Source of the DNA: an uncultured Thermoleophilia bacterium
Lineage (GTDB): Bacteria > Actinomycetota > Thermoleophilia > UBA2241
Length of the DNA stretch: 64,000 nt
Assembly: GCA_963736645.1 (NCBI GenBank)
Contig: CAVTPJ010000008.1
Coordinates: forward strand, 653,325 to 717,324
Direction of reading: 5' to 3'
This document shows positions 1 through 64,000 of the stretch, piece after piece. The stretch's first letter is position 1, and every line of letters starts with the position of its first letter. Position numbers and translations under genes: made by a program. The notes under the pieces are model-generated. The model was not told where the DNA came from, made no database searches, and saw only the letters and a list, made by a program, of their open reading frames with translations.

Positions 1-51
1 GCCGACTTTCCGCGAGCCCGAGGACGCGGCCGCCGCCGGGGAGGTGCCGCG

Positions 52-1551
52 ATGAACGGCCGTCGCAATGTCGAGCGGGGCACCGCAGGCACACCGCTCA
101 GCGCCTGGGAGCCGGTGATCGGCCTCGAGATGCACGTCGAGCTGGACACGCAGACCAAGATGTTCTGCGGGTGCGCCGTCACCAAGGGCGACGACCCCAA
201 TCTCCACACCTGTCCAGTGTGCCTCGCGCACCCCGGCGCGCTGCCCGTGGTCAACAGGCGCGCCGTCGAGTACGCCGCGAGGATCGCGCTGGCGCTCGAC
301 TGCACCGTGCAGCCGCGCAACATCTTCCACCGCAAGAACTACTTCTATCCGGACCTGCCCAAGGCGTACCAGATCAGCCAGTACGACGAGCCCCTGGCGA
401 CGGACGGCTCGTTCGAGTACTGGGTGGACGGCCAGCTCCTTCGCTGCCGCATCAACCGGGTGCACATGGAGGAGGACGCCGCCAAGCTCGTCCACGCCGG
501 CGGCGACGCCGGCCGCATCGCCGGGTCGGACTACTCCATGGTCGACTTCAACCGCGGCGGCACACCGCTCATCGAGATCGTCACCGAGCCGGACATCCCG
601 TCGCCGGAGGCGGCGCGCGAGTTCCTCCAGCAATTGCGCACTCTCGTCGTCGAGCTGGGCGTGAGCGAGTGCAACATGGAGGAAGGCCAGATCCGCTGGG
701 ACGCCAACATCAGCGTCCGACCGCAGGGGAGTGAGGAGCTGGGGACGCGCACCGAACTCAAGAACATGAACAGCTTCCGCTACCTCCAGCAGGCGCTCGA
801 CGCGGAGATCCCGCGCCAGATCGAGCTCCTGGAGGCGGGCGAGAGGATCGAACAGGAGACGCTTCACTTCGATCCCGACACGGGCACCACGACGCCGCTC
901 CGCAGCAAGGAGGAGGCGCACGACTACCGTTACTTCCCCGAGCCCGACCTGGTGCCGCTCGACATCGACCCGTCATGGGTCGAGGAGCTGCGCGAGACGC
1001 AACCGGAGCTGCCGGCCGCGCGCGTCGGGCGCTTCATGAGCGCCTACGGGCTCTCGCGCGCCGACGCCACCGTGCTGGGCTCCTCCGGCGCGCTCGCGGG
1101 CTTCTACGAGGAAGTCGTCACGGCCGGCGCCGGCGCGAAGCCGGCCGCCAACTGGACGATGGGTGAGTACCTCGCCCACCTCAACGTCGCCGGCCTCGAG
1201 GCCGGCCACGGCCACGTCACCGCCGAGCGCCTCGCGAAGCTGGTCAAGCTCGTCGAGGACGGCGCCGTCTCGACGAGCGCCGGCAAGGAGGTCTTCGCGC
1301 GCATGATCGAGGAGCGCGCCGAGCCGGAGGCGATCGTCGAGAGGCACGGCCTCGGCCAGATCAGCGACACGACGGAGCTCGAGGCGATCGTCACCGAGAT
1401 CGTCGCCGCGAATCCCGCTCAGGTCGAGCAGTACCGCGCCGGCAAGCAGCAGGTCATCGGCTTCTTCGTCGGCCAGGTGATGAAGGCCAGCGGCGGGCGC
1501 GCCAACCCGCAGGTCGTCAACGATCTGCTCAGGCGCGCCCTCGGCTCCTGA
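52..1551 (+). CDS. gatB: Asp-tRNA(Asn)/Glu-tRNA(Gln) amidotransferase subunit B
   Basis: 499-aa ORF with the GatB N-terminal signature (LEMHVELDTQTKMFCGC..NLHTCPVCL) and a conserved C-terminal YqeY-like tail; TGA stop. Confidence 0.9.
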   Translation: MNGRRNVERGTAGTPLSAWEPVIGLEMHVELDTQTKMFCGCAVTKGDDPNLHTCPVCLAHPGALPVVNRRAVEYAARIALALDCTVQPRNIFHRKNYFYPDLPKAYQISQYDEPLATDGSFEYWVDGQLLRCRINRVHMEEDAAKLVHAGGDAGRIAGSDYSMVDFNRGGTPLIEIVTEPDIPSPEAAREFLQQLRTLVVELGVSECNMEEGQIRWDANISVRPQGSEELGTRTELKNMNSFRYLQQALDAEIPRQIELLEAGERIEQETLHFDPDTGTTTPLRSKEEAHDYRYFPEPDLVPLDIDPSWVEELRETQPELPAARVGRFMSAYGLSRADATVLGSSGALAGFYEEVVTAGAGAKPAANWTMGEYLAHLNVAGLEAGHGHVTAERLAKLVKLVEDGAVSTSAGKEVFARMIEERAEPEAIVERHGLGQISDTTELEAIVTEIVAANPAQVEQYRAGKQQVIGFFVGQVMKASGGRANPQVVNDLLRRALGS

Positions 1552-1588
1552 CCGGCCGCACCGTGACCCAGTCCTTCCCTTGAGGTAG

Positions 1589-2857
1589 GTGACCGTGACC
1601 AGCGATCTTTCCAGCTTCATCATCGCCCCCCGGGCCCGGCCGGCGGAGCCGGCGGTCCGCATCGACGACACCACCCTGCGCGACGGCGAGCAGACCGCCG
1701 GCGTGGTGTTCAGCAATCACGAGAAGGTCCGCATCGCCAAGCTGCTCGACGAGGTGGGCGTCCACCAGATCGAGGTGGGCATCCCGGCGATGGGCGGCGA
1801 CGAGAAGAAGACCATCGCCGAGATCGTCGACCTGGGTCTGGACACGTCCATCCTCGCCTGGAACAGGGCCGTGGTGGACGATATCCGGCACTCCGTGGAC
1901 TGCGGCGTCGACTCCGTGGCCATCTCGATGTCGGCGAGCGACATCCACATCGAGCACAAGCTGCAGAAGAGCCGTCAATGGGTGCTCGACCAGATCCGTG
2001 AGTGCGTCGCCTTCGCCAAGGACCGGAACCTCTACGTCTCGGTGAACGCGGAGGACGCCTCGCGCGCCGACCTCGACTTCCTGCTGCGCTTCGGGCAGGC
2101 CGCCAAGGAAGAGGGCGCCGACCGCCTGCGGTTCTGCGACACCCTCGGCATCCTCGACCCCTTCGACACCTACAACGTGATCTCGTTCCTCAAGAAGGAG
2201 GGCGGGCTCGATATCGAGATGCACACGCACGACGACTTCGGCATGGCGACGGCCAACGCCCTGGCGGGCATCAAGGCCGGAGCCACCTATGTGAACACCA
2301 CGGTCAACGGTCTCGGGGAGCGCGCCGGCAACGCCGCCCTCGAGGAGGTCGTGATGGCGCTCAAGTATCTCGGCAAGGTCGACGTCGGCCTGCACACCAG
2401 CCGTTTTCGCGAGCTCAGCGAGTACGTCGCCGCGGCCTCTGCGCGGACGGTCCCCGCGTGGAAGAGCATCGTGGGCACCAACGTCTTCGCCCATGAGAGC
2501 GGCATCCACGCGGACGGCGTCATCAAGAATCCGCTCAACTACGAGGCGTTCGCCCCTGAGGACGTCGGACTCGAGCGCCAGATCGTCGTCGGCAAGCACT
2601 CCGGCACCCGGACCATCTACCGCAAGTTCCAGGAGTTCGGCCTCGAGCTGAACCAGGTCGACTGCGCGGGGGTGCTGGAGCTGGTGCGCAAGACGGCCGT
2701 GGAGCTCAAGCGGGCGCTGTTCGACAAGGAGCTCATGTACATCTATCAGGACTACCTCGCCCGGCTTGGCGACGCCGTGCCGATGGGGAAGGGCGGGGAC
2801 GCAGCGGGATCCGGCGGGGCCACGCAGGCGGCGTCACCGCCAGGAGCCGGGTCGTGA
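1589..2857 (+). CDS. 2-isopropylmalate / citramalate / homocitrate synthase family protein (HMGL-like)
   Basis: TLRDGEQ motif and HxH metal site (EMHTHDDFGMATAN) of the LeuA/CimA/NifV family, short 422-aa archaeal-type form; start is GTG 1589 or GTG 1595; heads the leuC-leuD-leuB cluster. Confidence 0.8.
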   Translation: MTVTSDLSSFIIAPRARPAEPAVRIDDTTLRDGEQTAGVVFSNHEKVRIAKLLDEVGVHQIEVGIPAMGGDEKKTIAEIVDLGLDTSILAWNRAVVDDIRHSVDCGVDSVAISMSASDIHIEHKLQKSRQWVLDQIRECVAFAKDRNLYVSVNAEDASRADLDFLLRFGQAAKEEGADRLRFCDTLGILDPFDTYNVISFLKKEGGLDIEMHTHDDFGMATANALAGIKAGATYVNTTVNGLGERAGNAALEEVVMALKYLGKVDVGLHTSRFRELSEYVAAASARTVPAWKSIVGTNVFAHESGIHADGVIKNPLNYEAFAPEDVGLERQIVVGKHSGTRTIYRKFQEFGLELNQVDCAGVLELVRKTAVELKRALFDKELMYIYQDYLARLGDAVPMGKGGDAAGSGGATQAASPPGAGS

Positions 2858-4110
2858 GCGCGGCGACCCAGGCGGAACTGCTGCTCGCCGCGCACGCGGG
2901 GCTCGACGCCGTCGTCCCGGGGCAGATCGTCGTCTGTGACGTCGACGTCGCCATCGCCCAGGACGGCACCGGGCCGCTCGCCATCCAGCAGATCGAGGAG
3001 CTCGGCGCCGCGACGGTCAAGACGCCCACCTGCGTGTTCTTCATCGACCACGCGGCGCCGGCGCCGCGCAGCGAGCTGGCCAACGCGCACAAGACCATCA
3101 GAGCCTTCTGCGCCTCCTCCGGCGCCACGCTCAGCGACGTCGAGATGGGCGTCTGTCACCAGCGTGTGGCCGAGAGCTTCGCGAAGCCCGGGGACCTCGT
3201 GATCGGCGCCGACTCGCACACCTGTATGGCCGGAGCCCTGGGCGCGTTCGCGACCGGCATGGGGAGCACGGACGTCGCCGTCGGCATGGCGAGCGGCAAG
3301 ACCTGGCTGCGCGTGCCCGAGACGTTCCGCATCGAGGTCTCGGGCGTCCTCGCCGACGGAGTGGAGGCCAAGGACCTGATGCTGACGCTCATCGGCGTGT
3401 TCGGCGCGGACGGCGCCACGTACAGGGCGCTGGAGTTCGGCGGCCCGGGCATCGAGACGCTGCCCATGCCCGGCCGCTTCACGCTCAGCAACATGGCCGT
3501 CGAGGCCGGCGCCAAGTGCGGGCTCATGCCCAGCGACGGGGTGACGCGGGCGTACCTGGCGTCGCAGGGCCGTGAGGGCGACTGGCGTCCGCTGGCCGCC
3601 GATCCCGGCGCCGCCTACGAGCGTGTCGTGGAGTTCGATCTCGCCGGCATCGTGCCGACGGTGGCGAAGCCGCACACGGTGGACAACACGGCGACCGCCG
3701 CGGAGCTCGCCGGCACGGCGGTCGACCAGGTGCTCATCGGCACCTGCACCAACGGCCGCCTCGAGGACCTGCGCTCGGCGGCGCGCATCCTGCGCGGCCG
3801 TCGCCGCGCCCCGGGCACGCGCCTCATCGTGACGCCGGCGTCGCAGACGACTGCACGCGCCGCCGCCGCCGAGGGTCTGCTCGATGTCTTCTGGGACGCC
3901 GGCGCGGTGGTGACCAACCCCGGCTGCGGCGCCTGCGTGGGCATCCACGAGGGCATCCTCGCGGACGGCGAGGTCTGCCTGAGCACGGCCAACCGCAACT
4001 TCCACGGCCGCATGGGCAATCCTGAGGCCTTCATCTATCTGGGCTCGCCGGCCACCGCGGCCGCGACGGCCGTGGCCGGCGAGATCACCGATCCACGCGA
4101 GCTTCTCTAG
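2854..4110 (+). CDS. leuC: 3-isopropylmalate (or homo)aconitase-type dehydratase large subunit
   Basis: 418 aa with aconitase-family Fe-S cysteines ([16 protein letters not shown]), short archaeal-type LeuC; overlaps the upstream stop by 4 nt; ends in TAG. Confidence 0.85.
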
Positions 4111-4123
4111 AAAGGAGGCCGTC

Positions 4124-4645
4124 ATGGCCAAGCACTACGGCGGAGCCCCGCCGATGGTCATCGACCCCAGCAAGCGCTACATCGCGACGATCACCACGGA
4201 CAACGGGGACATCGTCATCGAGCTGTTCGCCGACAAGGCTCCGCTCACGGTCAACAACTTCGTCTTTCTCGCCCAGGACGGCTACTACGACGGCGTGACC
4301 TTCCACCGCGTCATCAAGGGCTTCATGGCGCAGGGCGGCGACCCCACCGGCAGCGGCAGCGGCGGTCCCGGCTACCGCTTCGCCGACGAGTTCCACCCTG
4401 CGCTGAAGCACGACGAGCCCGGCATCCTCTCCATGGCCAACGCCGGGCCCGGCACCAACGGCTCGCAGTTCTTCATCACCTACACCGCGACTCCTCACCT
4501 CGACGGGAAGCACACGGTGTTCGGGCGCGTGATCGAGGGCATGGACGTCGTCGACGCGATCCCGGAGCGCGACCCCATGCGCGCCCGGGAGCCCGGCGTC
4601 GCCATGAACTCCGTGACCATCCGTGAGGAGGAGTGGGTGACGTGA
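4124..4645 (+). CDS. ppiB: cyclophilin-type peptidyl-prolyl cis-trans isomerase
   Basis: [32 protein letters not shown] and HTVFG cyclophilin motifs; RBS AAAGGAGG 7 nt upstream of the ATG. Confidence 0.9.
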
Positions 4646-5214
4646 ACAGCCTCCGTAGGGACGCTGTCGAGGGGGGCGCCGGAGGGACAACGCTCCGCGA
4701 CGACCCCCTGCGCGGCCGGGCGTGGCTGTTCGGCGACGACATCAGCACCGACCACATCGCACCCGGCCGCTTGTTCCACCTGCGCACCGACCTGCCCGCG
4801 CTCGCCACGCACGTGCTCGAGGACGCGCGACCGGAGTTCGCCGGCGAGATGAGCCCGGGCGACTTCGTCGTCGGCGGCCGCAACTTCGGCCTGGGCTCGA
4901 GCCGCGAGCATGCCCCGCGCATCATCAAGATCGCCGGCGTCGGCGCGGTGCTCGCACAGAGCTTCGCGCGCATCTTCTTCCGCAACGCCGTCAACGTCGG
5001 CCTGCCGGTGCTGCAGTGCGACACGTCGGGCATCGGCGAGCACGACGAGCTCGACGTGGACCTTGTCGGCGGCGAGGTCCGTGACCTCACCACCGGAGCC
5101 GTGATCCCGTTCGTGCCGCTGCCGCCGGTGATGGTGACCATCCTGAACGACGGCGGTCTCGTCGCCCACTTCAGGAAGCACGGCGGCTTCGCGCTCCCGG
5201 GAGGACCAGCATGA
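4633..5214 (+). CDS. leuD: 3-isopropylmalate dehydratase small subunit
   Basis: LeuD/aconitase swivel-domain motifs ([28 protein letters not shown]); GTG start overlaps the ppiB stop. Confidence 0.85.
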
Positions 5215-6215
5215 CCTACACCGTGACGCTCGTCCCCGGTGACGGCACCGGCCCCGAGCTGGCCGCCGCCCTCGAGACCGTCATCGCCGCCACCGGCGTC
5301 CCCATCGTCTGGGAGGTGCACGACGCCGGTCTCGACGTGATGGAGGAGTGGGGTACGCCGCTGCCGCAGCACGTCATCGACTCGATCCGCCGGACCAAAG
5401 TGGCGATCAAGGGGCCGATCACGACGCCGGTCGGCAAGGGCTTTCGCAGTGTCAACGTGGCATTGCGCAAGGAGCTCGACCTGTTCGCCTGCCTGCGTCC
5501 CTCCAAGACGATGAAGGGCGTGCGCACCCGCTTCGAGGACATCGACCTCGTCGTCGTGCGCGAGAACACCGAGGACCTCTACGCCGGCATCGAGCACATG
5601 GTCGGTGACGACGCCGCGGAGAGCATCAAGATCATCACGCGCAAGGGCAGCGAGCGCATCGTGCGTTTCGCCTTCGACTACGCGCGCCGACACGGCAGGG
5701 GCAAGGTGACCGCCGTGCACAAGGCCAACATCATGAAGTGCACCGACGGGCTGTTCCTGTCGGTCGCCCGCGACGTCGCCCAGGCGTATCCGGACATCGA
5801 GTTCGAGGACCGCATCGTCGACAACATGTGCATGCAGCTGGTGCAGAAGCCGGAGCTGTACGACGTGCTGGTGATGCCGAACCTGTACGGCGACATCATC
5901 AGCGACCTCTGCGCCGGGCTGATCGGCGGCCTCGGCGTGGCGCCCGGCGCCAACATCGGCGCTGATGCGGCCGTGTTCGAGCCCGTGCACGGCAGCGCGC
6001 CCAAGTACGCGGGGCAGGACAAGGTGAATCCCACGGCGCTGCTCCGCTCAGGCGTGCTGCTGCTCGAACATCTCGGCGAGGACGCGTCGGCGCGGCGGAT
6101 GGAAGACGCCATCGCCGCCGTCATCGCCGAGGGCAAGGACGTGACCTACGACCTCGGCGGCTCTGCGGGCACGGCCGGCATGGCCGCCGCCATCGCTCGC
6201 CGGATCGCCGGCTGA
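5211..6215 (+). CDS. leuB: 3-isopropylmalate / homoisocitrate dehydrogenase family
   Basis: 334 aa isocitrate/isopropylmalate dehydrogenase fold ([19 protein letters not shown]); too short for IDH, so short LeuB or Thermus-type HICDH. Confidence 0.8.
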
Positions 6216-6278
6216 CGGCCGGCCCCGCGGCTGCCGCCCGCGCGGCGGCCGCTCCGCCGGCCCGGGAGGAGGCCCCTC

Positions 6279-6578
6279 GTGGAAGAAGAGGAACGCCACA
6301 TCAACCTGCACGCCACGCCCGAGATGATGGCGGGGGTGTACGCGAACTTCGCCAACGTCAGCCACTCGGACTACGAGTTCTCCATCACCTTCGTGCGGCT
6401 GGATCACGAGAGCGAGGAGCCCGGCGAGATGAACGGCGTCGTCGTGAGCCGCGTGAGCCTCTCGCCGCGCTTCATGAAGGAGCTTCTCGACGCTATGGGT
6501 GACAACTACAGCAAGTGGCTTCAGGCGGAGAACATCAAGAACCTGCCGGAGGCCCCCGGCCACGATCAGTCCGCGTAG
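6279..6578 (+). CDS. DUF3467-like small protein
   Basis: 99-aa ORF, YANFANVSHSDYEFSITF motif typical of DUF3467; TAG stop. Confidence 0.5.
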   Translation: MEEEERHINLHATPEMMAGVYANFANVSHSDYEFSITFVRLDHESEEPGEMNGVVVSRVSLSPRFMKELLDAMGDNYSKWLQAENIKNLPEAPGHDQSA

Positions 6579-6697
6579 TCACGGAGGTCGCGGTCACGAA
6601 CGCGCGCTCCCGGCAGCGCCTCGCGTCTGCGCCAGAATGGCCAAGCGGCGCCGACTTTCGGCTCCGTTTTGCCCTGCAAGCAGCGCGTTTCGCAGCA

Positions 6698-6726
6698 TTG
6701 CCGCGCCGCTCGCCGTTGGCTAGAAT
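6698..6726 (+). promoter_or_regulatory. putative sigma-70-type promoter (TTGCCG-17-TAGAAT) upstream of the aor operon
   Basis: -35 TTGCCG (6698-6703) and -10 TAGAAT (6721-6726) spaced 17 nt, about 100 nt upstream of the aor start. Confidence 0.3.
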
Positions 6727-6824
6727 AGCCGGGCCTGTACTCCCACCGTTCCCGTATCGCCCGGGGTTGGACTGACGGCGCGCGGGGCGTTGGCGATTTC
6801 GTCGCACGTCTTCAGGAGGACGCA

Positions 6825-8615
6825 TTGGACTTCTACCAAGGCAAAGTGCTCAGGATCGACCTGAGCGCGGGCACCTCCGCCGTCGAGCCGCTCAACATGG
6901 AGTGGGCCGAGAAGTACATCGGCGGCAAGGGCCTGCTCCTGCGCTACATGTGGGAGGAGATCCCGCAAGGTCTCGACCCCTGGTCCGAGGACAATCCCGT
7001 CTTCCTCGTCACGGGGCCGTTCGCCGGCACCAACGTCAGCACGTCGTCGCGCCTCATCGTGGGCTGCAAGAGCCCGGTGACCGGGGTGCTCAACGACAGC
7101 TACGTGGGCGGCTCGTTCGCGCCCGAGATGAAGTTCGCCGGCTACGACATGATCATCATCACCGGGCGCGCTCCGCAGCCGACCGTGGTGACCATCAAGG
7201 ACGACGTGGTCGAGTTCCGGCCGGCGCAGCCCAAGTACTGGGGCATGAAGACCTCCGAGATCGAGCAGACGCTTCGCGAGGACTTCGACGAGAACGCCAA
7301 GGTGCTCTCCATCGGGCCGGCCGGCGAGAAGAAGGTCCCGTGGGCCTGCGTCTCCACCGACCAGTACCACAAGGCCGGACGTGGCGGTCACGGCGCGCTC
7401 CTGGGCGACAAGAACCTCAAGGCCGTCGCCATCCGCGGCACCGGCTCGGTGAGCGTCGGCGACGCCAAGGCGTTTCTCGCCGACATCTGGCGCATCCATG
7501 ACGAGCACGTCCTCACCGACGACAACTACTGGGTCCACGAAGAGGGCACGCCGATCCTCGTCGACCTCGTCAACGGCGCCGGCGCGTTCCCCACGCGCAA
7601 CTGGTCCGAGGGCGAGTTCGAGGACGCCGGCAACATCAACTCGGAGTCGTTCCAGAAGATCCGCATCAAGAAGCGCGCCTGCTACCAGTGCGCCATCGCC
7701 TGCCGCAACGTGCACAGCGTCGAGCTCGACGGCAAGACGGTCATGGGCGAGGGTCCGGAGTACGAGACCATCGCCCTCTGCGGCGCCAACTGCGGCATCG
7801 GCGACATCGCCGCGCTGGTCAAGTTCAACGAGCTGTGCGACGAGTGGGGCATGGACACCATCTCCTCGGGGTCGGTCCTCGGCCTCGCCATGGACCTCAC
7901 CGAGAAGGGCATCAAGGACTTCGGCGTGCGCTTCGGCGACGTGGAGAGCTATCTGGGCGCGCCCGAGCTCATGGCCACCCGCACCGGCGTCGGCGAGGAG
8001 CTCGCGCTCGGCTCGAAGCATCTGGCCGAGAAGTACGGCGCGCCCGAGCTGGCCATGGAAGTCAAGAACCTCGAGCTGCCGGGCTACGACCCGCGCGGCA
8101 CGTTCGGGATGAGCCTGTCGTACTCGACCTCCGACCGCGGCGGCTGCCACATGCGCTCGTATCCGGTCGGCGACGAGATCATCACCGGCGACGAGCCCGC
8201 CGACACCATGGAGGGCAAGGCCATCTACAACATCAACGGCCAGAACTTCTCCTCCATGAAATACCTCGGCATCTGGTGCGACTTCTGGGCGATCGACCTC
8301 AACCAGATGAGCCAGCTGTTCAAGCACGTCTGGAAGCGGGAGGTCACGGAGGAAGAGCTCGCGCTGGCCGGCGAGCGCGTCTGGAACCTCGGTCGCCTCT
8401 TCAATCTGCGCGAGGGCATGACGGCCGCCGACGACTACCTGCCCGAGCTGCTGCTCACCAGGCCGCACAAGAAGGGCCCCTCGGCCGGGCGGCTCATCGG
8501 CAAGGAGACCTTCGCCGAGAAGACGCAGGAGTACTACCAGCTCCGCGGCTGGGACGAGAACGGGGTCCCCACCGAAGAAAAACTCGCCGAGCTCGGCGTC
8601 GACGTCCGCCTCTAG
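6825..8615 (+). CDS. aor: tungsten-containing aldehyde:ferredoxin oxidoreductase
   Basis: 596 aa, AOR N- and C-domain motifs (Fe-S Cys ligands CYQCAIAC, pterin-binding GxxxDRGGCH..), full length; TAG stop. Confidence 0.9.
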   Translation: MDFYQGKVLRIDLSAGTSAVEPLNMEWAEKYIGGKGLLLRYMWEEIPQGLDPWSEDNPVFLVTGPFAGTNVSTSSRLIVGCKSPVTGVLNDSYVGGSFAPEMKFAGYDMIIITGRAPQPTVVTIKDDVVEFRPAQPKYWGMKTSEIEQTLREDFDENAKVLSIGPAGEKKVPWACVSTDQYHKAGRGGHGALLGDKNLKAVAIRGTGSVSVGDAKAFLADIWRIHDEHVLTDDNYWVHEEGTPILVDLVNGAGAFPTRNWSEGEFEDAGNINSESFQKIRIKKRACYQCAIACRNVHSVELDGKTVMGEGPEYETIALCGANCGIGDIAALVKFNELCDEWGMDTISSGSVLGLAMDLTEKGIKDFGVRFGDVESYLGAPELMATRTGVGEELALGSKHLAEKYGAPELAMEVKNLELPGYDPRGTFGMSLSYSTSDRGGCHMRSYPVGDEIITGDEPADTMEGKAIYNINGQNFSSMKYLGIWCDFWAIDLNQMSQLFKHVWKREVTEEELALAGERVWNLGRLFNLREGMTAADDYLPELLLTRPHKKGPSAGRLIGKETFAEKTQEYYQLRGWDENGVPTEEKLAELGVDVRL

Positions 8616-8627
8616 GAAGGGAATCCG

Positions 8628-9128
8628 ATGCCCCACGTGATGATCAGCAGGAAGAAGTGCACCGGGTGCCACATGTGCGAGCTGGCGTGCTCGGCCTACC
8701 ACGAAGGCGCCTACCGGCCGTCGGTCGCGCGGCTCTTCTCCGAGTGCAACCCCACCACCGCCGAGATCAAGGGGCACACGTGCCTCCAGACCGGTTGCGC
8801 CAAGTGTCAGGAGGCCTGTCCCAACGACGCCATCGTGACCAAGCGGATCACGGTGACGCCCAAGGGCTTCTTCGAGAGCAAGGAGAAGGTCGGGGACTCC
8901 GTCGAGGGCTTCGTGCTCGTCGTCGACGAGGACAAGTGCACCAACTGCGGCGAGTGCTACGAGGTGTGCCCCACAGACGTCATCCACCAGCACCCGGACC
9001 GCGAGGTCGCCTTCAAGTGCGACCTCTGCGACGGCGAGCCCCAGTGCATCGCCTTCTGCCAGAACAAGTACGTCTTCGCCGTCGATCTCAAGGTCGACAA
9101 GAAGGACAAGGAACTGGCGAGGGCGTGA
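8628..9128 (+). CDS. 4x[4Fe-4S] polyferredoxin, AOR electron-transfer subunit (AorA-like)
   Basis: Four Cys clusters (CTGCHMCELAC, CLQTGCAKCQEACP, CTNCGECYEVCP, CDLCDGEPQCIAFC); 12 nt after aor. Confidence 0.8.
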   Translation: MPHVMISRKKCTGCHMCELACSAYHEGAYRPSVARLFSECNPTTAEIKGHTCLQTGCAKCQEACPNDAIVTKRITVTPKGFFESKEKVGDSVEGFVLVVDEDKCTNCGECYEVCPTDVIHQHPDREVAFKCDLCDGEPQCIAFCQNKYVFAVDLKVDKKDKELARA

Positions 9129-9130
9129 GC

Positions 9131-9400
9131 ATGGCGAAGGTCTCTGTCAAGCTCCCGGCCGGCACGGTGACCGCAAGCGGCCGCGCTGAGGTCGAGGTGG
9201 AGGCCGCCACGGTGCAGGAGGCCCTGGACAAGGCCATCGAGCTCGAACCGGGTACCCGCTCGCGTATCTACCGCGAGGACGGGCGTATGTACGCGGGCGT
9301 CTTCGTCGGCGGCCGCAACATCAAGCTCGCCGGCGGCCTTGAGGCCCGGCTCAAGGACGGCGACGTCCTCCGCATCGTGCCGCCCATCTCGGGCGGCTGA
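9131..9400 (+). CDS. MoaD/ThiS-family sulfur-carrier protein (C-terminal GG)
   Basis: 89-aa ORF starting at ATG 9131, 2 nt after the ferredoxin stop, ending ...RIVPPISGG*; lies inside a longer out-of-context track ORF (7688..9400). Confidence 0.7.
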   Translation: MAKVSVKLPAGTVTASGRAEVEVEAATVQEALDKAIELEPGTRSRIYREDGRMYAGVFVGGRNIKLAGGLEARLKDGDVLRIVPPISGG

Positions 9401-9490
9401 CCGGACGCGGCAGCTCCGGACGAGGGGGTAGGGGGCGGGGCGGGGGCTCGTGAGGAGCGCCCGCCCCGTCCCCGTTGGTAGACTGGGGCC

Positions 9491-10153
9491 ATGGACCAGC
9501 GCGGCCACAGATCCAGGCTCGAGCTGACCGGATTCGCCGACGCCGTGCACGGCCGGGCGAGCGTGCGCCGCTATCGCCCGGACCCGCTGCCGCGCGAGGA
9601 CGTGGCCGCCATGGTCGGCGTCGCCGTCCGGGCGGCCAACGCCGGCAACGCGCAGATGTGGCGCTTCGTCGCCGTGGAGGACGCGGGCCTGCGCGCGGCG
9701 ATGAGAGACGCCGTGGACGAGGCGCTCGACGTCATGGCGGCGTGGCCTGAGGCCGAGGACATGCAGAAGCGGCTGAAGGCGTATCGTGCCTACTCGACCT
9801 TCTTCGCCGAGGCGCCGCTCGTCATGGCCGTCTTCGGCCTCCCCTACGGCTCGATCGCGGACGAGCTGCTCGTCGAGCGTGGGACCTCTCGGGAAGAATG
9901 CGACCGGCTGCGTGCCCGCCCCGACCTGCAGAGCATCGGCGCCGCGGTGCAGCTGCTGTGCACGGCGGCGCACGCCATGGGCTACGGCTCGTGCTGGATG
10001 ACCGCGCCGGTCCTCGCCGCGCCGGCTATCGAGGCGCTGCTCGGGGTGGAGCCCCCGGCGACGCTGGTCGCGGTCGTCCCGATCGGCCTGCCGGCCTCTC
10101 CTCCGCGGCCGTCCACGCGTCGCCCGGTCGAGGACGTCCTCGAGTTCCGGTGA
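9491..10153 (+). CDS. nitroreductase family protein
   Basis: 220 aa, nitroreductase fold motifs (SVRRYRPDPLP, QMWRFVAVED, GYGSCWMT). Confidence 0.75.
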   Translation: MDQRGHRSRLELTGFADAVHGRASVRRYRPDPLPREDVAAMVGVAVRAANAGNAQMWRFVAVEDAGLRAAMRDAVDEALDVMAAWPEAEDMQKRLKAYRAYSTFFAEAPLVMAVFGLPYGSIADELLVERGTSREECDRLRARPDLQSIGAAVQLLCTAAHAMGYGSCWMTAPVLAAPAIEALLGVEPPATLVAVVPIGLPASPPRPSTRRPVEDVLEFR

Positions 10154-10264
10154 GCGCGCCGGTGCGCTTGCCGCCCCGCCCCGCCCCTCGGTACACTCGC
10201 GGGACGCGGCGCCGCGGCGCCGCCCGTACTCCCCAGCGGCCACAGTGAACGGGAGGAGCGTGCT

Positions 10265-11335
10265 GTGAACCACCCCGGCGTCTCGATCGGCAGCCTCTGC
10301 GCGCGCATCGTCGAGGGCGCCGTCCCCGACGAGCGCGACGTCGAGTCGCTGCTCCGTGCCGGCGACGAGGCGCCGCTCGTGTTCGCCGCAGCGCGCGAGC
10401 TGCGCGCGCGCCACTCCGGCGACGCCGTCTTCCTCTACGGGTTCGTGTACTTCTCCACCTACTGCCGCAACGAGTGCGCCTTCTGCTACTACCGCGCGGA
10501 CAATGAGCTGAGCCCACGCTATCGCAAGACGACCGAGGAGGTCGTCGAGATCTGTCGCGACCTCGCCGGCTCCGGTGTCGTGCTGCTGGATCTCACCATG
10601 GGAGAGGATCCCGTCATCCACGACGAGCCGGGCAATGCCGCGCTCGTCGAGCTCGTCGCCGCCGTGGCGGACGGCGCGGGGCTGCCGGTCATGATATCGC
10701 CCGGCGTGCTTCCTGAGGCCGCTCTCGGCGAGCTGCGCGAGGCCGGCGCCGACTGGTACGCACTGTACCAGGAGACCCACACACGCGAGCTCTACGATCG
10801 TCTGCGCATCGGCCAGCCGTTCGAGGCGCGCGCAGCCGCGCGTGCAGCCGCCCGGCGCGCCGGCCTGATGGTCGAGGACGGCCTGCTCACCGGCATCGGC
10901 GACTCCGCGGCCGACCGCGCCCGCTCGATCGCCGCCATGCGCACGGCCGGATGGGAACAGGTGCGCGTGATGACCTTCGTCCCCCAGACGGGCACCCCGC
11001 TCGAGGGTGCGTCTCCGGCCGGCGACGCCGACGAGCTGCTCACCATCGCCGCCATGCGTCTCGCCATGCCCGACCGCTTCATCCCCGCCTCACTCGACGT
11101 CGACGGCATCGCCGGCCTCGAACGGCGGCTCGAGGCCGGGGCGAACGTCGTCACGTCGATCGTGCCGCCGACCGTGGGGCTCGCCGGCGTATCCCAGGCG
11201 GAGCTGGACATCGACGAGGGCTACCGCACGGTGCACGGCGTCCTGCCTCACCTCGCCCGGCTCGGGCTGCGCCCGGCCGGCGTCGAGGAGTACCGTGAGC
11301 GGACGGCGGCGGTCCACGCCGCGTGCGCGCGGTGA
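10265..11335 (+). CDS. pylB: methylornithine synthase PylB (radical SAM)
   Basis: Near-collinear motif matches to Methanosarcina PylB as recalled from memory: FVYFSTYCRNECAFCYY (CxxxCxxC), DLTMGEDP, LPVMISPG, ALYQETHTRELYDRLRIGQ, VRVMTFVPQTGTPLEG, FIPASLDVDGIAG, AGANVVTSIVPP; RBS GGGAGGAG before the GTG. Confidence 0.9.
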   Translation: MNHPGVSIGSLCARIVEGAVPDERDVESLLRAGDEAPLVFAAARELRARHSGDAVFLYGFVYFSTYCRNECAFCYYRADNELSPRYRKTTEEVVEICRDLAGSGVVLLDLTMGEDPVIHDEPGNAALVELVAAVADGAGLPVMISPGVLPEAALGELREAGADWYALYQETHTRELYDRLRIGQPFEARAAARAAARRAGLMVEDGLLTGIGDSAADRARSIAAMRTAGWEQVRVMTFVPQTGTPLEGASPAGDADELLTIAAMRLAMPDRFIPASLDVDGIAGLERRLEAGANVVTSIVPPTVGLAGVSQAELDIDEGYRTVHGVLPHLARLGLRPAGVEEYRERTAAVHAACAR

Positions 11336-11339
11336 TCCC

Positions 11340-12584
11340 ATGCGCCTCCTGATCGTCGGCGGCAAGCTGCAGGGCACGGAGGCCGCCTATCTGGCGGCCA
11401 AGGCCGGGTGGGAGACCGTCCTGGTCGACCGGCACGACGCGCCGCCGGCCGCCGGCCTCGCCGACATGCACGTGATCGCCGACATCACCGCGGACGAGGC
11501 GCGAGCGCGGACCCTGGCAACCTCGTGCGACGCGGTCCTGCCTGCTTGCGAAGACGAGACCACACTCGCGTGGCTGGCGGCGCGCGTACCCCAGTGGGGC
11601 GTGCCGTTCCTGTTCGACCTCGACGCCTACCGCGTCACGGCGTCGAAGCTCGCGTCGCGCCGGATGTTCGCCTCGCTCGACGTGCCGCGGCCGGCCGCGT
11701 GGCCCTCTGGGGGCCTTCCCGCGGTGGTCAAGCCGAGCACCGCGAGCGGGAGCGAGGGCGTCGTCGTCGCCCACGATGAGAAGGAGCTCGACGCTGCCCG
11801 AGGCGAGCTGGAGGCGGCCGGCCATGATGTGGTCATCGAGGAGTACGTGCCCGGGCCGTCGCTGTCGATCGAGGTGCTGGCGTGGGGTGGGCGTGCCGTG
11901 CCGCTCCAGGTCACCGGCCTGGAGTTCGACGCGGCGTACGACTGCAAGCGCGTGGTCGCGCCGGTGGGCGAGGCGGCGGAAGGATCGCCTGCGGCGGTCG
12001 GCCTCGACGGCGCGTGTGACTGGGACGCGGCCGTCGGCGCCGGCGTGCTGGAGGCGCTGGACGCCGCGGCACTGCGCATCGCCCTCGGTCTTCGTCTGAA
12101 CGGCCTGATGGACGTCGAGGTCATGGTCGGCGGGCCGGAGCCCAAGGTCCTCGAGGTCGATGCGCGTCTTCCCAGCCAGACGCCGACCGCCGTGTACTGG
12201 TCCAGCGGCCTCAACATCGTCGAGCTCCTGGCCGAGACCGCGCGCGTGGGCGTGCCGCCGGCGGTGGACCGTACGGCCCGGCGCGCAGTCGTCTATCAGC
12301 ACGTGCGGGCCTCCGGGGGTTTGCTGGAGGTGCTCGGCGAGCATGTCATGGGAAGCGCCGGTCCCCTGAAACTGGTTCCCGGGTTCTTCGGCGCTGACGA
12401 GGCGCTCACGGACTACGCTCCTGGGCGCCGTGAGTGGGCGGCCACGCTGATCGTCGCCGCGGCGACCACCTCGGAGGCGCGTCGGCGGGCCGGAGAGACG
12501 GTGAGGAATGTGGCTGTCCACGAGCGCCTGGAGCCTGTACCTGAGGTAGAGATCGCACCGGCCTGTGAGGGAGGTCCCCGATGA
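11340..12584 (+). CDS. pylC: 3-methylornithine--L-lysine ligase PylC (ATP-grasp)
   Basis: N-terminus MRLLIVGGKLQGTEAAYLAAKAG matches the recalled PylC MKTICLVGGKLQGFEAAYL; EVDARLPSQTPTAVYWSSGLNIVELL matches recalled PylC IEIDARFPSQTPTVVYYSSGINLIELL. Confidence 0.9.
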   Translation: MRLLIVGGKLQGTEAAYLAAKAGWETVLVDRHDAPPAAGLADMHVIADITADEARARTLATSCDAVLPACEDETTLAWLAARVPQWGVPFLFDLDAYRVTASKLASRRMFASLDVPRPAAWPSGGLPAVVKPSTASGSEGVVVAHDEKELDAARGELEAAGHDVVIEEYVPGPSLSIEVLAWGGRAVPLQVTGLEFDAAYDCKRVVAPVGEAAEGSPAAVGLDGACDWDAAVGAGVLEALDAAALRIALGLRLNGLMDVEVMVGGPEPKVLEVDARLPSQTPTAVYWSSGLNIVELLAETARVGVPPAVDRTARRAVVYQHVRASGGLLEVLGEHVMGSAGPLKLVPGFFGADEALTDYAPGRREWAATLIVAAATTSEARRRAGETVRNVAVHERLEPVPEVEIAPACEGGPR

Positions 12585-13387
12585 CACGACTGACCGAGAC
12601 CGACGTCACGGCGCTGACGAGAGGCCTGGACGCGTTCGAGGACCGCTTGCTCCAGGTGTCGGGGCTTGACCTGCGCGACGTGGCCTTGCGCACGGCCACC
12701 GACGATGTGCGGTGCGTGCAGATGCGCGGCGCGCGTGTCGCGGTCGTCCCGGTGTCGTCGGGAGAAGGCTTCATTCCCGGGTTCACCGAGTGCGTCGAGG
12801 CGATCCTGACCCATCTCGGCTGTGACGCCTGGGTCACGACGCAACCCGACGTGCGCGGCATCCAGGCTGCTGTGGCCGCCGGCGCGACCGTCCTCTTCCT
12901 CGCCGACGATCGTCGCTTCATCGCCCTCAACGTCACGAGGGGGTGCTCCGCGGACGACGACCCCGCCACGGCCGACGGCTACGTGACCGTGCTCGACGCG
13001 GCGGCGGGGGGGCTCCTTGAGCGGCGCGTCCTGCTGCTCGGGCTGGGCCCCGTGGGTCGTGCGGCGGCGAGGCGACTCGTCAGTCGTGGGGCGACGGTCT
13101 TCGTGGCCGAGCCCGATGAGCAACGTGTCGCGGCGGCGCTCGACGTCGGTCTGAAGATCGAGCCCGTCGATCTCTCCAAGGGGCTGGAGCTCTGCGACCT
13201 GGTCTTCGACGCGTCCCCGGCGGCCGGCATCATCGACGCCGGCGACGTGGGACCGGAGACGATCGCCGCCGTCCCCGGCCTGCCCTCCGCCTTCACCGCG
13301 GCGGCTCAGGAGGTCCTCGGCGTGCGCCACATCCACGAGCCGCTCGCCATCGGCGTGGCGGTCATGGCGGCGCGCGCGTTGCTCTGA
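12581..13387 (+). CDS. pylD: pyrrolysine synthase PylD (3-methylornithyl-N6-lysine dehydrogenase)
   Basis: 268 aa; VAVVPVSSGEGFIPGFTE, Rossmann LLLGLGPVGRAAARRL and IHEPLAIGVAVM match recalled PylD motifs; overlaps pylC by 4 nt. Confidence 0.85.
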   Translation: MTRLTETDVTALTRGLDAFEDRLLQVSGLDLRDVALRTATDDVRCVQMRGARVAVVPVSSGEGFIPGFTECVEAILTHLGCDAWVTTQPDVRGIQAAVAAGATVLFLADDRRFIALNVTRGCSADDDPATADGYVTVLDAAAGGLLERRVLLLGLGPVGRAAARRLVSRGATVFVAEPDEQRVAAALDVGLKIEPVDLSKGLELCDLVFDASPAAGIIDAGDVGPETIAAVPGLPSAFTAAAQEVLGVRHIHEPLAIGVAVMAARALL

Positions 13388-13425
13388 CCGTGGCGCGCGG
13401 GCGTCGTTGTACAATCAACGGGCGC

Positions 13426-13498
13426 GGGGGGTCGATCGGAAGGATCAGCGTGGGCTCTAAACCCACGTAGGCGGGTGTGACTCCCGCACTCCCCGCCA
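13426..13498 (+). tRNA. pylT: tRNA-Pyl (anticodon CUA, amber suppressor)
   Basis: 73 nt GGGGGGTCGATCGGAAGGATCAGCGTGGGCTCTAAACCCACGTAGGCGGGTGTGACTCCCGCACTCCCCGCCA; anticodon loop CUCUAAA (CUA at 13458-13460); acceptor 5'-GGGGGG / CCCCGCCA-3'; architecture and sequence closely match the recalled Desulfitobacterium hafniense tRNAPyl; 38 nt after pylD. Confidence 0.85.
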
Positions 13499-13572
13499 GC
13501 ACTTCTCCTCTTCGCGGGGACGCGCATCCGGCGCCGGCCTCCGTCGCGGGCCGGGTCTCGGGGGGCTCCCGT

Positions 13573-14502
13573 TCAGTCGGCCGCGAAGGTCACCGGGATG
13601 CGCACCTCGTTCTGGCGGGAGCCATCCTCCATCGACTGGTCGAAGACCGTGAGCGTCCCGTCCGCGGCCGACGTCGAGTAGGGGACCCTCCTCGCGAAGG
13701 TCCCGCGGCCGGGGGCGCCGCGGGTGGCCTGCATGATGACGTTGACGACGCGGCGGCCGCTGGCGTCGACGAGGCGCGCCTGGAAGGAGCCTTCGAAGAC
13801 GCTCGCCGTCCCGGTGAGCGTGAAGGGGCTGGAGATCACGGCCCCGACCCCCGGCGACTCGACGAAGATCGCCGGCTCGAAGCTGCGCCAGTCGCTGCGG
13901 CGCTGGCTCTCGGCGAGCACGATCCCCTCGCCGCCCAGCGCGTCGACAGGGGTGCCGTCGAGCAGGAACTCGACCGACCTCACCGTGCGGAACTGGGTGA
14001 GTGTGTACACGACCTGTGCCACGCGGGCGGTCATCGAGAGAGTGCCGCCCCCTGAGGCGAACCGTCCGGAGAGGTCCACGCGTGCCGTCGTCCCGTCGAT
14101 GGTGAGGCCCAGGAGCCGGGTCCCCTTGGGGACCGCGCTGCCGAGGCCGGCGGCCCGCTCCCCGGCCGTCGGGCCGGCGAGCAGGCCGTTGACTGCCGCA
14201 GTGGCCGGCATGGACGTGGCCGGCACCCGGCGCTCTGCGACGCCGAGCTTCTCTCCCCGCAGGAAGTACACGCGGAGCGTCGTCTCCTCAGCGGCGCCGG
14301 ACGGCGATGGAGAAGGAGACTGCGACGGCTCCACCGATGGTCCGACCGTGACCGTGACCGTGGCGGTGGGCTTCGGGGATCCGTCGCCCGACGATCCGCC
14401 GCAGGCGGCGATCAGAGCGGACCCGATCACGACGACCACCGCCGCGGCGATCAGCAGGAGCGGGAGCAGGCGGCCGAAGCCGGCTGCGATGCGACGCGTC
14501 AT
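13573..14502 (-). CDS. GerMN-domain (spore germination protein-like) lipoprotein
   Basis: Lipobox LIAAC after the signal peptide, Ser/Pro-rich linker, then a GerMN plus Ig-like (Gmad2-type) region; start taken at M17 (ATG 14502). Confidence 0.6.
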   Translation of the reverse strand: MTRRIAAGFGRLLPLLLIAAAVVVVIGSALIAACGGSSGDGSPKPTATVTVTVGPSVEPSQSPSPSPSGAAEETTLRVYFLRGEKLGVAERRVPATSMPATAAVNGLLAGPTAGERAAGLGSAVPKGTRLLGLTIDGTTARVDLSGRFASGGGTLSMTARVAQVVYTLTQFRTVRSVEFLLDGTPVDALGGEGIVLAESQRRSDWRSFEPAIFVESPGVGAVISSPFTLTGTASVFEGSFQARLVDASGRRVVNVIMQATRGAPGRGTFARRVPYSTSAADGTLTVFDQSMEDGSRQNEVRIPVTFAAD

Positions 14503-14609
14503 CGGGCACCTCGGGTCGATGTGGGTGGGACGAACCTTCGACGTCCCCACGCCGCGCTCCTGCTCACTCCGCCGGGAGCTCCGGGACGCCGTGCTAGACT
14601 GGCGTCCCG

Positions 14610-14939
14610 ATGCCGACCGACCCCAACAAGGCGCGCTATTATCGCAAGCAGGTCCCGCTCTTCCGTCTGGTAGAGAAGATGAAGCTGTGGCCGTCGCGGA
14701 GAGGCATCCTCCACGGGATCAGGCAGTTCGAGGAGCGCGGCCGTTACGCTGTCGTGGTGACGCACTGCGGCAAGCACATGGTCGTCCACGACTCCAAGAC
14801 GAGCCGCGCCGCCCGCTGGCTGCGCAACAAGTGGTATGCGGAGGCCTGTCCGCAGTGCCGCATCCCGGAGTGGAAGCTGCAGAAGTACGCCTCGACGCAG
14901 TTCAAGCGCGGGTACGGCTCGCACCTGCACGACCTCTGA
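14610..14939 (+). CDS. pylSn: pyrrolysyl-tRNA synthetase N-terminal tRNA-binding domain protein (PylSn)
   Basis: 109 aa; LWPSRRGILHGI...CGKHMVVHDSKTSRAARWLRNKWYAEACPQCRI aligns with the recalled M. mazei PylRS N-domain LWMSRTGTIHKI...[33 protein letters not shown] (zinc-ribbon Cys conserved). Confidence 0.85.
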   Translation: MPTDPNKARYYRKQVPLFRLVEKMKLWPSRRGILHGIRQFEERGRYAVVVTHCGKHMVVHDSKTSRAARWLRNKWYAEACPQCRIPEWKLQKYASTQFKRGYGSHLHDL

Positions 14940-14964
14940 GCCGGCGCCGGCGCCGGCCCCTCCG

Positions 14965-15843
14965 CTAGAGCAGGCGCCAGCTCTCCGGGCGCAGCTGCAC
15001 GGACTCCGGCGCGCCCAGCACCCGGTCCAGCTGTTCAAGGATGGCCGCCTTGTCGCCGGGCAGGCGGCCGCCGATCGGCAGGTAGTTCGAGGCGTGGTTG
15101 CAGCGGAAGAGGCAGTCCGTGACGTCCAGGTGCGCGACGATCTCGCGCAGCTCGCGGAGCATCCCGACGGAGTCCGGCAACACGACCTCGCTGGTGGCCA
15201 CCTTGCGCTCCATCGCCGTACCCGGGGTGAGCATGAGCGTGAGAAGCCCGATGTACTCGGGGTCGATCGACGACAGCGCGCTGCCCGTCGCCGCGGCGTG
15301 GACCAGCGAACGCTCTCGACCGGCGAGACCGAGGATCGCGGTGACCGAGAGCCGCATGCCGGCGTCCGACGCTCGCCGGCATCCTTCGATCTGCTCGGCC
15401 ACGGTCATGCCCTTGTGGATGGCCGCGAGCGTCTCGTCGTCGCCGGACTCGAGGCCCAGATAGAGAAGGCGTATGCCGCGCTCGCGTAGCGCCGCCAGCT
15501 CCTCCACCGACTTGGCAAGGAGGTTCTTCGCGTTGGCGTAGCTGCTCACCCGCTCGAGGTTGGGCAGGGCGCGGTGCAGCAGGTCGAGGATCGCATCGAG
15601 TCTGCGGGCGCTGAGCGCCATCGCGTCGCCGTCGGCCAGGAAGACCCGCCTGACGCGCTGGCGCACGCTCGCCGGCAGTCCGGTGACGTCTTCGACGACC
15701 TCGTCGAACGGTCGCACGGAGAACGGTTTGTCGAGGTAGGTGCCGCAGAAGTCGCAGGTGTTGTTGGAGCAGCCGTACGTGACCTGCACGATCAGGCTGT
15801 CGGCCTCGCTGGGGGGACGGATGACGGCGCCGTGGTACCTCAC
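14965..15843 (-). CDS. radical SAM domain protein (uncharacterised)
   Basis: CSNNTCDFC radical-SAM cluster motif about 25 aa after a GTG at 15843; the track ORF extends to 16017 but the upstream Arg/Pro-rich stretch looks non-coding. Confidence 0.65.
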   Translation of the reverse strand: MRYHGAVIRPPSEADSLIVQVTYGCSNNTCDFCGTYLDKPFSVRPFDEVVEDVTGLPASVRQRVRRVFLADGDAMALSARRLDAILDLLHRALPNLERVSSYANAKNLLAKSVEELAALRERGIRLLYLGLESGDDETLAAIHKGMTVAEQIEGCRRASDAGMRLSVTAILGLAGRERSLVHAAATGSALSSIDPEYIGLLTLMLTPGTAMERKVATSEVVLPDSVGMLRELREIVAHLDVTDCLFRCNHASNYLPIGGRLPGDKAAILEQLDRVLGAPESVQLRPESWRLL

Positions 15844-16113
15844 GGTATCGATGCTAGCATGGGCCGCCGGGCGGCGCTCCCCGCTCCGGCGGCTTGGCGG
15901 GAACCGCGTGCTCCCGGCTTGTGGTCGGCGGCTCAAGCGGCTGATATACTCCCGGCACGTGCTGTGGGAGGGCGTCCGGGGGAGCGTCCGGCCGGAAGGG
16001 ATCCGGCTCGTTCTCACCTCCGGCTTGCGGTGTCATCGCCCGATCCTCATGCACCCGCCATACCTCGTTGCGCGGTAAACAGTTGTGAGCAAAGTCGGGA
16101 GGAGTCCAGGGTC

Positions 16114-16746
16114 ATGGCAGACATCTACGCAGAAGCAGCCGAGACTATCGTGAACGCCGATCGGGCCGCGGCCGAGGAGGTCGCGCAGCGCGCGCTCGAC
16201 TCCGGCATCGCCCCGGCGGACATCATGCAGAACGGCTTCGTCAAGGGCATCCAGGAGGTCGGCGACCTCTTCGAGAGCGGCGAGGTCTTCCTCCCCGAGC
16301 TCATGATGAGCGCGGACGCCATGGCCGGCGCCACCGAGGTCACCAACGCCGCCCTCGAGGGCGAGGCCGCCGAGGCCAAGGGCGTCATGGTCATCGGCAC
16401 CGTCCAGGGCGACGTCCACGACATCGGCAAGGCGATCGTCATCGCCTATCTCAAGGCCAACGGCTACGAGGTCACCGACCTCGGCCGCGACGTCAGCGCC
16501 GACACCTTCGTCGAGAAGGCCAAGGAGCTCAACGCCGACGTCATCGGCATGAGCGCCCTGCTCACCACCACCATGGAGGAGCAGAAGAAGGTCATCAAGG
16601 TCATCAAGGAGGAGGGCCTGCCCTTCAAGACCGTCGTCGGCGGCGCGCCGTGCACGCAGCGCTGGGCCGACCAGATCGGCGCCGACGCCTACGCCGAGGA
16701 CGCCAACGACGGCGTCAAGAAGATCGACGCGCTGCTGGGCAAGTAG
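16114..16746 (+). CDS. cobalamin-binding corrinoid protein (methyltransferase cognate, MtmC/MttC/MtbC-like)
   Basis: 211 aa; B12-binding DxHxxG motif (GDVHDIGK) and helical cap domain; RBS GGGAGGAG upstream of ATG 16114; TAG stop. Confidence 0.8.
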   Translation: MADIYAEAAETIVNADRAAAEEVAQRALDSGIAPADIMQNGFVKGIQEVGDLFESGEVFLPELMMSADAMAGATEVTNAALEGEAAEAKGVMVIGTVQGDVHDIGKAIVIAYLKANGYEVTDLGRDVSADTFVEKAKELNADVIGMSALLTTTMEEQKKVIKVIKEEGLPFKTVVGGAPCTQRWADQIGADAYAEDANDGVKKIDALLGK

Positions 16747-16770
16747 GCGCGCGTCACACGAGTGCTTCCC

Positions 16771-16798
16771 GAGGGGCGGGCCGTGCGGCCCGCCCCTC
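16771..16798. terminator. bidirectional hairpin terminator between the corrinoid gene and pylSc
   Basis: Perfect 12-bp GC stem GAGGGGCGGGCC-gtgc-GGCCCGCCCCTC between convergent genes. Confidence 0.5.
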
Positions 16799-16840
16799 GT
16801 GCGTACGGGGGCGGGCGAAGCGGTCTCCGCCCGCGGCCGG

Positions 16841-17701
16841 CTAGAGGTTGAGCCGCACGCCGTCGACGTAGCTGAGGCTACGGCCTGCGCGCTCGATGTT
16901 GGGATAGCCCTCGCGCGTCATGATGAGGCGCTCGAGCCCGAACCCGAGCCCGACCCACGGGTCGACGATGCCCCAATTGCCGTCCAGCGGGTGTGGGCCG
17001 AGGCCCGCGGAGCACACCTCGGCCCCTCCGACCAGGACGTCGATCATGGCGCCGTAGACCTCCGAGTCCGTGACCTCGAGCTCGTACGAGGCGATGCCGG
17101 CAGCGTCCATGACGAGGCGGGCGAGAGTCTCCAGCCGCTCCCGGCCCTCCTTGGCCGGCCTGCCGAGCTCGACGAGGTTCAGCATCGTGAACTCGTTCAG
17201 GTGGCTGGCCCCCTTGCTGTCCCGGCGGAAGCACGGGCCGATCTCGAAGATGCCGAACGGCTTGGTCCAGAGCCTGCTCAGCCTGCGGAGCAGGGTGTAC
17301 AAGTTGGGCGCGAGCATCGGCCGCAGGCAGCGGCCGTCGTCGAGCCAGAACACCTGCTCGCGGAGCGGGTGACCGTGCTCGATACCCATCTTGCGCAGCG
17401 CGTCCGAAGTGATGATGAGCGGGGTCACGACGCGGACGAAGCCGGCGGCGACGAGCGCGTCGCTGAGGCCCGTCTCGAGCTCGACGAGTTGCGGAGCCCG
17501 CCGGCCTTCGCGCAGCTCCCGCAGCCGCCGCCGTCCGTCCGCCGCCAGCTCGTTCTCGAGCCGCTTGAAGGCTGCATCGCGAGCGTCGGAGCTCGCGAAG
17601 AGCTCGTCGAGCACGACCGGGTCGCCGCCGAGCTCACGCAAGCGCTGCGACTGCGTCGCCGTCAGGCGGACGCGGAGAGCGTCGGCTTCGTCCGGTGTCA
17701 C
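16841..17701 (-). CDS. pylSc: pyrrolysyl-tRNA synthetase catalytic domain (PylSc)
   Basis: Class II aaRS core; CLRPMLAPNLYTLLRRLSRLWTKPFGIFEIGPCFRRDSKGASHLNEFTMLNL and C-terminal SYVDGVRLNL near-collinear with recalled D. hafniense PylSc and M. mazei PylRS; start GTG 17701 overlaps the upstream amidase stop (GTGA); the track ORF extends an Arg-rich 67 aa further and is rejected. Confidence 0.9.
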   Translation of the reverse strand: MTPDEADALRVRLTATQSQRLRELGGDPVVLDELFASSDARDAAFKRLENELAADGRRRLRELREGRRAPQLVELETGLSDALVAAGFVRVVTPLIITSDALRKMGIEHGHPLREQVFWLDDGRCLRPMLAPNLYTLLRRLSRLWTKPFGIFEIGPCFRRDSKGASHLNEFTMLNLVELGRPAKEGRERLETLARLVMDAAGIASYELEVTDSEVYGAMIDVLVGGAEVCSAGLGPHPLDGNWGIVDPWVGLGFGLERLIMTREGYPNIERAGRSLSYVDGVRLNL

Positions 17702-18783
17702 GGCGTCCCATCCTCTATCGGGACGCGCGCGAGGTAGTCGGCGAACCCGCCGACCAGCGCGCGCGCCAGCCTCTCCACGTACTCCGGCCGCTGCGTCTGC
17801 GCTTCGTCGTCCGGGCAGGTCAGAAAGAGCGGCTCGACCACGAGGGCGATGCCGCGGGTCTCGCGCAGGACGCCGTAGTTGCGTCCGAAGCCGCCGAGCC
17901 ACGGTACGCCGGCGGCTTCCAGACGGGCGCCGATGTAGCCCGCCAGACGGCGTCCGTGCTCCGAGTAGTAGTGGCTGCGCTGGAAGAAGTAGCCGGCGCC
18001 CCCGCGGGCCGCCGGCGACGCGTCCTCATTGCAGTGCAGTGAGAGGAAGTAGGAGGAGCCGGCGGCGTTCGCCGCGTCGGCGCGGGCGTAGAGCGGCACG
18101 CGCTCGTCGGTCTCGCGCGTGAGGTGCACGCGGCAGCCCTCGGCGCGGAGCAGCTCCGCCAGCCGCCGGCCCAGGGCGAGCGTCACGTCTTTCTCCACGA
18201 CGCCGCCCGGCGAGACGCAGCCCAGGTCGTTGCCGCCGTGGCCGGGGTCGACCGTGACGGCCTGCCCGGTGAGGCCGCGGGCGGCGACGAAACCACGGTC
18301 GCGCTCGGGGATCTTCTTCCCCTCGCGCCCTGACTCGGCCTTGCGCACCGCCTCGAGCTTTCGGAGGGTGCTCTCGCCGACGATGCCGTCCACCGGGACG
18401 CCCGCGTTCTGCTGGAAGTCGAGGACGGCGCGTTCGACGTCCTCGTCGAGTACGCCGCGCTCGGCGCCGGCGTTGAAGCCCAGCAGGTTCAACTTGACCT
18501 GCAGTTGGAGGACGTCGTCGCCGCGGAACGGCGGCTCGCGAAGATAGAGCAGACGGTCGCCGAGCGTGTAGCCCGCTTCGACGATCTCGCGCCAGGTGTT
18601 GGCGCCGACGCGGCCGTCGGCAAGCAGCCCGCGCTCCTGCTGGAACGAGAGGACGGCGCCCTCCGTATGGGGACCGAAGAAGCCGTCCACGCCTTCCCGG
18701 CCTAGCTGGAAACCCTGCCCGCGCAGGCGGGTCTGGACGTCGAGGACTTCTTTGCCGCGGTCGCCGCGGGAGAGGTCACGCAC
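17698..18783 (-). CDS. N-acetylmuramoyl-L-alanine amidase with peptidoglycan-binding repeats
   Basis: Two PG_binding_1-like repeats N-terminal, then an Amidase_3 domain (VTVDPGHGGNDLG...LSLHCNE). Confidence 0.8.
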   Translation of the reverse strand: MRDLSRGDRGKEVLDVQTRLRGQGFQLGREGVDGFFGPHTEGAVLSFQQERGLLADGRVGANTWREIVEAGYTLGDRLLYLREPPFRGDDVLQLQVKLNLLGFNAGAERGVLDEDVERAVLDFQQNAGVPVDGIVGESTLRKLEAVRKAESGREGKKIPERDRGFVAARGLTGQAVTVDPGHGGNDLGCVSPGGVVEKDVTLALGRRLAELLRAEGCRVHLTRETDERVPLYARADAANAAGSSYFLSLHCNEDASPAARGGAGYFFQRSHYYSEHGRRLAGYIGARLEAAGVPWLGGFGRNYGVLRETRGIALVVEPLFLTCPDDEAQTQRPEYVERLARALVGGFADYLARVPIEDGTP

Positions 18784-18837
18784 CGGGGGCTCCTGGTCGA
18801 GTGGCCGTGGGCCGTTGGGCTCCCGATTCTATACGAG

Positions 18838-19686
18838 TCAGATGCCCATGCCCGAGCGCACGCCGGCCACGATCAGGACGATCATCCCTGCGCCGATCGC
18901 GAATCGGTAGATGACGAAGATGGTGAAGTCGTGCTTGCGCAGGTAGGCGAGCAGGAACCAGATCGCGGCGAACCCGCTGACCGCTGCGGCGACCATGCCG
19001 GCGAGGAACGGTCCTGCCGTGCCTGGGGGCAGCCCGTCGCGCGCGACCTCCAGGCCCTTGTACAGAGCGGCGCCGCCGACGATGGGGATGCTCATCAGGA
19101 AGGAGAAGCGCGCCGCCGCCTCGCGGGTGAGGCGCAGGAACAGGCCGGTGACCATGGTGACGCCCGAGCGGGAGACGCCCGGTGAGAGGGCGAGCGCCTG
19201 GGCGCCGCCGATCAGCAGGGCGTCCCTCCAGGACAGATCCTCCATCTCGCGCTCGTGGCGTGCGTACCGGTCGGCCGCCCACATCACGCCGCCGAAGCCG
19301 ATCATGAGCATCGCCAGCATCCAGGGCTTGCCGAGGACCTCGACGATGACGTCCTCGAAGAGCACCCCGACGATGGCCGCGGGGACCATGCTGACGATGA
19401 TGAGCCAGGCGAGCTTGCCGTCCGTCGAGTCGAGGCGGCGATTCGCGATGGTGCGCGCCCAGGCCGCGAGGAGCCTTCCGATGTCGCGCCAGAAGTACAC
19501 GACCAGCGAGATGAACGTGCCGAAGTGCAGCGCCACGTCGAACGTCTTGTTGAGGTCCGGGTTCTCGAGGAGGAAGTGCCAGTTGAACAGCCAGGGGACG
19601 ATGAGCAGGTGGCCCGAGCTGGAGATGGGCAGGAACTCGGTGAGGCCCTGCACGATGCCGAGGATGATGGCCTGCACGATCGTCAT
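18838..19686 (-). CDS. uppP: undecaprenyl-diphosphate phosphatase
   Basis: 282-aa polytopic membrane protein with BacA/UppP motifs (GLTEFLPISSSGHL, SRSG). Confidence 0.9.
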   Translation of the reverse strand: MTIVQAIILGIVQGLTEFLPISSSGHLLIVPWLFNWHFLLENPDLNKTFDVALHFGTFISLVVYFWRDIGRLLAAWARTIANRRLDSTDGKLAWLIIVSMVPAAIVGVLFEDVIVEVLGKPWMLAMLMIGFGGVMWAADRYARHEREMEDLSWRDALLIGGAQALALSPGVSRSGVTMVTGLFLRLTREAAARFSFLMSIPIVGGAALYKGLEVARDGLPPGTAGPFLAGMVAAAVSGFAAIWFLLAYLRKHDFTIFVIYRFAIGAGMIVLIVAGVRSGMGI

Positions 19687-19811
19687 GAGACTCCTTGCCT
19701 TGTGCCGCGGTCGTCGGGGCGCTGCCGCAGGGGAGTTTAGCGCACGGTATACCTGTGTGGTGACCGCAGGCGACCGCGGACGGCGATCCGCGCGGGTGAG
19801 GTGATGGTGTC

Positions 19812-20228
19812 ATGGCGAGAAGCAAGCCGGTGACCGTGAGCTGGAAGCACGAAGGATTGCTCTTCGAGGCGGCGACCGCCCACGGGAGCGTAGACCTCGC
19901 GTCCGGCCTCGACGAGCCGGGGAGCGGAGTGACGCCGATGGAGATGCTGGCCGCTTCGCTGGGTGCGTGTACGGCCATGGACGTGGCCTCGATCCTCGTC
20001 AAGATGCGCCAACCGCTCGAAGGCTTCCGCGTCGAGGTCAGCGGTGAGCGGGCGGAGGAGCACCCCAAGCGGTTCACCTCACTCGAGATCGTCTACCACC
20101 TCAAGGGCGACCTGGACGAACGCAAGGTGGAGCGCGCCATCGCGCTCTCCGAGGAGCGCTACTGCTCCGTCGAGGCGACGCTGCGTCCGGCGCTGCCCAT
20201 CACCTCGGCCTACGTGATCGACCGCTGA
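19812..20228 (+). CDS. OsmC/Ohr family peroxiredoxin-like protein
   Basis: 138 aa, OsmC fold with the paired-Cys motif region (LAASLGACTAMD, RYCSV). Confidence 0.75.
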   Translation: MARSKPVTVSWKHEGLLFEAATAHGSVDLASGLDEPGSGVTPMEMLAASLGACTAMDVASILVKMRQPLEGFRVEVSGERAEEHPKRFTSLEIVYHLKGDLDERKVERAIALSEERYCSVEATLRPALPITSAYVIDR

Positions 20229-20315
20229 CAGGGCTTCGCACTACACGCACCGTGTTTACAGGAGATGAGCCCGACGATACTATCAGGCGGATGACTCCGG
20301 CAGAGGGGAAGGTGC

Positions 20316-21017
20316 GTGGACCGCGATCACGAGCTGTCGGCCGTTCTTGCCGACGACACCCGTTACCACGTCTACCGGTGGGTCGCCGGGCAGCCTGGCA
20401 CTGACGTCACGGTGGCCGACGTCGCCGGGGAGTTCGGCCTCCACCCCAACGTCGCCCGCATGCACCTCGCCAAGCTCGAGCAGGCGGGCTTCCTGACCAC
20501 CGGCTTCCGGCGCGCGGCCACCGGTGGGCGACCGGCGAAACTGTATCGTCTGAGCGAAATGGTGGTCACCTTCGGGTTCCCGCCGCGCCGCTACGAGCTT
20601 CTCTCGCGCCTCGCCCTCGACGCGCTCGCGGCCGGCGGCACGCGCGACGACGCGCTGCGCGTGTGCCTCGAGGCTGGGGCCGCCGAGGGGCGCCGGTCGC
20701 TCGCCGGGGACGCCGCCCCGAGCGATCGGACCGCCGCGGCGTCCCTGGTCGCGGCGATCGCGGAGGAGCAGGGCCTGATGCCCGAGATCGAGTGGGTGGA
20801 CGGCTCGCTCAGCGTGATCGTCAACAACTGCAGCTTCCGCGAGCTCTCCGGCGCCGACCCGGACCTCGTGTGCGCGATGCATCGCGCCTTCCTCGAGGGC
20901 GTGCTCCAGGTGGCCACCTCAGGCCTCGGTCGCCTGCGGATCGAGCCCGGCGACTGCCGGATCAGCTGTGGCGACGAGCGCTGCGAGATGCTGTGCTCGT
21001 TTGCGCCGGGCGGGTGA
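20316..21017 (+). CDS. helix-turn-helix transcriptional regulator with Cys-rich C-terminal domain
   Basis: N-terminal wHTH (VADVAGEFGLHPNVARMHLAKLEQAGFL); C-terminal CxxC-containing domain; GTG start with RBS GAGGGGAAGG. Confidence 0.55.
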   Translation: MDRDHELSAVLADDTRYHVYRWVAGQPGTDVTVADVAGEFGLHPNVARMHLAKLEQAGFLTTGFRRAATGGRPAKLYRLSEMVVTFGFPPRRYELLSRLALDALAAGGTRDDALRVCLEAGAAEGRRSLAGDAAPSDRTAAASLVAAIAEEQGLMPEIEWVDGSLSVIVNNCSFRELSGADPDLVCAMHRAFLEGVLQVATSGLGRLRIEPGDCRISCGDERCEMLCSFAPGG

Positions 21018-21432
21018 GAGAACCGCCCCGCGCGGTGATACTGTACGGGCGCACCTGAACCGCAGGGAGGACGTCCTGACCATCGACGAAGCCATCCGTG
21101 ACCTTCTCGACGTGTCCACCGACATCACGTCTGTGGTCGTCGTCGACGCACACGGCGACGTCGTGGCCGCCGGACCCGGCGCCGCCGGGACAGACGCCTC
21201 CGCCGCGATCGAGCGACTGTGGGATGCCGCGAGCCGGCGCGCCTCGCAGCTGGGCGAAGCCGGCCTCGAGCACCTCGTCGTTCCGGTGGCCGGCGGCACG
21301 GTGGCCGTCGTCGCGGCTCACGGTCGTCGCGCCGCGGCGGTCGCCGGTCCCCGGCCCGCCGTGGCTCTGCTGCTGTTCGACCTGCGCACGTGTCTGGACG
21401 ACGCCTTCGCCGCGGAAGAAGGTCGGCGATGA
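20968..21432 (+). CDS. roadblock/LC7 domain protein (start uncertain)
   Basis: C-terminal 115 aa resemble the roadblock/LC7 fold (ITSVVVVDAHGDVVAAG..GGTVAVVAA); the only ATG is at 20968 (overlapping the regulator); an RBS GGGAGG at 21065 suggests a later non-ATG start near 21076. Confidence 0.4.
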   Translation: MATSAARCCARLRRAGERTAPRGDTVRAHLNRREDVLTIDEAIRDLLDVSTDITSVVVVDAHGDVVAAGPGAAGTDASAAIERLWDAASRRASQLGEAGLEHLVVPVAGGTVAVVAAHGRRAAAVAGPRPAVALLLFDLRTCLDDAFAAEEGRR

Positions 21433-21644
21433 GCGCCCGGCGCGCGGCTCTGCTGGCGGCCGTCGCCGGCGCCGTCGCAGGTCTGGTCTGGTGGCGCCGG
21501 CGGTCTGCCGCGCCGCCGCAGCCGACCGTGCAGATCGCCCTGGCCGACGGGACCGCGTGCGCGCTCGACCCGGCAGACCCCTCGCGCGCGCAGCTCGAGG
21601 CGCTCGCCGCCGGCGTTCGCGACTCGCTCACCGGAGGGACCTGA
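21429..21644 (+). CDS. small membrane-anchored hypothetical protein
   Basis: 71-aa ORF with one TM helix (LLAAVAGAVAGLVWW); ATGA overlap with upstream and downstream genes. Confidence 0.35.
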   Translation: MSARRAALLAAVAGAVAGLVWWRRRSAAPPQPTVQIALADGTACALDPADPSRAQLEALAAGVRDSLTGGT

Positions 21645-23044
21645 TGGACGTCGCATCCTTTGACACCGGCCTGCTGCACGCGACCATCACCAGGGCGCTG
21701 CGCCGGGGCGGCGACTTCGCCGAGGTCTTCGTGGAGGATCGTGAGAGCCTCGGGCTGCGCCTCGAGGACGGACGCATCGAGCAGACCAGCGGCGGCCGCG
21801 AAGTCGGCGCCGCCGTGCGCCTTCTCTCCGGCGAGCGCACCTTCTACGCCTACAGCGACGCCGTCGACGAGGCCGGCCTCACCGCGGCCGCCGACGCCGT
21901 CGCCGCGGCGGTGACCGCCGGGGCGGCAGGTCCGGGGGTGGTCGATCTCGGGGCAGTCCGCTCCGATCCCGGCAGGCACCCCGTCCTGACGCCGCCGGAA
22001 GACGTCGCCATCGCCCGCAAGGCTGCGCTCGTACGTGCCGGAGACGAGGCCGCCCGGGCGGCCTCGTCGGAGATCGTGCAAGCGATCGTCGGGTACGGCG
22101 ACACGCGGCAGCGCGTGCTGATCGGCAACTCGCTCGGCGACCTCGTCCTGGACGACCGCACGCGCACCCGCTTCACCACGCAGGTCGTCGCCCGTCGCGG
22201 CGAGGTCATCCAGACCGGCCACGAGACAGTCGGCGGCAGCGCAGGGTTCGAGCTGGTCGACGAAGACGTCGCCCGCGCGGTCGCACGGACCGCCGCCGAG
22301 AAGGCGCGCATCATGCTGGACAGCAAGCCCGCTCCGGTCGGTGCCATGCCGGTCGTCCTCGCCAACGGATTCGGCGGCACCCTGTTCCACGAGGCATGCG
22401 GCCACGGCCTCGAGGCCGACGCGATCGCGAAGGGCGCCAGTATCTACGACGGCAAGATGGGCGAGGTGGTGGCTGCGTCGATCGTGAGCGCCTACGACGA
22501 AGGATCCATCACCAACGGCTGGGGCTCCCAGGCGTTCGACGACGAGGGCGTGCCCACGCAGAAGACGCTGGTCATCGAGGAGGGCAGGCTCACCGGCTAC
22601 CTCTACGACCGCCTGCGCGCGCGCGAGGCGGGCGCCGCCCCCACGGGCAACGGGCGGCGCCAGTCGTTCCGCCACGTGCCGATCCCGCGCATGACCACCA
22701 CCTATATCGCGCCGGGCGACATGGACCCGGATGAGATCATCGCCGCGACGCCCAAGGGCTTCTATGCCAAGAGCCTGGCCGGCGGGCAGGTCGAGCCTGC
22801 CAGCGGCAACTTCGTGTTCGGCGTCGCCGAGGGCTACCTCATCGAGGACGGCAAGATCACGACGCCGCTGCGCGGGGCCACGCTCGTCGGCAACGGCATC
22901 GACATCCTCATGAAGATCGACATGATCGCCGGCGACTTCGACGTGAAGACCGGCATCTGCGGCAAAGACGGCCAGGGCGTGCCGGTCGGCACCGGTCAGG
23001 CCACGCTGCGCATCGCGGAGATGACGGTGGGAGGGACGGGCTGA
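21644..23044 (+). CDS. tldD: metalloprotease TldD
   Basis: 466 aa, TldD/PmbA family with HEACGH motif; ATGA overlap upstream. Confidence 0.85.
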   Translation: MDVASFDTGLLHATITRALRRGGDFAEVFVEDRESLGLRLEDGRIEQTSGGREVGAAVRLLSGERTFYAYSDAVDEAGLTAAADAVAAAVTAGAAGPGVVDLGAVRSDPGRHPVLTPPEDVAIARKAALVRAGDEAARAASSEIVQAIVGYGDTRQRVLIGNSLGDLVLDDRTRTRFTTQVVARRGEVIQTGHETVGGSAGFELVDEDVARAVARTAAEKARIMLDSKPAPVGAMPVVLANGFGGTLFHEACGHGLEADAIAKGASIYDGKMGEVVAASIVSAYDEGSITNGWGSQAFDDEGVPTQKTLVIEEGRLTGYLYDRLRAREAGAAPTGNGRRQSFRHVPIPRMTTTYIAPGDMDPDEIIAATPKGFYAKSLAGGQVEPASGNFVFGVAEGYLIEDGKITTPLRGATLVGNGIDILMKIDMIAGDFDVKTGICGKDGQGVPVGTGQATLRIAEMTVGGTG

Positions 23045-24384
23045 TGTTCGACGTGATCGACGCCGTGCTGGAGCGCGCCGTGTCGCGCGGCGCTGCGGAC
23101 GTGGAAGTCTACGGCGAGCGGTCCACCTCGCACCGCATCAAGGTGTACCGCCAGGAGGTCGAGCAGCTCACGGCCGCGCAGAGACGTGGTGTGGGCGTGC
23201 GCGTGTTCTCGCGCGGCGCGGTGGGCCATGCCTACACGTCTGATCTGAGCGACGACGCCCTCGACGACCTCGTGCGGCGCGCCGTCGACAACGCCGCCGT
23301 CAGCGACCCGGATGAGTTCGCCCTTCTGCCGACGCCCGCGGGCGAGCCGGCCGACGTGCACCCCTTCGACCCGCGGCTCGTCGCCGCGACTGACGAGCAG
23401 CGCATCGCCGTCGCCCTCGAGGTCGAGGCGACGGCCCTCGCCGCCGACCCCCGCGTCAAGACCGTCGAGGACACGATGTACGTGGACGGCGACGGCGAGG
23501 TCTTCATCGCCAGCACGGCGGGTGTGCGCGGCACGTACCGCGCCGGCCAGTGCTACGCGTTCGCCTACGTCCTCGCCGAGCAGGACGGCCAGGTCGAGAC
23601 CGGCTACTCCTACAGCGTCGGCCGTGCGCTCGAGGAGCTCGACCCTGCCGGCGTCGGGACGGAGGCGACCGGGCGGGCGACACGGCTCCTCGGCGCCACG
23701 AAATGCCCGTCGATGAAGGCGCCGGTGATCCTCGACCCGTTCGTCTCGGCGGCGTTCTTCGGCGTGCTCAGCTCGGCGCTCACCGCCGACGCGGTGCAGA
23801 AGAACCGGTCGCTGTTCGCCGGCCGTGAGGGCGAGCGTGTGGCCGGCGAGCTCCTGGAGCTCGTCGACGACGGCACGCTCGCCGACGGGCTCGAGAGCGC
23901 CCCGTTCGACGGCGAAGGTGTGCCCTCGGGGCGCACGCCGCTCATCACGGGCGGCGTGCTGCAGGGCTTCCTCTACGACACCTACACGGCTCGCAAGGCC
24001 GGCCGCGACAGCACCGGGAACGGCCTGCGCGGCGGGTACTCGGGCCTGCCCGGCGTGCGCCCGACGAACCTCGTGGTCGCCGGACCGTCGACGCCGCTCG
24101 CGGAGATCGTCGCCGGCACCGAGCGCGGCGTCCTCGTCACCGACGCGGTCGGCATCCACTCCGGCGCCAACCCCATCTCGGGCGAGTTCTCGGTGGGCAT
24201 CAGCGGCGTGCTGATCGAGGGCGGCGAGTTCACCGTCCCGGTGCGGGAGGTCACGCTCGCCGGCGACATCGTCGGCATGCTGACCGGCATCCGTGCGCTC
24301 GGCGACGACGCCCGCTGGGTGCCCGGAGGCAGCGTCCTCACGCCGTCCGTGGTCATCGACGAGATGGCCGTCGGCGGCACCTGA
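23044..24384 (+). CDS. pmbA: metalloprotease PmbA/TldE
   Basis: 446-aa TldD/PmbA-family paralog immediately downstream, overlapping tldD by 1 nt. Confidence 0.85.
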   Translation: MFDVIDAVLERAVSRGAADVEVYGERSTSHRIKVYRQEVEQLTAAQRRGVGVRVFSRGAVGHAYTSDLSDDALDDLVRRAVDNAAVSDPDEFALLPTPAGEPADVHPFDPRLVAATDEQRIAVALEVEATALAADPRVKTVEDTMYVDGDGEVFIASTAGVRGTYRAGQCYAFAYVLAEQDGQVETGYSYSVGRALEELDPAGVGTEATGRATRLLGATKCPSMKAPVILDPFVSAAFFGVLSSALTADAVQKNRSLFAGREGERVAGELLELVDDGTLADGLESAPFDGEGVPSGRTPLITGGVLQGFLYDTYTARKAGRDSTGNGLRGGYSGLPGVRPTNLVVAGPSTPLAEIVAGTERGVLVTDAVGIHSGANPISGEFSVGISGVLIEGGEFTVPVREVTLAGDIVGMLTGIRALGDDARWVPGGSVLTPSVVIDEMAVGGT

Positions 24385-24530
24385 TCGACCAGCGTGGCCG
24401 GATCGACCGGCGGTGCGCCGCAGGCACACCGACCATCGACCGACGCAGCCGGGGTCAAGTGGGGGTGCGCCGCAGGCACAGCCGCTATACAGTCTCGCCA
24501 GGGCCTCGCGCCCGCCAGTCTCGGACCACG

Positions 24531-25127
24531 ATGGAAGGAAGCCCGGTGAACAGCCACCGTAGTCAAGCCATCGAGCATGGCGCCGGAGGGGCACCGCTCC
24601 GCGATCTCGGTCAGCGCCTGCTCGACGCCAGCTACCTCGAGGGCGACTTCGTCCTCCGTTCCGGCCGCCGCAGCACGTTCTACCTCGACAAGTATCTCTT
24701 CTCGACGCGGCCGGACCTCCTGCGCGACATCGCTGCAGGGCTCGCGGACAAGCTGCCGGCCTACGAACCTTTCGACCTGCTCGCCGGTCCCGAACTCGGG
24801 GCCGTCGCGATCGTGGCCGCCGTCTCGCTCGCGTGCGGCAAGCCGTTCGTGATCGTCCGCAAGGGCGCCAAGGGCTACGGCACCGACAAGGCCATGGAGG
24901 GCAAGGCCGAGCCCGGCCAGAAGGTCGTCATGGTGGAGGACGTGGTGACGTCCGGCGGCGCCGCGCTCATGGCCGCCGACAAGCTGCGCGAGGCGGGCCT
25001 CAAGGTCTCCACGCTGCTCTGCGTCGTGGACAGGGAAGAGGGCGGTCGCGAGCAGATCGAGGCCAAGGGTCTCGCGTTCGACCCGCTCTTCACGCTCACG
25101 TCGCTGGGTGTCAAGAGGCCGGGGTAA
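24531..25127 (+). CDS. pyrE: orotate phosphoribosyltransferase
   Basis: PRTase motif (VVMVEDVVTSGGA) and PyrE length (198 aa) from ATG 24531. Confidence 0.8.
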   Translation: MEGSPVNSHRSQAIEHGAGGAPLRDLGQRLLDASYLEGDFVLRSGRRSTFYLDKYLFSTRPDLLRDIAAGLADKLPAYEPFDLLAGPELGAVAIVAAVSLACGKPFVIVRKGAKGYGTDKAMEGKAEPGQKVVMVEDVVTSGGAALMAADKLREAGLKVSTLLCVVDREEGGREQIEAKGLAFDPLFTLTSLGVKRPG

Positions 25128-25163
25128 CGCGCACGGGGCGCCCGCCGGGGAGGCCCGGCGGTC

Positions 25164-26636
25164 TCAGACGACGACGCGCAGCGACCGCAGGGCTCGGTCC
25201 TCGGGACCGTGCACCTTGAGCCCGGTCGCCGCCGCCTCCTGAAGGTAGGCGACGATCTCGCCGGAGACCTCCTCGCCGGGCCCGAGCACCGGGATGCCCG
25301 GCGGGTACGGCGTCACCATCTCGGCGCTCACGCGGCCGGCGCACTCGGTGAGCGGCAGGGCGACGGCCGGCGCGAAGAAGGCCTCCCGCGGGGAGAGGAC
25401 CTGCCGCGTGAAGGGCGGCGTGTGGGCGAGGAGGCCGGAGGGCGCGGCGGAGCCGCCGCCGCCGGCCTCCCGGTACCGCGCCGCCAGGTCGCGCAGCGAC
25501 CGCACCAGCAGCTCGAGGTCCTCGCGGCTGTCGCCGTAGGTCACGTTGAGCACCACGTTGAGCGGATCGGCCGCCTCGACGGCGATGCGGTAGTCGTCGC
25601 GCAGTACGGTCTCGAGCTCGTAGCCGGAGAGTCCCAGGTCGCAGGCGGAGATGGTGAGCCGCGTGGGGTCGAACGCGGTGACGCCGTCGCGGCCGAGCAG
25701 CTCGGCGCCCAGGCAGCGCAGGCCGGGGAGCGTGACGATCTGGTCGCGCGCCCACTCCGCCAGCTCGATGGCCCCGCGCCAGAGCTCGGCGCCGTGGACG
25801 GCCATCTGTGCCCGCGCCGCGTCGATGCTCACGTACATGAGCACCTGCGGGCTCGTGCTCTGCGTGAGGTGGACCATGCCGTCGAGGCGAGCGAGGTTGA
25901 TCCGCTCGCCCTTGGCCATGAGGACCGACGACTGCGTGAGGCCGCTGATGAGCTTGTGCGTGCTGACGACCGCGGCGTCTGCCCCAGCGCTCATGGCGTC
26001 CATGGGGAGCTCGGGGCAGAAGCGCAGGTGCGGGCCCCACGCCTGGTCGGTGACGAACGGGACGCCGGCGGCGTGGGCGAGCGTGGCGATCGCCGGGAGG
26101 TCGGCGCCGAGGCCGTTGTAGGTCGGCGACGTGACGAAGAGCGCGCGTGCGTCGGGAGCCCGCTCCAGGGCGGCGAGGGCGTCGGCGGCGCGCACATTGA
26201 GAGGGATGCCCCACAGTGGGTCGATCGCCGGCTCCATGTACAGCGGCATCGCCCCCGAGAAGATCAGCCCGGCGAGCATGGACTTGTGCGCGTTGCGCGG
26301 CACGATCACGGCATCGCCCGGCGAGCACAGGGCGAGGACGAGTGCGTGGATACCGCTGGTGGAGCCGTTGACGAGGAACCACGTGCGCTCGGCGCCCCAG
26401 GCCTCGGCGGCGTAGTCTTCGGCGAGGCGGATGAGGTGCGTGGACTCACGCGTGTCCTCCACGCCGCCGGCCATGGCGAGGTCGACCGAGAGCCCGGTGT
26501 CCCCCATGAACTCGCGCATGCTCGCAGGGGCGCCTTTGCCGAGCTTGTGCCCCGGAGTGTGGAAGGGCGTGTAGCCGGTCGCACGGTAGCGGAGCGCGGC
26601 ATCGAGGTAGGGCGTCTCTCTCTGGTCGAACGGCAC
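25164..26636 (-). CDS. Orn/Lys/Arg decarboxylase family (PLP-dependent)
   Basis: OKR_DC_1 family motifs (STHKLISGLTQSS PLP-Lys region); start GTG 26636 preceded by RBS GGAGGA; the track ORF upstream extension is rejected. Confidence 0.75.
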   Translation of the reverse strand: MPFDQRETPYLDAALRYRATGYTPFHTPGHKLGKGAPASMREFMGDTGLSVDLAMAGGVEDTRESTHLIRLAEDYAAEAWGAERTWFLVNGSTSGIHALVLALCSPGDAVIVPRNAHKSMLAGLIFSGAMPLYMEPAIDPLWGIPLNVRAADALAALERAPDARALFVTSPTYNGLGADLPAIATLAHAAGVPFVTDQAWGPHLRFCPELPMDAMSAGADAAVVSTHKLISGLTQSSVLMAKGERINLARLDGMVHLTQSTSPQVLMYVSIDAARAQMAVHGAELWRGAIELAEWARDQIVTLPGLRCLGAELLGRDGVTAFDPTRLTISACDLGLSGYELETVLRDDYRIAVEAADPLNVVLNVTYGDSREDLELLVRSLRDLAARYREAGGGGSAAPSGLLAHTPPFTRQVLSPREAFFAPAVALPLTECAGRVSAEMVTPYPPGIPVLGPGEEVSGEIVAYLQEAAATGLKVHGPEDRALRSLRVVV

Positions 26637-26775
26637 TCGCTCCTCCGATGGCTCTGGCGGGCCGGGTAGTCCGCTTGGTGGCGCCCGCAAGCATACCAAG
26701 CCGGAGTGATAGACTCGACCTGTTTGCAGGGGAAACGACGACGTTCGAGGAGCCACGATAACCCTCGACCCCACA

Positions 26776-28224
26776 GTGAGAGTCCGTTTCGCGCCGAGCC
26801 CGACCGGGACGCTGCACATCGGTTCGGCGCGCACCGCGCTCTACAACTTCCTGCTCGCGCGGCACACGGGCGGAAGCTTCATCCTGCGCATCGACGACAC
26901 CGACGCCGCACGGTCGGACGCCGCGCTCGAGGCGAGCATCATGGACGACCTGCGCTGGCTCGGGCTCGTTTGGGACGAGGGTCCGGACGTCGGCGGCCCA
27001 GCCGGGCCGTACCGGCAGCGCGAGCGCCTGACGCGGTACCGGGCCGCGGCGGATGAGCTGCTCGAGGCCGGACGCGCGTACCATTGCTTCTGCCCGGAGG
27101 AGCGCCTCGAACAGCTTCGCGGCGAGGCGCTGGCCGCCGGACGGACCCCGCGCTACGACCGCCGCTGCCTCGGGCTGGAGCCGGGGGAGGTGCGCCGGCG
27201 GCTGGACGCAGGCGAGCGGTCGGCCGTGCGCTTCAAGGTGCCCGCGGGGGAGGTCGTCGTCGACGACCTGATCCGCGGGCCCGTCACCATCGGCGCCGAC
27301 GCGCTCAGCGACCCGATCATCGTGCGCTCGGACGGCGTCGCCGGCTACAACTTCGCGACCGTCGTCGACGATCGCGAGATGGGCATCACGCATGTGGTCC
27401 GAGGCGACGACCACCTCACCAATACCGCCCGCCAGCAGCTGCTCTTCGAGGCGCTCGGCGGCTCCGTCCCACGGTTCGCGCACCACTCCATGGTGCTCGG
27501 GCCGGACGGCGGCAAGCTCAGCAAGCGGCACGGCGCGACCGCCGTCGGCGACTACCGGGAGCTCGGCTACCTGCCGCAGGCGATCGTCAACTACCTGGCG
27601 CTCCTGGGCTGGTCGCACGGCGAGGAGGAGGTCCTCGACATGGACCGGCTGGTGCGCGAGTTCGCGCTCGAGAAGCTCTCGTCGAGCCCGGCGGTGTTCG
27701 ACCTGGCCAAGCTCGACTGGCTCGACCACGAGCGCATCATGGCGCTCGCGCCGGAGGAGCACGAGCGCCGCTTCGCCGAGCGGCTGCCGGCCGGGACGCC
27801 GCCGCAGGCGGCGTCGGCTCTGGCAGCCGCCCTCCAGCCGTCGCTCGTGCGCTACGGGGACGCCGCTGCATTGGCGGCGGAGGTGCTGGCGCCGCCGCCG
27901 GTCCCCGCGGACCTCGCGCCCGTGGCCGCGTCCGCCGACGTCCAGCTCGCCCACGTCCGGGAGCTCCGCGCCGGCGGGCCACAGTGGCTCTCGCCCGTCG
28001 GCGCGCGCGAGCTGCTCGCCGCCTACCGCGCCTGGGGCAAGGAGCGTGGCATCGGCGCCCGCGATCTGCTCATGCCCCTGCGCATAGCCCTCACCTCTGC
28101 CGAGCACGGCCCCGAGCTGCCCTTCGTGCTCGCCGCGCTCGGCCGCGACGCGACGCTCGCGCGACTCGACCGCATCCTCGCCGCCGCCGGTGAGCCCACC
28201 ACGACCCCGGGAGCCGCACCGTGA
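26776..28224 (+). CDS. gltX: glutamate--tRNA ligase
   Basis: HIGH-type motif (PSPTGTLHIGSAR) and KLSKR motif; GTG start. Confidence 0.9.
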   Translation: MRVRFAPSPTGTLHIGSARTALYNFLLARHTGGSFILRIDDTDAARSDAALEASIMDDLRWLGLVWDEGPDVGGPAGPYRQRERLTRYRAAADELLEAGRAYHCFCPEERLEQLRGEALAAGRTPRYDRRCLGLEPGEVRRRLDAGERSAVRFKVPAGEVVVDDLIRGPVTIGADALSDPIIVRSDGVAGYNFATVVDDREMGITHVVRGDDHLTNTARQQLLFEALGGSVPRFAHHSMVLGPDGGKLSKRHGATAVGDYRELGYLPQAIVNYLALLGWSHGEEEVLDMDRLVREFALEKLSSSPAVFDLAKLDWLDHERIMALAPEEHERRFAERLPAGTPPQAASALAAALQPSLVRYGDAAALAAEVLAPPPVPADLAPVAASADVQLAHVRELRAGGPQWLSPVGARELLAAYRAWGKERGIGARDLLMPLRIALTSAEHGPELPFVLAALGRDATLARLDRILAAAGEPTTTPGAAP

Positions 28225-29774
28225 TCCGCCTGTTCAACTCGCTGACCCAGCAGAAGGAGCCGTTCGAGCCTCGCGACCCGGGCAAGGCCGGCGTCTACTG
28301 CTGCGGACCCACGGTCTACAACCTCGTGCACATCGGCAACGCCCGGCCGTACGTCACGTTCGCCGTCCTGCGCTCCTGGCTCGTCCACCGAGGCCTGGAC
28401 GTGACGCTGGTGACCAACATCACCGACGTCGACGACAAGATCATCGCCAAGGCCAACGCGGAGGGACGCGACTCGGTCGAGGTGGCGGAGGAGTACACGG
28501 CCGCCTACGTGGAGGACACCGGGAGGCTCGGCATCCCCCGACCTGACGTCGAGCCCAGGGCGACGGAGACCATCGCCGAGATCATCGACCTCGTGTGCCA
28601 GCTCATCTCCGGCGGGCACGCGTACCAGGCGCACGGCAGCGTCTACTTCCGCGTGCGCAGCTTCGACGAGTACGGCAAGCTCAGCAAGCAGCGCATCGAC
28701 GAGCTGGAGGAGGGCGTGCGCGTCGATGCCGAGCCCGGCAAGGCCGATCCGCTCGATTTCGCCGTGTGGAAGGCGGCCAAGCCGGGCGAGCCCGCCTGGG
28801 AGAGCCCGTGGGGGATGGGCCGCCCCGGCTGGCACATCGAGTGCTCCGCCATGGGCCTGCGCTACCTGGGCGCCGGGTTCGACGTCCACGGCGGCGGCCG
28901 CGACCTCATCTTCCCGCACCACGAGAACGAGATCGCCCAGAGCGAGGCCGCAGGCCTGCCGTTCGCCAAGGTCTGGATGCACAACGGGATGATCCGCAGC
29001 GAGGGCGAGAAGATGGCCAAGAGCGTCGGCAACATCTTCCTGCTGCGCGAGGTGCTCGACCGCTACGACCCGGCGGTGGTGCTCACCTACTTCCTCACCA
29101 CGCACTACCGCAGCCCCCTCGAGTTCAGCACCGAGAAGCTGGACGAGGCGAAGGCCGCCTACGGCCGCTTCGCCGGCGCTCTCAGCGACATCGAGTTCCG
29201 CATCGCCAACGCCGCGCGGGCGGCGACGCGAGGCGCGTGCCCGGACCTCGCGCTGCGCGCCGAGGCGGCCCGCGTCGCGTTCGGTGAGCGCATGGACGAC
29301 GACCTCAACACCGCCGGCGCACTGGGCGAGCTGTTCGCGCTGGTCGGCGAGATGCACCGGTATCTCACCGAGGTCGACGGCGGCGCGTCGCCACTCGATG
29401 CGGATGCGCTCGCAGCCGTGGGCCGGGTCCTGCGCGAGTCGCTCACCGTGCTCCTCATCCCCGTGCCCGGGCAGGGAGCGGACCTCACCGCCGTCGGCAG
29501 CGTCGCCGGCGCCGACGCCGCGGCCTGCGTCACGGGGGCGGTCGCACTGCTGCCGGCGGCACGGCTCGCGGAGGAGGGTCGCTGGGACGACGTGGAACTG
29601 GTGTACGCCGACAGACTCGGCTGCGACGACGCGACGTACGCGTGCGTGCTGCGCGATCACCATCGCGCCGAGAAGCGGTGGGCCGAGGCGGACCGGCTGC
29701 GCGACGAGATCCAGGCAGCCGGCTACGAGGTGCGTGACACGCCGCAGGGCACCCAGGTCGTCAAGCGGGTATGA
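28221..29774 (+). CDS. cysS: cysteine--tRNA ligase
   Basis: [15 protein letters not shown] (HIGH), zinc-binding Cys, KMAKS motif; overlaps gltX by 4 nt. Confidence 0.9.
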
Positions 29775-29814
29775 GCCGAAGAGGTCAGGGCGGCGTGCGC
29801 TCGAGACATGCCGA

Positions 29815-30207
29815 TCAGGCGAACAACAGCGTCCCGACCAGCGCGCCGGAGCCGAGCATTCCGCCGGCGACCCCCAGGAGGAACGCGCTCGTCGCCTGTC
29901 GATCGGCGCGCTCAGGACCGCGTCGACCCCGGGCCAGGCTGAGGACCTCGAGTGCCACCGCGGCGCCGAGGAGGACGGCCGCACCGGCGGCGGCCAGGCG
30001 CGTAGGCCCATCGCTCATCACGGCGACGGGGAGCACCGTGACCAAGGGCGGGGTGAGGATGACCAGCGTCAGCGCGCCGCGGAGTCGCGGATGGCGGCCG
30101 CAGAGCGCCGTGACCACCAGGAGGCCGACCGGCGAGAGGACGGTCCACCAGAACAGCGCGGTGATGGTGACGGCCGCGAGCGAGCCGGGAGTGATGTCGA
30201 TGGGCAT
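29815..30207 (-). CDS. hypothetical small membrane protein
   Basis: About 130 aa, 3-4 predicted TM helices, no recognisable domain; start ATG 30207 or GTG 30234. Confidence 0.4.
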   Translation of the reverse strand: MPIDITPGSLAAVTITALFWWTVLSPVGLLVVTALCGRHPRLRGALTLVILTPPLVTVLPVAVMSDGPTRLAAAGAAVLLGAAVALEVLSLARGRRGPERADRQATSAFLLGVAGGMLGSGALVGTLLFA

Positions 30208-30251
30208 GCCGCCAGTGTACCGGTGGCGGGCCACAGGGGTGAGGTGACGCC

Positions 30252-30983
30252 GTGGAGTGGCTGTACGGCCGCAATGTCGTCAGGATGGCTCTCGCGGCCG
30301 GCGCGCGGCGGCGGGCCTACCGGCTCGCCGCGACGTCCCCGGCCCTGGACGCCGTCGCCGGGCTCGTTCCCGACGAGCTGCCGGTCGACACGGTGAGCGG
30401 TGCGGCGCTCGATGAGCTCCTCGGAACGCACGAGCACCAGGGGGTCGCGCTGCAGGTGGAGTCGTATCGGTACGCCGATCCCGGCGCGCTTCTCGCCGCC
30501 GACGTCCTCGTCGCGCTCGACGAGGTCACCGACCCGCACAACCTCGGCGCCGTGGCGCGCAGCGCACTCGCCGCCGGCGCGGCGGGTCTCGTCGTGCCGA
30601 AGCACCGCTCGGCCCGCGTGACGCCGGCCGCCGTGAAGGCATCCGCGGGCACCCTGGAGCTGCTGCGCGTGGCCCAGGTCACGAACGTCGTCGCCTTTCT
30701 GCGTCGCGCCAAGGAGGCCGGGTTCTGGGTCTACGGCGCCGCCGGCGACGCCGACGCCTCCTACGTCGACACGGACCTCACAGGACGCGTGGTCATCGTC
30801 GCCGGCGCCGAGGGCCGCGGCTTGCGGCCACTCGTGGCGCGGACCTGCGACGCGCTCGTCTCCATTCCCATGGAGGCTCCGGTGGAGAGCCTGAACGTGA
30901 GTGTGGCCGCCGCGCTGCTCCTCTACGAAGCGCGGCGGCAGCGCGAAGCGGCCGCCGGATCAGCACCCGGTGACGGCCGGTGA
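30252..30983 (+). CDS. rlmB: 23S rRNA (guanosine-2'-O)-methyltransferase RlmB (SpoU/TrmH family)
   Basis: SPOUT motifs (DEVTDPHNLGAVARSA, VIVAGAEGRGL) and B. subtilis yacO-like position after cysS. Confidence 0.85.
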   Translation: MEWLYGRNVVRMALAAGARRRAYRLAATSPALDAVAGLVPDELPVDTVSGAALDELLGTHEHQGVALQVESYRYADPGALLAADVLVALDEVTDPHNLGAVARSALAAGAAGLVVPKHRSARVTPAAVKASAGTLELLRVAQVTNVVAFLRRAKEAGFWVYGAAGDADASYVDTDLTGRVVIVAGAEGRGLRPLVARTCDALVSIPMEAPVESLNVSVAAALLLYEARRQREAAAGSAPGDGR

Positions 30984-31498
30984 CCACCGACATCGTCTAC
31001 ATCGTCGACGGCTACAACGTGCTGCACGCGCTGTTCCGCGGCGCGGACAAGGAGGAGATCTTCGCGCGCCGCGACTGGCTCGCCGATCGGCTCGCGGGAT
31101 TCGCCGCGCTGCGCGGGGCGCGGGCCGTGCTGGTGTTCGACGGCAGCGGCCCGCGCAGTACCAGCAGCGAGCCCGTGAAGGGCGCGCCGGTCGAGATGGT
31201 CTTCGCCGGCGGGCGTTTCACGGCCGACACCCTGATCGCTCGCCGCATCGCCGATCAGCCGGCGGACGTCCAGGTGGTCGTCGTCTCCGCCGACCAGGAG
31301 GTCCAGCGCGCGGCCTCTCGAGCCGGTGTGACTCGCATGACGCCCTCGGAACTGGCGGGCGCACTCGGCGAGGACGATCGCCTCGGGCAGGCTCTTGACT
31401 CTGCCCCAGACTCCACTAGAATGCCCTCACGGCTTGAGGATAAAGTTGACCCTGAGACTTTGCGACGACTCGAGGAGATGCGCCACAAGCCGACGTAG
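30980..31498 (+). CDS. yacP: NYN-domain ribonuclease (YacP/Rae1-like)
   Basis: 172 aa, DGYNVLHA N-terminus typical of YacP; conserved position between rlmB and sigH. Confidence 0.75.
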   Translation: MTTDIVYIVDGYNVLHALFRGADKEEIFARRDWLADRLAGFAALRGARAVLVFDGSGPRSTSSEPVKGAPVEMVFAGGRFTADTLIARRIADQPADVQVVVVSADQEVQRAASRAGVTRMTPSELAGALGEDDRLGQALDSAPDSTRMPSRLEDKVDPETLRRLEEMRHKPT

Positions 31499-31561
31499 AC
31501 GTTCCGCGAGGTTCGATGTGCGGGATGTGCAGGGGCAAACGAGCGGAGGTGGGGACAACGA

Positions 31562-32239
31562 ATGGCTCGCCAGGCCGACCACAGCCGCGGCACGGGATCG
31601 TCTCACAACCCTCAACCATTCAGTGAGAGTGCCGACTTCGCGCTCGTCCAGGCGTATCGCCGTGGCAACAAGGCCGCGCTCGACGCGCTCATGGCGCGCT
31701 ATCACCAGTTCGTGCGCCTCAAGGCCAGTTCGTACTTCCTGGCCGGCGGGGACGCGGAAGACCTGATCCAGGAGGGGCTGCTCGGCCTCTACAAGGCGGT
31801 CCGCGACTACCGCGACGACCGCCTGGCCAGCTTTCGCAGCTTCGCGGAGCTCTGCATCACCCGCCAGATCATCACCGCGATCAAGACGGCGACGCGCCAG
31901 AAGCACGTGCCGCTGAACGGCTACCTGTCGTTCAGCCAGTCGCCGAGCGATTCGTCCGACGACGGCGACTGCTCGCTCGCCGACGTGCTGCCGGGGCCCA
32001 CCACGCACGATCCGGTCAACCAGGTCATCAGCTCCGAAGAGGTGGACAGCCTCACCGGCTGCCTCACGCGGATGCTCTCCGAGCTCGAGGGCAAGGTCCT
32101 GCGGCTCTACCTGCAGGGCCTCAGCTACGAGCGCATCGCCGGTGAGCTCGGCTGCGACTGCAAGACCGTGGACAACGCCCTGCAGCGCATCAAGCGCAAG
32201 GTGGACCTGCACCTCGAGGGACGGCGCGTCCCCAGCTGA
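31562..32239 (+). CDS. sigH: RNA polymerase sigma-H factor (sigma-70 family)
   Basis: Region 2 (DAEDLIQEGLLGLYKAVRDY) and region 4 HTH (LSYERIAGELGCDCKTVDNALQR); position downstream of yacP as in Bacillus. Confidence 0.8.
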   Translation: MARQADHSRGTGSSHNPQPFSESADFALVQAYRRGNKAALDALMARYHQFVRLKASSYFLAGGDAEDLIQEGLLGLYKAVRDYRDDRLASFRSFAELCITRQIITAIKTATRQKHVPLNGYLSFSQSPSDSSDDGDCSLADVLPGPTTHDPVNQVISSEEVDSLTGCLTRMLSELEGKVLRLYLQGLSYERIAGELGCDCKTVDNALQRIKRKVDLHLEGRRVPS

Positions 32240-32351
32240 TCGCGGACGGCGCGGCGGTGCGGCCGCGACGCACAAGTGAACGAGACGGGCGGGGTGGCCG
32301 CGAGGCCACCCCGCCCGTCTCGTTCGCGCGCTCGATCCTGTGACGCGGCGC

Positions 32352-33443
32352 TCAGAAGGTCATGAGGCTCACGTCGTGGCCCTGCTGCTGCACGAGCAGC
32401 TTGAAGTCGTGCGGGTTGCTGGCGACCTGCGCGGCGTCGGCGAGCGTGATGAGCCCATCCTCGTAGAGGTTGAGCAGCGCCTGGTCGAACGTCTGCATGC
32501 CGTAGAAGTCGCCTTCCTTGATGGCGTCGGTGATGAGCAGCGACTGGTCGGGATCGAGGATGAAGTCGCGGATGCGGTTGGTGCACACCATGACCTCGAT
32601 CGCCGGCACGCGGCCCTGGCCGTCGGCGCGCACGAGCAGGCGCTGGCTGATGATGCCCTTGAGCGTGCCCGCGAGCATGATGCGGACCTGCTTCTGCTGG
32701 TGCAGCGGGAAGAAGTCGATGATGCGGTTGATGGTCTCCTGCGCGTCGATGGTGTGCAGGGTGCTCATCACGAAGTGACCGGTCTGGGCGGCGGTCAGCG
32801 CTGCCTCGACCGTCTCGGTGTCGCGCATCTCGCCGATGAGGATGTCGTCGGGGTCCTGGCGCAGGACGTACTTGAGCGCCGTCGCATAGCTGTCCGTGTC
32901 GAGGCCGATCTCGCGCTGGTTGATGATCGCCTTCTTGTCCTTGTGCAGGACTTCTATGGGATCCTCGACGGTGACCACGTGCCGGCGCAAGGTGGTATTG
33001 ATGTGGTCGATCATCGCCGCGAGCGTGGTCGTCTTGCCCGAGCCGGTGGTGCCGGTGACCAGCACGAGGCCGCGCGGCTCGAGGGCGAGGCGCTTGATGA
33101 TGTCGGGGAGGTGGAGCTCCTCGAACGACGGGATCTTGGTGGTCACCTGGCGCATGGCGATGCTGATGCTGCCACGCTGGCGGAAGACGTTGACGCGGAA
33201 GCGGCCGAGGTTGGGCGAGGAGTAGGCGAAGTCGATCTCGTTGTGCTCGCTGAAACGGCGGATCTGCTTGTCGGTCATGATCGACGCCGCGACGTCCTTG
33301 GTGTCCTCCGGTGTGAGCGCGGGCTCGTCCATGAGCGCCAGCTCGCCGTCGACGCGCAGGACCGGCGGGCTCCCCGCCTTGATGTGCAGGTCCGACGCGT
33401 TGCGCGCCATCATCTCGCTGAGCAGGTCATCGATCGGTTTCAT
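32352..33443 (-). CDS. pilT: type IV pilus twitching-motility ATPase PilT
   Basis: Walker A (GTTGSGKTTT), PilT/GspE core and histidine/Asp boxes, 363 aa. Confidence 0.85.
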   Translation of the reverse strand: MKPIDDLLSEMMARNASDLHIKAGSPPVLRVDGELALMDEPALTPEDTKDVAASIMTDKQIRRFSEHNEIDFAYSSPNLGRFRVNVFRQRGSISIAMRQVTTKIPSFEELHLPDIIKRLALEPRGLVLVTGTTGSGKTTTLAAMIDHINTTLRRHVVTVEDPIEVLHKDKKAIINQREIGLDTDSYATALKYVLRQDPDDILIGEMRDTETVEAALTAAQTGHFVMSTLHTIDAQETINRIIDFFPLHQQKQVRIMLAGTLKGIISQRLLVRADGQGRVPAIEVMVCTNRIRDFILDPDQSLLITDAIKEGDFYGMQTFDQALLNLYEDGLITLADAAQVASNPHDFKLLVQQQGHDVSLMTF

Positions 33444-33573
33444 GGTGCAGCCCCGTTCACTCGGGTTCTCTCTCCGTGTCCTAGTTCGGCAGAACTCCCG
33501 AAAAGCTTACATCGGCGGCACCGTCGGCGCATGTGCCGGCGCGCGCGCAGGCTCTGCCCCGCGAAGGAAGAGC

Positions 33574-34611
33574 CTAGAACCGCCCGCCGATCCAGGCGTC
33601 GCGACCGGTGAAGGTGCCGTAGCGCACCACGTCACCCGTGTGCGGCGCCTCGATGCACGTGCTCCCGCCGACGAAGATCGCCACGTGGTGGCTGAAGCCG
33701 GCGTTGCCGAAGAAGATCAGGTCGCCGGGTCGCAGGTCGGTGAGCGCGACCGGCGAGCTCGAGCGCTGCTGGGCTGTGGCGCCGTGCGACATGCCGATGC
33801 CGATCTGCGCGTAGCAGTACATGGTGAGGCCGGAGCAGTCGAAGCCGCTCGGGCTCGCTCCACCCCACACGTAGGGCACGCCGAAGTAGCGCTGCGCGAT
33901 GGCGACGATCTCGGGGTGGCCGGGGCTGTTGGGGTCGACCCTGGGTATGGGGCCCGAGAAGCCGGTGAGGGCGAGCTGCGCGCGGAGGCGAGCCTGAGCC
34001 TTGAGCTTCCTGATCTGTTTCTTGATGTCCCGGGTGAGATCGCCGAGCCTGCTCTCGAGGGCGATGAGCTCGTTCTTGTGCTGCTCGCGGTCGGCGACGA
34101 GACGGGCGGCGGCCTTCTCGTCGACGTCGAGCCTGAGCCGGCGATCCTTGATGTCGCGCTTGTACGCGGCGATGGCGCGGACCGTGTCGACGTCGCTGTT
34201 GCCGAGGCGCTCCATCATGTCCATCTGGCTGACGAGGTCCTCGAAGCTGTCCGCCTGGAAGATGACGTCGACCACGCCGACGTCGCGCGCCTTGTAGATG
34301 TTCTCGGCGCGTGCCATGAGCTGCTCGTTGGCGCGCGCGAGGTTCTTGCGGGCCATGTCGAGCTGGCGCTGGTTCTCGTCGATCTGGGCCCGTATGGTCG
34401 CAAGCTGGGTCGAGGCCTGGTTGTACTTCTCGACCGCGATCTCCGACTGCATGGAGACCTCGCTGAGGCGCGCCTGCACGACCTTCAGACGCGCCTTGGC
34501 CTTGGCGACGCTGCCCACCGCCGGCGCCGGGGGCGCCAGCACGAGCAGGATCGCGGCGAGGGAGAACGCGGTGAGGAAGGCGGCTCGGATGAACGTGCTG
34601 CGGTGAGTCAC
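33574..34611 (-). CDS. NlpC/P60 (C40) peptidoglycan endopeptidase with N-terminal coiled coil (CwlO/RipA-like), copy 1
   Basis: Signal peptide, long coiled-coil region, C-terminal NlpC/P60 catalytic domain (DCSGLTMYCYAQ...H). Confidence 0.8.
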   Translation of the reverse strand: MTHRSTFIRAAFLTAFSLAAILLVLAPPAPAVGSVAKAKARLKVVQARLSEVSMQSEIAVEKYNQASTQLATIRAQIDENQRQLDMARKNLARANEQLMARAENIYKARDVGVVDVIFQADSFEDLVSQMDMMERLGNSDVDTVRAIAAYKRDIKDRRLRLDVDEKAAARLVADREQHKNELIALESRLGDLTRDIKKQIRKLKAQARLRAQLALTGFSGPIPRVDPNSPGHPEIVAIAQRYFGVPYVWGGASPSGFDCSGLTMYCYAQIGIGMSHGATAQQRSSSPVALTDLRPGDLIFFGNAGFSHHVAIFVGGSTCIEAPHTGDVVRYGTFTGRDAWIGGRF

Positions 34612-34685
34612 TCGATCGTGTCCTCCGGCATCACCCGGTCGGAGACGCGCGGTATCTTGCCGTGGTTTCAGGTGTGAACGTATTC

Positions 34686-34736
34686 GAACCTGAGGGCGCG
34701 TTCCCTACGCGAACGCAGGAACGCGCCCTCAGGTTC
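34686..34736. terminator. perfect 19-bp hairpin between the tandem NlpC/P60 genes
   Basis: GAACCTGAGGGCGCGTTCC-(13 nt loop)-GGAACGCGCCCTCAGGTTC, immediately 3' of copy 2 and 5' of copy 1 on the minus strand. Confidence 0.55.
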
Positions 34737-34744
34737 GCCGAAGG

Positions 34745-35797
34745 TCAGGGCCGGCCACCGATCCAGGCGCCGCCGATGGAGCCGTAGCTGACGACGGCGC
34801 CGGTGTGCGGGGCGTGGATCATGCTGCCGCCGCCGACGTAGATGCCGACGTGATAGCTGTAGCTGGCGGAGCCGAAGAAGACCAGGTCGCCGGGCTGCAG
34901 CGCGCTCAGCGGGACCGGCGTGCTGGACTGCTGCTGGGCCGTGGCGCCGTGCGCGAGGCCGATGCCGACCTGCGCGTAGCAGTACATGGTGAGGCCGGAG
35001 CAGTCGAAGCCGCTCGGGCTGGCGCCGCCGTACACGTAGGGCACGCCGAGGTAGCGCTGGGCGATGCCGACGACGGACGAATGACCGGAGCCGCCGGGGT
35101 CGACGACGGTGCCGCCGCCTCCGCCGCCCGTGCTCCCGCCGGTGTTCTGCTGCGCGGCCTCTGCGGCGGCTTGCGCGGCGGCGGCCTGCTGCGCCTGGAG
35201 GCGCTGGATGTCCGCCTTGATGCCGGCGGTCATCCTCTCGAGCCTGCTCTCGAGCCCTACGACCTCGGCCTTCTGCTGCGCCGCCTCGTCGACCAGCTTG
35301 GCCGCGGCCTTCTTGTCGGCGTCGAGCTTGACGCGCCGGTCCTTGATGTCCTGCTGGTAGGCGGCGATGCTCTTGACGGTGTCGACGTCGCTGTTGCCCA
35401 GGCGCTCCATCAGATTGAGCTGCGTGACCAGGTCGTCGAAGCTGTTGGCGGCGAAGAGGACGTCGACAACGCCCACATCGCGCGTCTTGTAGATGCTCTC
35501 GGCGCGGGTGGACAACTGCTCGTTGGCGACGCCGAGGTTGTACTCGGCGACCTTGAGCAGGCGCTGGTTCTCCTTGATCTGCGACGTGACCGCGTCCAGC
35601 TGGGTCGTGGCCTGGTTGTACTTCTCGACGGCCATGTCGACCTGGTGGTACACGGTCTGGAGCTTCGCCTGGATCTCGCGCAGCTGTGCTTTCTTGCTGC
35701 TGACGGGGGAGGCGAGGGAGGTGGGAGCGAGGGAGAGGGTGAGGAAGAGGGTGCCGAGAAGGACAGAGATCGTAGCGATCCGTCGTTTACCGTTCAC
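34745..35797 (-). CDS. NlpC/P60 (C40) endopeptidase with coiled coil, copy 2 (tandem paralog)
   Basis: Same architecture as copy 1, with conserved blocks (VEKYNQATTQL, DCSGLTMYCYAQVGIGLAHGATAQQ); start GTG 35797 preceded by RBS GGAGGAGG. Confidence 0.8.
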   Translation of the reverse strand: MNGKRRIATISVLLGTLFLTLSLAPTSLASPVSSKKAQLREIQAKLQTVYHQVDMAVEKYNQATTQLDAVTSQIKENQRLLKVAEYNLGVANEQLSTRAESIYKTRDVGVVDVLFAANSFDDLVTQLNLMERLGNSDVDTVKSIAAYQQDIKDRRVKLDADKKAAAKLVDEAAQQKAEVVGLESRLERMTAGIKADIQRLQAQQAAAAQAAAEAAQQNTGGSTGGGGGGTVVDPGGSGHSSVVGIAQRYLGVPYVYGGASPSGFDCSGLTMYCYAQVGIGLAHGATAQQQSSTPVPLSALQPGDLVFFGSASYSYHVGIYVGGGSMIHAPHTGAVVSYGSIGGAWIGGRP

Positions 35798-36077
35798 TGC
35801 ATCGCCTCCTCCGGGCGCGTGCTGTGCGACGCGTCCTCGTTGAGGTGAGCCCTTCGTGCGTTGCTCCGGTTCTGCCGCGCCGCACCTCGCGGGCGTCAGA
35901 CTCACCAGACTCAAGTACGAGACCTTAACATCCGGAGGTCCCGCTGACAACCGTGGCGGCGCGCGAGACGCCGCCACGCGGCGCGGCGCGGGGGGCGCGA
36001 CGACGGCCCTCGTCGTCGACCGGCATCAGTGAGCGGCGTGCCTCACGGCGCCCCGCCCGTTGACGCCGCCGCGCACG

Positions 36078-37493
36078 TCAATCCGCGCCGGCGGCGCGAC
36101 GCACCGTTCCGCGAGGGGTCGGGAGCGGCCACTTGCGCTTGAGCGCCTTGATGAACGCCCGGTTGCGCTCGTCCCGGCGCCAGTTGCGGATGATCGCCAT
36201 GCCCCACCAGTGGAACAGCAGCTGCTTGGTGAACTGCAGCGTGAAGATGTAGCCCAGCCAGGTGCGCAGCGAGTAGAAGCGCATGTAGCCGCGGAGCACC
36301 TCGATCTGCAGTTCGTAGGGCGTCATGAGCGCCGGCTCGAAGACGACGTGGTGGGCGTCGTAGAGCTCCCACCGCTTGTCGAAGATGCGGCCGGCCTCGT
36401 CGAACTCCTTGAACTGGAGCGTCCCGGGCAGCGGCGTGAGGATGTTCAGCATCACCGTGTCGATCTTGTTCTTGATCGCGAAGGCGACGGTGTCGCGGAC
36501 GGTCTGCACGTCGTCGCTGTCGGCGCCGAGCACGAACATGCCGTGGCTCTTGATGCCGTAGTCGTGCAGGATCCTGATGGCGTTCTCGATGTCGGCCACC
36601 GTCTGCGATTTCTCGAACCGGTCCAGTGTCTCCTGGTTGACCGACTCGAGGCCGAGGTAGACGAGCTGGCACCCTGAGCGCTGCATGAGATCCAGCAGCT
36701 CCGCGTCGCGGACCACGTCCGTGCGCACCTGGGCAGACCAGGGGATCACGAGACCCTCGTCGATCATCATCTGCAGCAGCGTCTTGAGCCGCTTGCGGTT
36801 CGCGGCCATGTTGTCGTCGTAGAAGAAGATGCGCTGCGGGCGCTTGTCTTTGAGTTCTGCGATCACGCTCTCCGCGCTGCGAAAGCGGTACTTCTTGCCG
36901 AACATCGCCGTGACGGAGCAGAACGTGCAATCGAAGGGGCAGCCCCAGCTGGTCATGATCGGCATCGTCGTGAGTCTGTCGCCGCCCACGAGCAGACGCA
37001 GGTCGGGGAACGGCAGCTCGTCGAGGTCGGCGAGGGCTGCACGCGGAGGATTGTGCACCGCGACGCCGTCGCGCATGAACGAGAGGCCGGCGATGGTGTC
37101 GAGCTCGCGGTCGCCGGCGAGCGCCTCGATGAGCTCGAGCATGAGCTGCTCGCCGCCTTCTCCGCGGGCGACGAAGTCCACGTGCTCGAGCGCCTCGTCG
37201 GCCATGAAGGTCACGTGCGAGCCGCCGATCACGACGGGGATGCCGCGTGCGCGCAGGTCGCGGGAGAAGGCGTAGGCGGTCGATGCCGTCGAGGTCGTGC
37301 TCGAGAGGCCGACGAGATCCGAGGTGTTGACGTCGTCCCAGTCGATGGGCGCCATGGTCGGGTTGTAGACGAGCACGTCGTGGCCGTGCTCCTTGAGCGC
37401 GGCGGCGATGATCGGCAGCCCCAGGCGGGGAAGCAGGACCTTCGCCCACACGTGCATGCCGGGCGGCTCGGGCTCGATGAGGCGGATCTTCAT
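36078..37493 (-). CDS. B12-binding-domain radical SAM protein (class B)
   Basis: N-terminal cobalamin-binding Rossmann region, then radical SAM CPFDCTFC; start at the internal Met (MKIRLIEPEPP); the exact start coordinate is +/-1-2 nt because codon phasing at the 37500 line boundary could not be reconciled from the printed sequence. Confidence 0.7.
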   Translation of the reverse strand: MKIRLIEPEPPGMHVWAKVLLPRLGLPIIAAALKEHGHDVLVYNPTMAPIDWDDVNTSDLVGLSSTTSTASTAYAFSRDLRARGIPVVIGGSHVTFMADEALEHVDFVARGEGGEQLMLELIEALAGDRELDTIAGLSFMRDGVAVHNPPRAALADLDELPFPDLRLLVGGDRLTTMPIMTSWGCPFDCTFCSVTAMFGKKYRFRSAESVIAELKDKRPQRIFFYDDNMAANRKRLKTLLQMMIDEGLVIPWSAQVRTDVVRDAELLDLMQRSGCQLVYLGLESVNQETLDRFEKSQTVADIENAIRILHDYGIKSHGMFVLGADSDDVQTVRDTVAFAIKNKIDTVMLNILTPLPGTLQFKEFDEAGRIFDKRWELYDAHHVVFEPALMTPYELQIEVLRGYMRFYSLRTWLGYIFTLQFTKQLLFHWWGMAIIRNWRRDERNRAFIKALKRKWPLPTPRGTVRRAAGAD

Positions 37494-37706
37494 GGCGCTC
37501 CTTGGAACTGGGAACGAGCCATCGGGGTCGCTGGTCGGTCTGTGGCCGATCCGCGGCCGCGAGAGGGCGGTCACCCGGTCGATGATGTCAGTCGCAAGGT
37601 CTCACGCCGCGCGGCCGGGCAAACGCCGCGCGGAAGCGCTTCTTCAAGGGACAGCATACCGCACTGCAGACGGGGTGACGCCCGCCGCTCCCGGCGGGGC
37701 AGGCCC

Positions 37707-38699
37707 TCAGAAGAGCGCCCTGAGCGCTTCGCCGGCGAGATAGACCCCGGCGCCGACGAGGCCGGCCGCCGGCAGCGTGAGGACCCACGCGGTGACGATG
37801 TTGCCGGCGACTCCCCAGCGCACGGCGGAAAGCCGCTGCGTCGAGCCCACGCCCATGATGGAGGCCGTGATCGTATGCGTGGTCGAGACGGGGACGCCGA
37901 AGTGCGTCGCGACCTGGATGACGCTCGCGGCCGTGGTCTCGGCGGCGAACCCGTGGATGGGGTCCAGCTTGATGACCTTGGATCCGAGGGTGTGGATGAT
38001 GCGCCAGCCGCCCGAGTAGGTGCCGAGGGCCATGGCGACCGCGCAGACGATCTTGACCCAGGTCGGGATGTAGAACGCGTCGATGCTCCCGCTCGCGAAG
38101 AGGGCGAGCGCGATGATGCCCATCGTCTTCTGCGCGTCGTTGGCGCCGTGCGAGAAGGCCATGAACCCGGCCGAGATGGGCTGGAGGCGGCGGAACCACG
38201 TGTTGACGGGCCCCTGCTGGCGGCTGCGCACCAGCCAGATCAGGCCCGTCATCAGCAGCCACGCGCCGACGAACCCGATGAGCGGTGAGAAGACCATCGG
38301 CAGGATGATCTTCTCGACGACCCCACTCCAGATGACTCCGTCGACGCCTGCCTTGGCGATCATGGCGCCGATGAGGCCGCCGAACAGCGCGTGGGAGGAG
38401 CTGGACGGGATGCCGAAGTGCCACGTGACGAAGTTCCAGACGACCGCTCCCACCAGAGTGGCCATGACCACCGTCAGGGTCACGAGTTCGGTGTCGACGA
38501 TGCCTTCGCCCACGGTCTTGGCGACGCTGGTGGAGACCAGGGCGCCCAGGAGGTTCAGCCCCGCCGCCATGATCACCGCGACCCGCGGGGAGAGGGCGCG
38601 CGTCGAGACAGAGGTCGCGATCGCGTTGGCGGTGTCGTGGAAGCCGTTGGTGTAGTCGAAGACGAGCGCCAGTACGACGATCGCGATGAGGAGGGCCAC
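37707..38699 (-). CDS. pitA: inorganic phosphate transporter, PiT family
   Basis: 330 aa, PHO4/PiT signature (NGFHDTANAIATSV, GANDAQKTMG). Confidence 0.85.
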   Translation of the reverse strand: MALLIAIVVLALVFDYTNGFHDTANAIATSVSTRALSPRVAVIMAAGLNLLGALVSTSVAKTVGEGIVDTELVTLTVVMATLVGAVVWNFVTWHFGIPSSSSHALFGGLIGAMIAKAGVDGVIWSGVVEKIILPMVFSPLIGFVGAWLLMTGLIWLVRSRQQGPVNTWFRRLQPISAGFMAFSHGANDAQKTMGIIALALFASGSIDAFYIPTWVKIVCAVAMALGTYSGGWRIIHTLGSKVIKLDPIHGFAAETTAASVIQVATHFGVPVSTTHTITASIMGVGSTQRLSAVRWGVAGNIVTAWVLTLPAAGLVGAGVYLAGEALRALF

Positions 38700-38713
38700 T
38701 GCCTGTGCTCAGG

Positions 38714-39328
38714 TCAGTTGTGCTTGAGAACGATGCTCTCGATGACGTTGGCGACGTGCTCGCACTCGTCCATGGCGTTCTCGAGGGTCTCGTAGATGGC
38801 TTTCCACTTGATGATGTCGGTGCACTTGGTGTCGCCCTCGAAGAGGCTGGCGATGGCTTCGCGCTCGATACGGTCGGCGTCGTTCTCGAGGCTGTTGACG
38901 GCGATGATGCGCTCGTCCAGACCCTTGGCCTTCTCGAGGTTGTCCATGCACTCGCGGAGGATGGGCGTCGCCTTGGCGATGATCTGGGCCTGGCGGCGTG
39001 CGTAGTCGGTGATCGCGTCGACGCGGTAGATGAGCACCAGGTCGGCCGCCTCCTCGATGCTGTCGAGGACCTCATCGGCGGTGGCCACGAGGTCGTAGAT
39101 GTCCTCGCGGTCGATGGGCGTGATGAACGACTTGTTCAGGCGGCGCACGATGTCGTGCACGATCTTGTCGCCGACGTGTTCGTGCTCGAGGATCGCGGCG
39201 TGGATGGCCTTGCGGTCGTCGTCATCCATGAACTTGGCGAGCAGCTGCGCGGCCGTGTCGAGGTTGGCCGCCAGCTCCGAGAACAGCCGGAAGTAGTCAT
39301 GTTCCTTGGGAACCAGACTGAGTCTCAC
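38714..39328 (-). CDS. DUF47 (PhoU-like) Pit accessory protein
   Basis: 204-aa helical PhoU-like protein immediately upstream of pitA in the same orientation. Confidence 0.75.
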   Translation of the reverse strand: MRLSLVPKEHDYFRLFSELAANLDTAAQLLAKFMDDDDRKAIHAAILEHEHVGDKIVHDIVRRLNKSFITPIDREDIYDLVATADEVLDSIEEAADLVLIYRVDAITDYARRQAQIIAKATPILRECMDNLEKAKGLDERIIAVNSLENDADRIEREAIASLFEGDTKCTDIIKWKAIYETLENAMDECEHVANVIESIVLKHN

Positions 39329-39572
39329 GCGGCTTCCTTTCCCCTACCTGCCCTGTGCCGCGCGTAATCGTATATGGATTGGGGCGGCGCGCAACCCCTT
39401 GGCGCGGACGGGCGTCGCGCCGCCCGTGGCCCGCCCGGATCGGGCCGTTGCCGCGTCAGGCGACAGGCGATCGGCGCACGGCCGTAAGGTTTGGCGCCGC
39501 GGTGTCGTTAATGAGATGGGGAGCCACGGCGCTTGAACGCGGGCGGTCAACGGACCAGGGAGGTCGCAGAAG

Positions 39573-40003
39573 TGAAGAGGATCCTGCCAATGATCGTCGT
39601 CGCCGCGCTGGCGCTGACGCTCGTCCCGCTGGCCCTGGCCGGCGCGTCGGGCGGCGGGGGCTGGAAGCACGGCAAAGCCAAGTTCAACCTGGTAGGCACG
39701 GTCACCGCCGTGGACGCCTCGGCCGGCACCATGACCATCGACGTCAAGGCCGGCACCAGGAGCGTGCGCGTGCTCCGCGACGCTCCGGCGCCCGTCACCC
39801 TGCCGGTCGCGACCGGCGCGCGCATCCGCCTGGTGAGCGCCGACGGCTGCGTCAAGATCGAGCTGGGTCAGGTGCCGGCGCCCGGCGCCAAGGTCAAGGC
39901 TCGCGGCAAGATCAGCGGCGCGGGCACCGAGCTGGTGTACACCGTGTATGACGTGAAGGTGAAAGCGCCGGCCGTAGTCCCTGAGCCCTCACCGGCGGAG
40001 TAG
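39573..40003 (+). CDS. secreted hypothetical protein (DUF5666-like)
   Basis: Signal peptide (ILPMIVVAALALTLVPLALA) and repeated GTVTAVDA...TMTIDVK motif; GTG with RBS GGGAGG. Confidence 0.45.
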
Positions 40004-40159
40004 CCGGAGACGGCAGGGCCGCAGGCGCCACGAGGCCGGCGGCACCATGAGGCCGCCGTCGCGGCTCGCGAGGCGAGCCGCGACGGCGGCCTTGTCTCTG
40101 CGCCCGCGCGCGTCGGTCAGGAGCGACGGTCCGCGGCGTCTCACGAGTGTCAACCTTGT

Positions 40160-41374
40160 GTGTATTCGGTAGAGTGCACCCCGATGACCGCCGATCACGA
40201 CGCATACTTCGAAGAGGTCGAGGCCAGGTTCGAGAACGCCCACGATCTCGATCTCGGCCTCGAAGAGGAGTTCCAGGTCCTCGACCGCGAGACGCTGGCG
40301 CTCACACCCGGTTTCGAGCCGCTGCGCGACTCCGCGCCGCTGCGCCTGCGCGAACGCATCGCCGGCGAGCTGCTCACCTCGGAGATCGAGGTCTCCACGC
40401 CGCGCACGCTGCACTTCGGGCAGGCGGCGAAGCAGCTCCTGCTCAATCGCGAAGAGCTCTTCGCGCATGCGGACGCCCAGGGCTACGCGCTCGGGTCCAC
40501 CGGCACGCACCCCTTCTCCGGCTGGAAGGACCAGCAGATCATCGACACCCCGCACTACCGCCTGGTGGAGGACCGGCTCAAGTACGTCGCGTGGCGCAAC
40601 AACACCTGGGCCGCGCACGTGCACGTGGGCGTGCGCGGGTGCGACAGGGCCGTAGCGGTCTGCGACGCGCTGCGGACCTACCTGCCGCACCTGCTCGCCC
40701 TGTCCGCGAACTCGCCCTTCATCGAGGACGTATGGACGCAGCTGCACTCGGTGCGCACGCAGACGTTCGTGCGCATGTTCCCGCGGTGCGGCATCCCCGA
40801 CGTGTTCGGCACCTGGGCGGCGCACCGCGGTTTCTACGAGGAGCTCATCGACACCAACTGCATCCAGGAGTTCACGCAGGTCTGGTGGTCGGTGCGGCCT
40901 CACCATCGATTCGGCACCGTGGAGGTGCGCATCTGTGACGCCCAGACCGAGGCCTGGCAGAGCCTCGCCATCTCGTCGCTCACCGTGGGCCTGATCGCTC
41001 ACCTGGGGCGTGTGTACGACGAAGGCATGCCGCTGCCGATCCTCGAGACCCGGTACATCGAAGAGAACCTGTGGCGGGCGATCCGCTTCGGGCTGGACGG
41101 CAAGCTGGTGGACTGGGTGATGGGGGAGGAGCTGCCGGCCACCGACGCCGTGCGTCATCTGGTCGAGCTCGCGGCGCCGTACGCCGACGGCATCGGCCTG
41201 AGCCCGCACCTCGCCGACGTCGAGCGCATCCTGCGCGACGGCAACGGCGCCCAACGGCAGTCCCGCGCGCACCTCGAGGGCGCCGGCCTTCGCGAGGTGT
41301 TCGCGCGCACGGTCGCCGAGGCGCATCGGAGCTCGATCAAGCACACCGCTGACATGCAGGGAGATCAGGTATGA
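40160..41374 (+). CDS. ybdK: carboxylate-amine ligase YbdK (glutamate-cysteine ligase family 2)
   Basis: GCS2-family motifs (GTHPF, HVHVGV, EVRICD); 404 aa, start could be the internal M at 40184. Confidence 0.8.
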   Translation: MYSVECTPMTADHDAYFEEVEARFENAHDLDLGLEEEFQVLDRETLALTPGFEPLRDSAPLRLRERIAGELLTSEIEVSTPRTLHFGQAAKQLLLNREELFAHADAQGYALGSTGTHPFSGWKDQQIIDTPHYRLVEDRLKYVAWRNNTWAAHVHVGVRGCDRAVAVCDALRTYLPHLLALSANSPFIEDVWTQLHSVRTQTFVRMFPRCGIPDVFGTWAAHRGFYEELIDTNCIQEFTQVWWSVRPHHRFGTVEVRICDAQTEAWQSLAISSLTVGLIAHLGRVYDEGMPLPILETRYIEENLWRAIRFGLDGKLVDWVMGEELPATDAVRHLVELAAPYADGIGLSPHLADVERILRDGNGAQRQSRAHLEGAGLREVFARTVAEAHRSSIKHTADMQGDQV

Positions 41375-41910
41375 GTGACACGTCCGGCCAGGGCCGGGTC
41401 GTCTCCGACGAGGAGCGCGCCCGGGCCGTCCTCGAGCAGCTCAAGAGCGTGCACGCCTTCGACCTGGCCTACGAGATGATGGTCGGCCTGGTGAGCTTCG
41501 GCTACCAGAAGATGGGACTGGCGGACGAGACGCGGCCGGTGCGCGATCTTGCGGATGCTCGCCTGTCGATCGAGCTGCTGCGCGCGATGCTCGACGTCGT
41601 CGAGCGCGAGTTGGGCGACGAGCGCACCGGCGGGATCCGCGACACCCTGGCGCAGATGCAGCTCGCGTTCGCACACGCGGTGCAGCTGGCCAATGCCGAG
41701 CAGGCCGCCGCCGCCGAGCAGGCAGGAGCGACGCCTGACGCGGACGAGGGCACGGGCGACACGCGGGAGGCAGATGGCGCGCCGGAGCCCGCCGCGCAGG
41801 AGAAGCCCGGAGCCAAGAAGGCGCCGGCGGCGAAGAAGGCGCCGGCGAAGAAGAAGCCTCCGGCGCAGAGGAAGCCCGCGGCGAAGAAGAAGCCGGCCGG
41901 CGAGAGCTGA
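41371..41910 (+). CDS. hypothetical protein with Lys/Ala/Pro-rich histone-H1-like tail (possibly DUF1844)
   Basis: 179 aa; helical N-domain then PGAKKAPAAKKAPAKKKPPAQRKPAAKKKPAGES tail; ATGA overlap with ybdK. Confidence 0.45.
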   Translation: MSDTSGQGRVVSDEERARAVLEQLKSVHAFDLAYEMMVGLVSFGYQKMGLADETRPVRDLADARLSIELLRAMLDVVERELGDERTGGIRDTLAQMQLAFAHAVQLANAEQAAAAEQAGATPDADEGTGDTREADGAPEPAAQEKPGAKKAPAAKKAPAKKKPPAQRKPAAKKKPAGES

Positions 41911-41970
41911 TCAGCCCGCGCAGCCGAGCTGACCAGGGGGGCGCCGGAGGCGCACCGCCCGCTGCCGGCG

Positions 41971-42651
41971 TCAGACGCCGGCCAGCTCCCAGAAGCGGGG
42001 CTCGTCCAGCGTTTCACCGGGCTCGACGACGATGAACTCCTCGTCGTGAGGCCCGGCCACCAGCTTCTCGAGAAACCGCAGCGAGCCGGTGAGGGGCACG
42101 AGCGGCAGCTCGTAGAACTCGCTCACGGTCTCGAGGTACTCCCGCTTGTCCTCGAGCCCCGGCACGCCCGGCGTCTCGATGACGGCGACGCGGGTGTAGT
42201 GCTCCATGATCATGCGGGCCACGCGCGCCGACCTCTCCTCGCCGTACTTGGGGACGATCTTGAGGTACTCCTTGTACGGGTCCTCGATGAAGTCCACCCA
42301 CCCGCGCGTGTAGTAGTACGTGCCCGGCTGGGCGCCGTGCTCCTCGAGATACCGGGCGCGTGAGCCGAGCAGCAGGGAGATGCAGTCGTCGGCTGCCGGC
42401 AGCACGAGGCGGTGCTCGCCCCCCTGCAGGCCGACGGTGCCGTTGCTGCATCGGGCGCACGCGAGGTAGATGTCGCAGTCGCCCGGCGTGCTGTCTATGC
42501 GCTCCTGGAGGGCGCTGCGCAGCCTGTCCGGGTAGTCGTGCAGCGCCCCGTCGACGAACTCGATCTCGAGGCCGCGCCCGTCTCTCTCGAGCACGCACTC
42601 GATCTCGTTGCGGAGCACTTCGCAGCTGACGATCCTGGGGGCCGGACTCAT
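41971..42651 (-). CDS. DUF1638 domain protein
   Basis: Matches the DUF1638 pattern (CEVLRNEIE...DYPDRLRSALQERID...IYLACARCSNG); start at internal ATG 42651. Confidence 0.55.
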   Translation of the reverse strand: MSPAPRIVSCEVLRNEIECVLERDGRGLEIEFVDGALHDYPDRLRSALQERIDSTPGDCDIYLACARCSNGTVGLQGGEHRLVLPAADDCISLLLGSRARYLEEHGAQPGTYYYTRGWVDFIEDPYKEYLKIVPKYGEERSARVARMIMEHYTRVAVIETPGVPGLEDKREYLETVSEFYELPLVPLTGSLRFLEKLVAGPHDEEFIVVEPGETLDEPRFWELAGV

Positions 42652-42839
42652 GACCGCATAGTAACAGGACCGTAGCGGTCCTGTCGCTCCGGCGGTCACC
42701 CGCGAGCGCCTCGCGCGCGCGGCATCCACGTGTACGCGGTCGCGCCGCCTGCGGTAGCATGGTCATCTCGCTTTCGTGGACGACATCGTCGCGTCGCGGT
42801 GCTTCACGGCCGTGCGCGCTGGAGCATGAGGAGGATCTC

Positions 42840-43694
42840 GTGAGCGTCAACAAGCTGCTCGTCGCGGGCGCCGGCCAGATGGGCGCCGGCATCGTCCAGG
42901 TCTCGGCCGTCGCCGGGCTCGAGGTCGTCATGATCGACGTGGCCGAGGAGTTCGTCGCGCGCGGCATGGCGGGTATCGAGAAGGGCCTCGGCAGACTGGT
43001 CGACAAGGGCCGCATGGAGGCATCGGCTCGTGATGCGGCCTTGGCTCGGATCACGACGAGCACCGACATGGCGGCCGGCGCCGACGCCGATCTCTTCATC
43101 GAGGCGGCGCCGGAGTCGATGGAGCTCAAGCAGGGTCTCTTCGAACAGGTCGCCGCTCTGCTGCGGCCGGACGCGATCATCGCCTCCAATACGTCGAGCC
43201 TCTCGGTGAGCGCTCTCGCCGCGTTCGTCACGGAGCCGCAGCGCTTCGTCGGCATCCACTTCTTCAACCCCGTGCCGATGATGGCGCTGGTCGAGGTCGT
43301 GCGCGGCGAGCGGACGAGCGACGCGACGCTCGCCGCCGCCAGGGAGTTCGCGGAGGCGGTCGGCAAGACGGCGATCACCGTCAAGGACTCTCCCGGGTTC
43401 GTCGTCAACCGCATCCTCTTCCCGATGATCAACGAGGCCGCCAACGCCTTCGCCGAGGGTGTGGCCAGCGCCGAGGACATCGACACGGGCATGAAGCTCG
43501 GCGCCAATTGGCCGATGGGCCCGCTCGCGCTCGCCGACCTCGTGGGCATCGACACGACGACGGCCATCATCGAGTCGCTGGAACGTGAGCTCGGCGATCC
43601 CAAGTACGCGCCGAGCCCGGCGCTCAAGGGGCTGCTTGCCGCCGGCAAGCTCGGCCGCAAGAGCGGCGCCGGGTTCTACGACTACGGCAAGTGA
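42840..43694 (+). CDS. hbd: 3-hydroxybutyryl-CoA / 3-hydroxyacyl-CoA dehydrogenase
   Basis: NAD-binding VAGAGQMGAGI, 3HCDH catalytic and C-terminal domains; GTG with RBS GAGGAGG. Confidence 0.85.
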   Translation: MSVNKLLVAGAGQMGAGIVQVSAVAGLEVVMIDVAEEFVARGMAGIEKGLGRLVDKGRMEASARDAALARITTSTDMAAGADADLFIEAAPESMELKQGLFEQVAALLRPDAIIASNTSSLSVSALAAFVTEPQRFVGIHFFNPVPMMALVEVVRGERTSDATLAAAREFAEAVGKTAITVKDSPGFVVNRILFPMINEAANAFAEGVASAEDIDTGMKLGANWPMGPLALADLVGIDTTTAIIESLERELGDPKYAPSPALKGLLAAGKLGRKSGAGFYDYGK

Positions 43695-43701
43695 CGCCGC
43701 C

Positions 43702-44229
43702 GTGACGCCTCTCGAGCGAGGGTACGCCCAGCTCTACACGGGCGACGGCAAGGGCAAGACGACCGCGGCGCTCGGCCTCGTCCTGCGTGCGCTCGGCCAG
43801 GGTCTGCGACCCGCCGTGCTCCAGTTCATGAAGGCCGATCCCACCTGGGGCGAGATCGTCACACTGAAGAAGCTCGGAGTGCCGGTGCGGCAGTGCGGGC
43901 TTGACCACTGGGTGTTCAAGGGCGAGGCCTCGGACGAGGACCTCGCCGCTGCGGCCGCCGGGTTCGACAGGGCGAAGGCGCTGGTCGAGGGCGGCGACTA
44001 CGACCTGGTGGTCCTGGACGAACTCGTGACGGCGGTCTTTTTCGAGTTGATCCCCGTGACCAGGGTGACCGACCTCATCGCCGGCAAACCGGAGGCGGTC
44101 GAGCTGGTGATCACCGGCCGCCGCGCGCCGGAGGAACTGATCGAGGCGGCCGACCTCGTCACCGAGATGCGCCCGCTCAAGCACTACTTCGACGCGGGCG
44201 TGCAGGCGCGTCCGGGCATCGAGTTCTGA
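43702..44229 (+). CDS. cobO: cob(I)yrinic acid a,c-diamide (corrinoid) adenosyltransferase CobO/BtuR type
   Basis: P-loop YTGDGKGKTTAALG and CobA/CobO family length (175 aa). Confidence 0.8.
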   Translation: MTPLERGYAQLYTGDGKGKTTAALGLVLRALGQGLRPAVLQFMKADPTWGEIVTLKKLGVPVRQCGLDHWVFKGEASDEDLAAAAAGFDRAKALVEGGDYDLVVLDELVTAVFFELIPVTRVTDLIAGKPEAVELVITGRRAPEELIEAADLVTEMRPLKHYFDAGVQARPGIEF

Positions 44230-44242
44230 GGGAGTCGCGCGA

Positions 44243-45562
44243 GTGACGCACACGCTGATCTACCCGCACACGACCGTCCACAACGCGGCCGGCCACCTCG
44301 AGATCGGCGGATGCGACGTCGTGGACCTCGCTCGCGAGTTCGGCACGCCGCTCTTCATCTACGACGAGCAGACCGTGCGCGACCAGTGCCGCGCCTACCA
44401 CGCCGCATTCGGCGCGCGCACCGACCTCTACGAGATCGTGTACGCGAGCAAGGCCTTCAGCTGCCGCGCGATGGCCGAGCTGGTCGCGCAGGAGGACCTC
44501 TCGCTCGACGTCGCCACCGGCGGCGAGCTGGCAGCAGCCCGCGCCGCCGGCTTCCCGCCACGGCGCATCTACTTCCACGGCAACAACAAGTCGGCCGCCG
44601 AGATCGAGGCCGGCCTCGACGCCGGCATCGGCCAGTTCGTCGTCGACTCGTTCGAGGAGATCGATCGGCTCGAGGCGGCCGCGGCGGCGCGGGACCGCGC
44701 CCAGGACGTGCTCGTGCGCGTCACGCCCGGTGTGCGCCCGCACACGCATGACTTCGTCCAGACCGGCCAGCAGGACAGCAAGTTCGGCTTCGGGCTGGCC
44801 GACGGACTCGCGTACGAGGCGGTGCGCCGACTCGGGGACGCGCCTCACCTCACGCTCGTCGGCGTGCACGCACACATCGGCTCGCAGATCTTCGAGCTCG
44901 ACTCGTACCGCCGCGAGGTCGAGGTGCTCTTCGTCGCCATCGACGAATGGCGGCGCTCGTTCGGCTTCGACTGCTGCATCTTCAACATCGGCGGCGGCCT
45001 CGGCATCCGCTACACCGAGGACGACCGGCCCAGCTCTATCGCCGAGTTCGCCGAGGTGAGCGTGAGCGCCGTCCGCGAGGGCGCCGCGCGTCACGGCATG
45101 GAGATGCCCAAGCTCTTTGTGGAGCCGGGACGGAGCATCGCCGGCAAGGCGGCCGTCACCGCCTACACGGTCGGCACCGTCAAGGTCATCCCCGGGGTGC
45201 GCACCTACGTGGCCGTCGACGGCGGCATGAGCGACAACCTCCGGCCGATGCTCTACGACTCCAAGTACGAGGCCATGCTGGCGAACAAGGCGGAGGTGCC
45301 GGCGACGGACGTGGTCACCATCGCCGGCAAGCACTGCGAGTCCGGCGACGTGCTCGTACGCGACGTGCACGTCGCGCCGCCCGAGCCGGGCGACATCCTC
45401 GTCACGCCGGGCACCGGCGCCTACGGTTACGCGATGGCCAACAACTACAACGCGCAGCCGCGCCCGGCCGTGGTGCTGGCCGGCGACGGCCGGGCGCGCA
45501 TCATCATCGAGCGAGAGACCTGGGGCGACGTGCTGCGCCTGCAGCGCCCCCTCGTCACTTGA
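44243..45562 (+). CDS. lysA: diaminopimelate decarboxylase
   Basis: Fold-III PLP decarboxylase (YASKAF PLP-Lys, GGGLGI, EPGRSIAG, CESGD), 439 aa. Confidence 0.9.
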   Translation: MTHTLIYPHTTVHNAAGHLEIGGCDVVDLAREFGTPLFIYDEQTVRDQCRAYHAAFGARTDLYEIVYASKAFSCRAMAELVAQEDLSLDVATGGELAAARAAGFPPRRIYFHGNNKSAAEIEAGLDAGIGQFVVDSFEEIDRLEAAAAARDRAQDVLVRVTPGVRPHTHDFVQTGQQDSKFGFGLADGLAYEAVRRLGDAPHLTLVGVHAHIGSQIFELDSYRREVEVLFVAIDEWRRSFGFDCCIFNIGGGLGIRYTEDDRPSSIAEFAEVSVSAVREGAARHGMEMPKLFVEPGRSIAGKAAVTAYTVGTVKVIPGVRTYVAVDGGMSDNLRPMLYDSKYEAMLANKAEVPATDVVTIAGKHCESGDVLVRDVHVAPPEPGDILVTPGTGAYGYAMANNYNAQPRPAVVLAGDGRARIIIERETWGDVLRLQRPLVT

Positions 45563-45590
45563 CGACCCACGATCGCGGAGGGCTGAGGCA

Positions 45591-46928
45591 GTGGACAAGG
45601 TAGGCATCGGGCTCCTCGGCTACGGCACGGTGGGGTCGGGCGTGGGCAAGCTGCTCAAGAAGAACGCGGACGACATCACGCTGGCGACGGGCAAGCAGGT
45701 CGTGCTGCAGAAGGTGCTCGAGAGGGACCCCGGGTTCAGCCACCCCGACCTCGACCCGGCGCTGCTCACCACGCGCTTCGAGGACATCATCGACGACCCG
45801 GACATCCAGGTCGTCGTGGAGCTCATCGGGGGGACGGGCGCGGCGCTCGACTTCCAGCTCCGCGCCCTCGGGGCCGGCAAGCACGTGGTCACGGCCAACA
45901 AGCAGCTCCTGGCGCAGCACGGCGCCGAGCTGTTCGCCGCGGCGGAGGAGGCCGGCGTGCACCTCCGTTTCGAGGCGAGCGCCGTCGGCGCCGTCCCCGT
46001 GATCAAAGTCCTGCGCGAGTCGCTGGTCGCGGCCGAGGTCAACACGGTGTTCGGCATCGTCAACGGCACGACCAACTACATGCTCAGCACGATGGCCGAG
46101 ACCGGGGCCGAGTACGACGACGTGCTCAAGGAGGCCCAGCGTCTCGGCTACGCCGAGGCCGACCCGACGGAGGACGTCGGCGGCAAGGACGCGGCCGCCA
46201 AGATGGCGATCCTCAGCTCGATCGCCTTCCACAGCCGCACCGGCCTCTCCGACGTCCCGTACGAGGGCATCACCAAGGTCTCGTCCACCGACATCGCCCA
46301 CGGTGTGCGCCTCGGCCTCACCGCCAAGCTCCTCGGCGTGGCCAAGCTCATCGACGGCCACATGAACGTGCGCGTCTACCCGGCGTTCATCCCCAGGACC
46401 CACCCGCTGGCGGGCGTCTCCGGCGCCTACAACGCGGTGTTCCTCACCAGCGACGCCTTCGACGAGATCATGCTCTTCGGCCCCGGCGCCGGCAGCGTCC
46501 CCACCGCATCTGCGGTGATCGGCGACGTCATCTCCGTGGTCAACACGGTCAAGGGCAGCTTCGTGCAGAACTGCCTGTGCTACAAGGACGTGCCGTTCTT
46601 CCCCGACGCCGACATGGTCTCGAAGTTCTACCTCAGGTTGAGGGTCAATGATCAGCCGGGCGTGCTCGCCAAGGTGAGCGCGCTCTTCGGCGACCACGGT
46701 GTCAGCATCCACTCGATGGTCCAGGAGGGCGGCGGCCACGAGGCCGAGCTCGTGCTGCTGCTGCATCCGGTGCGCGAGGCGCAGTTCTTCGCCGCGCTCG
46801 ACCAGATCAACGCACTGTCGGACGTGCACGGCGAGCCGGCGGTGATCCGCGTGGAAGGCGATGCGCCGCAGGCACGCAATCGGGGGCGGCGGAGCAGCCC
46901 CGCACAGGAGAGGAGACACCATGACTGA
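45591..46928 (+). CDS. hom: homoserine dehydrogenase (with ACT domain)
   Basis: NAD-binding GYGTVGSGV, HSDH catalytic domain, C-terminal ACT (VNDQPGVLAKVSALFGDHGVSI). Confidence 0.9.
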   Translation: MDKVGIGLLGYGTVGSGVGKLLKKNADDITLATGKQVVLQKVLERDPGFSHPDLDPALLTTRFEDIIDDPDIQVVVELIGGTGAALDFQLRALGAGKHVVTANKQLLAQHGAELFAAAEEAGVHLRFEASAVGAVPVIKVLRESLVAAEVNTVFGIVNGTTNYMLSTMAETGAEYDDVLKEAQRLGYAEADPTEDVGGKDAAAKMAILSSIAFHSRTGLSDVPYEGITKVSSTDIAHGVRLGLTAKLLGVAKLIDGHMNVRVYPAFIPRTHPLAGVSGAYNAVFLTSDAFDEIMLFGPGAGSVPTASAVIGDVISVVNTVKGSFVQNCLCYKDVPFFPDADMVSKFYLRLRVNDQPGVLAKVSALFGDHGVSIHSMVQEGGGHEAELVLLLHPVREAQFFAALDQINALSDVHGEPAVIRVEGDAPQARNRGRRSSPAQERRHHD

Positions 46929-48117
46929 CAAGAAGGGCCGGATCGGCATCCTCACCGGCGGCGGCGACATCCCCGGCCTCAACCAGGCCATCCGTGGCGT
47001 GACGTTGCGCGCCCTCAGCGAGGGCTTCGAGGTCGTCGGCATCCGCCGCGGCTGGGCGGGCCTCGTCGAGCTGAAGCGCGACGGCGGCGCCGACAACAGC
47101 GAGTGGGTGCTGCCGATCACCAAGGAGCTCGTGGAGCGCTACGCCTACGCGGGCGGCACGTTCCTGCACTCGTCGCGCACGCGCCCGAGCGCCGTGCCGG
47201 CGAAGGACGTCCCGGCGCACCTCAAGGACAAGTACACCGCCGAGAAGAACGACCTCACGGACGAGGTGATCGCCAACCTCGAGTACCTCGGTATCGACTA
47301 CCTGGTGCCGGCCGGCGGCGACGACACGCTCAGCTACGGCGTGGAGCTCGGCCGCCGCGGCTTCCCCGTGGTCGCCATCCCCAAGACGATGGACAACGAC
47401 GTCCCCGGCACCGACTACTGCATGGGTTTCGGCACCTGCGTGAACCGCACCATCGCGATGGCGCGGCAGGTGACCAGCTCGGCCACGTCGCACGAGCGCA
47501 TCGTCGTGCTCGAGGTCTTCGGCCGCTACGCCGGCTTCACGGCGCTGCTGCCGACCTTTGCCGGCGCGGCCGACCGTTGCGTGATCCCCGAGGCCGAGTT
47601 CGACATGGAGAAGCTCGCGCAGCTGCTCGTCGAGGACCGCAACGGCCGGCCCGAGGGCTACTCGGTGTGCATCGTCAGCGAGGGCGCCATGCCGGCCGGC
47701 GGCGAGATGGTCTTCATGGCCGGCGAGAAGGACATGTTCGGCCACGCCAAGCTCGGCGGGATCGGCCAGAACGTGAGCAACAAGATCAAGGAGCTCGCGC
47801 CCAGGTACAACGGCGGCAAGAAGATCGACATGATCAGCATGAACCTCAGCTACCTGGTGCGCAGCGGCGCGCCGGACGCGATCGACTGCATCGTGCCGAC
47901 CGCCTACGGCAACATGGCGGTGGACCTGATCCTCAAGGGTCAGACGGGCCGCATGGTCGCGCTGGCGGACGGCCGCTATGGATCCGTGCCGATCGACGAG
48001 GTCGTCTCGACCAAGAAGGTCGTCGACGTCGCCCGCTGCTACGACACCGAGCGGTACCGGCCCAAGTACGACGGGCTCGCCGGTCTCCCGCTCATGGTGC
48101 TCGGCGGTTCCGCGTGA
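46921..48117 (+). CDS. pfk: 6-phosphofructokinase (ATP- or PPi-dependent)
   Basis: GILTGGGDIPGLN, PAGGDDTL and PKTMDNDV PFK motifs; 399 aa. Confidence 0.85.
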   Translation: MTDKKGRIGILTGGGDIPGLNQAIRGVTLRALSEGFEVVGIRRGWAGLVELKRDGGADNSEWVLPITKELVERYAYAGGTFLHSSRTRPSAVPAKDVPAHLKDKYTAEKNDLTDEVIANLEYLGIDYLVPAGGDDTLSYGVELGRRGFPVVAIPKTMDNDVPGTDYCMGFGTCVNRTIAMARQVTSSATSHERIVVLEVFGRYAGFTALLPTFAGAADRCVIPEAEFDMEKLAQLLVEDRNGRPEGYSVCIVSEGAMPAGGEMVFMAGEKDMFGHAKLGGIGQNVSNKIKELAPRYNGGKKIDMISMNLSYLVRSGAPDAIDCIVPTAYGNMAVDLILKGQTGRMVALADGRYGSVPIDEVVSTKKVVDVARCYDTERYRPKYDGLAGLPLMVLGGSA

Positions 48118-48166
48118 GCGACGCGCCGAAGAGCGTGTGGCCGCGCCGGCCGGGCGGGAGCGCGTG

Positions 48167-49354
48167 ATGCGCAAGCGCGTCCTCCTCGTTCCCGACGGCA
48201 TGGCCGACGAGCCCCAGGCGGCGCTGGGCGGGCGGACGCCGCTCGAGGCGGCGCGTACGCCCGTCATGGACGGCCTGGCTCGCGGCGGCATCGTCGGCCT
48301 CGTGCGCACGGTGCCCGAGGGTATGACCCCCGGCAGCGACTGCGCCAACCTGGCGGTGCTCGGCTACGACCCGACGAGGGTCTTCTCCGGGCGCAGCCCG
48401 CTGGAGGCGGCCAGCATCGGCGTCGCACTCTCGCCGGGCGACGTCTCGTACCGTCTGAACTTCGTGACCGTCGTCGACGGTGTCATGAAGGACAACACGG
48501 GTGGTCACATCCGCACCGACGAGGCCCGCCGCTGCATCGAGGCCCTCGAGGCCGAGCTGGGCGGCGGGCCCTTCGAGTTCCACGTCGGCGTGAGCTACCG
48601 GCACCTCTTCGTCTGGCGCGGCGGCGAGACGGTGCCCTGCACGCCTCCCCACGACATCCTCGACCAGCCGGTCGCCGGGTACCTGCCGGGCGCGGCCGCG
48701 AGCCCCGGCGCGGCCCTCGCTCCGGATTCGCCGGCCGCCGTGCTCGGTGAGTTGCAGCGGCGCGCCGACGAAGTGCTTGAGCGCGTCCGCCCAGGGACGA
48801 CCGCGTGGTTCTGGGGCGAGGGGACGGCGCCGGCGATGCCGCGGTTCAAGGACCTCTACGGCCTCAGCGGCGCCGTCGTGGGCGCCGTCGACCTCGTGCG
48901 CGGCATCGGCGTTCTGGCCGGGTTCGACGTCCTCGACGTCCCCGGCGCGACGGGCGACCTCGACACCGACTACGGGGCGAAGGCCCGCGCGGCGGTGACG
49001 GCGCTGGCCGATCACGACGTGGTCTGGGTGCACGTCGAGGCGCCCGACGAGGCCGGCCACATGGGCGACCTGCGCGAGAAGGTCCGCGCCATCGAGCGCG
49101 TGGACGCGGAGGTGCTCGCGCCGATCCTCGCCGCTCACGAGCGGCCGGCGGTGCTGGTGGTCCCCGACCACCTCACGCCGCTGCGCACGCGCACGCACGC
49201 GGCCGGTCCGGTACCCTTCGTCGTCAGCGAGCCCCTCCCGGGCGCCGGCGGGGGCGGCGCGATGGCCTTCGGTGAGTCGCAGGCGGCCATGACCGGTCTC
49301 TTCGTCCCGGACGGCCCGGCGCTGATGCGGCTGTTCCTCGAGGCGACGGGGTAA
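48167..49354 (+). CDS. apgM: cofactor-independent phosphoglycerate mutase, archaeal type
   Basis: ApgM family (about 395 aa; metal-binding DG(M/L)AD and HVEAPDEAGH motifs). Confidence 0.8.
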   Translation: MRKRVLLVPDGMADEPQAALGGRTPLEAARTPVMDGLARGGIVGLVRTVPEGMTPGSDCANLAVLGYDPTRVFSGRSPLEAASIGVALSPGDVSYRLNFVTVVDGVMKDNTGGHIRTDEARRCIEALEAELGGGPFEFHVGVSYRHLFVWRGGETVPCTPPHDILDQPVAGYLPGAAASPGAALAPDSPAAVLGELQRRADEVLERVRPGTTAWFWGEGTAPAMPRFKDLYGLSGAVVGAVDLVRGIGVLAGFDVLDVPGATGDLDTDYGAKARAAVTALADHDVVWVHVEAPDEAGHMGDLREKVRAIERVDAEVLAPILAAHERPAVLVVPDHLTPLRTRTHAAGPVPFVVSEPLPGAGGGGAMAFGESQAAMTGLFVPDGPALMRLFLEATG

Positions 49355-49412
49355 GAACCCGCCGGCGGCGTCGTGCTCCGGCGGGCGTCGGCAAGGCACG
49401 AGCCGGGGAGGC

Positions 49413-51632
49413 GTGGCCGCGATGAGCCGGTCGCAGGAACAACCAGAACGTCCTCCCGCCGCGCGGGACCGCGCGGCGGTCGAGCCCGTGGTCACGACCA
49501 GCGCCGAGCGCTACGTGATGAGCGGAGGCCTGGCGTCACGTCTCGCCGTCAAGGAAGGCGACCTCTTCCTGTACTCCAACGAGCTCGGCCAGGTGCCGGG
49601 CACCGAGAACTCCGTCCTCGGGCTCTACTACCGCGACACGAGGTACCTGAGCCGGCATGAGGTCACCATCGCCGGCCGGCAGCCGGTGCTGCTCAGCGCC
49701 AGCGCCGACCGCGGCTACGCCGCGACGGTCGAGCTGACCAACCTCGAGGCGCGCACCGCCGACGGGCACACGCTGCCGCAGGCCAGCGTGCACCTGCGCC
49801 GCACCCGATTCGTCGCCGACCGCCTCTACGAGCTGCTGCGGGTGCGCAACCACCACGACCGGCACGTGGACCTGGTCGTCGATCTGCACCTCGACGCCGA
49901 CTTCGCCGACCTGTTCGAGGTCCGCGGCAGCCGGCGGCGGAGGCGTGGGTCCCGACTGGCGTCGAAGGTCGGCGACGGGATGCTCACCCTCTCCTATCTG
50001 GGGCTCGACGACGTGACCCGCCAGACGGTGGTCCGCTTTCACGACCGTCCGGAGTCGATCAAGCAGGGCCGGGCGCGCTTCCGCCTGCACCTCCCGCCGG
50101 GCGAGCGCGCCCTGATCCGCTACGACGTGCAGGTCGTCGGCCCCGAGGCGCCCGGCGAGATCGGTGGCGAGTTCAACGCGCGCCTCGGCGCCCTGCGCCG
50201 CGACCACGAGCGCTGGGAGTCCGATGCCACCCACGTCTTCACCGACAACGAGCAGGTGAATCGCGCGCTGCGGCGCGGCCAGCAGGACCTGCGCATGCTC
50301 TCCACCGTCATCGACGGTGAGCGCATCCCGACTGCCGGCGTGCCCTGGTTCGTCTCGCCCTTCGGCCGCGAGATGGCCTTCGTCGGCCTCGAGACGCTCC
50401 TCCTCGACCTGCGCTGGGCGCAGGCCGCGACGTCGTTCCTGGCCCGTCGCCAAGGCACGCAGGACAACGCGTTCCGCGAGGAGCAGCCCGGCAAGATCAT
50501 GCATGAGCTGCGTCGCGGCGAGCTGGCCGCCCTGCGCGTCGTCCCGCACACCCCCTACTACGGCTCCGTCGACGCCACCGCGCTGTGGCTGTTGCTGGTC
50601 GCCGAGCTGGCCATGTGGAGCGGAGATCTGGACGGCTTCGAGCTGCGCTCCGCGGCCATCGAGGCCGCGCTGCGCTGGATCGACGGCCCCGGCGACCCCG
50701 ACGGCGACGGGTTCGTCGAGTACGAGCGCCGCTCGCGGGTCGGGCTGCGCAACCAGGGCTGGCGTGACTCCGCCGACGCCGTGCGGCACGCCGACGGCTC
50801 GCCCGTCGAGGGCCCCATCGCGCTGGCCGAGACCCAGGGCTACGTGTACTACGCCAAACGCCGACTCGCCGCGATCTACGGGCAGCTCGGCGACGTGGAG
50901 CGCGCGGAACGGCTGTCGCAGGGCGCCGCGCGCCTCAAGCGCGCGTTCAACGAGCGCTTCTGGATGGAGGACGAGGCGTACTTCGCCATGGCGCTCGACG
51001 GCGAGAAGCGACAGGTCCGTCCCGTCTCCTCGACGATCGGCCACGCGCTCTGGTCGCGCATCGTCGCGGAACAGCACGTACCCGCCGTCGTGAAGCGTCT
51101 CATGGCCCCCGACATGTTCACCGGCTGGGGGGTGCGCACGGTCAGCAAGCTGTCCGGCCTCTACAACCCCGTGAGCTTCTACAACGGCAGCGTGTGGCCG
51201 TTCGACACGGCGCTGATCGCCAACGGGCTCAAGAAGCACGGCTACGTGCAGGAGGCGAACCACCTCGCATGGGGCCTCGTCGAGGCGGCGACGGCGCACG
51301 AGTACGCGCGTCTGCCCGAGATGTTCTGCGGCTTCACGCGGCAGTCGATCGACCGGCCCGTGTCCTTCCCCATGGCCTGCTCGCCCGACGCCAACTCGTC
51401 CGCCGCGCTCTTCCTCGTCCTGCAGTCCATGCTGGGCGTCTACGCGCAGGCCGAGGAGAACATCGTCTTCGTGCACAATCCGGTGCTTCCCCGCTGGCTA
51501 GGAGAGGTGACGCTCAGCAACCTGCGAGTCGGCAACACCATCATGCGCCTGCGCTTTCGTCGCCAAGGGGGGCAGACCAGCTTCTCGGTGCTGGACAAGC
51601 AGGGTCCCGGCCGTATCGTGGTGGTAGAGTGA
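49413..51632 (+). CDS. glycogen debranching enzyme (GDE N-terminal + amylo-alpha-1,6-glucosidase)
   Basis: 739 aa; GDE_N-like N-domain and (alpha/alpha)6 catalytic domain. Confidence 0.75.
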   Translation: MAAMSRSQEQPERPPAARDRAAVEPVVTTSAERYVMSGGLASRLAVKEGDLFLYSNELGQVPGTENSVLGLYYRDTRYLSRHEVTIAGRQPVLLSASADRGYAATVELTNLEARTADGHTLPQASVHLRRTRFVADRLYELLRVRNHHDRHVDLVVDLHLDADFADLFEVRGSRRRRRGSRLASKVGDGMLTLSYLGLDDVTRQTVVRFHDRPESIKQGRARFRLHLPPGERALIRYDVQVVGPEAPGEIGGEFNARLGALRRDHERWESDATHVFTDNEQVNRALRRGQQDLRMLSTVIDGERIPTAGVPWFVSPFGREMAFVGLETLLLDLRWAQAATSFLARRQGTQDNAFREEQPGKIMHELRRGELAALRVVPHTPYYGSVDATALWLLLVAELAMWSGDLDGFELRSAAIEAALRWIDGPGDPDGDGFVEYERRSRVGLRNQGWRDSADAVRHADGSPVEGPIALAETQGYVYYAKRRLAAIYGQLGDVERAERLSQGAARLKRAFNERFWMEDEAYFAMALDGEKRQVRPVSSTIGHALWSRIVAEQHVPAVVKRLMAPDMFTGWGVRTVSKLSGLYNPVSFYNGSVWPFDTALIANGLKKHGYVQEANHLAWGLVEAATAHEYARLPEMFCGFTRQSIDRPVSFPMACSPDANSSAALFLVLQSMLGVYAQAEENIVFVHNPVLPRWLGEVTLSNLRVGNTIMRLRFRRQGGQTSFSVLDKQGPGRIVVVE

Positions 51633-51664
51633 CCAGGCACTGAGCGACCGGGGGGACAGGCGCC

Positions 51665-52447
51665 ATGACCGAGCTCACCATCGCCCACATCAGCGATATC
51701 CACGCCGGCTCCCCGTACTTCGTCCCGAGCCTCATGGACCGCGTCGTCATCGAGCTCAACGAGCTCGAGCCGGACGCGGTCCTCTGCACCGGCGACCTCA
51801 CCGAGATGGGCTTCCGCCAGGACTACGCGACGGCCAAGGAGTACCTCAAGCGCATCCAGGCGCCCATCGTCGTCATCCCCGGCAACCACGACGCGCGCAA
51901 CGTCGGCTACGTGCACTTCGAGGAGCTCATCGGGCCGCGCTGGCACTCGCTGATGCTCGCCGACGTCGCCGTCGTCGCCCTCGACTCCACCGAGCCGGAC
52001 CTGGACTACGGGCAGATCGGCCGGGCCCAGTACGACTTCCTGCGCGAGCAGTACGCCCGCCCGGCCGCCTTCCGCATCTTCATGCTGCATCACCACCTGC
52101 TGCCGATCCCCGGCACGGGACGGGAACGCAGCATGGTCCTCGACGCCGGCGACCTCCTCGAGGTCCTGCAGGAGTGCGGCGTCAACCTCGTGCTGTCCGG
52201 CCACAAGCACGTCCCGTATGCCTGGCGCCTTGAGCACCTGTTCGTGATCAACGCCGGCACGTGCAGCTCGCTGCGTCTGCGGGGCAACACCAAAGCGTGC
52301 TACAACCTCATCCGCATCGAGGGCGACAGGGTCCAGGTGGCCCGCAAGTACCCCTTCCACGGGGAGGAGACGCTCATCGACTTCGTGCCGTCGACGGCGT
52401 CCTTCGACAAGTACATCTGCCCGGTTCCCCAGGAGGACGGCCGATAG
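51665..52447 (+). CDS. metallophosphoesterase (calcineurin-like)
   Basis: Motifs ISDIH, GDLTE, GNHD, LHHH, GHKH. Confidence 0.8.
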   Translation: MTELTIAHISDIHAGSPYFVPSLMDRVVIELNELEPDAVLCTGDLTEMGFRQDYATAKEYLKRIQAPIVVIPGNHDARNVGYVHFEELIGPRWHSLMLADVAVVALDSTEPDLDYGQIGRAQYDFLREQYARPAAFRIFMLHHHLLPIPGTGRERSMVLDAGDLLEVLQECGVNLVLSGHKHVPYAWRLEHLFVINAGTCSSLRLRGNTKACYNLIRIEGDRVQVARKYPFHGEETLIDFVPSTASFDKYICPVPQEDGR

Positions 52448-52470
52448 GCGCTCGCCTGCCGCGCGCCGTC

Positions 52471-53943
52471 GTGCTCATCGACGGCGAACACTACCCGCCC
52501 GTGGTCGCCGCCGCGGTCGCAGGCCTCGGCGGCGTCTGCTCGGTGGCGGGTGGCATCTTCGCGGGCGGGCGCGAGAAGCTGCGCGGCGACGGAGTCGCCG
52601 CGCCGGGCCTCGCGCCGGCCGGAGCCTGGGACGCAGGCGTACCGGCCGACGGCCTGGCCGCACTCGCGGCCGACGTGGGTCTCCCGTGGCTCCACGCCGT
52701 GGAGCCACGGGAGACGTCCGCGCACCAGACCCTCGAGGGCGTGCGCGCCGCGCTGCGCGCGGCGCGGGCCGAGGTGCTCGTCGACCTGTCGGACGAGCCC
52801 GTGGTGGGCTATCGCGAGCGCTTTCTGCTCATGAGCGCGGCGCTCGCCGAGGGCGCCGCCTACATGGCCGCCGACACCGAGGTGCGGCCGCAGGCCTTCG
52901 CGCGACTCGCGACCACTCCGTCTCTGGGCGTGATCGGCACCGGAAAGCGCGTGGGCAAGACCGCCGTGAGCGGTTGGCTCGCTCGCCGGCTCGACGCCGC
53001 CCTGCGGGCCGACGGCGGCGTCGTCGTCGTGGCGATGGGCCGCGGCGGCCCGCCCGAACCCGAGCTGATCCGCGGCGGCGCCGGGCTCGGCCCGGCCGAG
53101 CTGCTCGCCGCCTCCCGCGCCGGTCGTCACGCCGCCAGCGACTGCTACGAGGACGCGGTGCTGGCCGGTGTCACCGCCGTCGGCTGCCGGCGCTGCGGCG
53201 GCGGCCTCGCCGGCGCGCCGTTCGACGACAACGTGCTCGAGGCGGTCCCACTGGTGGAGGAGAGCGGCGCCGCGCTTGCCGTGATCGAGGGCAGCGGAGC
53301 CGTGGTCCCGCCGCTGCTGGGGGATGCCTGCATCTGCGTCGCCGGCGCCGGGCAGCCGGCCGACTACGTCACCGGCTACCTCGGGACGTACCGCCTGTTG
53401 CTCAGCGACCTGCTGGTCCTGACGCAGTGCGAGCCGCCCTTCGCGGGACCGGCCGACGTCGAGGCTCTCACCGCCGCAGTCAGGGCGGTCCGGCCGGGCA
53501 TGGAGGTCATCCCCACGGTGTTCCGGCCGCGGCCGGCCGAGCCAGTCCGCGGCCGTCGCGTGGCGTTCTTCACGACGGCGCCGCCGGAGGCGGCGCCGCG
53601 CCTGGCCGCGGCGCTCGAGGAGGACCACGGCGCCGAGGTAGTCCTGGTGTCGTGCGACCTTGCCGACCGCGGCCGTCTCGCGGCCGCAGTGGAGCGTGCC
53701 GCCACCGAGGCCGACGTCTTCCTCACCGAGATCAAGGCCGCGGCGGTCGACGTCGTCGCCGAGGGCGCCGCCGCCGCCGGCCGCGAGCTCGTCTTCTGCG
53801 ACAACGAGCCGGTCGCGCTCGCCGGCGACCTCGCCGCCGCCGTCGATCGTCTGGCGACGCTGGCCGCCGAGCGTTTCGTCTCTCGCATGGAGGCGGCCGC
53901 CGGCGACCCGCCGGCAGGGGATGGATCCGCAGCCCCGGAGTGA
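52471..53943 (+). CDS. cpgS: cyclic 2,3-diphosphoglycerate synthetase
   Basis: About 490 aa; N-terminal VLIDGEHYPPVV motif and overall CPGS-family character; start taken at the first GTG after the upstream stop (the track ORF starts inside the previous gene). Confidence 0.6.
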   Translation: MLIDGEHYPPVVAAAVAGLGGVCSVAGGIFAGGREKLRGDGVAAPGLAPAGAWDAGVPADGLAALAADVGLPWLHAVEPRETSAHQTLEGVRAALRAARAEVLVDLSDEPVVGYRERFLLMSAALAEGAAYMAADTEVRPQAFARLATTPSLGVIGTGKRVGKTAVSGWLARRLDAALRADGGVVVVAMGRGGPPEPELIRGGAGLGPAELLAASRAGRHAASDCYEDAVLAGVTAVGCRRCGGGLAGAPFDDNVLEAVPLVEESGAALAVIEGSGAVVPPLLGDACICVAGAGQPADYVTGYLGTYRLLLSDLLVLTQCEPPFAGPADVEALTAAVRAVRPGMEVIPTVFRPRPAEPVRGRRVAFFTTAPPEAAPRLAAALEEDHGAEVVLVSCDLADRGRLAAAVERAATEADVFLTEIKAAAVDVVAEGAAAAGRELVFCDNEPVALAGDLAAAVDRLATLAAERFVSRMEAAAGDPPAGDGSAAPE

Positions 53944-53945
53944 CC

Positions 53946-54866
53946 GTGGCCGACGACACCGACATCCCGCTCATCGACGAGGGCGATTCGGCTCCCTTCA
54001 GCAAGGGGCTCATGGCGCAGACGCTCATGTCCACGGGTCTCGCGCCCGAACGAGCGTACAACGTGGCGGCCGCCGTTGAGCGCCGCCTGCGGCGCCGCGG
54101 GCCGGCGGCGCTCACCCTCGCCGACCTGCGCGAGATCGCCCGCGACCAGCTCGGCCCCGAGCAGGGCGAGGTGCTCATCGCCCGGTTCCGCCAGTGGCAG
54201 AAGCTGCGCCGCCTCGAGACGCCGCTCATCATCCTGATCGGTGGCGCCACCGGCGTGGGCAAGAGCACCCTGGCCACCCAGCTCGCGCACCGGCTCGGCA
54301 TCACCCGGGTGATCGGCACCGACATGGTGCGGCAGACGATGCGCGCGTTCTTCGCTGCGGAGCTCATGCCCGCCATCCACACGTCCTCGTTCGACGCGGC
54401 CTCGGCGGTGCGCGTGCCCGTGCCGCGGGAGACCGACCTCAGCAAGATGGGCTTCATCGAGCAGACCAAGGCCGTCTCCGTCGGGATCGAGGCGCTGATC
54501 GCGCGCGGCATCGAGGAAGCGCAGCGGATGGTCGTCGAGGGCGTCCATCTGGTGCCCGGCTACCTCGACCGCTCGCACTGGGGACGAGCCATCGTGCTCG
54601 AGTTCATGCTCGCCATCGGCGACAAGGACCGGCACCGCAGCAACTTCACCGTGCGCGAGTGGGAGACGGGCGGCATCCGCCCGCTGCGGCGCTACATGGA
54701 GCACTTCGCCGACATCCGCCGCATCCAGAAGTACATGGTCGGGCGGGCGCAGGCGCTCGGCGTCCCGGTCATCGACGGGCCAAGCCTGGACGACAACCTG
54801 AGCGCCGTGCTGGGCACGATCCTGCAGCGTGTCGAGGAGGAGGGCGGCGGCAAGGAGCCTGCCTGA
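53946..54866 (+). CDS. 2-phosphoglycerate kinase
   Basis: 306 aa; P-loop GGATGVGKSTLA and 2PGK-family length, 2 nt after the CPGS stop. Confidence 0.7.
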   Translation: MADDTDIPLIDEGDSAPFSKGLMAQTLMSTGLAPERAYNVAAAVERRLRRRGPAALTLADLREIARDQLGPEQGEVLIARFRQWQKLRRLETPLIILIGGATGVGKSTLATQLAHRLGITRVIGTDMVRQTMRAFFAAELMPAIHTSSFDAASAVRVPVPRETDLSKMGFIEQTKAVSVGIEALIARGIEEAQRMVVEGVHLVPGYLDRSHWGRAIVLEFMLAIGDKDRHRSNFTVREWETGGIRPLRRYMEHFADIRRIQKYMVGRAQALGVPVIDGPSLDDNLSAVLGTILQRVEEEGGGKEPA

Positions 54867-55221
54867 CCGGCCGGCTGCGGCCGCCGCTGCGCCGTCTCCC
54901 TGCCGCTCACTTCAGTTCCGGCGCGGCCGTCCGATACACTAGGCACACCGCCGAGCCGCCCGCCTCCCTTGCGCGCGGGCGACGCTCGCTCGGGGATCCC
55001 TCCGCCGCCCCGCGGTCACGAGCGCAGGCCCGCGAGGAGGCGGACGCCACATCTCACCATCCGGCGACGAAGGCACTGGGAATCACTTGCACGGTATGAC
55101 ATACTCTGCATCGGAGCCCGCACGGACTCCGTCTTCCATCGCACCATCCACCTACTCGCACGACATCTCCCCGCTGCGGCGCACCGCCGCGCAGGGCTGA
55201 TGTCAGGAGTCATGGGAGCCC

Positions 55222-56847
<1,626 letters not shown>

Positions 56848-56857
56848 CCGCCTCGTA

Positions 56858-56896
56858 CAGCCCGTCGCGCCGCCCTGCAGGTCGCGCGACGGGCTG
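56858..56896 (+). terminator. hairpin terminator after rho
   Basis: Perfect 13-bp stem CAGCCCGTCGCGC-(13 nt)-GCGCGACGGGCTG starting 11 nt after the stop. Confidence 0.5.
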
Positions 56897-57183
56897 TCGG
56901 TCTGCCCGGACTCCGTCGACCGCTGATCGGCTCGTAGCGCCGCGGAGCGCGGGCGCCTCCGCCCGGGATCCCTCATCTGACGCACGCGGCGCCCGCCGGC
57001 GGGCGTTGCCAGCGTCGGCGACTGATAGTCGTGCCGCGGCCAGCTTCGATGTGCCTCCCACCGGGTAGGTTGCGCGTGAGCCTGGGGTGGTGTGGCGCCT
57101 CGCGTGACGTTCGTGTGTCCATCCCGACCCAGACGCAGCTGCCCTGGCCGGCGGCCGGGGTCAACGGTACGAAAGGGGATGTC

Positions 57184-58590
57184 ATGGACCGCTCGTCACG
57201 CGTTCGACCGCCAGGAGTGGAGCACAGACGTACAGGGATCGCGATCGTCGTGCTGGCGGTACTGGTCGCGACACTGTTCCTTGCGGCGACGGCGGGCGCT
57301 GGCCCCCGGCGCATCCTCGACACCTCCGCGCTGCCGACGTACGCCGTGAACGTCAACGGCAGCGGCGCATCCGTCGACTCCGCCATGGCTGTTCTGGCCG
57401 ATCGCAGCGGCGCCTGGGTCGCCGGCTGGGCCGGCAACGCCAACGGTGACTGGGACGCGACCCTGACGAGGGTCACGTCCGTCGGGACGGTGAGGCCGCT
57501 CAAGCGCTACGACGGGTCGGCACACAAGAACGATGCGTTCCTCAAGATCGCCAGAGGCCCCAACGGCACCGTCTACACGGCCGGGTGGACGACGGCCGCC
57601 AACGACAAGACCGACATGCTGGTGGAGAAGTGGTCGAGCAGCGGCAGCAGGATCTGGGCCAAGAGGTACGATGGCGCGGCGCATGGCAACGACGCGGCCG
57701 CGGCGCTCGGCGTCGACAGCGCAGGCAACGTCACCGTGGTCGGCACATCGGATGGCGCCACCGGTACCAGCGACTACATCGTCGTGAGGTGGTCGTCTCG
57801 CGGCGACAGGAAGTCAGTCTGGCGGTATGACGGGAGCGCGAAGCTCGCCGACGCCGCGAGCGATGTCGTGGTCTCCGGTGCGGGCACCGCGTTCGTCACC
57901 GGCAACATCAAGGTCACCGGCCCCCGGGACGCGATCCTCACGGTCAAGTTCTCGCCATCGGGCGTCAAGCTCTGGCAGAAGACCTACCTGGGCACGAACA
58001 GCCTTGGCGCCGGCGCCAGCGCGATCGTCGCGCGGCCAAGCGGTGGCATCTACGTTGCCGGCTGGACGCAGGTCGCCGTAGCCAACAAGGACGCGCTCGT
58101 CCTCCGCTACACGAGCTCGGGGTCCCCGCAGGCGGTCCCGCCGGCCGCACAGCCCGGCGACCAGATGCTCAACGACGTCGCCGTCACCACGGCGAAGCGG
58201 ATCGTCGGTGTCGGGTATGACACCCAGCTGGGGAACGCGCAATGGTACATCGCCGAGTGGCCTTCGGAGACCGGTGCCGCATCCCTGTCCGCAAGCAGCG
58301 GCAGTCCGTGGGATGACGCCTTCACCTCAGTCGCCGCCGACTCTACCGGAGCCTACTGCACGACGGGCTGGCAGCGTACCGCCGCTGCCGCGAGCGAGAC
58401 GATCACCTACCGTATCCACCGCTTCCCGAGCGCGGCCACATCGGGGTTCCTCGGAGTATGGAATCTCGGTCCCAACTACAACAACGGCTATGCCATCGCG
58501 ATCAGCGGCAACACCGTCTACGTGGTCGGCAGTGGGTATCTGAACGGGGCCGAAGCCTACAACCAGACGATCCTCATCTACGCGTACTGA
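57184..58590 (+). CDS. secreted SBBP beta-propeller repeat protein
   Basis: Signal peptide and more than 6 repeats of about 45 aa with the RYDG...D.A.A..VDS.GNV.V.G pattern (SBBP repeat). Confidence 0.6.
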   Translation: MDRSSRVRPPGVEHRRTGIAIVVLAVLVATLFLAATAGAGPRRILDTSALPTYAVNVNGSGASVDSAMAVLADRSGAWVAGWAGNANGDWDATLTRVTSVGTVRPLKRYDGSAHKNDAFLKIARGPNGTVYTAGWTTAANDKTDMLVEKWSSSGSRIWAKRYDGAAHGNDAAAALGVDSAGNVTVVGTSDGATGTSDYIVVRWSSRGDRKSVWRYDGSAKLADAASDVVVSGAGTAFVTGNIKVTGPRDAILTVKFSPSGVKLWQKTYLGTNSLGAGASAIVARPSGGIYVAGWTQVAVANKDALVLRYTSSGSPQAVPPAAQPGDQMLNDVAVTTAKRIVGVGYDTQLGNAQWYIAEWPSETGAASLSASSGSPWDDAFTSVAADSTGAYCTTGWQRTAAAASETITYRIHRFPSAATSGFLGVWNLGPNYNNGYAIAISGNTVYVVGSGYLNGAEAYNQTILIYAY

Positions 58591-58824
58591 GATCTGACGG
58601 TCCGCCTCCTCGGCGGACAGGCGGGAGCGACAGCGGGCGGGCCGGCCGGGAGGCCGGCCCGCCCGGTCGTTCGTGCGGCGCCCGGTTCGGACACCGGCTG
58701 TCGGCGCGTTTGGCGGCGGGAACGATTCGAAGCGGCGGCGGGGTTCGTGGTATCATCCCGCTTCGGCCTTCAGGGGCCGTGCATGCGCGACACTACCGGG
58801 TTTGCTCAGAAGGGATCCGCACAG

Positions 58825-59145
58825 ATGAAGAAGGACATCCACCCGCAGTACGAAGAGGCGACCGTACGCTGCAGCTGCGGCAACACGTTCACCACGCGCA
58901 GCACCAAGAAGGAGCTGCACGTGGAACTCTGCTCCCAGTGCCACCCGTTCTACACTGGCAAGCAGAAGCTCGTCGACTCTGGCGGCCGCGTGGACCGCTT
59001 CAAGCGGCGTATGGAGAAGCGGGCCGAGCCGGCTCCCAAGAAGCAGCCGAAGCCCAGGGCTCCGAAGGCCGAGGCTGCGAAGCTCGAGCCGGTGGCCGTC
59101 GCCGCCGAGGCCGCACCCGCCGAGGCCGAGAAGACCGAGTCCTGA
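58825..59145 (+). CDS. rpmE: 50S ribosomal protein L31 (Zn-ribbon type) with K/A/P-rich C-terminal extension
   Basis: MKKDIHPQY...CSCGNTF...[10 protein letters not shown] core, then about 35 aa of basic/Ala-Pro tail. Confidence 0.85.
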
Positions 59146-59155
59146 CGGGGCAGCG

Positions 59156-59935
59156 ATGAAGAGCCCCCGCAGAAAGGCCGGCGAAGGCGAGCCTTCGTGC
59201 GGGGCGGCGCTCCGCGTCAGTCTCCTCCAGCACACCCCCGACCCGGATCGCGCCGTAGCGATCGCGGGTCGGCTCTGTTATGCCCCCGTCTCCGCCGCCG
59301 ACCTGAAGCAGGAGATGAGCGGCGAGGACGTGGCCAAGCTGGTGCGCATCCTGGTGCGCAGCGGTCACCACTCGGCGCTCGAGCACGCCACCTTCAGCTT
59401 CGCCGTGGACGGGGTCAGCCGCGCCTGCACGCACCAGCTGGTCCGCCATCGCGTGGCCAGCTACAACCAGCAGTCGCAGCGCTACGTGAACTTCGGCGCA
59501 GGCGACAGCTTCATCGTGCCGCCGAGCATCGCCGGCAACGACGAGGCCTGGGCGGTCTTCCTCAAGGCCATGGAGGACGCGCGCCTCGCCTACGACCGGC
59601 TCGTCGAGCTCGGCCTCGCCGAGGGACGTACGCGGGAGAGCGTCCAGGAGGACGCCCGCTTCGTGCTGCCCAACGCGGCCGAGACCAAGATCGTGGTGAC
59701 GATGAACGCCCGCGAGCTGCGCCACTTCTTCCGGGTGCGCTGCTGCAACCGAGCCCAGTGGGAGATCCGCGACCTCGCCTGGCAGATGCGCGGAATGGTC
59801 AAGGACCTCGCTCCCAACCTCTTCGAGGGCAGCGGGCCCGGCTGCCTGTACGGCACGTGCCCGGAGGGCAAGATGACCTGCGGCAAGCCCTACAAGCCCG
59901 AGGACGTGGACGGGCCGGCCGCCGCGCGCGGCTGA
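59156..59935 (+). CDS. thyX: FAD-dependent thymidylate synthase
   Basis: ThyX motif RHRxxSxxxxSxRY (HRVASYNQQSQRY); 259 aa. Confidence 0.85.
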   Translation: MKSPRRKAGEGEPSCGAALRVSLLQHTPDPDRAVAIAGRLCYAPVSAADLKQEMSGEDVAKLVRILVRSGHHSALEHATFSFAVDGVSRACTHQLVRHRVASYNQQSQRYVNFGAGDSFIVPPSIAGNDEAWAVFLKAMEDARLAYDRLVELGLAEGRTRESVQEDARFVLPNAAETKIVVTMNARELRHFFRVRCCNRAQWEIRDLAWQMRGMVKDLAPNLFEGSGPGCLYGTCPEGKMTCGKPYKPEDVDGPAAARG

Positions 59936-59968
59936 GCCCCGGCCGCGCGGCAGCCGCACGCCTCCGAC

Positions 59969-60922
59969 ATGACCCGACGTCTCGCCCTCATCGCCCTCGT
60001 GCTGCCGGCCCTGGCGGCGCGCCGCGCCCAGGTCGGCGGACAAGCCGTTATCGAGGGCGTCATGATGCGCGGGGTGGACTGGTGGTCGCTCGCTGTGCGC
60101 CGCCCCGACGAGACCATAGGCCTCCATCACTGGCCGCTCGAGAGCTGGATGAAGCGCTATCCCGTCCTCAAGGTCCCCGTCGTGCGCGGCGTGGTGGCCC
60201 TCGTCGAGTCGCTGGCGATCGGCGTGCGCGCCCTCACCATCTCCGCCAACGAATCGCTCGGCGAGGAGGAGGAGAAGCTCGGCAAGAAGGAGATCGGCGT
60301 CACGCTGGTCATCGCCTTCGCCTTTGCCATCGGCCTCTTCTTCATCGCCCCGCTCTTTCTCACCGGGCTGATGGAGCGCTGGCTCGGCGAAGGCTTCCTC
60401 TTCTGGCTCGTCGAGGGTTTCGTGCGCGTCGGCATCTTCCTCGTCTACCTTGCGATCGTCACCCAGATCAAGGACCTGCGCCGCGTGTTCGAGTATCACG
60501 GCGCGGAGCACATGAGCATCCACGCCCTCGAGCACGGCGAGGAGCTCACGGTCGCCAACGTCGAGAAGTACAAGACGCTCCACCTGCGCTGTGGTACGTC
60601 CTTCCTGCTCATCGTGCTGGTCGTGTCGATCTTCGTGTTCGCCGTGGTCGGCCGGCCGGTCTGGTACCTGCTGATCCTCAGCCGCATCGTGCTGGTCCCG
60701 CTCATCGCCGGCATCAGCTACGAGATCATCCGCTACGCGGGGCGCCACGAGAGCAGCAGAGTCGTCCGTGTCATCATGGCGCCCGGCCTTGCGCTGCAGT
60801 GGATGACCACCAAGCAGCCGGACAGCTCGCAGATCGAGGTGGCGCTTGCCGCGCTCGACAAGATCATCGAGCTCGAGCCGCAGGACCGCCCGCCGGTGAA
60901 GGGCGTGGAGGTCATGGCGTAA
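59969..60922 (+). CDS. DUF1385 (YqhQ-like) membrane-associated protein
   Basis: QAVIEGVMMRG start motif, HGAEHM motif and TM segments typical of DUF1385; conserved position upstream of prfA. Confidence 0.7.
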   Translation: MTRRLALIALVLPALAARRAQVGGQAVIEGVMMRGVDWWSLAVRRPDETIGLHHWPLESWMKRYPVLKVPVVRGVVALVESLAIGVRALTISANESLGEEEEKLGKKEIGVTLVIAFAFAIGLFFIAPLFLTGLMERWLGEGFLFWLVEGFVRVGIFLVYLAIVTQIKDLRRVFEYHGAEHMSIHALEHGEELTVANVEKYKTLHLRCGTSFLLIVLVVSIFVFAVVGRPVWYLLILSRIVLVPLIAGISYEIIRYAGRHESSRVVRVIMAPGLALQWMTTKQPDSSQIEVALAALDKIIELEPQDRPPVKGVEVMA

Positions 60923-60931
60923 GCTAGCCGC

Positions 60932-62017
60932 ATGGCCACGATCGACGACCTCATCACCGAGATCGAACGCTCCTACGACGAGCTGAACGCCCGGCTCGCG
61001 GACCCCGAGGTGCTCGGAGACCGCGCGCGCTACGCCGACGCCGCGCGCGCCCACGCCGAGCTGCAGGCCGTTCACGAGCTCACGCGGCACTACCGTGAGG
61101 CGGAGCGGACGGTCGCCGACGCCGAAGGCCTCCTCGGCGACGACTCCTCCGACACGGAGATGCGCGACTTCGCCCAGGCGGAGCTCATCGACGGCCGCCG
61201 CCGTCTGGACGAGCTGAGCGAAGAGATCCGCGTGCGCATGCTCACGCGCGACCCCAACGACGGCAAGGACGTGATCATCGAGATCCGCGCCGGCACCGGC
61301 GGCAACGAGGCCTGTATCTTCGCCGGCGAGCTCGCGCGGATGTACACGCGCTACGCGCAGGCCAAAGGATTCGAGGTCGAGATCCTCTCGGCCAACGAGA
61401 ACGACGACGGGGGCTACAAGGAGCTCACGCTGGAGGTCAAGGGCCAGGGAGCCTTCTCGACGCTCAAGTACGAGGGCGGTGTGCACCGCGTGCAGCGCGT
61501 GCCGGTCACCGAGGCCGCCGGCCGCATCCACACCTCCACCGCCACCGTCGCCGTCCTGCCGGAGGCCGAGGACATCGAGGTCGACGTCCACGCCGGTGAC
61601 CTGCGCATAGAGATCTTCCGCGCCCGCGGCCCGGGGGGGCAGAGCGTCAACACCACGGACTCCGCGGTGCGCATCACGCACGTGCCGACCGGCGTGTCGG
61701 TGAGCTGCCAGGACGAGAAGAGCCAGCTGCAGAACAAGGAGAAGGCCATGCGGATCCTGCGCGCCCGGCTCTTCGATCTGGAGCAGGCCAAGCAGGATGA
61801 GGAGCGCGGGGCCGCCCGGCGCACCATGGTCGGCAGCGGGGACCGCTCGCAGAAGATCCGCACCTACAACTTCCAGCAGAACCGCGTGAGCGACCACCGC
61901 ATCGCGCTCACCAGCCATCGCCTGACCGAGGTGATGGAGGGTGAGCTCGACGAGTTCACGGAGGCCCTCGCAGCCGAGGACCGGCGCAAGCAGCTGGCGG
62001 CCGCCGGCGGGGAGTGA
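60932..62017 (+). CDS. prfA: peptide chain release factor 1
   Basis: GGQ motif ([19 protein letters not shown]), PxT-type recognition region; 361 aa. Confidence 0.9.
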
Positions 62018-62054
62018 GGCGCCCGGAAGGCGTGACGCGCGCCCTCCCTTCGGG

Positions 62055-62081
62055 TAGAATCAGACCAGTCGTAGACCAGTC
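62055..62081 (+). promoter_or_regulatory. putative promoter (-10 TAGAAT) and tandem direct-repeat operator of the antitoxin-toxin pair
   Basis: TAGAAT at 62055-62060 immediately followed by AGACCAGTC-gt-AGACCAGTC (62062-62070 and 62073-62081), then RBS GAGAGG and the antitoxin ATG. Confidence 0.35.
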
Positions 62082-62096
62082 TGAGAGGTGACGATC

Positions 62097-62339
62097 ATGA
62101 CCACCGTCGGTGCCTACGAGGCCAAGACCCATCTGCCTGAGCTCCTCAAGCGTGTGGAGAACGGAGAGCACATCACCATCGCGCGGCACGGCACGCCTGT
62201 CGCCGTGCTCGTGCCCGCCGGCGAGTACCCCCGCAAGGACCCTGCCGCGGCGGTGGCGGCGCTCAAGGAGTTCGCCCGCGGACGTCGCCGTGGCGATTTC
62301 GACATCCGGGCGGCCATAGAAGAAGGCCGCAGGTACTGA
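62097..62339 (+). CDS. type II antitoxin, Phd/YefM (prevent-host-death) family
   Basis: 80 aa (ATG 62097; alternative GTG 62088); YefM-like N-terminus (VGAYEAKTHLPELLKRVENGEHITIARHGTPVAVLVP). Confidence 0.7.
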   Translation: MTTVGAYEAKTHLPELLKRVENGEHITIARHGTPVAVLVPAGEYPRKDPAAAVAALKEFARGRRRGDFDIRAAIEEGRRY

Positions 62340-62340
62340 C

Positions 62341-62748
62341 GTGTTCGTGCTCGATTGCTCAGTGACGATGGCGTGGCTCTTCGACGACGAGGACGACCCC
62401 CAGGCCGCTGCGGTGCGCGACCGTCTCGACGCCGACATGGCGCTGGTCCCGGCGATCTGGCCGCTGGAGGTTGCGAACGCCCTGGTCGTCGCCGAGCGGC
62501 GCGAGCGTGTGAGCAGAGCCGAGGCGTTGCGCTTCCTGGAGGTGCTGCGTCGGTTGCCGATCGACGTGGGCGCCATGCCGAGCCTGGTCGCGATCGAGGG
62601 TGCGCTCCAGATCGCCCACGAGACAGGCCTGTCGCTCTACGACTCCGCCTACCTCGACCTCGCGGCGACGCAGGGGCTGCCTCTGGCGACGCTGGACCGG
62701 CGACTGGCTGGGGCCGCCGCGCGCGTGGGCGTGGCGCTCTGTGAGTGA
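62341..62748 (+). CDS. vapC: type II toxin VapC (PIN domain RNase)
   Basis: 135 aa, PIN acidic residues (VLDCSV...D..E...D); 1 nt after the antitoxin stop. Confidence 0.75.
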   Translation: MFVLDCSVTMAWLFDDEDDPQAAAVRDRLDADMALVPAIWPLEVANALVVAERRERVSRAEALRFLEVLRRLPIDVGAMPSLVAIEGALQIAHETGLSLYDSAYLDLAATQGLPLATLDRRLAGAAARVGVALCE

Positions 62749-63655
62749 GAGCGAGTCCGCCGTGACCGTGGCGGACGCTGTGAGGGACGCCGGGCGGCGG
62801 CTGCGGGACGCAGACGTCACGCGCTCACCGCGGCTGGACGCCGAGTTGCTGGTGGCGCGGGCGCTCGGCCTGACGCGCGCCGACCTCCTCAGGGAGCCGG
62901 AGCGCGAGCTCAGCGCTGACGAGGCCGCGGAGTCGGAGAGGCTGCTGCGCCGCCGCCTCGCGCGTGAGCCGGTCGCGTACATCCTCGGCCACCGGGCGTT
63001 CCGCACCATCGACCTCGAGGTGACCCCGGCGGTGCTCATCCCGCGTCCCGACACCGAGACGCTCGTCGACGTCGCGCTGGAGGAGCTGCGGACGGTGCCG
63101 CTCGCCGGCCCTCATCCGGAGGACGAGCCGCTGGCCATCGACGTCGGCACCGGCTCCGGCTGCATCGCGCTGGCGCTGGCCGCCGAGGACCCGTTCGTGC
63201 ACGTCCTCGCGACCGATGTGGACCCCGACGCGCTGGCGGTGGCGCGCGGCAACGCCGTGCGCCTCGGCCTGGCGCGTCGCGTGGAGTTCGTGCTCAGCGA
63301 CCTCTTCCAGGACGTCGGTGAGCGCGTGGTCGACCTCGTCGTCAGCAACCCTCCGTACATCCCCGCCGACGAGTACGCGGCGCTCGAGCCCAACGTCCGC
63401 GACTACGAGCCGCGCCTGGCGCTGTACGGCGGGACCGACGGCCTCGACTTCTACCGCCGCCTGATCCCCGGCGCCGCGCTCCTGCTGCGCGCCGGCGGGA
63501 CGCTGGCGCTGGAGGTCGGCGCCGGGGAGGCGGACGACGTGGCCGGCATCATCGACGCCGCCGGCGCCTACGAGATGCCGGAGCGGCGCAGCGACCTCTC
63601 CGGCGTGATCCGGGTGGTCTTCGCGCGCCGCCGCGGCGCCAGGGCAGGGGCCTGA
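62741..63655 (+). CDS. prmC: release factor glutamine methyltransferase (HemK)
   Basis: NPPY motif (VVSNPPYIP), SAM-binding DVGTGSGCIAL; GTG 62741 overlaps vapC by 8 nt. Confidence 0.85.
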   Translation: MSESESAVTVADAVRDAGRRLRDADVTRSPRLDAELLVARALGLTRADLLREPERELSADEAAESERLLRRRLAREPVAYILGHRAFRTIDLEVTPAVLIPRPDTETLVDVALEELRTVPLAGPHPEDEPLAIDVGTGSGCIALALAAEDPFVHVLATDVDPDALAVARGNAVRLGLARRVEFVLSDLFQDVGERVVDLVVSNPPYIPADEYAALEPNVRDYEPRLALYGGTDGLDFYRRLIPGAALLLRAGGTLALEVGAGEADDVAGIIDAAGAYEMPERRSDLSGVIRVVFARRRGARAGA

Positions 63656-64000
63656 TGGCTCGCGCCGAGAAGGCGCGCGCGGTCGTGCTCAGCTCACGCC
63701 CCTTGGGCGAGGCCGACCGCATCGTCCGGCTCTTCACACGCGAGCTCGGTCGCGTGGACGCCGTCGTCAAGGGCGTGCGCAAGACCACCTCGAGATGGGG
63801 TGGCCGGCTGGAGCCGTTCAACGTGTGCGATCTCGTGCTCCACCCCGGCCGGTCCCTGTACACGGTGACCCAGGCGCAGCTGGTGGACGTGTTCGCCCGG
63901 CTGCGCTCCGACCGCGAAGCGCTGACCGCGGCGGCGATCGTCTGCGAGGCCGCCGCCGGCCTCACGCCGGAGCACGAGCCCGAGGAGCGCGTGTTCGCGC
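63655..64000 (+). CDS. recO: DNA repair protein RecO (N-terminal part, truncated by window end)
   Basis: OB-fold N-domain pattern (AVVLSSRPLGEADRIVRLFTRELGRVDAVVKGVRK); ATGA overlap with the prmC stop. Confidence 0.7.
   Translation, partial: MARAEKARAVVLSSRPLGEADRIVRLFTRELGRVDAVVKGVRKTTSRWGGRLEPFNVCDLVLHPGRSLYTVTQAQLVDVFARLRSDREALTAAAIVCEAAAGLTPEHEPEERVFA

Follow-up and report, generated by a model that had tools for sequence, protein, structure and literature searches.

Gene content of the locus

The window analysed here (the whole 64-kb stretch of DNA) carries a complete, intact, bacterial-type pyrrolysine (Pyl) gene set of an uncultured Thermoleophilia (Actinomycetota) lineage. The gene order is pylB-pylC-pylD-pylT, a gerM-like gene, pylSn, a radical SAM gene, a corrinoid protein gene and pylSc (Table 1). 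All six pyrrolysine components proposed in an initial annotation are present, at the positions it gave or a few bases away. In HMM searches, PylB, PylC, PylD, PylSn and PylSc each scored above the curated equivalog cut-off of the NCBIfam model; five matches above such thresholds cannot be attributed to chance.

Table 1. Features of the pyrrolysine locus and other genes of interest, with positions in the window.
Feature	Position	Strand	Evidence or detail
Putative pylB promoter	10168-10197	+	-35 TTGCCG (10168-10173), 18-nt spacer, -10 TACACT (10192-10197)
pylB 5' leader, conserved	10198-10264	+	CUCCCC (10229-10234) can pair with Shine-Dalgarno GGGAGG (10251-10256)
pylB, methylornithine synthase (radical SAM)	10265-11335	+	TIGR03910, 448 bits (cut-off 348)
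pylC, 3-methylornithine--lysine ligase (ATP-grasp)	11340-12584	+	TIGR03909, 331 bits (cut-off 248)
pylD, 3-methylornithyl-N6-lysine dehydrogenase	12581-13387	+	TIGR03911, 206 bits (cut-off 150)
Candidate pylT -10 element TACAAT	13410-13415	+	10 nt upstream of first tRNA base; conservation
pylT, tRNA-Pyl, anticodon CUA, 3' CCA encoded	13426-13498	+	ARAGORN
Germane/Gmad2 (GerM-like) lipoprotein gene	13573-14550	-	Pfam PF10646, PF10648
Candidate pylSn extended -10 TGcTAGACT	14592-14600	+	conservation
pylSn, tRNA-binding small PylRS subunit, 109 aa	14610-14939	+	TIGR03912, 127 bits (cut-off 51)
Radical SAM protein, 292 aa, CX4CX2C, stop TAG	14965-15843	-	PF04055, sole match
Methyltransferase-cognate corrinoid protein, MtbC/MttC-like	16114-16746	+	TIGR02370, 229 bits (cut-off 215)
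pylSc, catalytic PylRS subunit, 286 aa, GTG start	16841-17701	-	TIGR02367, 326 bits (cut-off 178)
N-acetylmuramoyl-L-alanine amidase	17698-18783	-	Pfam: 2x PG_binding_1 + Amidase_3
uppP, undecaprenyl-diphosphatase, first gene of uppP-amidase-pylSc	18838-19686	-	TIGR00753, 245 bits (cut-off 217.5)
prfA, release factor 1	60923-62014	+	NF001859, 486 bits (cut-off 400); TIGR00019, 485.5 bits (cut-off 423)

The CX3CX2C motif of PylB can be read in the translation as CRNECAFC, and PylD also matched PylD_N (PF21455, 97 bits). PylSn, which was 82-95% identical to its relatives, aligned to the N-terminal domain of M. mazei PylRS (5UD5) and keeps the zinc-binding Cys and His residues (CGxH...CxxC). The identification of PylSc as a PylRS was upheld, all its best PDB matches being PylRS. 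Over 273 residues its alignment to D. hafniense PylSc (3DSQ/2ZNI) is free of gaps and scores 323 bits, whereas the M. alvus and M. mazei enzymes reach 237 and 198 bits, respectively.

tRNA-Pyl was the only tRNA that ARAGORN detected in the window; the general Rfam tRNA model missed it. Its minimum-free-energy fold is a cloverleaf with the hallmark compact architecture. The acceptor stem has 7 bp and a single base precedes the D stem; the D loop measures 5 nt and lacks GG, the anticodon stem has 6/7 bp and the variable region 3 nt. The T loop reads UGUGACU, and position 73 is a G (G73). The tRNA was almost invariant among 28 sequences, with 98.5% of cells paired. Related loci are designated here by L numbers; double, compensatory changes were seen in L037 (G6:C to C:G) and in L033 and L026 (G29:C37 to A:U).

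The gerM-like gene does not belong to the pyrrolysine system; it converges on pylT and is transcribed away from pylSn. It had been overlooked in the initial annotation, and it occupies the same position in every locus that reaches it.

The radical SAM protein matched no specific NCBIfam or PDB family. Among hundreds of homologues 292 aa is the usual length, and its identity was 80-96% in 25 syntenic loci and 55% in L037; the gene was absent from L029, L034 and L035. It is divergent from the neighbouring corrinoid gene. The corrinoid protein is composed of a B12-binding_2 cap (PF02607) and a B12-binding Rossmann domain (PF02310), and its best PDB match was MttC (7XCN, 185 bits). With the MtbC-specific model NF041607 it scored 216, under the cut-off of 350, and its substrate specificity was therefore left unassigned. 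It is the best conserved protein of the locus (83-99% identity), and only 40% identical to the corrinoid protein found beside mtbB/mttB in L049. The locus corrinoid protein is a plausible methyl acceptor, with MtbB/MttB as candidate partner.

Layout, conservation and transcription units

The dispersed layout proposed initially is real: PylRS is split into PylSn and PylSc on opposite strands, with the radical SAM and corrinoid genes in between. pylSn (+) and pylSc (-) are separate, convergent genes located 1.9 kb apart. The canonical one-strand orders, pylTScBCDSn and pylSnScBCD, were not encountered in the window. Nor is the dispersed layout peculiar to one genome: gene order and orientation were the same in 41 of the 43 related loci, and it is a clade-wide trait of about 40 related species. 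The close relatives (n = 41, PylSc identity 68-89%) are contigs of Thermoleophilia-type MAGs, and nearly all record titles of the relatives read Thermoleophilia, Actinomycetes or Actinomycetota. The genome had been called Firmicutes-like, but the closest syntenic relatives are Thermoleophilia/Actinomycetota MAGs. That label was probably due to Firmicute-looking genes in the window, which encode a SigH-like sigma factor, a GerM-like protein and a CwlD/SleB-like amidase.

The GC content of the pyl genes equals that of the host (71.0% for region 10265-17701, 70.2% for the whole window). Their dN/dS ratios against relatives, in up to 39 species comparisons, ranged from 0.11 to 0.24 (0.11 for pylSn, a median of 0.17 for pylB, 0.20 for pylSc and 0.23 for pylC), similar to the flanking genes. 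Moreover, pyl divergence tracks that of flanking housekeeping genes (rho 0.52-0.89). Purifying selection, host-matched GC and divergence in step with the flanks thus point to an old, vertically inherited system.

The pyl genes appear to fall into four or more transcription units, located on both strands and comprising pylBCD, pylT, pylSn and pylSc, with promoters proposed from sequence conservation. Within pylBCD, the pylC ATG lies 4 nt past the pylB TGA, the pylC stop and pylD start overlap as ATGA, and GGGAGG is found 6 nt upstream of the pylD start. The window shares the putative pylB promoter with 10 loci that have a spacer between a nitroreductase gene and pylB; the element is absent from 13 other loci, where the nitroreductase stop abuts the pylB start. 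A promoter scan with the E. coli consensus made no call for this element. The pylBCD unit would have its own promoter and leader here, whereas in other species it would be part of the nitroreductase operon that precedes it. In the leader, RNAalifold predicted the helix between the anti-Shine-Dalgarno and Shine-Dalgarno stretches with a weak energy (-5.6 kcal/mol) and no compensatory change; the single-sequence z-score was +0.44 and Rfam returned no match. A regulatory role for this leader is speculative.

pylT would be transcribed from its own -10 element, whose position was constant in 28/28 sequences (variants TAGAAT, TAGGAT, TATGAT and TAGTAT), while the surrounding GC-rich spacer was otherwise unconserved. 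The pylSn -10 element was found at a fixed position in 27 of 29 sequences, as TAGACT or TACACT; L031 and L037 carry the same element further upstream. No Shine-Dalgarno sequence precedes pylSn. Since its -10 element ends 9 nt before the ATG, the deduced transcription start implies a leaderless or near-leaderless mRNA, and pylSn would form a monocistronic unit.

As annotated initially, pylSc is the last gene of uppP-amidase-pylSc, and its GTG start (17701-17699) overlaps the amidase TGA (17700-17698) by 4 nt, with GAGGA located 9 nt upstream. uppP lies upstream of the amidase gene on the same strand, with a gap of 54 nt; this was the case in most loci, uppP being missing in a few. The [A/G]TGA overlap between amidase and pylSc was found in 34 of the 44 sequences compared, and five further sequences (L022, L025, L027, L034 and L043) have the same NTGA junction with a shifted start. 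To judge from this junction, pylSc is translationally coupled to a housekeeping cell-wall operon.

UAG codons and release factor 1

The 64-kb window contains no methyltransferase gene with an in-frame UAG. In L003, an mtbB gene is located on the same contig as the pyl locus (TIGR02368, 427 bits, cut-off 369), and its in-frame TAG coincides with the Pyl residue of archaeal MtbB. At least 120 mtbB homologue clusters were listed, 62-100% identical to the L003 protein, and nearly all of these were called at about 344 aa, i.e. cut at the codon of the Pyl position. The in-frame TAG was verified in mtbB of L044, L045 and L049, and also in mttB of L049. We infer the taxonomic origin of most mtbB contigs (L044-L051) from their GC content (~66-70%) and their 62-81% identity to the L003 protein. 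UAG-containing targets probably also exist in the genome of the window, elsewhere on it.

A code in which UAG means pyrrolysine throughout the genome has recently been proposed for some archaea. Such a reassignment might be considered here, as pylSc inside a housekeeping operon suggests constitutive expression and the mtbB genes of relatives themselves end at TAG. However, RF1 is encoded in the window, in the neighbourhood rho-rpmE-DUF1385-prfA-prmC. TAG is the stop codon of 7 of the 44 genes in the window and of 74 of the 395 in relatives, including rho and the radical SAM gene of the locus; this share (16-19% of stops) is that expected for a GC-rich genome. In addition, the stop of one and the same gene interchanges between TAG, TAA and TGA across species. 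TAG is still an ordinary stop and prfA has been kept, which contradicts a genome-wide UAG-to-Pyl code and makes it barely credible.

Two other readings can be weighed against the same body of data. The dispersal of the pyl genes over both strands, their interleaving with unrelated genes and the lack of a target gene within the window might suggest a horizontally acquired relic, scattered by rearrangements and idle or decaying in translation. Yet all pyl genes are intact and under constraint, tRNA-Pyl varies by compensatory changes, the amidase/pylSc junction and the promoters are conserved, and a UAG-containing mtbB occurs in a relative and is abundant among close homologues. The selection data already largely refute a relic, which we regard as extremely improbable. 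Alternatively, the system could be functional but partly co-opted for a role other than that in methylamine methyltransferases: Pyl-tRNA or PylSc might serve cell-wall chemistry, or the radical SAM and corrinoid proteins might together form a B12-dependent radical SAM enzyme that is split in two and has a link to Pyl. Indeed, the uppP-amidase-pylSc coupling is kept clade-wide, the radical SAM protein is similar to the catalytic half of B12-binding radical SAM enzymes but has no B12 domain, and its gene divergently adjoins a very strongly conserved corrinoid gene. However, L035 lacks this pair and has all pyl genes, L029 and L034 are devoid of the radical SAM gene, the corrinoid protein is of the textbook MtbC/MttC type, and an operon neighbourhood by itself is weak evidence of shared function. 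Thus, co-option is very unlikely.

Proposed working and known systems

The locus very probably encodes a functional bacterial-type pyl system that is vertically inherited, broken into at least four units and directed at targets elsewhere in the chromosome. According to established Pyl biochemistry, PylB, PylC and PylD would convert two lysines to pyrrolysine, and PylSc, aided by the tRNA-binding PylSn, would charge tRNA-Pyl(CUA). The charged tRNA would compete with RF1 at UAG, so that Pyl insertion at this codon may be expected in the organism of the window. The likely targets are in-frame UAG codons of methylamine methyltransferase genes, with mtbB as the main candidate and mttB also in some relatives. 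Control would be exerted through the synthesis of Pyl or the supply of the tRNA, and not through PylSc. The accepted working of the pyl system is unchanged by this locus.

Bacterial pyrrolysine use is documented mainly in Firmicutes and Deltaproteobacteria, and the pyl genes are commonly seen as a compact cassette that moves horizontally. The pyl cluster of D. hafniense (pylT-pylSc-pylB-pylC-pylD-pylSn) has the same six components, with PylSn and PylSc likewise encoded by separate genes, and the two tRNAs have in common G73, the G1:C72 pair, an anticodon stem of 6 bp and a short variable loop. In contrast, the present locus has another gene order and other transcription units: pylT follows pylD, pylSn and pylSc face each other at a distance of 1.9 kb, and pylSc is apparently coupled to a cell-wall amidase gene. 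The host is a 70% GC actinobacterium and the likely main target is mtbB, not mttB. For bacteria, the orders pylTScBCDSn and pylSnScBCD have been reported, in some cases with other genes in between (Borrel 2014, PMC3941956). Interruption by unrelated genes is therefore already known; what differs here is the division of synthetase halves and biosynthesis genes among separate units on opposite strands, which is fixed across about 40 species.

The novelty initially claimed for a pyl set in such a lineage was too high, as 'two Actinobacteria' are already on record as having PylRS (Guo 2022, PMC9630628) and Actinobacteriota MAGs from Stordalen Mire peat express Pyl-encoding mtbB and mttB (Ellenbogen 2023, PMC10805028). 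These organisms are of the same phylum as the present host and share its inferred physiology, in which Pyl enzymes demethylate di- and trimethylamine without methanogenesis; the pyl locus, its layout and its spread within Thermoleophilia are not described in those papers. The present data widen the known pyl host range to a stable, vertically inherited and rearranged chromosomal machinery in dozens of species from an actinobacterial class that is common in soil and wetlands. They tie this machinery in Thermoleophilia to dimethylamine methyltransferase genes and support bacterial competition with methanogens for methylamines. The locus also offers a natural example of genetic-code expansion parts expressed from separate units, and its high-GC split PylRS/tRNA pair could be tested in Streptomyces-type hosts.

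Genetic code expansion in Acetohalobium arabaticum is reportedly conditional, the whole cassette forming one inducible unit. UAG remains a stop codon in both cases, and regulation must limit Pyl decoding. Here, however, the parts would have separate promoters and pylSc looks constitutive. A tentative and rather unlikely reading would join these features: the cassette would be no longer mobile and self-contained but wired piecemeal into the chromosome, and with pylSc made constitutively alongside the cell-wall genes, pylSn leaderless and pylT under its own promoter, the Shine-Dalgarno-sequestering leader of pylBCD would act as the on/off switch of UAG decoding. If such piecemeal wiring were true, an abundant, uncultured soil and wetland clade would represent a major unrecognised non-methanogenic sink for di- and trimethylamine, and would be the source of an actinobacterial PylRS/tRNA pair that is high in GC by nature and follows a new regulatory logic.

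Components of the pyrrolysine system

ORF listing, ARAGORN and HMM scans recovered every component of the pyrrolysine (Pyl) system named by the initial annotation, namely the biosynthetic genes pylB, pylC and pylD, the tRNA-Pyl gene pylT and both halves of a split PylRS, in a region of 71.0% GC.

Features of the window, with family models, scores and selection estimates. dN/dS values are medians of pairwise Nei-Gojobori comparisons with up to 39 relatives.
Feature	Position	Strand	Model or tool	Score (bits)	Cut-off (bits)	dN/dS
Nitroreductase-family gene	9491-10153	+	BluB/FbiB-C, weak		below cut-offs	
pylB promoter-like element and leader, predicted	10168-10264					
PylB	10265-11335	+	TIGR03910	448	348	0.17
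PylC	11340-12584	+	TIGR03909	331	248	0.23
PylD	12581-13387	+	TIGR03911	206	150	0.24
tRNA-Pyl (CUA), sole tRNA in the window	13426-13498	+	ARAGORN			
Pyrimidine-rich (CT) tract	13499-13525					
Germane/Gmad2 lipoprotein gene, interleaved with pyl genes	13573-14550	-				
pylSn extended -10, predicted	from 14592					
PylSn, 109 aa	14610-14939	+	TIGR03912	127	51	0.11
Radical SAM protein, 292 aa, interleaved with pyl genes	14965-15843	-				
Methyltransferase-cognate corrinoid protein, interleaved with pyl genes	16114-16746	+	TIGR02370	229	215	
PylSc, 286 aa	16841-17701	-	TIGR02367	326	178	0.20
Amidase	17698-18783		Amidase_3/PG_binding_1			
uppP	18838-19686	as amidase				
Sigma factor	31499-32239	+	NF006148 (SigH)	252	208	
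B12-binding radical SAM protein	36081-37601	-	BchE/HpnJ-like		below cut-offs	
DUF1638 protein, corrinoid-related	41974-42762	-				
Corrinoid adenosyltransferase	43495-44226	+	CobA/BtuR			
RF1	60923-62014					

The closest solved structure to PylSc was that of Desulfitobacterium hafniense (323 bits, gapless over 273 residues), with lower scores for the types of Methanomethylophilus alvus (237 bits) and Methanosarcina mazei (198 bits), and the EFTMLN motif was kept. PylSn aligned to the N-terminal domain of the M. mazei enzyme, including the CGxH...CxxC zinc ligands. Judged by its sequence, the PylRS of the window is an orthodox bacterial split enzyme.

At minimum free energy, pylT folded into a cloverleaf in which the acceptor stem spans 7 bp and only one base precedes the D stem. 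The D loop is 5 nt long and has no GG, the anticodon stem is of 6/7 bp, and the variable region counts 3 nt. T-psi-C is missing from the T loop (UGUGACU), the discriminator is G73, and CCA is encoded. Such structural features define tRNA-Pyl (PMC3941956). The general tRNA model of Rfam missed this gene, and no Rfam family matched at gathering score in the 64 kb. Nine distinct pylT sequences from 28 loci shared a mean identity of 97%, with two positions altered on both sides of a base pair. At position 26 (window 13451), a U-to-C change in six species (L001, L006, L007, L041, L033 and L035) created a C-A mismatch in the anticodon stem, and no compensating change was present. In most loci the CCA was followed by a CT tract, otherwise unconserved in sequence, which might aid termination or processing.

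Gene order, host clade and inheritance

Scanning for PylSc in one genome per GTDB species yielded 43 loci. PylSc was 68-89% identical in 41 of them, nearly all with record titles of Thermoleophilia, Actinomycetes or Actinomycetota MAGs, and many being long-read MAGs from Danish soil; an archaeal locus (L042) showed 47% identity. The PylSc, PylD and PylSn sequences of the window had no exact match among recorded proteins. Two contigs, labelled Deltaproteobacteria (L012, PylSc 86% identical) and candidate division Zixibacteria (L035, 70%), are probably mis-binned or mislabelled, since both share the synteny of the Thermoleophilia-type loci. As these relatives are Thermoleophilia, a class of Actinomycetota, the description of the genome as Firmicutes-like was wrong. 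A SigH-like sigma factor, a GerM-like protein and a CwlD/SleB-like amidase may explain that impression; the sigma factor scored above the NCBIfam cut-off for the sporulation factor SigH. Genes were split over frames in some MAG loci (the radical SAM gene in L032, L036 and L038; pylB, pylC or pylD in L032 and L040), most likely through long-read homopolymer errors and not as real pseudogenes.

The window proteins and pylT were mapped onto all loci. Wherever the contig reached, order and orientation were identical: OsmC, uppP-amidase-pylSc, corrinoid, radical SAM, pylSn, gerM-like, pylT-pylD-pylC-pylB-nitroreductase-ferredoxin-AOR. The dispersed layout is a clade trait. The radical SAM gene was missing from L029 and L034, and both it and the corrinoid gene from L035, where pylSc and pylSn are therefore directly convergent. 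Unrelated genes were inserted between the pyl genes in some loci (for a SAM methyltransferase, a HIBADH-like dehydrogenase, an aminotransferase or a large surface protein); apart from the first of these, the extra DNA held no methyltransferase.

Within the window, the pylC ATG lies 4 nt after the pylB TGA, and pylC and pylD overlap by ATGA, with GGGAGG 6 nt upstream. The GTG start of pylSc overlaps the TGA of the amidase gene, as had been proposed, with GAGGA 9 nt upstream; uppP is found 54 nt upstream of the amidase. An [A/G]TGA overlap at this junction recurred in 34 of the 44 sequences (43 loci and the window), and five more had the same junction with a shifted start. The proposed departure from the canonical bacterial operon order held. 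The system belongs to, and is predicted to work like, the bacterial split-PylRS pyrrolysine systems, deviating only in that order.

A relic system would be a conceivable reading of such scattered genes, and several results taken together argue against it. The median dN/dS of the pyl genes was low (see table), flanking genes being at 0.16-0.37. Divergence of the pyl genes correlated with that of the genes for the amidase, OsmC and the nitroreductase (Spearman 0.68-0.89). Their GC (0.70-0.725; pylSn 0.645) was near the 0.702 of the window, and pylT was conserved. Because of this combination, the sequences argue for an old acquisition of the pyl system followed by vertical inheritance.

Pyl use in Actinobacteria has been glimpsed before: two Actinobacteria were among 81 PylRS-encoding bacterial genomes (Guo et al. 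2022, PMC9630628), and in a mire on thawing permafrost, Pyl-encoding mtbB and mttB are expressed by Actinobacteriota MAGs (Ellenbogen et al. 2023, PMC10805028). A literature search returned no paper substantively connecting pyrrolysine with Thermoleophilia. What is new is the host clade and the number of species involved, together with a stable break-up of the cassette into units that appear to be transcribed separately, in which pylSc is coupled to the gene for a cell-wall amidase. The likely emphasis on mtbB as a putative target is new as well. None of these features alters the known pyrrolysine mechanism.

Predicted expression signals and neighbouring genes

Regulatory elements were inferred from conservation alone. 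Upstream of pylT, a TACAAT-type -10 hexamer stood at a fixed distance of 10 nt in all 28 sequences that include it, within a GC-rich and otherwise unconserved spacer. Upstream, pylSn has a conserved extended -10 (TGcTAGACT) whose end is 9 nt from its ATG, and it lacks a Shine-Dalgarno sequence; 27 of 29 sequences had the -10 at that position, and L031 and L037 had the same element further upstream. This spacing predicts a leaderless pylSn mRNA with a putative start site close to the ATG. Leaderless mRNAs are common in Actinobacteria. Between pylSn and the start of the divergent gerM-like gene there are only 59 nt.

Two architectures were found upstream of pylB. In one, seen in the window and 10 loci, the nitroreductase gene is followed by a promoter-like element (TTGCCG-18 nt-TACACT) and then by a conserved leader of about 67 nt. 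In the other, shared by 13 loci, both are absent and the nitroreductase stop directly adjoins the start of pylB; there, pylBCD may therefore be co-expressed with AOR-ferredoxin-nitroreductase. The leader contains a CUCCCC able to pair with the Shine-Dalgarno sequence, as well as a 16-nt loop sequence, AGCGGCCACAGUGAAC, that is highly conserved. RNAalifold and shuffling gave no covariation, energetic or statistical backing for a leader structure, and the leader matched no Rfam family or known riboswitch. In most loci it is the nitroreductase-family gene that immediately precedes pylB.

The corrinoid protein was the best conserved of the locus. The median dS of its gene was 0.19, against 0.46-0.78 for its neighbours, a difference that may reflect strong constraint at the codon or nucleotide level, high expression or gene conversion. 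The radical SAM gene was always divergent from it. The encoded protein, 80-96% identical across the clade, has an unusual cluster motif, CX4CX2C (GCSNNTCDFCG), and looks like the catalytic half of a B12-binding radical SAM enzyme without the B12 domain. It is very abundant in metagenomes (7878 matches at E<=1e-10), and neither PDB, NCBIfam nor source annotations gave it an informative name.

UAG as a stop codon and as a predicted pyrrolysine codon

Stop codons were counted from a GC3-based gene call. The window had 35 TGA, 7 TAG and 2 TAA, and the relatives 293 TGA, 74 TAG and 28 TAA. Genes ending at TAG include rho and the radical SAM gene of the locus itself, and RF1 is encoded in the window. 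Therefore UAG is an ordinary stop, and the data do not fit a genome-wide UAG-to-Pyl code, RF1 being retained and TAG still serving as a terminator. With UAG an ordinary stop, Pyl insertion would have to depend on competition between tRNA-Pyl and RF1 and on a regulated supply. With pylSc tied into a housekeeping operon, regulation is more likely to act on Pyl synthesis (pylBCD) or on pylT.

Neither a methylamine methyltransferase gene nor a credible gene with an in-frame TAG was present in the window; a Pfam scan of roughly 50 window ORFs detected no MttB, MtbB, MtmB, MtaA-type or RamA-type gene. Three stop-separated ORF pairs in the same frame (6729-9128, 30974-32239 and 39515-41374) were considered as read-through candidates and proved to be merely adjacent genes, AOR and ferredoxin being one example. 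The AOR gene ends at a TAG (window 8613-8630); 12 nt further on, and in frame with it, is the start of the ferredoxin gene, so that read-through would fuse both, and the same junction occurs in L002, L003, L006, L009, L025 and L038. A programmed fusion was nevertheless rejected: the stop (TAG, TAA or TGA) and the frame differ among species, for which reason the in-frame TAG is probably incidental.

Candidate targets were found in relatives. In the archaeal locus L042, mtbB, mttB and mtmB are each interrupted by a single in-frame TAG. With these proteins as tblastn queries against the window and all loci, the sole match among the Thermoleophilia loci was at 690-2054 of L003, a relative whose PylSc is 87% identical to that of the window and which bears mtbB on the same contig as its pyl locus. 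The L003 mtbB shares 45% identity with that of the archaeon, has a TAG exactly at the Pyl position (KVDGY-TAG-AGAGD) and passes TIGR02368 (427 bits, cut-off 369). When L003 MtbB was searched against 5.8 billion proteins, at least 120 clusters were listed whose identity to it was 62-100%. In nearly all of them the called protein is about 344 aa long (74% of the query), so it is ended by the TAG at the Pyl position.

Contigs of such homologues (L044-L051) had 66-70% GC. In L044-L048 and L051, mtbB (344 aa plus about 110 aa) is followed by an ABC transporter and adjoins surE-HAD-ligA. L049 (1-13035) and L050 (1-13023) are methylamine islands with three TAG-split mtbB and a TAG-split mttB, the latter verified at FVAGL-TAG-TDSKL. 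A full-length MttB-family gene of the non-Pyl type is also present on them, as are a corrinoid protein, a TetR regulator and an ABC transporter or amino-acid permease. The mtbB genes of L003 (327-2258, minus strand) and of L044 and L045 (10001-11450) have a terminal TAG in addition to the internal Pyl TAG, and in L003 two further in-frame TAGs come after the terminal one, within 11 codons. Read-through of the terminal TAG would yield a C-terminally extended MtbB.

Follow-up and report, generated by a model that had tools for sequence, protein, structure and literature searches.

Gene content of the pyl locus

The window, i.e. the whole 64-kb stretch of DNA analysed here, has a G+C content of 70% and carries a predicted gene for tRNAPyl (pylT) within a group of pyl genes. 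Three of these lie directly upstream of pylT on the forward strand. The first, pylB (methylornithine synthase; 10265..11335, +), scored 448 bits with the NCBIfam model TIGR03910 (cut-off 348). The second, pylC (3-methylornithine--lysine ligase; 11340..12584, +), scored 329 bits with TIGR03909 (cut-off 248); its start is approximate, the match beginning at residue 115 of the open reading frame 11007..12584. The third, pylD (3-methylornithyl-N6-lysine dehydrogenase; 12581..13387, +), scored 206 bits with TIGR03911 (cut-off 150) and also matched the Pfam family PylD_N. The pylT gene occupies 13426..13498 (+). Its 5′ end follows the pylD stop codon at a distance of 38 nt, in agreement with the first-pass annotation, which had placed pylD upstream of the tRNA.

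On the other side of pylT, a GerMN/Gmad2-domain gene unrelated to pyl (13573-14550, −) is followed by pylSn (14610..14939, +), a separate gene for the small tRNA-binding subunit of PylRS, which scored 127 bits with TIGR03912 (cut-off 51). Next come a radical-SAM gene (14965-16017, −) and a gene for an MtbC-like corrinoid protein (16114..16746, +), which scored 227 bits with TIGR02370 (pyl_corrinoid; cut-off 215), a type cognate to Pyl-dependent methylamine methyltransferases. The catalytic PylRS subunit of 286 aa is encoded by pylSc (16841..17701, −; TIGR02367, 326 bits, cut-off 178). Its GTG start codon was set by comparison with the 286-aa homologue of the related locus L002; it overlaps by 4 nt with the stop codon of the amidase gene upstream, a hint that the two genes are co-translated. 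With pylBCD directly upstream of pylT, pylSn 1.1 kb and pylSc 3.3 kb downstream of it, the pyl genes take up 7.4 kb, are found on both strands and have unrelated genes among them. Judged by these family scores, a complete but dispersed gene set predicted to make pyrrolysine and to attach it to the window tRNA is present.

Other genes of the window were also noted. A BluB-like nitroreductase gene (9491-10153) lies directly upstream of pylB, and further corrinoid-related genes encode a B12-binding radical-SAM enzyme, a DUF1638 protein and a corrinoid adenosyltransferase (36078-37574, 41971-42729 and 43585-44229). These genes fit corrinoid-dependent methyl transfer, and no methyltransferase subunit was found in the window. 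Scores for sporulation-type families were obtained for the SleB/CwlD-like amidase (17698-18783), a SigH-type sigma factor (31562-32239) and the GerMN domain encoded at 13573-14550.

Identification of pylT

Analysis of the whole 64-kb window with ARAGORN revealed a tRNA-Pyl (anticodon CTA, position 32) as the only tRNA. It has the same coordinates, 13426..13498 (+), as the tRNA-Pyl gene proposed in the first-pass annotation, and its 73-nt sequence, GGGGGGUCGAUCGGAAGGAUCAGCGUGGGCUCUAAACCCACGUAGGCGGGUGUGACUCCCGCACUCCCCGCCA, matches the one quoted there. That annotation had also suggested scoring the region with a Pyl-specific covariance model. Such a model, here called R1, gave a single match over both strands of the window, at 13426..13498 (+), with 85 bits and an E value of 1.2e-19. 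Thermoleophilia sequences were left out of the inputs of R1, which comprised the tRNAPyl of D. hafniense and M. mazei and eight more, taken from Desulfobacterales, Peptococcaceae, Eubacteriales and two distant loci of Actinomycetota. The first two sequences were reconstructed from Table 1 of PMC6337575, with three transplanted bases reverted.

A scan of the window at the Rfam gathering scores yielded no tRNA match, RF00005 included, and RF00005 remained silent even when 13300-13650 (351 nt) was scanned permissively, at E ≤ 10. Rfam is without a Pyl family, and the miss by RF00005 is expected because the tRNAPyl family departs far from the general tRNA model. For annotation this means that pylT is a gene missed by general tRNA covariance models. 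The earlier remark that standard scanners often miss this species thus holds for the general Rfam model, but not for ARAGORN, which found the gene in the window and in 45 of 46 related loci. From these matches, and from the fold and covariation described below, 13426..13498 can with high confidence be regarded as a functional pylT that provides a Thermoleophilia bacterium (Actinomycetota) with its amber-suppressor tRNAPyl.

Predicted secondary structure

A cloverleaf fold had been named in the first-pass annotation as a further check. The minimum free energy fold was indeed a cloverleaf of the tRNAPyl type (−36.7 kcal/mol, 56% of the ensemble, z = −2.5 relative to shuffled sequences). Its acceptor stem has 7 bp, formed by positions 1-7 (G1-U7) with 63-69 (A63-C69) and including a G5.U65 wobble; the 6-bp acceptor described before is one pair too short. 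A lone connector base, C8, joins the acceptor stem to the D arm, which consists of a 4-bp stem (GAUC/GAUC) and a 5-nt loop (GGAAG). The second base of this loop is G, A, U or C among the relatives, so that its GG is no conserved motif. After the junction base A22 follows the anticodon stem, 23-29 with 37-43, whose core of 6 bp (24-29 with 37-42) showed compensatory changes in five pairs. It is closed by the 7-nt loop C-U-CUA-A-A (13455-13461), in which the anticodon CUA (13457-13459) is flanked by U33 and A37 in conventional tRNA numbering; this loop is invariant in 54 homologues. The T arm has a 5-bp stem and the loop UGUGACU without T-psi-C; in all 54 sequences the T loop has U as its first and A as its fifth base (U54.A58). 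The 3′ end is formed by the discriminator G70 (13495) and an encoded CCA (13496-13498). The tiny D loop, the CUCUAAA loop, the non-canonical T loop, the G discriminator and the encoded CCA had all been recognized correctly at first reading.

Covariation supported the helices. In a mixed alignment of 54 tRNAPyl (22 distinct), 98.6% of the pair cells held standard pairs and compensatory changes were found in 12 of 23 pairs, a number reached in none of 500 shuffles; when the 3′ partners were slid by 1-3 columns, pairing fell to 35-59%. Among the matches listed, 45 distinct 73-nt sequences gave 99.4% pairing and compensatory changes in 10 pairs; in this set, the search pattern had fixed part of the D arm and the T stem, and those pairs are uninformative there. 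Since all four helices are supported, a simple terminator hairpin is ruled out.

Additional base at the junction of D and anticodon stems

Classical tRNAPyl has a length of 72 nt including CCA. The tRNA of the whole Thermoleophilia group has 73 nt, with A22 and G23 at the junction of D stem and anticodon stem where a single base is found elsewhere. Bases 23 and 43 were complementary in all 45 distinct sequences among the matches listed (G-U in 23, G-C in 12, A-U in nine and C-G in one, the last represented by one contig), whereas the equivalent bases of 72-nt tRNAPyl are often unable to pair (A.C, C.U, G.A). Given the column compositions, 45 pairings out of 45 would be expected by chance with a probability of about 1e-3, a figure that ignores phylogenetic relatedness. 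The variable region, U43 A44 G45, is YAG as in classical tRNAPyl. Nominally it has the 3 nt stated in the first-pass annotation, but its U43 is complementary to G23 and can pair with it. The likely arrangement is therefore an anticodon stem of 7 bp and a variable loop of 2 nt; otherwise the connector would have 2 nt, the anticodon stem 6 bp and the variable loop 3 nt.

It is possible, and is proposed here tentatively, that these molecules represent a lineage-wide, structurally distinct subtype of tRNAPyl, with 73 nt, an anticodon stem of 7 bp and a variable loop of 2 nt, fixed across a clade of widespread uncultured Thermoleophilia from soil, peat and sediment whose pyl locus is dispersed but conserved. 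PylSn recognizes tRNAPyl at its T and variable loops, so that such a subtype, served by split PylSn and PylSc, could be a distinct and possibly orthogonal recognition class. If the proposal is true, pyrrolysine decoding would be an ancestral trait of a major environmental group of actinobacteria. The extra base, which is invariant, and the obligate pairing of 23 with 43 would offer genetic-code engineering a natural tRNAPyl with a differently shaped variable region.

The extra junction base has no characterised precedent and is missing from the surveys consulted. The exotic features of class S reported by Beattie et al. 2023 (PMC7615293) are D loops of 6-8 nt and discriminators A or U, and the junction feature is absent from them; the window tRNA sequence was found neither in the supplements of that study nor in a full-text literature search.

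Some further variation was observed among the 73-nt tRNAs. In the related loci L007, L017, L018, L020, L021, L030 and L037, a C26.A40 mismatch lies in the middle of the anticodon stem. This applies to five of the 45 distinct sequences among the matches listed; the window has U26:A40 and the others C26:G40. Possibly the C.A pair is simply tolerated, or it marks an intermediate stage in a switch from U:A to C:G. Rare variants were seen in the metagenome loci (L059 onward): one had a U discriminator, and a subgroup combined T8, G8 or A8 with a G2.U68 wobble in the acceptor (3′ strand ACUCCUC). These rare variants point to further sub-lineages.

Sequences flanking pylT

The spacers upstream of pylT in 46 related loci were compared. 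A −10-type hexamer, TACAAT (13410..13415, +), which we infer to be part of the pylT promoter, lies 10 nt upstream of the 5′ end of the tRNA in the window. The motif TAnnnT occurred at −16 to −11 in 34 of the 46 loci and at most 2 nt off in 46 of 46, in the variants TACAAT, TAGAAT, TATCAT and TATGAT, while the surrounding spacers of 70% G+C were unconserved. The signal became visible only on comparison of the 46 loci: a scan of 13000-14000 for a two-hexamer consensus promoter yielded none, with no −35 match, and the consensus scan of the same region yielded no intrinsic-terminator pattern. The conserved TAnnnT box suggests that pylT has a promoter of its own. Directly 5′ of the mature tRNA, the tetranucleotide GCGC (13422..13425, +) was conserved at −4 to −1 in 91-100% of the 46 loci; it probably represents a short 5′ leader or RNase P context.

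A T- and pyrimidine-rich tract follows directly after CCA (13499..13514, +). In a comparison of the related loci, T made up 31% of positions +1 to +16, versus 11% in an upstream control, and pyrimidines 77%. This T/C-rich tract may be a termination or 3′-processing signal.

Distribution and conservation of the locus

The PylD protein of the window is 100% identical to a database protein (P0001), and its next relatives, with 66-84% identity, come from metagenome-assembled genomes (MAGs) labelled Thermoleophilia or Actinomycetota. When one genome was scanned for each GTDB species, 58 loci were obtained, 46 of which belong to Thermoleophilia/Actinomycetota MAGs; many of these were recovered from peat and fen samples or belong to the Microflora Danica set. 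Gene order is common to the 46 loci: genes for an aldehyde:ferredoxin oxidoreductase, a ferredoxin and a nitroreductase are followed by pylB, pylC, pylD and pylT and then by GerMN(−), pylSn, radical SAM(−), the corrinoid protein, pylSc(−), amidase(−) and UppP(−). In all but one of the 46, ARAGORN detected a tRNA-Pyl of 73 nt downstream of pylD; the exception, in locus L029, was found by R1 with 88 bits and has a normal CUA anticodon. Scanning metagenomes with a pattern that requires the 73-nt spacing gave matches in at least 120 contigs. When metagenome and earlier loci were pooled, the matches listed included 165 tRNA copies with this architecture; they comprised 45 distinct sequences, and 34 copies were identical to that of the window.

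In about 40 Thermoleophilia loci the GerMN/Gmad2 gene always lies between pylT and pylSn, and the radical-SAM gene always between pylSn and the corrinoid gene. Several loci (L001, L002 at 14244-14939, L004, L010 and others) have an extra ORF of 231 aa between the corrinoid gene and pylSc; in the window this spacer has 94 nt and is without the ORF. The ORF was considered as a Pyl-dependent methylamine methyltransferase and rejected as too short; by eye only, it has the look of a SAM-dependent methyltransferase.

Guo et al. 2022 reported "two Actinobacteria" among 81 bacterial genomes encoding PylRS. Literature searches combining pyrrolysine with Thermoleophilia or Actinomycetota yielded no description of the Thermoleophilia pyl locus or its 73-nt tRNA. 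Occurrence of the locus and its tRNA in 46 species-level MAGs and at least 120 metagenome contigs thus stands against two actinobacterial genomes in the open literature searched.

The window tRNA is base-identical to the tRNA of many of the 46 species, in which PylD is only 66-83% identical, indicating that the RNA is under much stronger purifying selection than the protein gene beside it. This pattern bears on the reading that the stretch is a decayed or unexpressed tRNA-like remnant, or at most a structured terminator ending the pylBCD operon. Such a role would suit its place directly after pylD, 38 nt past the stop codon, as well as its high G+C content, its stable fold and the T/C-rich tract behind it. 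A remnant or terminator would not be expected to stay identical or nearly so across dozens of species despite diverged spacers and PylD sequences, nor to undergo compensatory changes that keep all four helices rather than one hairpin, nor to hold its CUCUAAA loop, discriminator and CCA invariant. A conserved −10 box of its own upstream, and a consensus scan without an intrinsic-terminator pattern, point the same way. We consider this reading very improbable; the idea of a terminator for pylD only, which the first-pass annotation had named as a possible refutation, finds no support, given the conservation of the element across species and its −10-like box.

Proposed decoding of UAG

On the reading as a functional pylT, the tRNA would be transcribed from its own promoter of the sigma-A type (TACAAT, 13410-13415) with no conserved −35 element, starting about 4 nt upstream of G1, and RNase P would trim the 5′ leader. 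CCA addition would be unneeded, as CCA is encoded. PylSc, helped by PylSn, would charge the tRNA with pyrrolysine by way of the identity elements of class S (G73, G1:C72, U54.A58 and, in the D stem, a G:C and an A:U pair), and the normal elongation factor would bring it to in-frame UAG codons. The targets would presumably be methylamine methyltransferase genes outside the window, working with the MtbC-like corrinoid protein of the cluster.

Pfam and NCBIfam scans of about 55 ORFs revealed no mttB, mtbB or mtmB in the 64-kb window, and no convincing candidate emerged when all frames of the window were scanned for an in-frame TAG flanked by coding-like sequence. TAG ends nine of 55 genes of the window, including pylSc and the corrinoid protein gene. 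Its frequent use as a stop codon indicates that UAG is not reassigned genome-wide and that suppression must be partial or conditional, as it is in other Pyl-using bacteria. As far as can be judged from its sequence, the genome has everything needed to read UAG as pyrrolysine, and gene callers may consequently truncate UAG-containing genes elsewhere in it.

Genes of the window ending in TAG were also checked for an in-frame continuation into the next gene, and the most suggestive case of read-through was rejected. The aldehyde:ferredoxin oxidoreductase gene (from 6825) ends with TAG at 8613-8615, in frame with the 4Fe-4S ferredoxin gene at 8628-9128 and with no intervening stop, so that read-through of UAG would fuse both proteins. 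In 44 loci (the window and 43 related loci), the stop codon at this site was TAG in 21, TGA in 14 and TAA in nine, and the frame varied; the arrangement in the window was regarded as coincidence.

The tRNA might also be a working amber suppressor that carries something other than pyrrolysine; for example, a diverged PylRS might load it with lysine or a derivative of lysine, or its amino acid might come from another synthetase. PylRS enzymes accept many lysine analogues (PMC11467909), the window tRNA departs from characterised tRNAPyl in its C8 and its extra junction base, and no Pyl-dependent methyltransferase gene was seen in the window. A suppressor of this kind would be hard to reconcile with an adjacent, complete pylBCD that scores above the equivalog cut-offs and is syntenic in every relative, with PylSc and PylSn that score as equivalogs, or with the Pyl-type cognate corrinoid protein in the cluster, and there is in our view only a slight chance that the amino acid is not pyrrolysine. 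The probability is negligible that the molecule is a tRNA-like regulatory RNA controlling the neighbouring pyl genes outside translation: it does lie between pylD and pylSn, and its best weak Rfam match was to a viral element (Tymo_tRNA-like; 17.5 bits, far under the cut-off of 40 bits), but this match is insignificant (E value of 0.2 in the 351-nt search) and the RNA is built throughout as a tRNAPyl, its anticodon loop being invariant, its identity elements present and its CCA encoded.

Comparison with known tRNAPyl and other tRNAs

The molecule tRNAPyl, its architecture and its link with pylS and pylBCD are textbook knowledge. What is new here is a Thermoleophilia member of this known family, set apart by a minor structural variation shared across the lineage and by the unusual place of its gene.

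The closest counterpart is the tRNAPyl of D. hafniense, of bacterial class S, for which a crystal structure is available (PDB 2ZNI, as cited in PMC7609411). The close resemblance claimed in the first-pass annotation was borne out by an alignment in which 57 of 73 positions (78%) were identical, with one 1-nt indel; with M. mazei tRNAPyl, 46 of 74 aligned positions were identical. Both the window tRNA and that of D. hafniense have CUA in a CUCUAAA loop, a 7-bp acceptor with a G5.U wobble, a 4-bp GAUC/GAUC D stem with a 5-nt D loop, an anticodon stem of at least 6 bp, a YAG variable region, a 5-bp T stem, a U54.A58 T loop without T-psi-C, G73 and encoded CCA, and both are partnered by separate pylSn and pylSc genes. 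The identity and structural elements determined for D. hafniense (Herring et al., PMC1851642), i.e. G73, G1:C72, G10:C25, A11:U24, U54.A58, purine 57 and G5.U68, are all present in the window tRNA; in its own numbering, the discriminator and the first three of the pairs are G70, G1:C69, G9:C21 and A10:U20. Position 8 differs: G8 is a secondary element in D. hafniense, where a G8C exchange cut charging 8-fold (PMC1851642), and the window has C8. The D. hafniense tRNA also has 72 nt with a single A at the junction, whereas the window tRNA has 73 nt with A22 and G23, the latter always complementary to base 43, which probably gives a stem of 7 bp and a variable loop of 2 nt. Furthermore, pylT of the window follows pylD with a putative promoter of its own instead of heading a pylT-Sc-B-C-D-Sn cassette, and the pyl genes are scattered across 7.4 kb, on either strand. 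The Desulfobacterales loci examined have the same compact pylT-Sc-B-C-D-Sn cassette, in contrast to the dispersed set of the window.

Class S comprises systems of bacterial origin with PylSn and PylSc encoded by separate genes, and its tRNAs were clustered at a threshold of 75% (Beattie et al. 2023, PMC7615293). The separate genes of the window (pylSn, 14610-14939, +; pylSc, 16841-17701, −) and an identity of 78% with D. hafniense tRNAPyl, above that threshold, place the window pair in this class; the G5.U wobble in the acceptor is likewise shared.

More distant systems share parts of this architecture. The tRNAPyl of M. mazei and M. barkeri (archaeal class N) is likewise built as a compact cloverleaf: the connector is a single base, the D loop has 5 nt, the anticodon stem is long and the variable loop short, and G73 and G1:C72 are present (PMC7609411). 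It differs in having U8 and in being served by a PylSn-PylSc fusion, not by two proteins. Ca. Methanomethylophilus alvus (class A) likewise has an amber-decoding tRNAPyl with an anticodon stem that departs from the standard form. Its system is without PylSn (PMC7609411), whereas pylSn is present in the window, and the window tRNA differs in its C8, its 5-nt D loop and its unbroken stem. Outside the family, mammalian mitochondrial tRNASer(UCN) resembles the window tRNA as a structural analogue only, with its single connector, small D loop, 6-bp anticodon stem and 3-nt variable loop; it keeps G18, G19 and T-psi-C, and its sequence, anticodon and synthetase are unrelated to those of tRNAPyl.
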